A stretch of DNA of 51,422 nucleotides, counting the filler, from Sphacelaria rigidula (taxonomy: Eukaryota): assembly GCA_964200075.2 (NCBI GenBank). It is 3 parts of 3 records of this genome, joined end to end, with 100 filler letters (N's around TTAATTAATTAA, not from the genome) between each part and the next. Parts side by side here need not be neighbours in the genome. Positions count along the whole stretch, not along the records: positions 17,185 to 34,264 come from CAXNAA020001175.1; 2 more parts are not named here. The stretch is one strand, 5' to 3'. Made by a program: the position numbers and the translations under genes. Below, one piece after another: positions 1-51,422 of this stretch (position 1 is its first letter; the number at the start of each line of letters is the position of its first letter). Under the pieces are notes generated by a model, which was not told the origin of the DNA, did no database searches, and saw only the letters and a program-made list of their open reading frames with translations.

Positions 1-151
1 ACACACGCACTCAAGACATCCTATTTGCAAGCAGTGCAAACAGTACAGACCATGTATCGTTTCACGAATTTCAGTGTCTTTTTCCGATCGAAAGCTTGAA
101 AATCCATCGGGACCCAACTGCATCAAAACGAGAAACTTTCACTAGACTCAA

Positions 152-348
152 TTCCACCGCTCATTTTTTCGATCGAAAAAAAAAGTGCTAAGACACGCCC
201 TACTAAGGCACGCCCTGAGCACATGATTTTTTTCGATCGAAAATGTCGGGTGGAAAAAAAAAAACGATCTGGTAGGTCGTGATTACACAACCATCGTCAT
301 TTATGATGAAATCAACACCTACCAGATAAGATCGTTTGTTTTCCACCG
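152..348. repeat. Double-hairpin inverted repeat, MITE-like
   Basis: ttccaccg..ttttcgatcgaaaaa / tttttcgatcgaaaat..ggtggaa, followed by ggtggaaaa..aacgatctggtagg / cctaccaga..atcgtt..ttttccacc. Confidence 0.55.
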
Positions 349-2371
349 CACTTTTTAACGAAATATGACTTGCGAAGATATGGCCTGAGTTGCGCCTAAT
401 TGACCGAATCTCCGGAAAATAAACTATGGTACACTACTAAAATATGTATGAATGGGGTCTTCTGATCATGTTTTCCTTTTTTCGCTAGGTATCCGGGCTC
501 CCAGGGTCCTAAGGACCCACATGCTCTTCTGGGACCCCCGATAACTGGCGAAAGGAAAAGTCGAGAGATGTAATATTCGTACCATTTTTTTTCATGTCTC
601 ATAGTATATGTACGCATAGTTTAAGAGTCTAACTCCGAGAACACGGTGAAAAAAATCACGCTTTTGTGCGATGAACTAAGCTTATAGTAGAGCGTGCAAT
701 ATCCTACCGACTTGATTCTAGGATGAAAACGTCTACTTCGGGTATGTTCAACATTAATGCGATAAAATAATGCACCACGTTTTCGGGTTTCGCAACGAAA
801 CTTTGAACTTGTGTTCCTTGACTACCCCGGGACGCACAATTGTAATTGTTTTTGTTGGGATATCCTGTATCGTGTTCTGGGGGTCTTCACGCTGGGACCC
901 CCGGCAGCCGGTTGAGAGCGGAGAAAGTTCGAAATATTCTTCAGCAAAAGACTTTTTCATTTGGAGCACAAACACCCACCGGAGTGCGATGTTTGAGAGC
1001 GATCGATCTGAGCTATTCTACGACAGATATAAGGGACACCGTCAAGAGACCTTCGGGGTTTTTTGTGCATATCATCAGTGGAAGTCCGACGACGCCGAAA
1101 CCTCACATCACCGAAATACCACGGTTTGATATATAGCTCGATCCCATAGTAACCGTTCTCGATTCTCCATTTTCCTTTAGATTCCCGAGATGACGGTGAC
1201 TACTATGATTTGAAGCATGAGGAGATTGGGCAGAACTTGGGTTGGGAATTCTTATTTTCAACTTTCAGCATAATTTGAAGGGCGCTGATCGGTCGAGATA
1301 ATTTTCGCCCTTGACGCCACAGCCACAGCCTTGAACAAAACTTCGACTATGTCACCCTCCTCAGCCGTTCATCGCTGTCAATACGATAATACCATGTATG
1401 CGATTTTTGGGTAGGTATTGCGTGAGACAATGGCTGATGACACAGTCTTGGGTAATCAACGTAAACCACCCTGTACGTTGCCGTAGACGTTTCCCCAGAC
1501 ATTGTTGAGGGCATAACTTTCCCACGATGACAGATTGGGTGTCAAGAAATACATTACTGTGGTTTTGGCCTTGGTGTCAGCAACGCGCATACCAAAGTTG
1601 AGGTCAATCGAGCAAGGAGCCGATCATGTTGATATTTTGCATTAATCCATCCCCTAACTGCCGCCACGAGGCCATATCAGATATAACGGCATAGTGCAAA
1701 AAGGAGAAAGCGCCCAAATGATCGGTTAGACCGCCCAGTGCAATCCTGGGAAGCTGTGCCGTGGCAGACCTTCTACTTGTGCTGTGAGCAGCTCTATGAT
1801 TCGCTGCCGCTCGAGATTTTCGCCCCGGAAATGTATTTCTGTCTCAGGCAGTGGTGTGCACTGAAAGCGTGCCTCACGTTCCATGCACCATCGCGATGGA
1901 AGTTCAGGAAGATCGAGATATAATCAGGACGAAACAGCGAAGTACGGCGTGCGACGGTACAAATGCCCAAGGCGCCGGCCCCATGTGTCTGGACCCTCAT
2001 AGTTAAAGTAGTCTTATTCGGAAAAAATGTCACTGATGTCACTTCACTTTATCAAGGACGTACCCGCGCGATCGTGATATTGGGATTTAGATTGCCCACG
2101 CTGTGCCCGCATTGTATGCATCCATGTGGTTGAGAGTGGGTAAAACCACATCCTACAGTAGTTTACTGACCCATGTTAAACTCGAGTAATGAATGGCGGG
2201 ATACACGAAAGTCAGGTATCAGGTGTTACCATGTCATCATTACATGGCCAGTCAATGCCTACTGTACTGTACTGTACTACTGTAGGAGGGGTGGTGACGT
2301 TCTCTGGTGTTTGATCAACAGCTGATCCTGCAGCAAGGATTCCAAGTTTTTCGTGTTCAACGGGTGTTATC

Positions 2372-2473
2372 GACCGTTTGACCGCCAGGGTGGATCATGT
2401 GTATATTTCACGCATTTTCCGATTGATCATTATGCCGTTTCAACCGATGACTCACCCTAGCGGCCAAACGGTC
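2372..2473. repeat. Short element with 21-bp imperfect terminal inverted repeats
   Basis: gaccgtttgaccgccagggtg ... caccctagcggccaaacggtc. Confidence 0.5.
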
Positions 2474-2519
2474 AACCTTTCGACCGTGCACTAGTCCGTC
2501 TGAGTCTGTGTATGCCGCC

Positions 2520-4190
2520 TGATTGATTGACTGGTTTTCGCACGTTTATTGTGACTCCCGAGGGATCTAGCCGTGATCACAGTATAAATTTCCCCAAAAG
2601 AGAGACATCCCCAGGGTAAACAAAACGGGAACAGCCGGTGAAGGAAACTTGAAAGCGGAAAAGATGACACAGGGAGGGAGATAGAACAAACGGAGTGAAC
2701 TTCACAAAAACGAGACACGAACAGAACGAAAAAAGGAGGAAAGAAGAGAACAAAAGAGAACAAAAAAATGGTCAAATCGATCCCGACGAGAAGGAATGCA
2801 AGCGATGAACAAGAAACAAAAAATTGCCGGGCCACGCAGCATGGCTCCCAGTTGAAAGAGCCGTGCGAAAAACAAAAGAAGCAGAAGAACAATGGGCTAA
2901 GGAAGACGTGGACACTAACTGTGAATCATGCTATATGGACATGAAAGATAGCCCACGAACTCTACAGGAACGAGACACAAGCACCAGCATTTGAAACTGA
3001 CCCAAAAACAAATGGCACAATGACGAAATGAAACAAAAGAACGACACGAAAGGCAACAGAAGAAGAAGGAGGGTGAGAGAGGGGAGGGGGGGGGAAAGGG
3101 AGGGGGGAGGAGATAGACAGGGACACACAGAGAGAAAGGCAGAGAAACACAGACAGAGACAGGCAGAAACACAGACAGAGAGAGACGGGGAAAACACTAA
3201 AAGAAGAGATGGAACCACGAACAAAGCAAAGTATGTACAGCAACACAGCTCGGAGATATCGCGAAGGTTGTGAGCTGAGGAAAGAAGAAGTCAACACACG
3301 GCACAACAGAACAGGGGTGTGTCGGTTTCCATGCTACGCCCGTCTCTCTCATTTCTTTCCTAGTCGGTTACAAAGCGGATCACTCTCTCAACCATTTCCG
3401 ACTTGGAATCCTTGCGAGCTGATGCTGTTCTCGTTGTGTCAGGGGTGGCGGCACTCCGTTTGACGGCTCTCAATGCATCAGCCTCCTACTTGTGGCGTAA
3501 ATCGGATCGGCGAATATCCCCACGTCGCCATGTCTCTCCGACGTCCGAAGCCCCTCACTCCTTTCTCGGCCCCCAGGTGTCATCGGCCCACGTTCTTCGC
3601 GGCATTGGCCCACTCTTACGCGTCTTTGACCCTCATATCGTGGACAGACGATTCCCTTCGTTCTACCCCTGCGTGGGACAGCTTGTAGCGCATGCAGGTT
3701 CTCCGGTAGGCGGTCCCCCCAGCGCTTGAAAGGCCGGCCAGTCTCATTGGGCCCTTGTGAGGCCAACCGTTCGAACATGATTCGCTTCGGAAGATGTGCT
3801 CCATCCCACCGCACAAAGATCCTCGCTAACCAGAGTGGACGCTTGCGGATGGTCGTGTCGATTCGCCCTCAGTGGGTTATCTCGCGCACAGCTCCGTATG
3901 AAAGAATCTTGTGCCCAGCATGATTCTTCCTGCGGAAGCTAACTGCTTGTAGTGGTGGGCAGTGCGCAGACTTCCGTATACCTCTGAGTACATTGTCTAT
4001 GTAGCACATCCGTGCAGCATGACTTCTACTGCCTCCATTTAGAGCAGCAGGGCTTTCGGAAAGACACGCGCATCGGGCCGATCGTATCACTGGGAACTGT
4101 GTGCAGTACGGTTTCTGGGGTGGTCGGTACAGTAGGTGGTGCGGGTGGTGTTTTCTCTGCACGAAAATGTTTTACGTAGTCAGTTCAATA
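2520..4190 (-). mobile_element. 5'-truncated, decayed RTE-type LINE (C-terminal part of RT ORF, pyrimidine-rich 3' UTR, (TCAA)n tail)
   Basis: Frameshifted peptides FRRKNHAGHKILSYG and LPKRIMFERLASQGP..GRPFKRWGDRLPENLHALQAVPR resemble RTE-clade post-RT domains; CT-rich 3' region about 2600-3300; tgattgattga at about 2520. Confidence 0.75.
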
Positions 4191-6379
4191 ATGAATGGAG
4201 AGGGTATCGCAACGTACTGCCAATCATTGTGTGCGAAGAAGGTCCTGCTGCTTGAGTATTTACAAGAACCACAACTTACATCGTTTCCCACAATGCTCGC
4301 AAGCCCAGATCCAACGCTACCATGCACAACGAGTTTGACACTCGAAAGTGAACGCTGGTCGGATCAACATACCTAGCGCTCAGCTACCGTAACCTAATCC
4401 AGGGATCTTGCAGTTGAACGCTGCCATGCATTTCTCACGCAACATAGACTTGCTGCTTGCGTATTACTGGGCAAAGGCATACCACAAATAAAGTTCCAAC
4501 CAGGGCCACGAGGCACCTCCCACGAACCAATTACGTCCTTGGAAAGTGACGGCGGGTCACATATGCGTGCCACGATACCGAACTTCGTTGTTCGCCATGT
4601 GTTTTCATGTCCCAAATGTCGAATTGTAAAAGGCATATTGAGTGACCCGTCGAAGATGAGCCCCGCAATTCACAGGTCGCAGAGTAGCGAATTACACCCC
4701 AAGAGAGTGGGACTATGGAGAGCACGTTCCTGACGTCCGTAGGATTCCGTAAATCCAGTACCCTAGAGAACATCATCTACGAGAGCGATCATTCTCCACG
4801 ATCGGTAGCTCGCTAACTATCTGGTTTCCAAGGAGAGACGGACTCTCTCTAAGATCGTCAACCTGTGTGTACTCTACGTTTCATGCACAACCCAGGCTTT
4901 TGAACTAGTGCACGGACGTAGCGCTTGAGGTAACCAGTCTTCCGTAGGGAGCATAATGTTCCCAGGAGGTTGTCAGTCCCACCCCGACAGGAGTTGTTGG
5001 GGCGTGGGGACTCACCATGTCGAGCCCTGACCAGCCCCATTTCCAGGGCTTCAAGACTTAACGAGTATAGGTTCGCTGTTATTCCAGTGTAGCTTCACAC
5101 GATACAAGCGACGGATCCAGTGCGTTACTAAGGGGCCCGACAAGTTTAGGCGAGGCAGCTTTCCCTCCCAAAATGTTCGGCTGTCGTTGATGGTTGCCCA
5201 ATACGTAAGCGGCCCAATGCACTCGATCGAAGCAAGTTGAAATCTAGTGGAGTCAGGCTATCTGTACACTCATGCGCATGTGAGTTTCCGTGCATGATGC
5301 CGCATGGCCTGAAGTGTCAGGCATACGCGCGCTTCTCGAAGGCCCGCACTGATGACGCTAAACGCTATTGTCGATGGAGGTGTCCGACGTTCCAATGTCC
5401 GGCGAGGGTTGGAATGTTCAGAGGGATCGGAGGATCGACGGCAGAGTGGTTGCGGTTGACGGAAGTAGGCCAATCGCAGCACCCCATCTTTTGTCTATTT
5501 CGATTTCCGGTTGACGTTTAAGACACGCCCAGAGTATACTATGATCGAAACAAGGGAATGTTATTTATGTCGATGATTCCCTTTTTCCAGTTGCCTTAAG
5601 GGGGTGCTTTTCACCTTGGGTTCACCCATCTCTGTGACCACAATTAAATATGTAACGCACCCGTTAATGTACTACGAACAGTGAATCAATCAATCATCGA
5701 TCGAGTTATGCAATTGCTTGAACACCCATTTAACCTCAAAGACAGGGGGTAGCGGAAAACTCGTGATGTCGTCAAGACCCAGCGTCGTGGGCGAAGGTCG
5801 CGGTAGAGTCTCAATCTTGAATCGCAAGTTGTCGCTGAAAAGACAGGGTCTGTATAGTCGGGCAACCAAGATTTATATTTTCTGCCTCGCGAGATTATGT
5901 GCTGTTGATTGCTCAACGTTGGGTACAATGGCTATGCTTTTCATCATCGCATCAACATTCTTCCTTCAGAGCCGTTGTTGGGTGTACAATGCGAGAAACC
6001 CGAACACTCGCCATCTCTGATAGTTAGCACATGCTACAGAAGGCATCCCCCGCGTGCGTGTTGGCCTGACACCGCTTCCACAAAACGTCCGACAACCACG
6101 CCGGGCATGGTCTCATGGGCATAGACACTGCACCAACGATTCCAACACTGAGCGACTTCAACATTGTCCCCGAACATCACTAAAACGGAAGCTAGGAGCT
6201 ACTACCCCCTGCTATCCATATGTTCTTGTCGGAATAGACACGTCCCGAAAGGCTGCTAGGACGGGAATAGTCTCTACCTCCTCGTGTTGAAACATGGCAA
6301 AATATCCCCAAAGGTGCTCAGTACAGGGCACGATGTTCCAGATACTCTATATTTCAACAGCATTTTCACCACGCAAACC

Positions 6380-6590
6380 TCCCGAGTACCTGGAATTTTG
6401 ATTCATCCAACGTACCAAGTATCCCAGAGTACCTAAAGTATCGACTGCCGAAAAGTACTGAGTATTTCAGAATCCCCCGAGTACTCGGCTGCCGGAAGTA
6501 CTGAGTGTTCTCGCGTATCTTGACTATTGTGTCCTCCACTGTACCGAGTGTTTCCGAGTACCTGGAGTACTCGACTGCCGATAATGCTGA
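6380..6590. repeat. Degenerate tandem minisatellite
   Basis: Recurring gagtacc(t)/gagtactcg(a)ctgccga(a)aagtactgag units. Confidence 0.6.
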
Positions 6591-7658
6591 TTACAAGGGC
6601 CGGCGGCTCCTTGCGGGGGCAGATTCCTAAAAAATATATTAATGGTGCAGTCAGTTAGCTGTAAGCAAAAGTATGGAAAACTGCAAGATCAGGTATGACT
6701 TGTTGTCAGACTTAGATCATGTCATTCATAGGCAGAGTATTCCTGGTATGTCAGAGGAGGTAGGGGAGGAAATGAAAATGCCACTTTCGCATTTCTACCA
6801 CAGAACTGGTAGCGAGTGGTGAAATGTGAATTACGGCAAAAACTATGCGCACGCGTACTTCCGTCGTCCCGGCATATCCTACTCCATCACATGGGTTCCG
6901 TCGTGCTTTGCGATACTCGTTTTCCGCTGATCCAGACCATTACTGGAGGAGCGAGGGTAAACCGGACAGGTGGTGAACATTCTACATATAATTTATCATT
7001 TTTTATTTCGATTCTTAACAAGCGCGGGATACCTGAATAGGCTATAGAGAGGGGCGGCGAAGAACATAGATGCATCAGAACTTGTCCGCGGGTGCATTAC
7101 GAGGAAGCGTAGAGGAGGACAACATACAGTACAACACGGTGCGATTGTTTATGCAGAGGTGCTGCACAACGCGTACACTAACGAAACGACGCCACACCTA
7201 CAGTACCGCGTAAAATGCATTGAATAGCGAAAGAGAAACAAAAACCGACCCATCCCATGTTGTGAGGCAAATTGTCCGTTCGTTGCTGCAGTTGTTCCTG
7301 AACTCGCGTACGTCGTCGAGGTGCCCTGCTTGCTTTTCCCTGGAATTTGTACAGGAGAGGGATATAACGAACATCCCCTCCGCTACAAAGAAGGTCAGAT
7401 GTCATACAATACGCGGAGCAAGCTCCCAGGCTGAAAATCCAACAATGCCATTCACGTGCGTCATGAGCAGGTACCAATAACGTCTATTGCGTTGGCTGCT
7501 TATGAATTATTATTACCAGTATATCTCTATTTCTGGTGATATATACACGAATGTATATACAAGGTTCCCCTTCGGGAGGTTGGTACGGGCTCCCCGGGGG
7601 TGACGCAAGTAGAGACGCAAGTCGAAAATATATATTTTGTCCAGTTTTCCACGGTCTT

Positions 7659-7882
7659 GAAGGCTTTTGTGGTTCGATATCGACACCGCGTGAAAAAGGG
7701 CCAGTTTGAGCGACTTTCGGTGGCGAGAACACGCGCCACAGGTATCAGATGGCGCCCAAACCCGAACGGTAATGTACCGCTGAGCCTTTTCTGTGCGCTG
7801 CAATAAGACGTGTGGGAAAATTTGCCTTGCCGCCAGAGGAAACTCGGTAAAAGCGGTAAAAATGTGAAGTGATACATGTACA
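7659..7882. repeat. Direct repeat copy 1 (about 225 bp; partner 8778-9002)
   Basis: Colinear similarity from gaaggcttttgtgg through cggtaatgtaccgctg to gatacatgtaca. Confidence 0.8.
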
Positions 7883-8777
7883 CAATTTACATTGCGCGTA
7901 AAAGCACTGACAGCGCTTGCACGACCGTGCCTCCTAAAGTGAGTACCTCTCCAGGCGATACCAAGATAGGTACCTCGGAAAATGACATCATCCAGAGTGT
8001 ACCCAATACAGATCGATGCTCGTTTGCCGGGGCAGGAGCCACCCAGCAGGTCATGATGTAGAAGTGAGCGCATCTGCGTGTCCATGTATGCATCCACTGA
8101 CGTCTCACACAGTGTGGGTCCAGGGGACTCCGTTTTGAGGGCATATCGATGGCATTGCCCAGAATCCGTATTGACTTCCTGCGTCTGGCGCACCACGTAA
8201 AACGTGCCGCCGATCCAGGAATATGCTGTCTGTGTTGTGGTCTACCCCTGTGCCAATTTTCAGGCTAGTTCGCTCAGACACGGCGGAGAAATCCACGAGT
8301 AAAGTAACGCTTGACTTGTACTGAAAATACAGTTCTAAGCCGTCGAAAGATACATGAGGTGCGTACCCGTATGATTCTCCCTGTGATCCCTGTCAGAAGG
8401 ACAAACCTGTCAACCCTGTCACAAGGATATCCCTGCGCCAGTACTTCACAGGTGCATCCTACGGGTTGCATGATCACAGGGATTTCGGCACCCCGCTTTG
8501 CTGGTTTTACACAGTTGACCCACAGTGGGGACGTTTGTCCACGTGTGTGCCTTATTCAACTTGTCAAAGGCTCACCGCACGGTCTGGTGTTTGCTGCTGA
8601 CTAAGGCAAATGTAACGTTCAATTGTTTCCAACTGCATTGTTCTCATGTTTTCGTGACGTTGGCGGCATAAGCGGTGTACTCGTGCTCCCAAATGAACGA
8701 GAACCCAACGAAGAGAAACACGGGGGAAATACCCCGCCAACCATCATCCTGCTGCTTGAAGTGTTTCATGAACTTGG

Positions 8778-9002
8778 GAAGGCTTTTGTGGTCCGGGACA
8801 GACACCCCGCGAAAAAGAGCCAGTGCGGGCGACTTTCGATGGCCAGAACACGCGCCACAGTTATCAGATGACACCCAAACCTGAACGGTAATGTACCGCT
8901 GCGCCTCCTTCGTGCACTGCAAAAGAACGCGAGTGATGAGATGCCTTGCCGCCAGAGAAAACTCGGCAAAAGTGGTGAAAAAAGTGAAATGATACATGTA
9001 CA
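8778..9002. repeat. Direct repeat copy 2 (partner 7659-7882)
   Basis: Same colinear blocks as copy 1. Confidence 0.8.
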
Positions 9003-9252
9003 TATATGCGTGTGAGGCTACGCAAGTGATTGGGGATACTTTACCGATGGTACATTCTGCATACAGTAGCGTTACAATCGGTGCAGCTTTCCACTTCCTG
9101 CAACAGAAGTAGGTGTTACACCTGTCACGCGTAGATTACAGCAATAGCACAAGGACACTGAGAAGGGACCGTCAGTTACGGCTCAGGCCGCTTTTCATGG
9201 TCCGACATCCAAGTCTCCTGAGCAGCTGCCTCTTTGGTCATTCTGGGTCATT

Positions 9253-9363
9253 TTAACCCTTAGACCGCGAGGGTAGGTCAGCTGCTGAATCGGCATCAAT
9301 TTTCAGTTGAAAAAAGTATGCGTGATCCAGATGGACTACCCGCACCGCGGTCTTCAGGTTTAA
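9253..9363. mobile_element. Small TTAA-flanked MITE, piggyBac-like
   Basis: TTAA-CCCTTAGACCGCG..GGGTAG ... CTACCC..CGCGGTCTTCAGGT-TTAA. Confidence 0.4.
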
Positions 9364-9522
9364 GCCCATGAAGAGGGCTGCGCGGATTTCAACACCTCGA
9401 AGTGACTCGCTATACTCTTTGAAACGGTTTCAGAGCACCTTTGCGTTTTCCGGTAGTCGCAGTAGAGGCTTGCCTATGGCTTCTAATTTCTCGGACGAAC
9501 GGTCAAAAGTTCAGAAAAAAAC

Positions 9523-9738
9523 TTTCAAGGGCAGGTCGAGTAGAGTATACTCAACTACGGGATATGTTTAAAGACATATTTGAGGTATTCAAATTAGGGT
9601 AGAGTGTTAGGAGTCGTACCCAAAAAATAACTGGGAAGCGACCCCTAAATCCCTACCCCCAATTTTCGTATTTCAAGTACAACTTACAACTTTCGAATAT
9701 CCGCAATTGAATATACTCTACTCGACCTGCCCTTGAAA
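9523..9738. mobile_element. MITE with 32-bp terminal inverted repeats
   Basis: tttcaagggcaggtcgagtagagtatactcaa versus ttgaatatactctactcgacctgcccttgaaa (1 mismatch). Confidence 0.7.
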
Positions 9739-12394
9739 ATTTTGATTATTTCGATAGGTTCCCGTGCAGGTTTTAGGTGAGATGAGCGCGGGAAATCCCC
9801 AATCCGCTCCAAGGCTAAACTTCATCCACCGAGATACGCAAGACTGTGCCGGAACTTCCTCAGATAATAGTCCGAATCATGAGGGGATAGCAAAATTTGC
9901 CTAGTCCTTTTCTCGATGAAGAACGTCGCGGAAGGGTTGAAAGGCATTTTCCCGAGAGATGTCTTACTTCGGACCATAAGAATAAGCAGCCTCAGAGCTA
10001 TCATCTACCATCTTCTCCGTTCCATAAATAGGCATCGGCTACGCCGCGATTTCGAAGCAAATCTGATCGACAGACAGACCACAACTAGCCGTTCATGTAC
10101 GGCCGTACACGTTGCAGCACGTGCGTTATGTATGCTACACGCGGAGTTCATGCATTACGTGTGCTGCTGAGATACAAACGAGGGCATAACCTTACTCCCA
10201 ATACTGTACTTCATAAAGCATGTGAATATGAGCAAGTATTTTCTCGATGTAGGTGTGCATACGGCAGAATATTCCCTAATCATGCCGCTGTAAAGGAACG
10301 ATAACGTCGTTCACTGATGCATTGCAGTGGTGTATATTGTGGCAGCGATAAGTGTCCTTCTGAAACTGTTGATGAAAAGATGACGATCCACAGGTGACGT
10401 TCACTTAGGCAAGATATGGCTGTTTTGAGGCAACTGTTGATGATGCAGCCAACCAAAACGGTGCACCCGTTCAAGTTCAAGTTTACTAATGTGACAGATT
10501 CGTGCACAGAACTCGAAGTGACCTTTTTTCGCGTTGACGAACGCTCGCATATGAGAGTCTGTACTGCTTTTCGCGAGTTCCAAAAGGTCAATCACAAACC
10601 TTGCTTGAAGACGAAATTAAGCTGGCAACGACGCCCTATTCTTTTTAAGAACGAAGGGTGGTGTGCGCTACAGCTGTCTCCCACGTCTTGACCTCTGTAC
10701 GTGCCTATGTTGCTGGTGCAGCGCTGCTGTAGCAGGTGCATCCGCCCTCGATTGAGAGCATCCGAGAACCCGACCGTTGACTGACAGCGGGAACGCAATT
10801 AGAACAGCCCAGTGAGTCATGGAGTGAGAGACGTAAAGAAGAATGTCTGTGGTCGCCGATCAGCTTGCATGATGACGAATTGGACTAGTGTCATGAGGTT
10901 TGAGAAGCGTTTACCCCCTGTCCTTCTCAGAATTTTATTGTAGATTGATAGTTGTACGAGATCTTAGATCTCCGGTTTGATCAGTAGACGAATCGGATGA
11001 TGTGCTTTAGCCCCAAGGCGATAACGCTTTGTTGTACATGGGTAGTGACAGGACGGAGGAAGGCTCAGCCCCTGGTGAACACTCCTTGCCAGGTCCTCTT
11101 TCCGGAATCGCGATTGCCAACTCGTGAACACGAGAGAGAGTAACGAACGGGGATCAACTAAAGCTAGCAACAGTTGAACGAGCTTTTTGTCTGACCGAAT
11201 GAGATGCATATACATACCTACGCATGAGAGTGAAAGGACAAAAAAAGTATATCAGCGTGTCAGATACACGCTGTATTCATGCACAGAGAGGATTTGTTCT
11301 CCTTTCCCCAGTGAACATCGTCGCATTGGCGTCTACAGTACTATCCGATAAAGTTGGCGTTGTCTTTGAGTACAATGTTGGCAATGGGCGCAGTCATGAT
11401 CAGAAGGGGGATACGTAGCGGCTGTTTCATAGCAATGATGGAGGATACAAACCGGATATCATTCGGACCATGACAAAAGTGAACATGACGTATTTCCTGT
11501 TGCGTAAAACACAAAGCAACAAATGTATTCGGCCCCGGTCGCTCATGCGGCCATTTAAAGACGTCGCTTATTGCGAGGGTCTCAGTTTCCGGTCAACGAC
11601 TTGTTTTTTCCTGAGTAGTAACTTCTCATTTTTTCTAGCATATTCTTCATTCGGCGCCGATTTCATTTTGATTCAACGTTCACCTGTGATTGCTTCGCAA
11701 CTATCAATATCGGCCGAGAAATCATTTTGTCCCAAATGTTCATGACCCCGTACAATGTTTGGGGTTGATGGAATTGCCGTGCTTGTATTTTATTCCGAGC
11801 AGGTGGGGTAATGATCTGTGGCTGCACGATAAATTAAGACATCCTGTGCGGCTACTCCCATCCCTGATCTCATCAATCGTACCCTTGCTCAGGGGTGATT
11901 TGGACCCTGGCTCTTTCACATCGCTCGTACCTATTCCTGTGTCCAACGCAAGGAGGGTGCACACAGCGTATCTGCATACCCTCGGCTGGCTGATCTCATC
12001 GCTATAATAAAAGCCTTCGACGAGGGGTTGGGCGCGTCGCAGTAGTCGTGGATGTATCTGCGGTCGCACATCGAAAGGTATCAACACGCTTCGCACCATT
12101 GGAGATATCAAACACAACAAGTGAGTGGGAGACCCTCTGTAAAATCGGACCACAGCCCCAAGAACGGACTGACCATCCCCACTCGTGCGCGCTTCTTTCG
12201 TGCGGTGAGCATCCCGAACCGCAACAGGAGCATCATCTTATACTCGTCTCAGCCGCGGAACTTACCTCATTAACTCTACGCTTCGCTACTGCAAACGCTT
12301 GCGGTCTTGGGTTGCTCTGGGGAACGAAAACGATTCGTGCAGCGGAACAGGACGAGTCTCAGCAGCCGGCTTCCGGATCCAGAACACAAGCGCG

Positions 12395-12985
12395 ATGGCT
12401 TTGCTGCTCTTCGCAGTAGGGATAAACTTAATATTGTTCTCTTTGTGGTGTATTTGGGTGATTTTTGTCTATTATTTGTGTGTTGAGAGAACGGACAACA
12501 TAGTGTTCTTCGTCCTTATGGGTTTTGTGCTTTTATTTTCCACTGTGATATTTTTCTATGTCCCTTGCCGCTGGCTCGCAAATCAAGCGCGGAGAACGAG
12601 GCGACCAGCTGCACAAATTGGTAGAGGTCTCGAAGACGGGCTGACTCCAGCCGAGATATCATGGCGCCGGCGTGGTTGGCTAATCGTACTGCGCGCGAGA
12701 GAGCGACGAGTGGAATTGTCGGCGGCGGGGTTGAAGCGGTGGAAGGTGGCACGAGTAGCTCGACGACTATTGGCGACCGTCCAAAGTCTCAGGGCAACAC
12801 GCCTATCGTCGACCAGCATCCGTGCCGTACTTGGCAATCATGTTGCATCAAGGCAAAATGAGGATGTCGCGTCTCCACTTTGTTCGACAGAAGCGGATGC
12901 GGCGAGTTATTTACGCGAGGCTGTGAACACTATGGTGCATCTGTCGGAGGAAGGGGTGCTCCGCAATATAGTCTTGTACTTGTAA
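12395..12985 (+). CDS. Intronless 196-aa protein: two N-terminal TM helices plus a brown-algal ankyrin-protein-type C-terminal module
   Basis: ATG at 12395 in a 228-codon ORF; hydrophobic segments LLLFAVGINLILFSLWCIWVIFVYYL and IVFFVLMGFVLLFSTVIFFYV; motifs SWRRRGWLIVLR and terminal LREAVNTMVHLSEEGVLRNIVLYL*. Confidence 0.7.
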   Translation: MALLLFAVGINLILFSLWCIWVIFVYYLCVERTDNIVFFVLMGFVLLFSTVIFFYVPCRWLANQARRTRRPAAQIGRGLEDGLTPAEISWRRRGWLIVLRARERRVELSAAGLKRWKVARVARRLLATVQSLRATRLSSTSIRAVLGNHVASRQNEDVASPLCSTEADAASYLREAVNTMVHLSEEGVLRNIVLYL

Positions 12986-14266
12986 AATTCGTTCGGCGGC
13001 TTGTCGTGGTAGTTTGGCGCAGTTGGTACTCTTGGGTCACATGGGAAAATGTAAGTAAGCGAGTGAATATGCGTGCGCCCTTGAACTGTATGCGGTGTGA
13101 GCATTTTTTTTAAACACCTCTTTGGCAACATGTATTTCACCACGTGGAATTTGACCCGTGACGATGGCGATGGTAATGGTAACGCAACACTTTCGGAACG
13201 GACTTAGTATGGCGGATTTCCGACAGCACTTGCGGTAAGCCACCAAGAGGGGCAATGGACATATATTTACGCTTCCTTGCTTGGCAGCACGCACGCAAGG
13301 TGTGCGTCAAGGTGCAGGGCCTCTGAACAAAGACATCGACAAAGAACAGAGGTGCTTGGCGATCCACACACAGACGGCAGTATGCATGTGGTATGAAACA
13401 CGCGTCCCCCACCTGAAAGTTACGGCCATGATCATATAGGAGCAGTAGAGTTCTGGCAATTTCTCTATCGTTTGTTTCCGTTGTGCAGATCAAGTACCTA
13501 TTGTACACGTGTGTGGCATGTACCGCTTGTACCCACCAACAAAGATGTAGCTTTCAAAGATAATTTCAAGACCAAAAACCGGCCGGGAAATGCCAAGGTT
13601 TGGGATTTTAGACGATTAGCTCCGCGGATTTGATTTTGCGGGCCGCCGACTATTTCGGGGACCGCGGCCGCGCATCCGGCGTAAAACGACCGTGTGACGC
13701 TACCTAACAGCGGTTCAGACGTTGCGCACTTGTACATATTCAAACACCAACAAGCAAAAGCTTTTTGTCTAGATCGCGAGTCTCGACAGTATGGACCATT
13801 GTGACAATTGCAAGAAAACGGACAGCCCTGCTCCAGAACTCAGCACACGCACTGTACGAGTACAGACGTACAGACAAAGTACATTATATGAAGTAATACC
13901 TAGATCAAGAAAGCACAAAAAACAGTGTTTCCATGAGATTGAGCGAAGAGGACACGATTGAGAGTGAAGAGTGGTCAATTAGTGAGTGAATCATTTCAGT
14001 TCCAAAATTCCCGTCGACGAGGCCCGATATGCTTTCTGCTTTAGCTTGCCACGGGGGCCCTTGATATCCCTGAGTAGGATATCGACGTGTAGCTGTAAGC
14101 ACACTTCAGTGATGGAGGCAGAGAAAAACACACACGGAATGAAAAATTGGCCAGCTTGAAGCGAATGATCAGAGCCAATCTCAATCAGCGCTCTACTCTC
14201 AATCTCACGAAAACGTTGTTGAAAGACGTTTCATTATAGTATTATTGCGAGAGTACGCGTTGGGTG

Positions 14267-14344
14267 TGTTCAGGAGCGAACATTTTGCCCATTGAACCAG
14301 TGAGCGCTCACTGGTTCAATGGATAAACTGCTCGCTCCTGAACA
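14267..14344. repeat. Palindrome with a perfect 34-bp core
   Basis: ccattgaaccagtgagc|gctcactggttcaatgg at 14289-14322 with outer arms tgttcaggagcga/tcgctcctgaaca; half-copy at about 14478. Confidence 0.75.
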
Positions 14345-14615
14345 AAAGGTATGTGGTTCGAGTGTTGACATGATCAACTGTGGGAGGAAAGTTTGACATG
14401 TGAACAAGTGGGGATTGCGAGGGGCGAAGGCCGCCGGAAATTACTGATGTGTCATGCCGGAGTGGACCACACAACGTCGCTCACTGGTTCAATGGGGAAA
14501 GTGTTCACTTCCCAAACACGGTGTGTCACGTGTAGCGTCCCCCGCATTAAACCCCCTTTCGCGGAAGGCCCTAATGCGCCATAAAGCAGGAGGAATTAAG
14601 CTAAATGGCTCGTTA

Positions 14616-14891
14616 GGCCCATTCATATCGACACAATGTTTCGGAAATCTCCGAAAATGTCGAGAGTGACAGGGTACCTGATGATTCTCGAATGCTTGCG
14701 AGCGCCACGGGGTATTCACGGGGAAGCTCTCCGAAGCGCTGCGTTGCAGTCCGGAGTTTTTGGACTCCTTCAAAGATGAAGCTTCGGAGAAAAAATCACG
14801 CCGCTCATTCTTGAAGAAGGCTGGACGCAGAGTCCGAGAACTCTGAAAAATCGGACATCTCTCGAGAAGGCAGTGTCGATTAAAATGGGCC
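14616..14891. mobile_element. PIF/Harbinger (Tourist-like) MITE
   Basis: TTA target duplication on both sides; TIRs GGCCCATT..ATCGACAC / GTGTCGAT..AATGGGCC. Confidence 0.6.
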
Positions 14892-17010
14892 TTACCGTCG
14901 AATTTCACAGAATGGACGGCCCCCGCCGGTCGCTGCGGGGGAATCTTGGCCGCCGACAGCGACCGTCAAAAGCCCCCAGAATGGATCAATGCTTCGCGTC
15001 GATTTGGTCGGAGGCCTTTTTCCACCCTGTCCTACACAGAACACGCCGACAACATCTTACCTCGTGAGAGCCCGACTTTCTGGTCGACGATCGACGCATT
15101 GTTCTAAGCCATTTCAAATGTGTGTATATATGTATATATATATATATATATCGATATTTGAATAGGTGCAATCGTCAGTTTCGACTGAGATACTGACAAT
15201 GATGCTGAAGATGATGTTCTTGCGCGCATAGCGCGACTAGCCAACCCCGTCGGGGCCACGACATGTCGATCGGTGTCGTGCAACCTCTAAGACTCGTGCT
15301 TGAGCCATCTTTCGCGCTCCGTGTCATTCTATGCGTTGCTTTCTGTTCCGAAGTGAACCCTGAGAGATGCGTGAAACCCTTCTATGAAGACTGCCGTAAG
15401 TAACCGAGGGAAAGTTTGTTGGTCGCCGTAGCGACGACGTGTCCGCCTTCCTAAAATTCCCCAGCCGACAACGAAATTACAGAAGCTTGCTAGTTTAGCG
15501 GTGTTGATTGAGTGCAGACGTTGACTGCAGTGTCTGGGCCCACGAACATGGCTGTTGCTGCTGTCTTATGCTGTTGTAAACACATATTTCACGCACGGTC
15601 GAGGGTACCCGAGAGCGTGAGTGTTTGCAATAAGGACACGAAGGAAACACCACGTGATCTCGGGGAAATTACATCTGAGCATAGCACAAAACCCTCTGTC
15701 AGCCGTCGGCTGCATACATTGTCGCTTAGATTACCCACTACATGAGGCGGGTATCCACCCGACTCTGGTACGAACGCTTGTTCTTGCTAACGACACCATC
15801 ACAGAGTGATGCTACGGTAGGGGTGCAGAAATATTGTCTGAGGTTAGAATTGTTAGGAGTCCTTAATCTCATGCAAAACACGACCTAAGAAACTATGTGA
15901 AAGTACGCCAGGATTATTACTCCAATGTGCTGGGGATATCCCGAATGGATTTGCAAACGGGGATGCCCTGACCAATATTTTTGTGCATCTAGAATCGTAA
16001 GGAGCCCCTGAACTAGATATAATTTCGCGAAAAAACGTGCACTTCTACCGTAACATTGCTCCACACCGCATAATAACATAACCCCGTCGCAAATGAACAC
16101 CACCGCTACAGCAGTAGGACGACAGATCGTAGTAGCCGCGGAGACTTTCGTGGGTGCCACCCCCACCCATGCTCGCACGATTGTCGCTCTTCGTACTGTC
16201 GACGACGGTTGCGGCAACTCCGGCCGCCAACTACCTGCGCCTTTCAAACTGAACCTTCGATTTTTACGCAGAAGGTTCAACTTGAAGTCGAACGCTCACC
16301 GTCGAAATTTACAGTTAATGTTGAACATGAAAATCGAACCTCATTACAGTGAACCTTAGACCCGAATATTAAGCAAACAGGTGATCTCCAACCTTTAACC
16401 CGAACGTTTGACCTGAAACCAGGACTGTCAAGTGAACCTTGGGGAGGGCTGCAAGTACAAGATCAAATGTAAGTATGTAACAACTCTGGTCTCTTGTGGA
16501 ATGCGAAAGTAGCGAATTTTGGCTCCGACATTCGACGAAATGCGACATTTACTTGACGAGATTCAAGAAGTATGTCTCCTAGTGATGGCCCTTCACCTTC
16601 CAGACTCTCGCTTTGAAGTTCTACACTTAATTTGAAAGTGGAGACGTGAAGTAGACCTCCAACCTTCGACTCACAGAGTTGTTCCTCTCATGTTTCCTCC
16701 TGCAATCACTTCCAACCCCTTCCCTTCCTCGGGACGAGTCTGTGGTCTCAAGGCATCCACTGGTCTCTCCCCCGACATATGCCCTATATTTTGGTATCGC
16801 GGCTTGGATCAGCACTCCCACACCGCGTTGACTGTCTTCTCACCAACTCAGCCCAACATACTTCTGTTGCTACTCACGCCCTCGCAATTTCAACGACTGA
16901 AATCAGATAATATGTACATACGAGTATGTAATACTTCTGAGAAAAAGCCAAACTAGATGCATCTGGTGGCGGGAATCGAATTCGCGTTTTTGTCGCCCTG
17001 ATGGTGTCAG

Positions 17011-17070
17011 TTAACAGCCGATTTTATATTTTGGGGTTCAAACAAAATATGGGGCTGAAGTGGCATATCT
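17011..17070. repeat. 60-bp repeat terminus just before assembly spacer 1 (also at 34205-34264)
   Basis: ttaacagccgattttatattttggggttca(a/t)acaaaatatggggctgaagtggcatatct, one mismatch between copies. Confidence 0.85.
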
Positions 17071-17084
17071 CTCTTGCACGAAAG

Positions 17085-17183
17085 NNNNNNNNNNNNNNNN
17101 NNNNNNNNNNNNNNNNNNNNNNNNNNNNTTAATTAATTAANNNNNNNNNNNNNNNNNNNNNNNNNNNNNNNNNNNNNNNNNNN
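17085..17183. other. Artificial contig spacer (N-TTAATTAATTAA-N, stops in all six frames)
   Basis: N runs around TTAATTAATTAA at 17129-17140. Confidence 0.95.
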
Positions 17184-17392
17184 NGAGGAGGAAGGGGGAG
17201 GGGGAGAAAAAAGAGTACAGTAGGAGAGAAAGGGTGAGCCGTGGGGTAATTCTCATACTGGAATCTCACTTTCTTCCTCGCAAATTTGTTCGATGTATTC
17301 AAGAACTTGCTTCACCAGGACGCTCATGCTCATTCCCAGTACGTGTTTTGTTGTCGTGTTATCACGCGTGTGTCGGAAGCAGCAATACTTAC

Positions 17393-17474
17393 GATTATTC
17401 TCTGGGCAGCAATGTTGTTGGGGGACAGCAACAGCGCTCGGTCGCAGCAGTCGATCGCGCGGTCTAGCTCTTTC
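17393..17474 (-). CDS. TPR gene exon (TPR4), last exon before assembly spacer
   Basis: cacag acceptor, gtaagt donor; GKELDRAIDCCDRALLLSPNNIAAQRII. Confidence 0.8.
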
Positions 17475-20400
17475 CTGTGTCGCAGGGCAAGAGAGCGCGA
17501 ACCACAAGCAGAAGTCCGTGGGAACGTTGAGTCGATGGGGATGGGGATGGGTGGGAGGATACTTACGATCTTGCATGCTGTAGTCATTTGAGCGTGGACC
17601 TCGCATCCCTACGAAGCCGGGACGGAGCACGCCGGGACCTCGCCAGAAGAGGCTCGTGCTCAATCACCAAGCGCGAAGGGCCATCATGTGTTCGGCGAGT
17701 CGCATGAGGGGTGACCTCCATCCTGCCAAGATTGTTCGGCTCGAAGCGTACTGATTACCTTGCACATAGATGACAGCCTCCTACGAGTTTCTTCATTTCC
17801 TGGTATCGACACTTCCAGAGACAGCCATGGCTCATACACTGCCTCATGGATGTGTCACCACTACAACACTACATAGTAAGATCATCTCCTTTGCGCGGAG
17901 TTGAGGTTCTCCCACGCTGCACAAAATTATTTAGCTCGGCCATCAGTATGGCTACCACAAAAAAAAAAAACGCAAGCGAGAAAAACGGCAACCTGATCAG
18001 GTCGCTCCCTTTAGCGAACAAAAAAAAAGTCCTGTGAAAACGCTTTTCTGGTCCTCTCCTCCGTCGTTTTACGCCCTGAAAGAGGGCTAGGCGGAGATTG
18101 ACACCTTGGAATGACATGCTCTACTATTTAAGGAGGTTCCAGGACATCTTCGCGTTTTCCAGTGGCCGCAGTTTTTGCTTTGGTCAAACAAGCGGTTCTT
18201 GTCCAGAGACGATCAAGTCTGCCACCGGAAATGCGAACATGTCCTGGAACCGGCTTAACGAGTACAGCAGTTCATTCCAAGGTGTTAAACTCGGCCTAGC
18301 TCTCTTTCAGGGCGTTGAACGACGAAGAACGGCGCACACGTACGTGTGTGCAAAAAGGGGGGAAGGGGATAACCCGAAAACTACAAGCAAAAATAGCAAA
18401 ACGAAATGCCTTATACAAAAAAAATGAGCGAACGGCAAAGGCATGCTTCGTTCATCCTGTCTTCTTCAATCCAGCCCTATCCATACGGGACCCCAACAGC
18501 AAACACGATAGTTAATAACAATAATCAGGGCAGTGATCACCGTTCGTTTCGCCTAGAGGCACATATGCCACAATTTCCTGGACCGACGATAACCAGCAGC
18601 AGATCATAAAACCCACGGAATGATGTCTCAATGTCGCCAACAGCACAACACTACCCCTACGTCGCACGTGCAAATACCTTTACGAAACAACACACCCTGA
18701 TAGCTGGCGTGGGGGGTCGAAGCGGGGGTCGACAAGCCCAGACATGGACACAAATCTGGGAGACAAGTTTCGTGTGAATGGGGTATGCCCAGCGGTCAAC
18801 AGTTGCCCAAGTTCTGGGTGACTGACCCTTACATACAGCCTTTGCTTCCAAGAAAAGGGGGGCTCCTGCCGTCTGTCTATTATCCGACATGAGTATCATG
18901 TTGACCACCATACCCATACCCATCCATCGGTGACAACATTTTGACGTACACCCACCCCACAGGAATCGACGATCTGGGCCCTGAGGTTCGCTTCACTACC
19001 CGTCATACTCCACGTATCCTATTCGCTGTACTACCAGCGTACACTCATTTTGATTGATCGATTCATCGATTCATTGTCGCACTTCAACTGTGCGATAATC
19101 AATCACTCATGCAATATATAGATACAGTAGGAGTCGGTTTCTCTCCCCGCACTGACCCTCTGAGGGCGAACTCGGCGTTGTCCAGGTGCACCTTCACCAC
19201 GTTGACGTTAGCCATGCCCAGGCGGCACTCCCTGCTGCGTCGAACGTCATCATCCAGCCGCGGATGCTGGATGGGCCATGGAAGGACAAAACATACACAA
19301 CAACAATAAAGGAGAACAGTATAACGTGACGAAAAAAATGGAGGTGAAGAGGTAGGTGAAGTCATGATCTTACATGCTGCATTCCCATGACCATTGACCT
19401 TGCCGTGGGATGGGGGGGCGTGTTCATTTGTTGCTTGCCTTAGTCGTTTGAGAATTGACCACGCATCCCTTTCGAGACGGAGCACCGTTTCTACTCCCAA
19501 TAGAGACACCTCCAACATTCTGGCGCTCATTGGGGGGGGCGGGTGGGCGGGTACTCATGTGTTGCTTTCTTCAGTCGTTTGACGAGTTACCACGCACCCC
19601 TTTCATTGATTGGCCTTCATTGATTAGCCTCGCATCCCTACAAAGCCGGGACGGAGTACGCCGAGTTTTAGCCGGACCAGACTCGCATTCAATCACCGAG
19701 CGCGAAGCGCCGTAGTGTGTTCAGCGATTCGCATGAAGAGTGAGCTGCATCATGCCAAGATTCTTTGGCCCGAAGCGTACGGATCATCTTGCATGAGAAT
19801 GACAGCCTACAATGAGTTCCTTCATTTTCTGGTATTGCCACTTCCAGAGACAGCCACGGCTTACACACTGCCTCATGGGTGTCCCACCATGTGAAAACTT
19901 CGTGTTAGATAATCCCCTGTGCGAGAAACGAAGGTTTTCCCACCCCGCACAATATAGATCTAGCTCGACCACCATCATGATTACCGCAAAACAAAACGCA
20001 AGCGCGCAGAAAAAAATCAGTAAGGTCGCTTCTTACGACAGACTAAAACAAAAATCTGAATAATTGCCTTTTTGGATCTTCTCGATCTTTTACGCCCTGA
20101 AAGAGAGCTAGGCGGAGTTCGACACCTTGGAATGACTTCCTCAACTAGTTGAGGCGGTGCCAGGACTTCTTCCCGTTCTCCGGTGGCCGCAGTTTTGACT
20201 TTGGCCGAACAAGAACTTTCGTCCAAGAAGGGTCAAGTCTAGAGAAAAATGGCTATTTTTCCTAGATTTGACCCTTCTTGACCGGTCCTGGACAAAAGAA
20301 TTTGTTTGGCCAAAGTCAAAACTACGGTCACCGGAGAACGGGAAGATGTCCTAGAACCACCTCAACGAGTAGAGCAAGTCATTCCGAGGCGTCAAAACCC

Positions 20401-21093
20401 GCCTAGCTCTTTTGTGGGGCGTACTCAAACTCTCTTGTGGGACAGAAAAAGACGTGAAAGCTCCGAAAAAGCACGTTTCCAGATTATTATTCTCGTCTGT
20501 TACAAGGAGCGGGCTAACCTGATTGCCTAGCTCACGCAGCGAGTGGCGTGTTTTACAGCGTCGTTGCCAACCGACGCCAAGGAAAAAAATTATGGAGGAT
20601 GACTTGAGAAAACACGAAACCTATTTACATACCTGAAAACTGAAAAGAGGGAGTTAGTTATAGATAGATAAAAGGTTTGTACATCATATTATAATCATCT
20701 TGGAGCTTGACCGAGGCTCTTGCCAAAGATCTCGGGCTTCACGAGATCTCATTATCTTCCGTTCGACCGCTGGAGATATACTGTAGTTTAGCAGTACCTC
20801 GTGGCTGTTTGGAGTAACGAACCGCCGCGGTAATCGTATTGCGGCTCTCAGATCATTGTCAAGGTGCGCACCCAAAAAAGCAGGAAGGACCACAGCCAAA
20901 AAACACATCAGCCGCAAATTCGTTTCCCGCCGCTTGGGTTATACGTACGTCCATAGTCCCTTTCTTGAACGCCTCGTCCGCCCCATGAAGATCCCCAGCC
21001 ATCAACAGTGCCTTGCCCATACGCGGATATGCCTGATGTCGACGGTAGATATCATGTGCATCGAGCAACGGGTAGCGAGAGGCGAGGGGAGGA

Positions 21094-21143
<50 letters not shown>

Positions 21144-24100
21144 ATTATGTGAGCATCGACCACACACGCAGCTGACTCTCTTCGCTTGTGCAGGACTACA
21201 CCTTCCTCGTTTAGGCTCTTCCCTCAGCCATACTTATCCGTTCATCAATCACTTCGTCCGCACTTTGTACCCATTGGAGGGGGAGTTCGTCCGGTCTGCC
21301 TTACTTGAGGTCGCTCACGCCTTTTTATCGTCAACACGATCAGAAGTGTGTCGCAACGACGAAAACGTCCCCTCCCCGCGCCCCCCGAAAGAAAAACACG
21401 CTTGGCTTCAGTAGTGTTCACCAGTTGGTCGATCAGAACCTTCCCGGAATTCTATTACTTAATTTGAGTGTAAACACCGATATTCGAATCTTTAGCGGGG
21501 CTGACAGCCCCAACTGCCCCTCGCGTGCGCAGAATGCGTTTTCGTCAAAATCGGCGCCTGCGGCGGCGTTTTGAGGTCTGCCAATGCCACACTTTGCCCA
21601 GGGAACGCTTCACACCCCTCTCGCCCGAGGGTTCTCGGTATGCCTTGGGTTGGGGTTAGGCTTGGGTTAGGGTTAGCGTTATTAAAAAAAAAATGTTTGC
21701 AAGAAATTTCGTCATCGACCAAGTGGTCAACAAACCTCCCTGGCTTACGTTCACGGGTACAATCTTACGTGTGGCAGTACCTCTTCCCCAACTTGCTCGT
21801 TCTTATACAAAACGCACGACAGCACCAACCATCACGACACAATTCTCACACTTCGCCAACAGGAGGAAGGACGCCTCCGCCCCTCGCACCCCGTTCCGTT
21901 TCCTACGTAACCTCACCACGTATCTAGGTCGTGGCTTGTGGCCGTGTCTTTACATGACAATCAATCGCACGGACCCTCAGCGACTTTCCAAAAAGAGTAT
22001 GGCCGACCACACACAAGCAAACGTCAGACGTCCGTGCCTCGCTCCACATGAATCAAATATTTCTTCATTACCTGAGCCCATTCCGGCTCCGCGTTCAACG
22101 CCATGGAGCAATCGATCACGGCACTTCGGTAACGGCCGCTCATGATGTGGGCCGCTGCCCGGCTCCAGTACAGCGGCGCTAAGCGCCCGCGTCCGCCGTC
22201 CCCCGGAATGGGCTTGCCGCCGCCTGGACCCCGTCCGTCCCCGTGCGCCGCCACGTGCTGCAACAGCTCCTCAAGGGAGGCGATAGCCGTCGTGTACTCC
22301 ACCGAGGCTGCTTCGAAGCTGTTCTCGCCGACCAAGTTATGCCGAAATTCATTCCATTACGGTGTTGTTTTTTCATGTTGTTGTTTTCAACGTATACATG
22401 TCCCACATTCAGTCATCGATGTCATCACCGTTCGTGTTGGGTTGTGCGACGGCAAAGCAACAACAACAGGAGGAGGAGGAAGAGGGAGAGGACGAGAAGG
22501 AGGGGTAAAACAGCAACCAAAACAAGAGGCACGGGCATGGGCAAGCATATATATGAGGCATGCACAATGCGCGAGGGAAAATACTACACGGAAAAAGAAG
22601 AGATGGAGAAAATATTTATATGAGGCATGAAAAAAAAAAAAAACGATATGACTTGAGGCGTGGCGCCCCAGAAAAAAACGTTTGCGATGACACAATACCG
22701 GCTGTCGAAGTAGCCGGCAAACCACCCAAAAGATGGGGATGGTGGGGGGAGGGGGGATGTTGAGATGTCGCTTCGTGAGTGATTTCGCTGTTGTCACAAG
22801 CATGAAATAATGTATCGAAATGGTTTTCATCGAACTTCATTGTTGTCGATAGTTGAACTTCGACTACCTCCACAACGCCGGGGCAAGAAAAAGTGGCGCT
22901 GCAGGTATAAGAGGAAAGCGAAGATGTGGTCGGCTGTGAGGTCAAGATTTGATTGCGTATCGCAAAAAAAATGCTCATGTGATGCTCAGTGTCGACCATT
23001 ACTCACGTCTCGGGAAAAGATAGGGACGTCAGTCTGCATCGCATCAACGGAGGTGAGTTCAGTAAAGCACGTTGGGAAAACAAACCACCCGAGCAAGGCA
23101 AAGGAATGTTGCCGCACCACTTGTCCATGTAGGTGCGGCGAGCGCTCTCCTTGTCCGCTTCGTGTCGCTTCCGCAGCCGATCCAACTTCGCCGCCGCCTC
23201 CAACCGTTGCTGCTGCTCCCGCGCCGCCTTTTGCCTGCCACGGCACGAAAACACGAACGAGAAACGCGAGCAGAAGAGGGGAAGAAAAAAAAAACGTACG
23301 CGTGATTCATGCCCGCAGGAATAGCATACCATTCCTGTACTGTGCAAACAAGGTCCGACGAAGTCGTGAATGATGTGCGCAAAAATCGTACGCATCCAGA
23401 CGGTGAGTTTTTGCGTTCGATTTTGTGGTGGACTAATATAAGGGGCACGTGGAGATCATATTGCTCCACGGGTCATGCATGATGTACTCATCAACAGCTT
23501 GTGCCTCACTTCTCTTCGCGTTCCCGCTGGGCCTCGGCCTCCTTCCCCCTCAACCACGCCTGCATGATGGCATCAGCCCCTCCACCTACACTCCCACCCC
23601 CACTCACTCCCCCACCCACGCCGCTCGCTACCGTTCCCCCGGCCGCAGCCGACGCAGCAGATGCGTTCCGACCAATGTTTCTGCTGATGGCGGCCAAAAC
23701 GTCGTAGGCAGGGTTGTAAGGAGGCGGAGGGGCGTCGTCACTACCCTCCGCAGTGGGATTCGCACTCGCGGGGGCGGCAGCTGCTGCGAACAGCGGTTGA
23801 CTGTTGTTCAGCTGGCCCGGGCTGCCGCCGGCAGTCACGGCGGATGGCGAAAGCCCCTGCAGCTTATGCAGGCCGTGCGGCTTCGCCTGCTGTCGCTGTT
23901 GCTGGAGCGGCGGAGGGCGCGGGAGCGGCGACGCTTGAGCCGCCGTCCCGTCCTTATCCATGGCAATGCTGCTAGCGACGCCTTGACGAGTTTGTTGTTG
24001 TTGCTGTGGCTGCGGTTTTTTTAGCAGGTTTCGGGTGCTGGCCCTGAGATACGAGGGTGTGGTCACGTCGTGAGGCCGGGTAGAGCGGAGCGGGGTGAGC

Positions 24101-27100
24101 GGGGCGAGGTGATGAAACACGGAGGGAACGTTGCGGCATGATCACGGGAAGTGACCATACACCAACTCTTTATCGAGCAAAAAGTGTTTGGTACAGCATG
24201 AGCTCGTACGAAGGTATAGATACTCCATGTGAAATGTGATTCCATGATTATAGATACTCTTGTTGTACGCGCACGCCCAACCTTTTACGAAGCAAGGGTG
24301 GATGGTGCAGCTACAGTCTATACGGCGTGCGCTCTTCGCGATGTAGCGCTCGTGGCTGTCGCTACCCACACGTGCGGTTTAAGGTCGACCTCCTACAGGA
24401 GGAAGCGTGGATGATACAGCACCAAGCTGCGCTCCACGGTGTACGTAATGCGCGTGATGTGACTCTCGACTGACCCGTCCACATGTGCCGTAACCCGCCT
24501 CGACTTCGAAAGATTACTCGTGTAACTGAAGAACAGGCAAAACGCGTGGGACCAGGCTGCCCGCTTGGGTTAACGAGTGGGTATTCTGCTCGCGTCACGC
24601 CAGAGAGCAGCGGTCCGTTTGCGAGGAAACGGGACCCAGCCGGTCGACATCGTCCCACACGCTTTTTGGACCCTTTGGGAACCCCTCTCCTCCCCTCCCG
24701 TCCCCGGTTCAGACGCCTCATTATTTCATGCGCTGAAAAAGAAGAAAATATGGGAAAAGGAAATACCGACAACAACCATTTCTACGGCGGAAGGCCACAG
24801 AAGACCACCGACATACGCCATGCTCGCACCAAAAATATCGCCCCGGTGCGGTCGGTTTAGTTTTATCGAATGACGTGACGCAACGGGTCAGGTATTTCAA
24901 CTTTGTACACACAGCAAAAACCGGCACTGCGGTCTCTGAAATTCATTGAGAAAAATCAGCACCACCTGTGAATTCTCTATATATTTAGTCCCGTGTGGCA
25001 CTGCGGCGCACATTTATAGAGGTGACGCACCCCACCGGAGTATTGTTGTGCTGCAGTCCGGAGGTCGTACCCGCCCAACACTTGGCAAGCGTGCTAAGCC
25101 ACATCACAGGAACGAAGTAGTATGGCCGAGCACACAAAAATCTCCTCGCCACACGTGGAAGGGTTGAGGTGCGGTACAGCATTCACGCGATTCACCGCCA
25201 GTTGGAAGCGGGCGCGGGTCCGAAGAACACGCCTTGGTCGAAACACAGTAGTGGGCGGTCTAACTATTTAGGGGTGTTTGGGGGTTAGATTTTGGTACAA
25301 CAAAATAGATCATCTTCGTAACACAGTGCCCAAGTCAGTCTTAGTTGGTGTCATCGGGCACAACGAGTAAATACCGCGTTCATCAGGAGGGTGTTTTCGA
25401 CAGAGAAACACGGTTTTTCGGCCCTAGTGCACTGAGTAGGCAGAATTTCAAAAAAATAAAACTGTACATTTTTTCATAGATATGGTCGGGACGGGCTTGA
25501 TCGACCGAAAATACCGAAGAGTAAGAATCTAGGTTGAAACGTGGTAGGACCCCCGATGACCGGTCAGCCTGTAAGTCACTCAATATTGAGTACAGGTTAC
25601 TTTTTCTACTTGGAATGTGGAGCGGATACAATATCTTGTGATCCCCGATGTGATAAGGGGTGCCAAGCGAAAAAGAGCCCAAGAAAACCGCCAATTACGA
25701 AAAAATCACGAAATGCCACAAAATGAATAGTTAGACCGCCCACTACTGTAGTGGTCCTTGGAAGCTGCAAATAATCAAACACATGTTGTTGAAGAAAAAA
25801 GCACCTCGGAATCAGCACTTTTCCACTGCCAATACCAAAAGGGTTAGGGGAAAGCACGGTAGTCTTGCACACTTTCAAGGGTTGGCCAGCTACACATGAC
25901 ATCACCACGCGCACTTTTACAACAACATATGCAACGCCTTCGCTCACCCTGGGTTTGCAGTATCTCTTCAAGAGCGACACAAATATCCAAGGGATATCGC
26001 ACGCACGGCAAGTGGGGGGGGAGGGGGGGCGGGGGGAAGCAAACACGACTTTCTTATACTTTCTGCTTCATCTTCACCTCCGTTTGCCAGAGCCTCTCGT
26101 CGACGTAGACGGCGCAGGCGACGCCTGCCCGAAGCTGAAGCCTGTTCCGCGCGGAGCGGGAGGCGGCACGGTTTCGCAGCCGGCCGCGGGTTGAGAGTAG
26201 CCTCGTCCCTGCTCATAATGTTTTCGTGTGCCATTGGTGGGACGGGCGGAAGAACGCGATCATGGGTTCAGTCTTGTCGACGGCGAAGCCCAATGCGCAT
26301 GGATCAGTGTGGTGCACGCAGGTTGGGATTGACCAAAAATCACACACAAGCGAACGGGGCCAACTCAACAGATGGGATCGTGGGAGTTGAAGGGGAGCAA
26401 TAACCGGTACGCATGTAACGCGTGTAACGCGAAGCTTAGGCAGCGAGGGGATGGATACCCGGTACGCAATTGTTCCCCACGTACAGCATCATGGGGCAAG
26501 TACATGGAAATCATCGTATAAATGTGGTCACGTGTACATGCTGGACTCTGTTAACCCGACGCCGACCCATGTCCCTGGTAACAAGCGTCCTTACATAGAT
26601 ACGTCATCACTACTAATAGGAAGTGGTCATCTTTTACAGAGAGATCTCAGAAGCGCAAGGCGCTCTTCGGTGCGCCAACGAAATCCTTCTGCCTGAGGGA
26701 AAAAAATCTGGCTCGAGATGGCTCGTCTGCACTCAAAACGCAGGCGAGGTGCAAGGGAACATGTGCTGCTACATTCATCTCGGGCGACCACGACGTTTCT
26801 GGACCGCGTAAAGCAACAGAGCCGCTCCCGACCCTGAAAAAGTACAAACTAGTCAACGCAAAAATCAATACCTCGGATCCTTCCTGCTCGCGCCGGTGCT
26901 CGCGCTGATGCTGCATGAACTTTTGCGCAAAGCTATCGTTCCCGCCGTCACCTCCGCCGACCTCGCTCCGCCGTGCCTGCTCCCCAAACGCAAATCGCGG
27001 CGGATTTACCTTTTGAGCCGGGACCGCCTTTCCTCCCGATCCTACACCCATCCTTGTCGCGCACGATGTATATCCGTCTGCCTTGCCGTTCGCTTGCACC

Positions 27101-30100
27101 CCCGCCGAATCCGCGCCTGATGGAGAAGCCACCCCGAAGGTGAAACGCACACCCCCATTAGAGGCGCTGCTGTCGCCCCCGAATGGAGCTGCGGGGGCGG
27201 GCGATGCCGCCGCAGACAGAGGCGAGGGCTCAAAATCGGCGTCTACACACGACGAGAACCATGAGCCTGTCGGTGGCTTTGTAGGTGCAGTTGTCTCTCC
27301 ATCCATTTCGTCGATGGTACCTCCCGGCCCGGGATCACCGCCACCTCCAGGGTCGCCAGTGCTCGGCGATCCAGCGATATTCCAGAGAGAGCGCGGTAAT
27401 GATTGCGAAAAGTTGGTGTTGGTGCTGCCACCGCGGTTGCCCCTGTTTTGTGATGCCGACGCCGTGCCCATCGCCGCGTTGCGTCCTTCTGGGGTGAAGT
27501 ACGCTGATGCTCTTGAGGAGGCGGCAGAGGAAGGTGGAGGCGGCGACATTACGGAAAACGGGCCATTTCCACCGCCACCAACGCCACGTGCTGCCACTGA
27601 CTTCGGAGTTGACGGCGCCGCCGTTGCATCCGGTAGGATCGATTCCCCATCAGAAATCGGTCCGAGGGGCCCCGCGGACATGTCTCCTGCCTCCTGGGAT
27701 GTAGCATGGCTCGGTCCGGTTCCACCTGAGGCTGAGTCTGCCGTCGAAGTCTTCGCACTAGAAGAGCTCGCGCTTGCCGCTCTCGACTGCGGGTTGAGCG
27801 GACTTCGGCGAGAGGCAAATACGGACGAGAAGAAACCATTTTCTGATGACGTCGTGGCAACCCCTGCCGACTCTGCTGGTGCTACTCCGCTCTTGAAAGT
27901 CCCCGCCCACGGTCCCCAAAACCCATTCGCGCCCACCGCTCCCGTCGAATTTCCCATCCCTCCTTTCATTGAGTCCGCGTTCACGTGCCAGTCACGTCTT
28001 CCGGGCGGCGGCGGGGGAGTGGGCGAAGACCCCGATGTCGGGCGCCCCCGTTGTCCTCTCCGCCCTCGGGTTTTACGGGTATTCTCTCGCTGGTCGGTTG
28101 GAGGAGCGCCAGTGGCGAACATGGCCCCTTTTCTGTTCGGGGAAGCTGGCGGTCTCGGAGTTGGCGTCCACCCGGCTTTCTTGGGACCAAAGCTGAAAGC
28201 AGGCGGTAATATTCCTGGACGCGAAGAACTTTCTCCAGCTGGCGGCTTCTGCTCAGGGGATGTCGGCTGGACGGGTCGCACCCCACCGGAGAATTCAAAC
28301 CGCACTGGCGTCGCCGTTGACAACGGCGGCGGGCTACCGAACGGCGATTGGGTGGGAGCCGCAGGTGCGGCACCGTTAGCGACAGACTTAGAAGGAGTCG
28401 GGCCAAAGACAAAAGAAGACGCCGCGCCGGGTGAAGCAGCCGCGACGGGCGGGGTTGGTCGTGCCGTCGCTGCCGGCAGCGGTGCCGACTGGGTTGTGGG
28501 TGTTGGCACCTCTTGTTGCCTGGTCTGGAAAACGAACCCGGGGTCCGACGGAGGCTCAGATACATCCATCATGTCCGCTGGTGATTGACGGCCTGTCCCC
28601 ACAGGCCGGGTTGTGTCGCTCCCGAAGGCCGGGCCTCGTGTTAGCCTTGACGAGGCATCGCCGCTGCTGACTCCACGGTGAGCGCTCTTCGACATTTTAT
28701 CACCCGTAGTCCCTGATCGTGCTTGCCTACGCGACGCCGGCTGTTTCTTCCCAACCCCAACCCCAACCCCAACCCCAACCCCAAAACTGAACTGACCGGG
28801 TCGCTGAGTCCCTGCCGGGCTCAGCAGCGGGCTCCCTCCAGGCCGCGGAACAACACCTGCGGCTCTGGGCGCTTGAGTCGCGGGTGCTTGTGACTTAAAC
28901 GGAACATACGCGTTTGCGAGGTCTACCCGAATACGTGCTTCGTCCTCCTCCGAGCGTCTCCGCTCGGCGGCTGAATCCTCGCTTGCTAAGCCGCTTAATA
29001 CAGTATTACCGCTACCTTCGCTCCTTTCACCAGGAGAAGCTGTGTCCTCTCCTCTCCGCCGCTGCGGGATCGAACGCATGCCCCGGCGGCCGACGGAGAA
29101 TTCGGAACTTTCGCTATTGCTACTGCTACCATCAGTACTATGTCCCGCGGTTTGAGCTGTTACGGTCGCCCTCAATGATGCTGCCGCCGCCACTACCGCT
29201 TCTGCCGACTCTCTGCGCTTAGAGGCTGTCGATGGCACCGCTGCCTTCGCCTTTGAAGCTTCCGCCTTATGACCGCCATCTAGATGGAGGCCCCGCAAGC
29301 GATTGAGCTCTTCCTGGCCACCGGACAGTCCAAACCGCAGATAGTTGCTCTCTTCAGAGTCCGTTGGCTCTGGGCTAGCCGACGCTGCCGCCATCGCCGC
29401 CTCCAACCCCTCCTTCACCTGAACTCTGGGCACTGACCCAAGACCCGAAAACATGTCAACTTTCGCTGAATGCGATGAGGTCAAGTTTGGCGTCGGTGAG
29501 GATGATCCTTCGCTCGAGGACGAGCTACTCCCTGCTTCTTGAGCACGCCGCCAACGGCTTATACACGGTATCGAAGGGGATGGAGGCCGGCTCCCACGGC
29601 TTCGTGTTTCAGATTTCGCGGAGGGAGCACCGTTGGCCGCCGGCTTCGTACTACCGTCCGCCTCGGGACGGAAAAACCACTCGAGGTACCTGACCATGAG
29701 ACAAGCGAAACAATCGATCTGGGATTTTGATATCGGAAATAGCAAATGAAGGCAGCGCGATAGATAGAGAAACCCGCTCTTTCGGGAGTAACACCAAACA
29801 GCCAACAGATGAAATCACACCAAGACAACGGACCCAACTCACCATACGGTGAACTCGACACATGAGAACGAATATGAGCTGAGGAGCCCCGCAGCGCGCG
29901 CCGACTCAGTGGCATCACCACGCCGTCGCGCCTCCGGAATGCACAGCAGTTCCAACAGATCTTCGAACGCCGGGGTGGAGACCCTCCCCGAGTTTTGATC
30001 CATCTTGCTAAAAGCCGTCACGGCCGCTTGGTACTCGCGGTTATATGCAGCCTTCCTCAGCCGCTCCCGGTGCATCCCAGCAAAAACGGCGTCCATCCCG

Positions 30101-33056
30101 ACAGTTCCTTCCGAGTTCCTCGCCGCAGCTGCGCCACATTTTCTAGCAGAAGCAGCAGCAGGACCAGCAGCAGCACCAAGAGCACCGGTTGCAGGCTCCG
30201 GAGCAGAATACTTCCTCGCCGTATTGCGTGCCGCATTACTGGTTCCTGGTGTGGTGCCAGTACCGTTGCTGTTTGTAGTTTCAGCTCCTTCAGCCGCCGC
30301 GGTCGCCTCCCCGCCGTCTCGGGCGCCAGGCATGTCGCGCCCAGGAGAATAAGAGCATGCCGACGAGGACGAGCAAGACGAGGAAGATCTAACATGTTTC
30401 GATGGCAACGGAGTCGCCGACGCGAAACGCATTCCACCATTGCCGTTAGTCTGGCCTGTGCTCGGAGACAGCGGCGCGTTGAAATGCATCGCGCCTAGAA
30501 GCACGCCGGCCGCGTCCACATCGTCAAGCCCAAACTGCAAGTGTATACGACGATACGATTGGTGAGGGGGAGGGGGAGAATCGAAGATTTCCATGCCTTC
30601 GACGACACATGTCTGCGTGCATAGCTGGATTGAACAAGGATTAGTTTCTTCAAGACGGGATATATATATATATATGTTGAATAAACTCAACACATCAGAT
30701 TGAGGGGGGAAGGGGGTCGTTTCACTACTCTAGTACTCGAAACCCTAGGGTTTATCTTATCCTGTGAAGGGGAAGGTCATTTGTCAATCAAGACCATGAT
30801 AAACACCACCCGCCTCGGCAGGCTGACCACAACCAAGGCCTGCCGTAGGCCATGTCCAATCGAGACCGAAAAAAGAGGTGGGAAAAGGAACGAGCGTCGT
30901 AAAGCAGCATGTTGATTAGTCGCCGCAACCATGGACCCGGTGAACACCAACATGCTGCTTTTGGATGTTGTTCCTTTTCCGCTTCTTTCTTGGTCCCGAT
31001 GAGACACGGCCTTACAGCGGGGGGATCCTCAACACACGGAATGCCCTTCTGACTACCTGATGAGGTGCACGATACTAGCCACATACTGATGTGGCAATGT
31101 AGAGGCAAGCAGCCCTAACATGATATTTCGAAGGTGCTCATCAGAGTACAGTTGCGGTCAGCTCACCATGCATCCCATGAAGGACGGCGTAGCTACTCGT
31201 ACGCGAGAGCGCGGTGACATCCTCCTACATGCGCAGGTTTGAAAACAGGCCAACTCCCTTGGCGAACCAAAAGACAACCAACCGAAGTAAACGCGCAAAA
31301 AGTGTCCTTGCCGTTCTGGGTATTGGGCGCTATACTTCATGTATCGAGGCCTGCTCGCTTCAATCACGAACCGCCCCTGGTGGGATTCCGTGTGCACGAG
31401 TCTGTCGTAGAATCTCTTTTTATCATCAGTGCATGGGACGGTGGGTTTGGGTTGTGTCTGAGGTTGAGCAGACCCAACGTCCAACTCGTGAACTTGGCCG
31501 AAAACGTTATGGACTACTTTGAAGTATATAATAACTGCATTGTTGTAGAACTCTTGGCGGATGTCTTATGCCAGCTGCAGTACTCGCGGCTGAAGCTCAT
31601 GACGATGCAACAGAGTGCGGTATCCGTTCACCTCAGGGCATAATATGACGTCGTTAAATGATGGACATGCCAAGCTGCACGCACTCGTCAGGATGGCCTA
31701 AAGGCCAACCGCAGCTGCCTGTACTGGACACTTCCGGCAGTGTCAAGTACGACAACACATGCCTGCACCGTGAGGTAACTGCTATATAGCTTTGTTGCAC
31801 TGCAGTGTTTGATCAGTACGAGCAACTCTGTACCGTACCGTACTGCAATATCTGTCGGTATTGTCCCACGATGTCAGTACTTTCGTGGTGAAGTCAACTG
31901 ACAGCAGGACTGTACATCTACAACACAGCAGGCAGTATAGTTCGTACAAGTAGTAGAGTACAGTACTGTAACAGTGTACAACAACAGTCCAGTCCAGTCC
32001 AGTCCAGCACAGGACAGCATACGAGAATACGATACAGTCGGTAAGTACACTACAAAGGGTCGGGCGAGGACGAATTTCGATCGCGACGCCCAGACCTACA
32101 GTTAAAACATTTCAACCCCTGGTCTTCGAAACCTAGACCTATCCACACACAATACATGCTATTACGTCGATAGGATGCTACCGTGAACCTAGCGCGCAGA
32201 TACCATGGCAAATAGATACTGGCAACAGTGACAGGTAGACATAATCTCCTGGATACTGGCGAACAAAAGCACGTGCAGCCATCATACTGCCGGCGCGGCG
32301 CAATGGTCCAAGTTATGGTGGCACGTGGGCACACCGCAGCTGCTGACCACAATCAATGTTGCTCGTGTCTAGAAACGGCGAACCTACATTCTGCACTGAC
32401 ATGACGACAGCCAAAGTTAAGCTGTAGGAGATGCCTGACCCCATGACTGCATCCAGGTGCTGGTCCTGTATTGCAACTGCAGTTGTTGAGACGTCACCCC
32501 ATTGACTGTGCCAAAGGGGTACTGTACCCCAGCTCTCGAATGTGCTGGCCGGTCTCGTTCCTTGTTACCGTCTAAGTCCTTTGGTACTGGGTAAAGTGAG
32601 GAGTTGCTAGTGCAATCACGCTAAGGATCTCATCGAAAGAAGTGAACACGTCACTGAACACTCAAGATCAGGACAAACAGGCGATACCCACAAGCTCCAG
32701 ACATCCCATATTTCTGTGTACCACGAAAAAATCCGGTAACAACATGCACCCCACTGCTGTCCCTCGGAGTTAATGTCCAAGTGCAGTGCCATATATCTCA
32801 CTTAGGAGCACCTAACATTTACTGGCTGCACTGACTGTACTGTATGTACTGTACTGCCCTTTATGTAGTGTCGTCTGCATTGTTGTGCTGATGGCGTGTT
32901 ACTCCTTTCGATGCGTCGAGCTTCGATGAAGATAACGAGTCATGGCCAACACACCTTGATCTCCCCAAGCTTCCACTCCAACTCGGATAGCTTCTCCAGG
33001 GTCACCTCGTCCCTGTTCAGACCAAGCTCCCTCAATGCCTTCTGTACATCCTCCAT
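17393..33056 (-). CDS. Multi-exon gene (3' end missing at assembly spacer): large TPR-repeat protein, DNAJC7/Tpr2-like co-chaperone type, with N-terminal degenerate EF-hand pair and FxFG-rich disordered region. Exons: 33056-32955, 31224-31167, 31056-31016, 30534-29843, 29689-26872, 26208-26078, 24043-23510, 23234-23118, 22318-22072, 21032-20949, 19266-19157, 17474-17393
   Basis: All 12 exons have AG/GT boundaries and intron phases match throughout (5016 nt, 1672 codons, no internal stop). TPR consensus segments: KESARRTYMDKCFEAASVEYTTAI, LYWSRAAAHIMSGRYRSAVIDCSMALNAEPEWAQAYPRMGKALLMAGDLHGADEAF, KELDRAIDCCDRALLLSPNN. No J-domain is visible in the window. Confidence 0.8.
17524..18324. repeat. 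Intronic dispersed repeat, copy A, ending in a foldback hairpin (18062-18324)
   Basis: Colinear with about 19530-20423 (cgcatccctac..aagccgggacggag..caatcacc..cacttccagagacagcca..tacgccctgaaagag). Confidence 0.8.
19157..19266 (-). CDS. TPR gene exon
   Basis: atccag acceptor, gtcagt donor; HPRLDDDVRRSRECRLGMANVNVVKVHLDNAEFALR. Confidence 0.75.
19410..20423. repeat. Intronic dispersed repeat, copy B, ending in a foldback hairpin (20091-20423)
   Basis: Colinear with copy A; the head at 19410-19487 recurs at 51335-51416; a hairpin arm is also related to 9370-9465. Confidence 0.8.
20949..21032 (-). CDS. TPR gene exon (TPR3)
   Basis: catcag acceptor, gtacgt donor; AYPRMGKALLMAGDLHGADEAFKKGTMD. 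Confidence 0.85.
21098..21142. repeat. (GT)n microsatellite, intronic
   Basis: Uninterrupted GT run of about 22 units. Confidence 0.95.
22072..22318 (-). CDS. TPR gene exon (TPR1-TPR2)
   Basis: aacag acceptor, gtaatg donor; FEAASVEYTTAI...LYWSRAAAHIMSGRYRSAVIDCSMALNAEPEWAQ. Confidence 0.85.
23118..23234 (-). CDS. TPR gene exon (coiled coil and start of TPR1)
   Basis: ggcag acceptor, gtgcgg donor; QKAAREQQQRLEAAAKLDRLRKRHEADKESARRTYMDK. Confidence 0.75.
23510..24043 (-). CDS. TPR gene exon (Gln/Pro/Ala-rich linker, start of coiled coil)
   Basis: ctcag acceptor, gtgagg donor, phase 2 to 2. Confidence 0.75.
25383..25700. repeat. Dispersed non-autonomous repeat, copy 1 (partner 38703-39000)
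   Basis: tcaggagggtg..gatcgaccgaaa.taccgaagagt..cccgatgaccggt..gtaagtcactcaatattga..atgtggagcggatac shared. Confidence 0.8.
26078..26208 (-). CDS. TPR gene exon (GRGYSQPAAG...GFSFGQ...GKR)
   Basis: gagcag acceptor, gtgaag donor, phase 0 to 2. Confidence 0.7.
26872..29689 (-). CDS. TPR gene giant exon (2818 nt): Ser/Ala/Pro/Gly-rich with FxFG motifs
   Basis: Lies within the 1052-aa ORF; gtcag acceptor joins TG|G to give WYLEWFF; GAG|gtattg donor. Confidence 0.85.
29843..30534 (-). CDS. TPR gene exon with degenerate EF-hand pair
   Basis: ttgcag acceptor, gtgagt donor; AFSKMDQNSGRVSTPAFEDLLELL ... FSCVEFTVW. Confidence 0.8.
31016..31056 (-). CDS. TPR gene exon (GSQKGIPCVEDPPA)
   Basis: catcag acceptor, gtaagg donor, phase 1 to 0; restores the frame into the next exon. 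Confidence 0.55.
31167..31224 (-). CDS. TPR gene exon (EDVTALSRTSSYAVLHGMH)
   Basis: tgtag acceptor, gtgagc donor, phase 0 to 1. Confidence 0.55.
32955..33056 (-). CDS. Putative first coding exon of TPR gene (MEDVQKALRELGLNRDEVTLEKLSELEWKLGEIK)
   Basis: Preceded by a tag acceptor at 33069-33071, ends AAG|gtgtgt, phase 0 matches the next exon; a further upstream exon is possible. Confidence 0.6.
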
Positions 33057-34204
33057 CAAGGCGCCTCCCTACGAGTAGGACCGGTTATAAGAATTTCGGT
33101 TTTCCTGATGACAGCGCAAGGTACAGGGTAGTTGACCCGACCCGCCTTTCTGGAAGAAAAGCAGCACTAACTACACCGATTTCACCGAGATTAATCTTCT
33201 GAAGCCACGAAGATGAGGGCGGGAGCCATTATCGGGTTCAAGAGCACATTGTGGTTATGCTCGCGGACCTATCTATGGCTCTGCCTCTCAAATTTGATTT
33301 TGATCGCGTGACAAACGGTTTGCCGATTCTATTTTTTTATTTCTGTAATATTGGACTCATTGACTAACATAAAGTCCCGTTGGCGGTACAAGCACGTCTG
33401 AGACGTGTAGAGGCTGCTCTCATGCACTACGTGAGGCAAAAAAGTCCTCCAGCACAAAAAAGACGAAAAAAATCAAGATCAGCTTCCCTGAAACCGCATA
33501 CCTGGTCTAAAGTGTGCCGTGCACTTTGATCTGACACCGAGGCACTTTCACCAACTCGAACAATCCCATCACACACCAAATAAATAAAGGATGGTGGCGA
33601 TACCCGTTGGTGACAGTTTGGTATGGATATCAAGATGCACGAATTCTCGTCTCGTTGCCCAAAAAACTATGGGAGTGTAGCCGAAATCAAGACGAGAACA
33701 ACGATACTTGGTTTTGTTCCTACAATATCGCATTTCGAAAGATACGGCCGAAATAAATATTGTGAAAAATATTCGGCAAAAGAATGTCTGGGATACGACG
33801 TGCGCCAGCCTAGAAACGGATTTGGGCGCTCGAAGCAGTATCTTAGACCCAGACGAGCTGGGCAATGATCCGCATATCGTATTATTCGTTCAATCAAGGA
33901 GAAGGAGCACATCTGCTCAAAAGTCCGGGCCGATATTTTCTCGTTGAATAAACCCCATGTCTAGTGATTTCTATACCGTACGGAGATAGCGTCTAATATA
34001 CTAAAATCTGGATGTAACCCCGAACGATAGGTTCAGCGGATGACGCAGATTTCATACGGGTTGACTCCCAATGTATGTTCGAGTGCGGATCATGTACCAA
34101 TCAGTCATTCGTAATGAATAACAAATGGTGAAGTTGTATATTCAAGGTCATGCCGCACGAATCATGGACTTGAAATGTGTACACTTCAGGTTGTTCAACA
34201 CGAA

Positions 34205-34264
34205 TTAACAGCCGATTTTATATTTTGGGGTTCATACAAAATATGGGGCTGAAGTGGCATATCT
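34205..34264. repeat. 60-bp repeat terminus abutting assembly spacer 2
   Basis: 59/60 identical to 17011-17070. Confidence 0.85.
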
Positions 34265-34364
34265 NNNNNNNNNNNNNNNNNNNNNNNNNNNNNNNNNNNN
34301 NNNNNNNNTTAATTAATTAANNNNNNNNNNNNNNNNNNNNNNNNNNNNNNNNNNNNNNNNNNNN
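34265..34364. other. Artificial contig spacer (N-TTAATTAATTAA-N)
   Basis: N runs around TTAATTAATTAA at 34309-34320. Confidence 0.95.
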
Positions 34365-37300
34365 ACCATGCTCAACAGTGGAGAGCGACTACTTCGTGGG
34401 TACACAAAATTCGACTTAACGATCTACGAGGGAAAGGAACTGCTGAACCCCTCTCGCGATAAAAAATAAAAGGCAAGCACCGCAGAAGGAACGTGGTGGG
34501 GTACTAAAAGCAAGTAAAAAAGAAGCTTCTGTGGTGACCTTCCTCCTGTGTGACCCCGGTTGATGCGCCCACATATCCCGAAAGGGGTAGACTGGCGCCC
34601 AGAATAAATGGGACGACAACACACACACACACACAACACACAACACACACACTGTTGGCCCTGAATCATGCGTTTTTTTTTTGCGAAAGTTGGTGTACAT
34701 GCTCTGCATGGACTGCGGGCGCTGTTCCCTTGCCTCGGGATTGACTTTTGAGCGACTTAGGCCTCGCACAGACGGCTCCAATTCGCACGATTACCTGTAC
34801 CTGCGTGTGGGCTGGAATGCGTGGTGATGTACCCACTTTTGTCTTTTGCACAATTTCAATTTTTTACAGTACAGGCAGGTACAGGCGGATATTTGGAAAG
34901 GAGTCAAATTAAGCTGACCCAAGAAACGAAATAAAAGGGAAAATGCTGTAATATTGGTCTTCGAAGAGTTGATGCTCACCTTTCTTCAAAATTCTAGATC
35001 CTCACTCTCAAACCTTGCTTGAGGTATGACCAGAAGCTGATGTTTCTCAAGTGGGACCAGCCTGTTCTGTGTAACATACGTGTAACTTACCTATGATTTT
35101 CTGAAATTAGTTACATGTATGTACACGGCGCCGGCGGGTGACATCCCAGTGCTCATCGAGAACGATCTGGGCAATGGCGCTGAATTCACCACCGATGATA
35201 TCACAACGTTTCCGCAGTCGTGGGTGCCCATGGTCACGAAATGTAGCAGTCAGTGCGTACGGTAAAGCAGCAAGACAGTGTGTCGACCAAAAGAAATGCG
35301 CTTTACTCTCCTTTCAAAGGTCTAAAGCTTGATCATAGTTCTATTTGTCCGTTGCTCACTAGTGCTTCGTGGCAAATATGACGGACCGGAAGGCTAGAAT
35401 GTGTAGGGAATAGGAAACGTGTCCAAAGTGGATACGCTTGAACGACTCTGGCCACTGAAATCCGGGAAAATGCGTGAAATGTTACAGATGTGAGCCTTAC
35501 GGGGACCAGAACGTTGCACTCCTCAGCGTTCCTTGGGGAATAATACACACCGTAGACAATAGATTACGTGTCAAAGAGTGTATTGCGTACAGTGTGGAAG
35601 AGATTGTCTATTGCAACGGACGCGATAGTCGATACCGTACGTTTCTTGGCAATGCAATCTATTGTCATTGCCCAGCGTGTGGAATATGACTTCCTTTCAC
35701 TACACTAATGCCGGGAGGTAACCACTGCTCTACATCTGATGTAGAGGACATCAGCTCCCGAATACTGTCAAGACCAGAAAATGGTATATTCCCTGCGTTT
35801 TCGCCGTTATAGTAGGCCATACTGCATGAGAATTGAGCTTGTTCCGTGGGAGGTTTCAGTCTTCGGATATTTGACACAGTTTCTGGCTCTCAAAACCCGA
35901 AATATCGGCGTCACGCGTCTCTGATGTTGAGCATCGCGTCACTGAAAGGAGTCTTGGCCTTTTTCCCGATTCATTCGGCTCCGAGGTTGTGAAGACGACC
36001 TCGTAACAAGAACCCATACGGAAATGAAACCTATAGTGATATTTGCTAACATCTCAATCATCCTCCCATTTTCATTGTCAGCCGGAATTTCGTTTGGAGG
36101 CCCTTCTTGACCCTTTGGGAGAGAGAGAGAGTGAAAAAGGAAAAATGGACTGAACCTCTCCCAGTCAGGTGATACATGTTATCCAAGACCCGTGATGACG
36201 ACGTTTCCGATGTTTGGATCCAAAACGTCTGTCGAACTCCCCAGAACTGGAAAATCCAACCGACAAAAATCCATTGCCGATGAAAGATCACCACGGGGCT
36301 CAATGGTCAGCGAGGTTCCATGCGTGCAAACAAAGACAAGGCATCACCGATGTTGTTCACGAGAGAGTATACTGAACACCGAAAAAAGGTAACCAGAATG
36401 GAATTTTGCAGGCCAAAACAGTTGGCGTCCAACTCAAGGGCAGTAAAAAACGAGTAAACACGTCTTGGTATCTTGGGTCAGTGCAGGGTACAGGACAGCT
36501 TTTGATGGATTGCTTGCAGCGTTTGCAGCTCCGCTTACCCCCATCCCGCTCCTTCTTTTCCGTTCTTGTTCTTGGAGTACAGTTGGAGAAAGGAAGCAAT
36601 TGCACTTTTCCGGTAGAAACTACTGCAATTGGGTCAATCCCACATCTGTTTTTGCGCCTCGGAGCCTCGGAAAAACTTGCTGACCCTCGTGCTCTTTGAC
36701 CGAAACACATGTCATGATCAATGTCCTACAACGAACGAAGGGCAAGTGCAAACCCGAAAGCGCTACACTAACTTTGGAATAAAAGACAGTAGGCAAATAA
36801 TATACCGACATCCGAGACACATATCAACTCTGAAGCACCCAGGTTGACTGCCAGCTTAAAAGACACAGAAACGCAAGCAATGCATTCGAAGGCAACGTTC
36901 TCACGGAGCTGCAGCTAAACAGCAAGAAAAAAACGCAAGTACAGCAGGGCACCACAGATGTGGAAAACATTCCGAAAAATCAGCACGCTTGGAAGGCGAT
37001 GTCCGATTAAAGAGATTTGGAGCCAGGGATTAGCGGGCGAAGATACGATGACACAATAGCCATTCTAAAGCAAGCGGACAAACCGATAGCCCCACCTCAG
37101 AGAACACCGGTGTCTGCAGCATGCCCTGCTCACGGGACTCCTCGAAGGCACGGGTCTGTCTCGGAATACCCCCACAAAACACGTGTGGGGGTTGAGGCCT
37201 GTACCTTTTTCGTCACACTTTGGACCCTTCTCCCGCCTCGGGATGAATCTGTGGTCTCAAGGGATCAATCCATCTCTGTCTTGGTGACACGCATTACACT

Positions 37301-37454
37301 TTTTGCTATCGCGGATTGGATCAGCCCTCCTGCACCGCGTTGGCTCTCGTGAAAGTATCTTTTTCTTTTTCTTTATCTTCTTTCTACTCACGTCCCCACA
37401 TCTTCGACAACGGAAATCAGACTCTTCTTCTCCGGAAAAAAACGAAATATATCT

Positions 37455-37528
37455 TTCGGGATTTCGAACCCGCGTTCATTCTCTCCAACTGCTTCCAGTT
37501 GTATCATTTTCAATTTAGACCACCGAGG
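37455..37528 (-). mobile_element. Degenerate tRNA-derived SINE head
   Basis: Minus strand cctcggtggtctaaattg (A-box-like) ... gcgggttcgaaatcccg (B-box-like); no complete cloverleaf. Confidence 0.4.
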
Positions 37529-38702
37529 TGGCTCTTCACCCCCTAAAAAGAAACATGAGCTGAAGACGAACCTGCCCTGGACCGCTCAACTGAGGGGGGG
37601 GGGGGTGATTGAAGCGCTTGGAAACAAAACATAAATCAGAAGACTAGGTTCTATGCACAAGCTATAATAAAAAGGCTATGTCCCTCGTCTCTCCGGCGAA
37701 AGCGAACATACTCTACGCGAACGGGGACACTGAAATCCCAGGGGGGTGGGCTCTAGGCAATGAAAGAGGACACAGGGACAGGAGGGACGGGGTGGAAGGG
37801 AACTGTTCGGTGAAGGACTGGAAATCTCGGAGCTTTGCTGGTAATTGCTGGTGACAAGCTCTTGCGGTGGAAATAACAAAAATTACAGAATCGAAACGAC
37901 TGTGAGAAGGCCCCATTTTGGTAAGACATGAAGCTTGACTCTCTCAAGGTAGCACATGGGTAGAAACCACCAAGTACCCAGCACACATCAAGCACTGGTG
38001 TAAAAGTCGCAGCGTGCCTTGCACGTATCACAGGAACGCTGCACCAATATTTTCACCGCTGAAATCTCCGTGGTCGCATTGAGGTGGGCCTTTGGCCCTT
38101 TTTGTACAGTGTGAATCCTCATACGGACGTGGTGACACTGTCACTTGGGGGTACACGTCGAGTTTTCATCCACCAACCCACACGGCGACGGCGGTTCGAA
38201 ATAACGGGCTCGTATTGGTGCGGCGATCCGATGACGAGTACTAGGCACACTCGGTATTCACCTCATTCTTCTAGTGTGATCAGTAACTGTCTAATTTTGG
38301 TCTGAAACAACAGAGAGAGAATTGCCCGGCAACCTGCAAGTATCATCTGATCGATTTACGGATAATTTTCGGCTCATCTTGTGCCCGATAATTGCTTGGT
38401 TTTGGAATGATCAATAACTGCTCGCCTTGACATCGGTTGCAGTACGGTACCTCTACTGCACCGGAACACGTGAACTATCCTAGCACTGGGCAATATTTGT
38501 CATCACGATCATCCGTGGTACCTGGAGGCTGCCCGCTCCTCCGAATCCCCAGGCCTCGGCCGTGTAGTACCTCTCATTCTAAGTAGCTTGGGTTGTTTTG
38601 AGGTTTTTCTCGCGAGCTACTGTTTAATATAACTCGAAAGTAATAGCTTTGGTAGATTTTGGTAAAGTAAACAGATCGTCCTACGAGTAGATACCCCTTT
38701 TA

Positions 38703-39000
38703 TCAGGAGGGTGATATTGACGGCGAAACACAGCTTTTCGGCTCTAGTGTAATGAGTAGATAAAATCTAAAAAAAAAAGAATTGTCATTGTTTTACAAGT
38801 ACGATCGACCGAAAGTACCGAAGAGTCAGAATTTAGGGCTGAAAAATGGCAGGACGCCCGATGACCGGTTAGCCCGTAAGTCACTCAATATTGAATACAG
38901 ATGTTTTTTTCTTGAAATGTGGAGCGGATACTAATATCTTCAGATCTCCAATGTGATTAGCGGTGGCAAGCGAAAGAACCTAAGGAAATCACCGATTAAG
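38703..39000. repeat. Dispersed non-autonomous repeat, copy 2
   Basis: Colinear with 25383-25700. Confidence 0.8.
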
Positions 39001-39378
39001 AAAAGATGACCAAATACCCTACTCTGAACGTGAGGTGCTGTAATGACCTTCACCTCAAAGGGGAGTTGTGCATTCCACCGTGTCGTTGGTGGGACACCTT
39101 GTCGTAGGAAGGAAAATATAGAGGCTCAAGATACATAGAGGGCTCCAGGCGAAGAAATAGATGGCAATACTTCGACTTTCAAGCTTCTCTACAGGCGCAA
39201 GCAAAGGGGTATTTGAAACTTTCAGAGGTAAATACCGCGACATTATGGCGACGGTTGCAAATATATCCGAAAACGTACCGTTTTTTAATGGTACTTTTCG
39301 ATGGTTGTTCAGATTTAGACAGTTGATATGCGTTCTCTCAAACACACCTGAAACTCCAGGACGATCCAGTCCGATGGA

Positions 39379-39516
39379 ATGTACCTCACCCTGAGGCACG
39401 CTTTCGGTGTGGAAGGATACATCCGTGACAACGTCGCGTTCGTCACGGTGCCAGACCCAGACGCCGATGGGGGGGGCTTACTGCTAGGATATCTCATTCA
39501 TCCGGTCGGACAGCAG
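39379..39516 (+). CDS. CFAP57: CFAP57-family exon (MYLTLRHAFGVEGYIRDNVAFV...HPVGQQ)
   Basis: Matches the family N-terminus; CAG|gtacgc donor. Confidence 0.75.
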
Positions 39517-42500
39517 GTACGCGCGTGTGTAGCATAGGTGGCGGAGTACCATGTACGCCACGTGTCACGAGTTTCGCTGAAGACCTCGACCTCAGAAGAG
39601 ATATATCTGCGTCGATCGACATTTCTCTACAAAGCAACACCGCGTTTCCCCCGCCTTTCCCAAAGATAAACGAGAACAATACGCCATCAGTCACCCCCGG
39701 TGTACATTACTGACGGAAAAAAGGAGGCAACAACGTCCATCATTCACCGTCTACATATTGAAGAGAACGCAGCTCACCGGACATGTCTAATTGGTCTTGT
39801 ATCTTTTTGTCCAAGGACCCACCTCTTTCCGGCCATGTATTCCCCCGCTATGTACAACAGTATTCTTGCTCTTTTAGCCAGCCAGAGGGGCGAGCTACAC
39901 ACCGTTAGTGTACTTCAGACACCGCGCGAAACAGCTCCCACCGTACGACCGTCGCACAGTGGTTTACGCACGTAGACAATTACGGACAAACAGATTATCA
40001 GCAAATAATCGGACTTTGTCTCGTTTGGTTGATATCCCAATATCTCCGGCTTGAGTGAAGTGGCGCCCCTACCAATGAACTAGGTTGCGATGCATCGCGT
40101 TGATGATGGCAGCGTGAAGTTCCTCGTCCAGAGGCAGAAGAACGTGCGAGAGATCCTAGCCCTGTGCGTGTCCCCCAACAAACGGGTGATCGCGGTCTGC
40201 GAACGAGGGCGGGCCCCCGATGAGGATCCCGGCAGTGCTCAGGTGAACATTCAACTCCTTGATGCGCTACACATACAATGTGAGATCGTTGTCGAAGTAT
40301 CAATCGTATCGTGTGTAATGAGCAGGTCATTCGTATCTCCATCTTTGACCTACGGAGCGCCGTCTGGACCATGACCAGACGATGTGCTATGGAAAAAAGA
40401 TCGCCCAAATGTATTGACTGTGGTGCATATTGCTGCCGGAGTTATCCACGGTGCATCGATTTCCCCGAGCCGTAGACGATCTATGTTCACCGACAGAGCA
40501 GACGCATCGAGTTGCTTTGCTCATATCGCCGACAAAATTTTCTCCTGTTCCCAAAATGATGTGATCAATATACAGTAAGTTGTATAGTCTCAATTCTCAA
40601 AACTCCACTATTCTCTGAGACCCACGACCCGCCCGCAGGGGCCCTGGCACCGCCGTTCCTCTGTAAGCATCGTCATTCGCAAACAGCAAATTCACTATAA
40701 AAAACGCAGGGATTGAGATTGTACCCCGCGGACTACCGTCGAGGAACAAGGGCCGGTGTCTGTGCACGGTAGCACGAATCGTGCTAGGAATCGTTAAAAA
40801 AATCCCTGTAGTTACTCATCTGTACTCCGAGAGCTTGTCACCCGTCCTCCCTCTCGCTCCACACGGCACTTGGCAGCACCGCGACCGCCCTTGCGCCGTA
40901 TCTTTAGACGAAAACGTAAACGCCAGCGTCCCAACCATACATGCCCTGCAGCGGATACGTTCGAACGCTCGTTCACACTCTCACGCCAAAAATATCCCCG
41001 TGCGTATTGCCCCGAGACCGACGTGCATGCAGGTCTCCGTCTACCTCGTGGGCAACTGCAAACGCATCCGCACGATGCTGTTTCCCGGGAGGGGAGATTT
41101 CGTGTCTTGTTGCTTCTCGGGCGACAGCAAGTGGCTGGCGACTGTGGGTTCATACCTGGACAGCAATATCGTCGTATGGAACTGGGACAAGGAAAAGGCA
41201 AGTGCTGTGGAAATGCAGACGACTGGCAGGGGGTGGGGGATGGCCACACCCGGAAAACGGTCCGGGGGACAGGGCCTCTGGAACCACGGGGGGCGCTCCC
41301 GGCACTTGATTGCTAGCTTGCGTCCGCGAGTAGTCTTGAAGCCGGTGGTCACGGCCCTTGTCCCATTGCTATGTGTGGCGGAAGATGATTCCCCACTCTC
41401 TCTCAAACGAATGAAAATGATATCCTCTGACACACGGTACACGTCCTGTTTATATCTCTGCTGTTCATTATCTTCAGGCAGGCTGATGTATCGTCTGCCT
41501 GGGGGAACCGAAGTGCTCAAGGGCCAGCTCTGGCATAGTTAAATACTCTCCAACATGTCAACCGTGCCATGGCACGTTCGGTCGTGTCTTGTTCCCTCAC
41601 ATCACGTTACACCAGGTCTAGTTTGTTGCGAATATTGCCCCTCCCTCCCTGCCCCACCTGCCCTGCCATGCTCCCCCATCAATCTCCCTCAACAAGGTGG
41701 ATAAAACCGCCCAGAACCACGGCTTCAGCGCCACACGAGTGGCCTTCGACCCAGGAAATCACAATTTCTTGACAACTAGCGGCCTAAATCACTTGCGGCT
41801 GTGGTACGCATCCTCGGACAACGTGCTGAAGGCGCACGCGATCTTACCGCAAGCAAGGGAGCAGGTGATTGGTTGGGGGGACAGCCTACAGTGAGGGCTC
41901 TCGCACTGCGTCCGCGCTACGATCCCGCACTCCGGGAAAACATTGACCGTGAAGTAGACAAACACAGATACAGAATGTAGTAGCCTGTAGCATCAAATGA
42001 GGAAATACAAAAAACCACTAGCAGGCAGGTACAAATCGACGATGCCAAAGCCAACGACAAGGAGATGAAAATGCACTTGTACCTTTTTTGTCCGTACAGC
42101 GGGCGAACAACTCAGACAGACAAACGTATGCATGTATGTACGTGAATTTGTTTTCAGTACCACCTTCATACTCGTACATCACGGGGGCGAATAAGTAAAC
42201 CTATCATGTCTTGGATCGTTTGCATGGATGAGATCACGACCCAACAATGTAGAGCCAACGGAGAGCTGGTTCCGCCCCGCAGTTTTTAATGGTCAAATGA
42301 CTAAGGCAAGCAACAAATGAGTACGCCCCCCGCAGTTTTTGCTGTGTTTCCTGTAGCAACGGCGTTCTTGGACGAGGCCCTGCCCTGTGGCAAGTCGCCT
42401 CCAGTTTTCACGCTGCGTAGTGAACACACAGCATAGCCGCTGTCAATTAAGAGAAGGTACGCACGAAGCGTTTGCCGGTCATGTTCGCTTCTCTATTACC

Positions 42501-45500
42501 TGGTACGTTTTGTCGTGAGCAGGAGAACTTCGCGGATCACACTTGGATCGGAGGCACGGCGGGGCAGCCCACGAGGATGGTGGCGATCACAGACGGGGAA
42601 GTTGGTGCTGGAGCGACGTGAGCCGATCATGACGGGCGTTCGAAAGCATTAGTGGTACTTCTGCATGCAATGTTTCTGTTACTCTGATACGTGTAGGCAA
42701 CGGTCAAAGCTGCCGTCGCATCATTGTTTTTGGAACAGTAGTTCGAGCCACTGACGTGCCTCGACGATAATGTACGCTTATATCGTCACTTGAGGGCTGG
42801 CATATTTTCAGGACAGAAGAAAAGCGGGATAAACATATGGAACACAAAACACGATATACATCCTTGTAAAATGTTTGGAAGTAAAGGTTACCAGGGCTCT
42901 TTTCGGGTCAGCCCGACGTCGGCTGAGTAGGCGAAACGTCCGTATGAGGGGGGTGGAGACACAGAGCTGATAGTCGATGCCACCGACAAGACACTTGTCC
43001 CGTAGCGTCTATACAGAAACCGATCTCAACGAAGTGTGTGCTATACGGTTGTCAAAGGATGACCTTCTCGAGACAGTACGCATCATAACTAAGCGTGGCG
43101 GCGTCCAGCTTTGATGCCGTGATCGTGCTAGGGGACCGAGCCCTTTCGCCCACTACACTACGCAATCTGCCACCCCGTGCAACTTACGTTTACCGTAAAA
43201 TGTCAACACCTGGCTCCAGCCGTTTTTTTGAATGCGAGCTTTGTACTGTTGTCGTCCCGGCTGGGCCAAATCAAATCATTTCAACGTTCAAGGGAGACGT
43301 TCTTTTTCGTTTTATTTTGCTTGTCGTGTAATGCAGATGTATTTAAACTATTTTATGCTCCACAGTACAAGGACAGTGCCTGAACTACAAAAGTTGAGAC
43401 ATGACATTTAATTTAATTTAACGGGGTTCTCTTCGTGATACGTACGGTAGTAGAGCACTCTTTTTCTCCTCCAGCCCATAAGTTTTTTCCACCGTCATAT
43501 TCTACTCTCGTCGGCAGCGCGTTGGACTGCACGTGCTCATAACATCGGCCACCCCATGTACGTACTAGGCGAACCAAACTAACCGATCGCGGGAAATACA
43601 ACCAACAGTCCGCCCGGCCCGACCCCACCCCATGCGCGTCCCCGCGTCCCTTGCTCATCGGACCCCCTTCCTCGGCGCCAAATACAACACCTGGTGCGCG
43701 CAACGACAAACGGCGGCGCGCACAGCGGGAAACGTGTAGCGTCTGTTTTGGTGTTTGATTCGGTCGACGGGTCACCATATCTCGAGCTGAAGCAAACGTT
43801 GCAAGCCCCTCTACCACTCACGTCGCGCCTGGAAACCCTCATGGCGTTCAGTAAAGGTTTCATCGTTGCTGGGGGCGGAATTAACGGTTACCTCGGCGTC
43901 TACGAGAATATGGTGAGCGTCGTCCCTGGAGGCTGTCGGAAATCACCGCTTGCAAGTCTTGACTTGCGGCACGGCCGAGCGGGGGAGGGATCAAGTCGCG
44001 GGCAAGGGGCACCCAAAGTTATGCCCGTCGCAGTTTGCTGCTCGATCCGATAAGGGCTTTCCCGTGAACACATACAGGGGGGAATGGGGGGATGCATCTC
44101 ATTTCAGACAACTTGGCTGATTTTTTGTTGCTCTCACAGAAAGTTGTAAGTTCACCTCCCCTCACGGACAGGAGGACGCAGGATGGCGTAGGGGCAGGCG
44201 TGGACGGTGTACACATGATCTGGCATGCCTGCGCAGGCGGGGGGGGTGGGAAACTTTTTGATGCAGTCGCAATCCGTCTGTATAGAAACAATTCGAACGT
44301 TGAGCGCGGGGGTTTCCGCTGCGCGCCAGTGTAATTCCTTCTGGGAATACGTGCTAAGGAGATATTTCACACCAAGAGGTGACACTGCGTTCTCTAGAGC
44401 AGTCTCCCAGACCCGTTTTGATGGTAGACATCAGCGTGCTCGTTTTCGCGTCTCTGTAGAAACCAGCCAACAGATTCATGTCGCCTGTGTTGAACAACCA
44501 GCACAGATAGAGTGTCACGATTGTTTTGGTTTATATTTCTTGTCTTGTATCGCAAGTTATGGATATTCGGGTGGACCTATGACACCCATAGAAACACGGA
44601 GCTCGAGATTACATTTCTCAAGAACACATGCCTCAAACTCTTGGTATGCCCAAACACAGCCGGACAGAGGCGAAAGGGAAGGTATCACGCATGTTAGTGA
44701 GCATTTTCCCACTACATCCACAGTTGTACTACGATATTATCAAAAACAAAGTGCTTGTGCCCACAGGTCCTAAAGAACCCAACGCGCGCGTTCAATACGT
44801 CTACAACCCTGCCAATCGCGTCGCGCTTGACCGACTCCTCAACAGCCACTAGTTGGTGTAGAATCGAGCCCTTGTACACCGCATAGGGAACGTAAATACC
44901 GCACCGGAACCTTTTCGACTTTCCATTGCTGCCGTGTAAAGATTTTCCTCAAGGGCTCGGCCGCTAACATAGGGCTGTCAAGCATTTTCGAATACATGAA
45001 CGACAAGCATCCTCGTGCCCTCCAAAAAACGGTTGCAGGAATGGGAAGGGTGGTTGTTCCTGTGACGAGCGTTCGTTGCTCGCTTGCCTGTACCAGTTTT
45101 TCTGGTAGCAAGCGCCGATTCGGATACCTTTCGGGGTATCCAGTCGGCCGTGTGAGTGCAGATGAGGCAATGGGCGTGATTACGGTCAACCACCGCATAG
45201 CATAGCGGCTTGAAATGTGGCGGGGACGGGTGTCGCGAGCCTGAAGTCAAGTTTGCGGGGGCATGGACATCCCTTCTCGCCCTCGTCCTCGTCCTCGTCC
45301 TCCTTGTCCTCCTCCTTCTATATTTCCCTGTGGATTCACGGCGGAATTTCCCGCTTACTAAAACTGTCTACTTGGTTTTGCGATTGACTTTATATCGAAG
45401 CATAAACATGAAAACCAAGTGCCCCGAAAAGGAACTCATCTTCTTATGTGAGAAACGCCGCCTTCGTGCCAACTTGAGTAATCCCTCATGACCACTCTGT

Positions 45501-48500
45501 GAAATCCCGTGTGTGCGTTGAGACGAAACCAAGCGTTCAGCTTCGCCTCGCTCAAGATTCTGTCTAGATCTTGAAAATAAAGTGATGTTATTCCTTGCCA
45601 TCACTGCAGGACGACGCCCGAGACCCATACATGCTAATCAGGAGCTTTTCCGCCAAGGGTGCGGTTCTGGCGGGGATAACGCTTAATCGGAGTGCGGAGA
45701 TATTGTACGCATATTCGAAGACCAAGGAGATACTGGTGAGGATGAGGGCTCCCTGAAATACCCGCAGCACAGACACTTTCTACGATAGCCCCCCCCCAAA
45801 AAAAGTGCATGGTTTTGGGAGGCAAAATCTTCACGTNNNNNNNNNNGGGAATTCCCACGCTTGGGTTCGTCCTAGCCAATGTCGCCAATATGAGGCGCTT
45901 TATGCAGCCTGAACCCGAACATCAGGCGCTGCCTGGCCAGTTTTTTCGTGACTCGTTTAGCTGGTTTTGGGGAGAGACTATCGTAGAAAGTGTCTACAGT
46001 ACACATCCGATTCACCGGCGCCACGTGATATCTCTCGCTTTCGGGTGTTGGTGCCTGTGCTCGTCGGGATTCTGGACAGGGCGGGGGATTTTCCACCAGA
46101 GGCGGGGATTATCCTTGTGCCTTCTACCTCAGGGCATCTTTCACACGAAACCTGTAGAACAACGCCAACACGTGTATTTAGCCGAGGATATGTTAACCTA
46201 CTTCCAGTAACAGATACGTCCGACAAAGTCGTCTGTGTTTGCGCTTTTTCCGACATGGTCGGTGGCAGAAAATCGGTCACCGTTCGTCACTGTCCTTTTT
46301 GTGTACGCTGCTTGAATACATCCCCCCCCTGCCCCACTTCCCCCTGCTTCCACGCCCTACTCTCGCATCGGAAAATATCTCCGCTGGACAATAAACACGA
46401 ACACACAAGAGCAGACTTTCAATCTGGGGCATATGGATGTTCTGGACGACGACGGCAATCACTTTCAAAGCCTCCTTCAGGGCGGAAACCACACGGCCCC
46501 CGTTGTGGCTATCGACGCGTGCCTTACCAAGCCGATCGTAGTCACCGTGGGTGATGATCGTGTGCTTAGGGTTTGGAGTTATCTGAAGTGAGTAGTACTG
46601 GGAAGCCGAACAAGACGGATGACTAATATATAATTATGTACGTATATATATAGAGAGATTTAGGCCGGGGGCAGGGCCGGGGTTTAGGTGATCATCTGTT
46701 CAACCCTTGAAGCTCGACCAGATAGGCAACAACGTTTGATGACAATACGTTTATCAAAAGACGGTGATTAGAGGTATCTCGAACTCGGCTCCCGGTATCC
46801 TGGTTTGTTTTGTTCTATTTTTTCAAGTGAAAGAGATACCGAATCATCAGATGGTGAGACCCTTTGACCGCCAGGTCAGGTCCTCCTAAGAATCGCGATC
46901 ACCTTCACTCGGAAAAATAGGACACAACTCAGAGCCAGCGAATAAACCAGGATACCGGGAGCCGAGTTTGAGATACCTCTATTACGTTACTTCAATATGT
47001 GTGGACACACCTAAACGCTCCTGTGTTCAAGGGTTGCGGCGGGAACAGACAAAAAAAAGAACGTCATTGACGTCGCTGATGCCTCATGTTAGTTGAATGT
47101 AAAATTGCATCCATGCAGTTCGCGCCTGAAAAAGATCAGACGTGTTGCTTTCACCTGCCAAAATTGATATGTTCGCGTCCCTTACAGTAGATGGACGTGC
47201 TCGGAAATTGTCCTTCGAGCAATGTAGCGCCTATGACATTGCCGGGAGTGGTAGCGGTGTGGTGCTTAAGTCGCTTATCCACGACACAAGCCTGTAAATG
47301 TAGTGCAGGTGGATGCCTCCTCGTACGAAGCAGACTGTACCAGCGATCTTGGAGGCTAGTGGCTTTACCGTCTCAAGAGGCTACCGTGGAGGCTAGTCTA
47401 CATGAGGTTCATGCACGTTGGACGTCTTGTGGGTGTTGAATTATCCAAAAATACGATAACATGCAAACTCGCGCGTGATGAAACTTCTGTCCCTCTGCCC
47501 TCTACAAACGTAGTGACACTTCTGTCTGTGACAAGGACGTCCATCTGGGACGCCCACCTCCACCTAGGATGTCTTAGACGGACATCCATCGGGGATATGA
47601 ACTTCCACGTGTGGCGTCCATGGGGATATCAGCTGCATGTAGGACAGGAACTTCAGTTCCCCGTGGGATATTCCATGTGAGACATCAGCATCAATCAAGG
47701 TGGTGGGATCTCCATCTGTGACATGGGCATCTATCCGTGACGTCCCAGACGGCTGTTCATGCGGAACCTGCGAAGGATCCATCTGTGGGGTTCACGTGGG
47801 ATGTCTACCTCGAATGTGAACGCGCATCTGGAACATCCAGCTGTGATATCAATTTGGAGGATGGATGTCCACCTGGGACGTCCCACTCGTCAGAAACGTA
47901 CATCACCTCTGAGCAAAGGTTTCCTGGATGCAGGTTCCTCGTAGCCCAACCTACCCGAAGCCGAACCCCGAAGCTCGGAGGAACCGGGCTCGTGGAGAAG
48001 CCTAGGCACCGGGGATCGTCGACCCGGTTCAGAGTGCGCTAGTGCAGCAACACAGTGTGGCGTGCGTTAAGGTGGACGATGAGATGTCCCATATGGGTGT
48101 TCCACGTGGATGCAAAGGCACCCCGACTAGAACGTCCCCTGATTGACGTCCCAAGTATATCTTCATGTCCAGATGGGCCGTTTGGTCCCAGATAAACACG
48201 CACCTTTCACAGTTGGAGGTTGCACGACGATGCGACTCCGTGCGGTCGGGACCACTCCACTATAGAACAAAAAGCACCCCCCCTCACAGATCGATGACAG
48301 TGACAATAAATAGATACTTACGACAACCCCGATACAGGTGGAAGTGCGAAGTGATGCACGACTTTCGGAATGAGGATCCAAATTGTGCGAGCTTACACCC
48401 GACGGGATTTCAGGTGCGCGATATATGTATGGCCCGCCACTAGCGGTTCCACAGAAGGGCTCAGCATCGTGTCTCGTGGGCTTCTGTTCTGGGAACGGCG

Positions 48501-50520
48501 GGGTGTCAGCACGGACAGCGAGAGCGTTAGCCGTTCGACTGCAGCCTTCGTTTTCGGAATCTTTAGTGCAGAGTAATGTATTTTTGCTCTGAAAGTGAGA
48601 CACGAGCGCTTTTATGGGCATCTACAGGCGGAAAAGGTCTACTTTGAACTAAAAAAAGGCCGACAAAGGCTTCATGGGGCCGAAGACACTGTAATGCGAC
48701 CACGTCGATCAAAATATTTTCCACGTCGTGTTGTGCGTGTGTGGGAGTCATGCCTGTTGAAGAAAACGTTCGTACATGTCGCTTGCCGTATACAAATAGC
48801 AAAAAAAACAAAAGAACACGATGATCCGCGGAAATTTCAGTAAAATAGTGAGCCCTGTTCCACCGAAATTTTCAGACAACGTCGACGACAGACCTTAAGA
48901 TCAAGCAGCGAGTAGCGTCCGGCGAGGGACGGAATGGCTGTGGCGGTCTGGCCACAATTACTTTCTTCCGTTAATACCTTCCCCCAAGTATGCAATGGTT
49001 CACACAATCGTATTCGGGAAAAAACGAGAGTAAGTTGAAGTATAACATTATTCACGACTTCAGAATAAAATGGAACCTCACATTGCGGTGCCGTTTCGTG
49101 ACGAAATATTGTGGTGCGTCTCCCCCTCCCCCCCCTCCCCTGTGTCCATCAGTATCCCCAGAAATGTGATCAAATGGTGGTGCTCAGACTGAATAACAGA
49201 AAAAGCGGATGAGTGACTCTGTTGATGGGAAAAATCTTCCTGCTATTGATAGTCGTAACTTCAGTGATGCTCATGGACCTCGCGCTCGGGCCGATGGGTT
49301 AAATTTTCGGGCTGATGAGGTGTGCTCTCGGGGAAACGTAAATACTGCCGTCAGCCAGATATCAGCCACCTCCAAGTTAATGAAACCAGGTAAAACCTCT
49401 ACGCACGCACCCCCCCCCCCCCCCCCTTCCCCTCTTCCTCGCCTTTCCTTCTCTATGACAAACGCTCCCTCTTCATTTATATCATGACTTCGTTTATATC
49501 GTGTTCCAACGCGCTTTCGGTGTATCGTCGCCGCTCCTATCCCCTGCCCCGAGCACGTCCTGCCCCCCACCTCCACCCCCCCTCACGACAAGCGCTCTCG
49601 ATATTGTGTGCTCCCATTTCCGGGCAGGTCGCCGTGGGGTTCAGGGACAGAATTCGAATATATAGCGTTCTGATGGAAGGGCTGAGACTTCTGAGAGACA
49701 TTCCTCAGAAAAACTGCCGCGCGGTGTGTTATGCACATGGAGGTCACCTGTTGGCAGTCGCGAGCGGGTTCTCCGTACTCGTGTACTCTTCTACCACAGC
49801 CCAACAGGTTTATGAGACGCAGATTTGCAAATTGTGATGGAACCATCGCAGTCAGATCCAGAGTGATGTGTGTGCGTGTGTCCCAATATGTTTACCATTA
49901 GTTACGCTACTCCTATTTCTATACCAAATAGTCGAAGCAGCAGGTCATCACCTCGCACACAATCAACGAGGACGCGAGTAACTGGTTGGTGAAGAACCGG
50001 CTCTGTATCGTTAAAACCGTTTCCCAGACACGTACTCGTTCTGTACTATAACGGGGAAAAATTGAGAATGTATGGCGAGCACGTTCCGTACGTTCCTTGG
50101 CTCCTTCAGCCCGAGTCCCTTATCATGTATTTGCAAGAGTTTTCCAACACGACTAGGCAATTCTCTCATCCTTTCTTCAACATACACAGCCTGACCAGGC
50201 GTCGCCTTGATGCAAGTCCACTATTATACTGCGTACCTATATACTGTGCGTGGCGTTGGTTTTCCTCTCGTTCGGTACGCTTGCAGAGCACGATTACGTA
50301 AACGACACATGGCTAGGCGGTGGCCCAGTAGTCTCCCGTCGGTTACACGGCTCTTGCTTGCTGTCGCGCACCCCACCCGCCCCGTTTTCTCCTGTATGGA
50401 TAATATGTCCGCCAACCAGGTGCACAGTTTCTCGGGACACATAGCGGCAATCACCTTGGTGAAATGGGGCCCCCGCGACAACATACTGTTCAGTACTGGT
50501 CAGGACGGCAACGTTTATGG
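39379..50520 (+). CDS. CFAP57: Cilia- and flagella-associated protein 57 (WDR65) family, N-terminal WD40 region; gene continues beyond the window. Exons: 39379-39516, 40084-40242, 41033-41197, 41697-41864, 42523-42617, 43726-43912, 45610-45735, 46415-46587, 48338-48413, 49628-49807, 50420-50520
   Basis: Spliced translation follows CFAP57 motifs in order: LRHAFG..IRDNVAF, ILALCVSPNKRVIAVCE, CFSGDSKWLA..SNIVVWNWDKEK, NFADHTW, AFSKGF, HTAPVVAIDACLTKPIVVTVGDDRVLRVWSY, SLHPTGFQVAVGFRDRIRIY, YAHGGHLLA, FSGHIAAITLVKW. Splice phases are consistent. The start may lie in a short upstream exon (ATG at about 39245). Confidence 0.88.
40084..40242 (+). CDS. CFAP57: CFAP57-family exon
   Basis: VAMHRVDDGSVKFL...ILALCVSPNKRVIAVCE; tag/gtgaac boundaries. 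Confidence 0.85.
41033..41197 (+). CDS. CFAP57: CFAP57-family exon ending at a GC donor
   Basis: VSVYLVGNCKRIRTM...FSGDSKWLATVGSYLDSNIVVWNWDKEK; AAG|gcaagt. Confidence 0.85.
41697..41864 (+). CDS. CFAP57: CFAP57-family exon
   Basis: VDKTAQNHGFSATRVAFDPGNHNFLTTSGLNHLRLW; CAG|gtgatt. Confidence 0.8.
42523..42617 (+). CDS. CFAP57: CFAP57-family exon
   Basis: ENFADHTWIGG...MVAITDGEV; gcag/gtgagc boundaries. Confidence 0.75.
43726..43912 (+). CDS. CFAP57: CFAP57-family exon
   Basis: ...LETLMAFSKGFIVAGGGINGYLGVYENM; cacag/gtgagc boundaries. Confidence 0.8.
45610..45735 (+). CDS. CFAP57: CFAP57-family exon
   Basis: DDARDPYMLIRSF...ITLNRSAEILYAYSKTKEIL; ctgcag/gtgagg boundaries. Confidence 0.8.
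45771..45995. mobile_element. Intronic MITE with about 30-bp TIRs, contains a 10-N gap
   Basis: agacactttctacgatag..ccccaaaa / ttttgggg..ctatcgtagaaagtgtct. Confidence 0.6.
46415..46587 (+). CDS. CFAP57: CFAP57-family exon
   Basis: GNHTAPVVAIDACLTKPIVVTVGDDRVLRVWSYL; gcag/gtgagt boundaries. Confidence 0.88.
46769..46981. mobile_element. Intronic MITE, probable Tc1/mariner (TA-flanked), near-perfect TIRs
   Basis: tagaggtatctcgaactcggctcccggtatcctggttt versus aaaccaggataccgggagccgagtttgagatacctcta (1 mismatch in 38). Confidence 0.75.
47530..48190. repeat. Degenerate minisatellite-like array (GGACGTCC/GGATGTCC/ACATCC cores)
   Basis: Repeated ggacgtccatc, gggacgtccc, ggatgtcc, gacatcc motifs within an intron. 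Confidence 0.55.
48338..48413 (+). CDS. CFAP57: CFAP57-family exon
   Basis: WKCEVMHDFRNEDPNCASLHPTGFQ; acag/gtgcgc boundaries. Confidence 0.85.
49628..49807 (+). CDS. CFAP57: CFAP57-family exon
   Basis: VAVGFRDRIRIYSVLMEGLRLLRDIPQKNCRAVCYAHGGHLLAVA. Confidence 0.88.
50420..50520 (+). CDS. CFAP57: CFAP57-family exon (donor position approximate)
   Basis: VHSFSGHIAAITLVKWGPRDNILFSTGQDGNVYG WD repeat. Confidence 0.8.
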
Positions 50521-51237
50521 GTTGAGTACATGCTCAAACTTGTGTTCCCATTTACCACACAACAGTTGCGCGTCGAATATGTAAGTGTGGTGTACCGCAG
50601 TCGGAAAGTTTTGCCTTTTATATGCTTTTTTCAGCGTTAGCCTTAATGAGTGCATATGCAGATACCAATACAACGGGTTCAGGTGGTTCCGGAGACCGGA
50701 TCTCTTCGCGTTTATGAGTGTTTTGTGTGCGGTGTGAAGGAGACGGTTTTCCGAAACCGCATTATTGACTAGGTTTCTTAGCTTTTTCGGACTAGGGAGA
50801 GAATCAGATCGGGTTCGGGAAAAAATGCCCGTCTAGCGGTAGTATATTTTTTTCCCCTTTTTCCTCCCTCCAAAAAATTGCGAAGAAGGACGTGGGTTTT
50901 TCGTTTTATTTTTAGTGGTGGCTGGAGTTGTGTACTTCGGTGTTTTCGCGTTTTCTCCCTAAGCCTATGTGCATGTTGCATGGCTTGACACCGACGGTTA
51001 CTGTACCGTATAGTACAAGATTACACACGATTTGTTTATTGTTCGTACGTGTATTATTTTGTTCAAAAAATGAATGAAGACCTTGCGCCACTCACCTTCT
51101 ATTGTCTACCCTTCCCACTGGTAGACGTCAAATACATTTGTTTCAGTGAATATTGGAATAAAAATCATGCCACATCATATCAACACCTGGTTCGTTTGAA
51201 GGACGGATCGACCCCTAGAAATTCACCACTTATCCCG

Positions 51238-51416
51238 ACGTTGAGACGGGGTGGGTGGATGGGGATGGGTCTCGACTCGTACCCACGATCACACCTCCAC
51301 TCCTCAAACGGGGAGGACTGGGGAGAAGGCGGGATGGGGGGGGGGCGTTCTCATGTGTTGCTTGCCTTAGTCGTTTGACCATTGACCGCGTATCCCTTTC
51401 GAGACGGAGCACCGGG
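51238..51416. repeat. Further partial copy of the 17.5/19.4-kb repeat family
   Basis: gttgcttgccttagtcgtttga..attgacc.cg.atccctttcgagacggagcaccg shared with 19430-19487. Confidence 0.75.
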
Positions 51417-51422
51417 ATGGGG

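What the first reader, a model, noticed from the sequence alone, without database searches (positions are those of the whole stretch)
26078..29689. Nucleoporin-like FxFG domain fused to a TPR co-chaperone-type protein
Seen: one 2.8-kb exon and the following exon encode about 980 Ser/Ala/Pro/Gly-rich residues with spaced FSFG, FVFG, FSFG, FTFG, FAFG and FSFG motifs, plus variants (FVFQ, FEFSG, PAFG, SPFG, APFG). These splice in frame to C-terminal TPR repeats. Known: spaced FxFG motifs in disordered sequence are the hallmark of FG nucleoporins and karyopherin-binding regions; DNAJC7/Tpr2-type TPRs bind Hsp70/Hsp90. Inference: a candidate nuclear-pore- or condensate-associated chaperone adaptor in brown algae, possibly analogous to plant TPR-DnaJ proteins with long FG-like N-termini.
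Basis: partly seen in the sequence, partly recalled or inferred. Interest (0 to 1): 0.7.

Follow-up and report, generated by a model that had tools for sequence, protein, structure and literature searches.

The report
Giant brown-alga TPR–J co-chaperone with FxFG motifs
A brown-alga gene encodes a very long Hsp70/Hsp90 helper protein whose disordered front half carries a few conserved nuclear-pore-style FxFG motifs, an unusual combination whose purpose is still untested.

Summary
On the minus strand, exons 29689-26872 and 26208-26078 encode about 983 Ser/Ala/Gly/Pro-rich residues. They hold six FxFG motifs, against 0.19 expected; 0 of 20,000 shuffles reach six. Spliced contigs from three public runs join ten exons with canonical GT..AG introns into one open 1639-codon frame. 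In order it encodes a small N-terminal domain, a disordered region of about 1160 residues, a coiled coil and co-chaperone-type TPRs.

The gene is cut at a contig end (17185), because the window is several contigs joined by N/TTAATTAATTAA spacers. A related alga's transcript ORF (P0005) continues into a second TPR domain and an HPD J-domain.

Orthologue fragments keep the FxFG motifs in place (5 of 5 and 4 of 5) while the spacers are only 20-35% identical. The motifs therefore look like selected short linear motifs.

The protein fits the DNAJC7 / plant DJC31-DJC62 architecture: a large N-terminal region, TPR domains and a J-domain. It is not a typical FG nucleoporin. The motifs are sparse, there is no Nup family hit and no pore-anchoring domain.

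A role at nuclear pores or in FG condensates stays a hypothesis (about 0.2-0.3). Verdict: a new variant of a known kind, of moderate interest.

The parts
32955..33287 (-). Exon 1: 5' UTR plus the first 34 codons (ATG at 33056; MEDVQKALREL...). An in-frame stop lies 4 codons upstream.
   Evidence: Spliced contigs X1/X2/X8 run 32955-33188 or 32955-33287 and join to 30534 (table 8). Frame.
29843..30534 (-). Exon 2 (231 codons): a low-complexity stretch, then a conserved helical domain of about 85 residues (EF-hand-pair-like, a lead only) around 29843-30093.
   Evidence: It is 62% identical to the P0002 segment, with 39 invariant columns. Atlas structural neighbours are EF-hand proteins, all below the tool's bar.
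26872..29689 (-). Exon 3 (2818 nt, about 939 codons): S/A/G/P-rich disordered region. It holds five FxFG (28780-28791, 28402-28413, 28186-28197, 27133-27144, 26983-26994) and the FxF variants.
   Evidence: No Pfam family at E<=10.
29281..29307 (-). Conserved LNRLRGLHL motif. The pattern LxxLxxLxL resembles a leucine-rich export signal (the pattern is recalled, not tested).
   Evidence: Conserved as LGRLRDLTL (P0011) and LTRLRDLKL (P0002).
28744..28793 (-). Repeat encoding GVGVGVGVGVG directly after the first FSFG. All assemblies, RNA-like and DNA, break here.
   Evidence: table 8: contigs end at 28743 and restart at 28794 in X1, X2, X8 and in the DNA run X5. Not conserved in orthologues.
28039..28071 (-). 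Conserved basic RG patch, TRGRRGQRGRP.
27895..27921 (-). Conserved Trp/Phe motif, FWGPWAGTF.
   Evidence: FWGSWSGSF in P0011.
26078..26208 (-). Exon 4 (131 nt) with the sixth FxFG (GTGFSFGQ, 26128-26139) and the basic GSGKRR.
   Evidence: Identical GTGFSFGQ and GSGKRRA in the Ectocarpus fragment P0007.
23510..24043 (-). Exon 5 (178 codons): Q/A/G-rich linker and the start of the charged coiled coil (ADAIMQAWLRGKE...). The listed RNA-like contigs leave about 23579/23592-23622/23667 uncovered, inside the exon.
   Evidence: joints 24042|26077 and 23233|23509; table 8 pieces. Continuous open frame.
23118..23234 (-). Exon 6: coiled coil and the start of TPR domain 1.
22072..22318 (-). Exon 7: TPR motifs 1-2 of TPR domain 1.
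   Evidence: TPR_2 E 0.013, below the cut-off. 57-71% identical to five orthologue fragments and 100% to P0003.
20949..21032 (-). Exon 8: TPR motif 3.
19157..19266 (-). Exon 9: linker helix after TPR domain 1.
17393..17474 (-). Exon 10 (81 nt): a further TPR motif (KELDRAIDCCDRALLLSPNNIAAQRII), followed by a GTAAGT donor. The rest of the gene lies beyond the contig end.
   Evidence: joint 17473|19156, side 81. (GTAAGT). (TPR_1 E 5.3e-05, 23.3 bits, below the 27.8 cut-off).
17085..17184 (.). Artificial spacer (N44 + TTAATTAATTAA + N44) between two contigs. The gene's contig is 17185-34264.
   Evidence: The 17,080-nt contig length is given for P0003.

Best explanation
This is one gene for a very large J-domain co-chaperone. 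At least 1639 residues are encoded here, and about 2040 are expected if the missing end resembles the orthologue. It belongs to the DNAJC7/TPR2 - plant DJC31/DJC62 type.

Shown:
- Ten exons are spliced into one open frame.
- The frame encodes a small conserved helical N-terminal domain, a disordered region of about 1160 residues, a charged coiled coil, and a three-motif co-chaperone-type TPR domain plus one further TPR motif.
- The disordered region carries six positionally conserved FxFG motifs and several other conserved short motifs.

Shown in an orthologue only: a second TPR domain and a C-terminal J-domain with HPD.

Inferred mechanism:
- The J-domain switches on the Hsp70 ATPase.
- The TPR domains dock Hsp70/Hsp90 tails.
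- The N-terminal domain and the short motifs in the disordered region decide where, or on which partners, this chaperone activity is delivered.

The FxFG motifs are selected binding motifs, not a dense cohesive FG-repeat domain, so the protein is not a structural FG nucleoporin. My leading guess for their partner is transport-receptor- or NTF2-like proteins, or FG-rich phases. That would bring Hsp70 to nuclear pores or FG-nucleoporin assemblies. It is a guess, held at about 0.25-0.3 within this explanation.
For: Gene structure:
- Seven CT..AC joints (GT..AG on the minus strand) appear in 1 contig each of X1, X2 and X8, and in 0 contigs of the DNA run X5 (table 5).
- Two more joints come from table 8: 29687|29841 and 30534|32955.
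- All 9 introns are canonical GT..AG.
- The spliced frame has 1639 codons and no stop.
- Independent public ORFs span junctions: P0009 reads ...EFTVWYLEWFF across E2/E3; the NCBI model P0003 runs from E3 to E8; Ectocarpus P0007 runs from the last FxF motifs into the TPRs.

FxFG motifs:
- 6 observed against 0.19 expected, 0 of 20,000 shuffles.
- Orthologue fragments show the same enrichment: P0011 has 5, 0 of 20,000; P0002 has 4, 0 of 20,000.
- Position is kept: 5 of 5 in P0011 against 35% overall identity (317 of 897 residues), and 4 of 5 in P0002 (the fifth is FTFA) against 20% (194 of 961).
- P0014 keeps 2 of 2, P0012 keeps 1 of 1, and P0007 keeps the last FSFG.
- Phe is kept more often than Gly: 23 of 35 against 51 of 121 in P0011.

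Family:
- P0005 is 59-76% identical to exons 6-10. It has DnaJ PF00226 at E 1.1e-24 (86.8 bits, cut-off 27.8) and TPR_1 at 1.5e-17, and it reads HHPD.
- PDB matches of the TPRs are Hsp70/Hsp90 co-chaperones: SPAG1, STIP1, RPAP3, PP5, SGT1, SGTA, Hop.
- All ten listed Atlas neighbours are TPR-bearing clusters; seven are shown or named as J-domain/DnaJ, four of them named DNAJC7, and one is named for an APC subunit. Scores are 0.94-0.96.
[quoted passage not shown] Their first TPR domain starts at residue 533 or 608 (PMC2939883, passages).

Precedent for the guess: the J-domain proteins DNAJB6 and Jjj2 act on FG nucleoporins, and for DNAJB6 Phe residues of its own disordered region are needed (bioRxiv abstracts and section titles).
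Against: - The J-domain and second TPR domain are not seen in this species. The contig ends at 17185. tblastn of P0005 residues 269-662 finds nothing in the window. 92 minus-strand ORFs at 9554-17023 gave no TPR or DnaJ hit, but that DNA belongs to another contig.
- No single RNA-like contig listed bridges the FG exons and the TPR exons. The listed pieces leave two holes: 28744-28793, where the DNA contigs also break, and about 23579-23667 inside exon 5. A shorter TPR-J isoform from an internal start is not excluded.
- The runs are only guessed to be RNA. That they are rests on their spliced contigs.
- The window's TPR exons reach only sub-threshold Pfam scores one by one.
- TPR domain 1 lacks part of the EEVD clamp: N to S and K to Q in the alignments. 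Hsp90/Hsp70 tail binding by that domain is therefore doubtful.
- Nothing here shows what the FxFG motifs bind.
- FG density is far below that of FG nucleoporins.
Confidence: 0.75

Rival explanations
1. The protein is a true (possibly mobile) FG nucleoporin of brown algae. It would sit at the pore and bind transport receptors through its FxFG motifs, with the TPR-J part as an added chaperone module.
For: - FxFG in disordered, net-basic S/A/G/P/T-rich sequence, with K+R 10.3% against D+E 7.9%.
- The motifs cluster: five FxF within aa 565-763 and three within 1114-1228.
- The motifs are conserved.
- Recalled, not tested: contexts such as PAFSFG.K resemble yeast Nsp1-type repeats; Nup50/Nup2-type nucleoporins have few FG; Nup358 combines TPRs with FG.
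Against: - Only 11 FG, 6 of them FxFG, in the 1639 residues encoded (10 within the 983-residue E3+E4 region).
- No Pfam family at all on the 938-residue exon at E<=10, so no Nucleoporin_FG-type model and no Nup anchoring domain.
- HMMER against 1.84 billion proteins finds only 7 proteins, all fragments of this gene or its orthologues.
- The folded C-terminal part is a cytosolic co-chaperone family.
Confidence: 0.08
2. The FxFG motifs are real binding motifs with no link to nuclear transport. Candidate partners: a membrane or ER adaptor (plant DJC31/DJC62 are reported at the ER), an NTF2-like stress-granule protein, Hsp70's substrate site, or the protein's own N-terminal or TPR domain (autoregulation).
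For: - Conservation shows selection but not the partner.
- The motifs are sparse, like ordinary short linear motifs, and sit among other conserved motifs: LxxLxxLxL, an RG patch, FWGPW, FFxxxFAxRR.
- A review reports DJC31/DJC62 at the ER membrane, citing Dittmer 2021 (PMC9407819, passage).
- TPR domain 1 has a degenerate EEVD clamp and so may bind something else.
Against: - No endocytic motifs: NPF, DPF/W, FxDxF and the clathrin box each occur 0 times.
- No positive evidence for any particular alternative partner.
Confidence: 0.4
3. The FG part and the TPR-J part are separate transcripts or genes that only look fused.
For: - The listed RNA-like contigs do not overlap inside exon 5 (about 23579-23667).
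- Public protein sets hold the gene only as fragments: P0009, P0010, P0003, P0013.
Against: - Both contig sets end inside the same exon, one coming from the 24042|26077 joint and the other from the 23233|23509 joint. The frame is open throughout.
- The hole lies in the part of exon 5 that encodes a Gly/Val/Ser-rich stretch, and the DNA contig is continuous there (record 11).
- P0003 and the Ectocarpus model P0007 each contain both FxF(G) motifs and TPRs.
- P0005 breaks at the same Gly-rich spot.
Confidence: 0.04
4. The FxFG motifs are chance products of an F- and G-containing low-complexity sequence.
For: G makes up 13% of the region. Plain FG is only modestly enriched: 10 observed against 4.9, reached by 347 of 20,000 shuffles.
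Against: - 0 of 20,000 shuffles reach the observed FxFG count in the window protein and in each of two orthologue fragments.
- Positions are conserved against 20-35% background identity.
Confidence: 0.01

Closest known systems
Plant DJC31/DJC62 (AtTPR16/AtTPR15) and the Chlamydomonas homologue Cre02.g108800
   Same: - A large, poorly conserved N-terminal region, then two three-motif TPR domains, then a C-terminal J-domain (PMC3720927 passages; PMC2939883 passages).
- By my eye, the printed AtTPR15/16 TPR motifs (e.g. ..YGNRAAARISLGRLREAISDC..) resemble exon 7-8 residues (..YWSRAAAHIMSGRYRSAVIDC..).
   Different: - The N-terminal region here is about 1450 residues, against about 530-600 in the plant proteins.
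- It starts with a conserved helical domain and carries six conserved FxFG. I could not test whether plant N-termini have such motifs.
- TPR domain 1 here lacks clamp residues that the plant proteins are said to keep (PMC9407819 passage).
Metazoan DNAJC7 (TPR2)
   Same: - TPR domains followed by a C-terminal HPD J-domain.
- Nearest language-model clusters include four named DNAJC7, with scores 0.94-0.95.
- It is described as a Hsp70/Hsp90 co-chaperone (PMC2939883 passage).
   Different: Clusters named DNAJC7 are about 460-530 residues long with no long N-terminal extension. They have no FxFG-bearing disordered region.
FxFG-type FG nucleoporins (e.g. Nsp1, Nup153, Nup50/Nup2; names recalled)
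   Same: FxFG cores with a variable second residue, in disordered, Ser/Thr/Ala/Gly/Pro-rich, net-basic sequence. The motifs are conserved while the spacers drift.
   Different: - The motifs are sparse: 34-351 residues apart, and 6 FxFG in total.
- No Nup Pfam family and no pore-anchoring domain.
- The folded part is a chaperone cofactor.
J-domain proteins that act on FG nucleoporins: human DNAJB6 and yeast Jjj2
   Same: J-domain proteins that work with Hsp70 and whose own disordered, Phe-containing region matters for dealing with FG-nucleoporin condensates (bioRxiv 10.1101/2025.10.20.683411 and 10.64898/2026.07.22.740058; abstracts and section titles only).
   Different: These were not compared by sequence here. 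This is a functional analogy only, and nothing was tested.

Membership tests
FG nucleoporin | Many closely spaced FG repeats in a disordered domain | tested here: not met
   11 FG in the 1639 residues encoded, 10 of them in the 983-residue E3+E4 region; 6 are FxFG. FxFG spacing is 50-351 residues; with FxF variants it is 34-85 inside two clusters.
FG nucleoporin | Match to a nucleoporin family model or a pore-anchoring domain | tested here: not met
   0 Pfam families on the 938-residue exon at E<=10. The other exons give only weak TPR hits or unrelated sub-threshold hits.
FG nucleoporin | Location at the nuclear pore and binding of transport receptors | not testable with these tools
   No localisation or binding data. 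No eukaryotic receptor sequence was available for a complex prediction.
DNAJC7 / DJC31-DJC62 type TPR-J co-chaperone | C-terminal J-domain with HPD | tested here: inconclusive
   - Not in the window: the contig ends at 17185.
- Present in the orthologue ORF P0005: PF00226 at E 1.1e-24, reads HHPD.
- The species' own RNA-like contig has about 3.57 kb more beyond exon 10. This is worked out (a 4278-nt record, of which 709 nt are placed).
DNAJC7 / DJC31-DJC62 type TPR-J co-chaperone | Two three-motif TPR domains N-terminal to the J-domain | tested here: inconclusive
   - Domain 1 is encoded here (exons 6-8, plus a further motif in exon 10).
- Single-exon Pfam scores are below the cut-offs.
- The near-identical Ectocarpus fragment matches RPAP3 at 6.7e-06 and PP5 at 1.4e-04.
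- Domain 2 is seen only in P0005 (TPR_1 at 1.5e-17).
DNAJC7 / DJC31-DJC62 type TPR-J co-chaperone | Carboxylate clamp K5N9-N6-K2R6, which binds EEVD tails (motif as quoted in PMC9407819) | tested here: not met
   - Domain 1: in the RPAP3 alignments the clamp Asn aligns to Ser (lyWSRA against NRA) and the clamp Lys to Gln (dQAYpR against tKAysR). The Arg is kept. N9 aligns to Arg by my own reading.
- Domain 2, orthologue only: 4 of 5 kept; the GN of SPAG1 aligns to AG.
DNAJC7 / DJC31-DJC62 type TPR-J co-chaperone | Large, poorly conserved region N-terminal to the TPRs (plant/green-alga branch) | tested here: met
   About 1450 residues precede the first TPR. They are 20-35% identical between brown-alga orthologue fragments.
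Auxilin / Swa2-type J-proteins (clathrin uncoating) | Clathrin- or adaptor-binding motifs in the disordered region | tested here: not met
   NPF 0, DPF/DPW 0, FxDxF 0, clathrin box 0; one DLL inside the N-terminal domain. The motif patterns are recalled.
EF-hand pair (N-terminal domain) | EF-hand family model or fold | tested here: inconclusive
   - No EF-hand Pfam hit.
- Atlas structural neighbours are EF-hand proteins at TM 0.52-0.75 by query, all 'under the bar'.
- My own AF2 model is too poor: mean pLDDT 45.2.
- The PDB profile search gives best E 0.22, with an EF-hand protein at E 1.3.

The most novel reading that the evidence does not exclude
Brown algae have built FG-nucleoporin-style FxFG motifs into an Hsp70/Hsp90 co-chaperone. 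The protein would enter the FG phase of nuclear pores, or cytoplasmic FG-nucleoporin condensates, by the same contacts that transport receptors use. There it would fire Hsp70 through its J-domain. That would make it a self-targeting 'pore chaperone', combining in one chain what DNAJB6 or Jjj2 achieve with a different disordered region. The conserved LxxLxxLxL and basic patches would let it shuttle.
Probability: 0.2. Interest if true: 0.8.

Novelty: new variant of a known kind. Interest (0 to 1): 0.45.

Why it matters
If the FxFG motifs do bind transport receptors or FG phases, this protein physically links the Hsp70 machine to the pore's permeability barrier. The question is current: DNAJB6 and Jjj2 are being studied for exactly this (abstracts). 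The protein would offer six discrete motifs to mutate.

Independently of that, three points stand:
- It extends the DJC31/DJC62-DNAJC7 architecture to stramenopiles, with a much larger and differently equipped N-terminus.
- It is a clean example of short motifs conserved in a fast-drifting disordered region.
- Public protein sets hold this gene only as fragments: P0003, P0009, P0010 and P0013 from this species, and truncated or read-through models P0002, P0011, P0012, P0014 and P0007 in relatives. Domain-based surveys will therefore miss the fusion.

Tried and rejected
- No whole genome is held for the window.
- No RNA holder is listed for the stretch. The runs used are RNA only by guess and by their spliced contigs.
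The range 17185-34200 was then laid, so nothing beyond the contig end could be laid.
- Search for the missing 3' exons in the window:
  - Pfam on 92 minus-strand ORFs of at least 28 aa at 9554-17023 gave 0 TPR or DnaJ hits.
  - tblastn with P0005 found only exons 6-10.
  - This is explained by the window being joined contigs.
- Word-based homologue searches:
  - With exon 3 (near lengths), only the species' own fragment P0003 came back among 8000 scored candidates; P0002 was crowded out.
  - With exon 2 (longer lengths), only P0002 came back.
- Exhaustive HMMER with exon 3 found 7 proteins, none outside this gene family. This says little about distant relatives, because disordered sequence does not align far.
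- N-terminal domain:
  - Pfam gave only a sub-threshold mS39 PPR hit (E 0.0026, 18 bits, cut-off 27).
  - PDB phmmer gave nothing below E 0.37.
  - A two-sequence profile gave best E 0.22.
  - The single-sequence AF2 model had mean pLDDT 45.2, so no fold search was run on it.
- Auxilin/Swa2-like reading rejected: no clathrin or adaptor motifs.
- Class A/B 'G/F-rich region' reading rejected on architecture. In the orthologue the J-domain is C-terminal and lies hundreds of residues from the Phe motifs.
- The equal length of introns 8 and 9 (1682 nt each) is not a tandem duplication. They share only a repeat of about 620 nt at 76% identity.
- Literature:
  - 0 papers hold FxFG + J-domain + TPR.
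  - 5 papers hold Phaeophyceae + DnaJ + tetratricopeptide; by listing only, none is about this protein.
  - Only 1 of the 15 listed papers of the DNAJC7/FG-repeat/nucleoporin search holds DNAJC7, a testis proteomics study; listing only.
  - Dittmer et al. 2021 is not held and is known here only through PMC9407819.
  - No supplements were opened.
- Frame and term slips were corrected.
- No complex prediction was run. No binding claim is made, and no eukaryotic receptor sequence was available.

Full report
**What is at the coordinates.**
The minus strand holds a stop-to-stop frame of 1055 codons at 26647-29814. It contains FSFG, FVFG, FSFG, FTFG and FAFG, plus FVFQ, FEFS, PAFG, SPFG and APFG. 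A short frame at 26074-26259 contains a further FSFG. The window carries 186 N in five runs. Two places read N44 + TTAATTAATTAA + N44: 17085-17184 (read) and 34265-34364 (the same N layout). The window is therefore several contigs put end to end. The gene's contig is 17185-34264. No whole genome is held.

**One spliced reading frame.**
Eight public runs hold the stretch, and none is on record as RNA. Four were laid. X1, X2 and X8 behave as transcript assemblies. Each has one contig with each of seven CT..AC joints: 17473|19156, 19266|20949, 21031|22071, 22318|23118, 23233|23509, 24042|26077 and 26207|26871. X5 has none of these joints. Its contigs run unspliced through the same DNA (records 11-14). 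Table 8 adds joints 29687|29841 and 30534|32955.

With the cuts moved by 0-2 bases, which leaves the joined sequence unchanged, all nine introns read GT..AG. This gives the following exons:

| Exon | Coordinates (minus strand) |
|---|---|
| 1 | ..33287-32955 |
| 2 | 30534-29843 |
| 3 | 29689-26872 |
| 4 | 26208-26078 |
| 5 | 24043-23510 |
| 6 | 23234-23118 |
| 7 | 22318-22072 |
| 8 | 21032-20949 |
| 9 | 19266-19157 |
| 10 | 17474-17393 |

The 81-nt 'side' of the last joint, together with a GTAAGT at 17392, shows that exon 10 is followed by another intron.

Joined in a script, the exons give one frame of 1639 codons without a stop, starting at ATG 33056. A stop lies four codons upstream.

There are caveats. 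The listed RNA-like pieces leave two holes. One is 28744-28793, a GVGVGV-coding repeat where the DNA contigs break too. The other is about 23579-23667, inside exon 5, in its Gly/Val/Ser-rich coding part. No single listed contig therefore links FG exons to TPR exons.

Four things argue for one transcript:
- Both contig sets end inside the same open exon.
- P0009 reads across the exon 2/3 junction.
- The NCBI model P0003 runs from exon 3 to exon 8, and the Ectocarpus model P0007 runs from the last FxF motifs into the TPRs.
- P0005 breaks at the same Gly-rich spot.

P0003 removes 84 codons of exon 5 as an intron. The RNA-like contigs cover these codons without a gap (23623-24042).

**Are the motifs more than chance?**
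Exons 3+4 hold 983 residues, 38 F and 128 G. Six FxFG are observed against a shuffle mean of 0.19, and 0 of 20,000 shuffles reach six. FxF occurs 8 times, reached by 2 of 20,000 shuffles. Plain FG occurs 10 times against 4.9, reached by 347 of 20,000.

The motifs form two clusters: aa 565, 650, 691, 729 and 763, and aa 1114, 1164 and 1228. The E3-E5 stretch is S 14.0, A 13.8, G 12.9, P 11.0, R 7.2 and T 6.2 %, with K+R above D+E. It matches no Pfam family even at E<=10.

**Orthologues.**
Homologue searches returned only brown-alga fragments:
- P0002 (1135 aa, with intron read-through).
- P0003-P0008.
- From an exhaustive HMMER pass of exon 3 over 1.84 billion representatives, 7 proteins in all. 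P0003, P0009, P0010 and P0013 are 100% identical pieces. P0011 is 45% identical over residues 143-938. P0012 and P0014 are short pieces.

In a MAFFT alignment, scored:
- P0011 keeps all 5 exon-3 FxFG as FRFG, FVFG, FNFG, FTFG and FFFG, while 317 of 897 window residues in its span (35%) are identical.
- P0002 keeps 4 of 5 (FNFG, FVFG, FTFG, FVFG; the fifth is FTFA) at 194 of 961 (20%).
- P0014 keeps FTFG and FAFG. P0012 keeps FAFG.
- Ectocarpus P0007 keeps GTGFSFGQ exactly, but reads PRFRFRAG where the window has PRFAFGEQ. The 'G' that the script printed there comes from gap placement.

I dropped the comparisons of the exon-4 motif with P0012 and P0014 (HFVG, FSCS), because those models run into the intron after exon 3.

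In P0011, Phe is kept at 23 of 35 positions and Gly at 51 of 121. The orthologue fragments are themselves enriched: 5 and 4 FxFG, with 0 of 20,000 shuffles each.

The spacers change by repeat expansion. P0002 has runs of ATPARQS and PPATPPVY, and the window has GV repeats.

Other blocks are conserved too:
- ASASPxPTDS
- EELxRLRxLxLDGG
- ADMMDVSE.PSDP
- RGRRGQRGRP
- TPPPPPGRRD
- FWGxWxGxF
- FFxxxFAxRR
- SAYFTPEG
- AQxFMQxQR

The FxFG motifs therefore belong to a set of selected short motifs in a drifting disordered region.

**The folded parts.**
Exons 6-10 align to residues 56-268 of P0005 at 59-76% identity. P0005 is a 662-residue ORF from a transcript contig of another alga. It goes on to a strong TPR (PF00515, E 1.5e-17) and a DnaJ domain (PF00226, E 1.1e-24, 86.8 bits against a 27.8 cut-off). 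It reads ...LALLHHPDKN....

Its PDB matches are Hsp70/Hsp90 co-chaperone TPRs (SPAG1 1.7e-20, STIP1 9.6e-17, RPAP3, TOM70, PP5) and J-domains. The first TPR domain, taken from the Ectocarpus fragment, matches RPAP3 (6.7e-06), PP5, SGT1, SGTA and Hop.

All ten listed language-model neighbours of P0005 are TPR-bearing clusters; seven are shown or named as J-domain/DnaJ, four of them named DNAJC7, and one is named for an APC subunit. Scores are 0.94-0.96, and cluster lengths run from 364 to 851 residues.

The window's own TPR exons score below the Pfam cut-offs when scanned one by one.

On the EEVD clamp, the alignments show the following:
- Domain 1: the clamp Asn is Ser, the clamp Lys is Gln, and the Arg is kept.
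- Domain 2, in the orthologue: Lys, Asn, Lys and Arg are kept, but the 'GN' aligns to 'AG'.

The J-domain of this species is not in the window. Its RNA-like contig has about 3.57 kb beyond exon 10: a 4278-nt record, of which 709 nt are placed.

The N-terminal part is exon 1 plus the end of exon 2. It contains a segment of about 64 aligned residues that is 62% identical to P0002. EF-hand proteins are its structural neighbours in the Atlas, all below that tool's bar. My own AF2 model was too poor to use (mean pLDDT 45.2). Sequence searches were not significant.

**Comparison with what is known.**
[quoted passage not shown] Their first TPR domain starts at residue 533 or 608 (PMC2939883, passages). 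A review reports them at the ER membrane, with a K5N9-N6-K2R6 clamp shared with DNAJC7 and interaction with HSP70-1 and HSP90-2 (PMC9407819, passage citing Dittmer 2021). I could not read Dittmer 2021. The brown-alga protein has the same layout, with a pre-TPR region more than twice as long.

It fails two tests for FG-nucleoporin membership: motif density, and a family or anchoring domain. It also lacks endocytic motifs of the auxilin/Swa2 kind.

J-domain proteins that handle FG nucleoporins exist. They are DNAJB6, where Phe residues of its own disordered region are essential, and yeast Jjj2 (abstracts and section titles). This makes an FG-directed role conceivable but does not show it. I found no paper combining FxFG, J-domain and TPR (0 hits).

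**Verdict.**
- The nucleoporin/condensate role is open. I put it at about 0.2-0.3.
- The best reading is a lineage-specific, greatly extended member of the DNAJC7/DJC31-DJC62 co-chaperone type. Its disordered arm carries selected FxFG and other short motifs that target Hsp70 activity.
- It is a new variant of a known kind, of moderate interest.

Noticed in passing
window 17085-17184 and 34265-34364 (also N10 at 45837-45846): The window is not one piece of chromosome. Contigs are joined by N44 + TTAATTAATTAA + N44 spacers (an all-frame stop linker). Genes at the spacers are cut, and DNA on either side need not be adjacent in the genome.
   Followed up: partly
window 17599-18220 and 19628-20240 (introns 9 and 8), with inverted partial copies at 18059-18327, 20092-20187 and 20277-20423: Both introns are 1682 nt long and each holds a copy (76% identical over about 620 nt) of a repeat. 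In this region the summed contig word depth is orders of magnitude above that over the exons in all four runs, as expected for a dispersed repeat. Many spurious joints come from it.
   Followed up: partly
window 28744-28793: A repeat inside the coding sequence encodes GVGVGVGVGVG right after the first FSFG. It is absent from orthologues and breaks every assembly, RNA-like and DNA. A (CA/TG)n run in intron 7 (about 21088-21151) does the same.
   Followed up: partly
window 23679-23930 (inside exon 5): The NCBI model P0003 removes 84 codons here as an intron. The spliced RNA-like contigs cover 23623-24042 without a gap, so this is either a mis-prediction or an alternative splice.
   Followed up: partly
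P0002 residues about 255-430; C-terminal tails of P0011, P0012, P0013, P0014: Public gene models of the orthologues read through introns (after exon 2 and after exon 3) and stop there. The FG part and the TPR-J part are therefore filed as separate, unnamed proteins in several brown algae.
   Followed up: partly
window 29953-30012 (exon 2) and exon 1: The segment FSKMDQNSGRVSTPAFEDLL looks like a degenerate EF-hand loop flanked by helices. The exon-1 peptide (MEDVQKALRELGLNRDEVTLEKL...) also looks like a helix-loop-helix. No significant family match was found.
   Followed up: partly
window 23720-23740 region (exon 5, aa 1354): A PPPPY (PPxY-type) motif lies in the Q/A/G-rich linker. In the local alignment it falls opposite a gap in the Ectocarpus fragment. 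Its significance is unknown.
   Followed up: no
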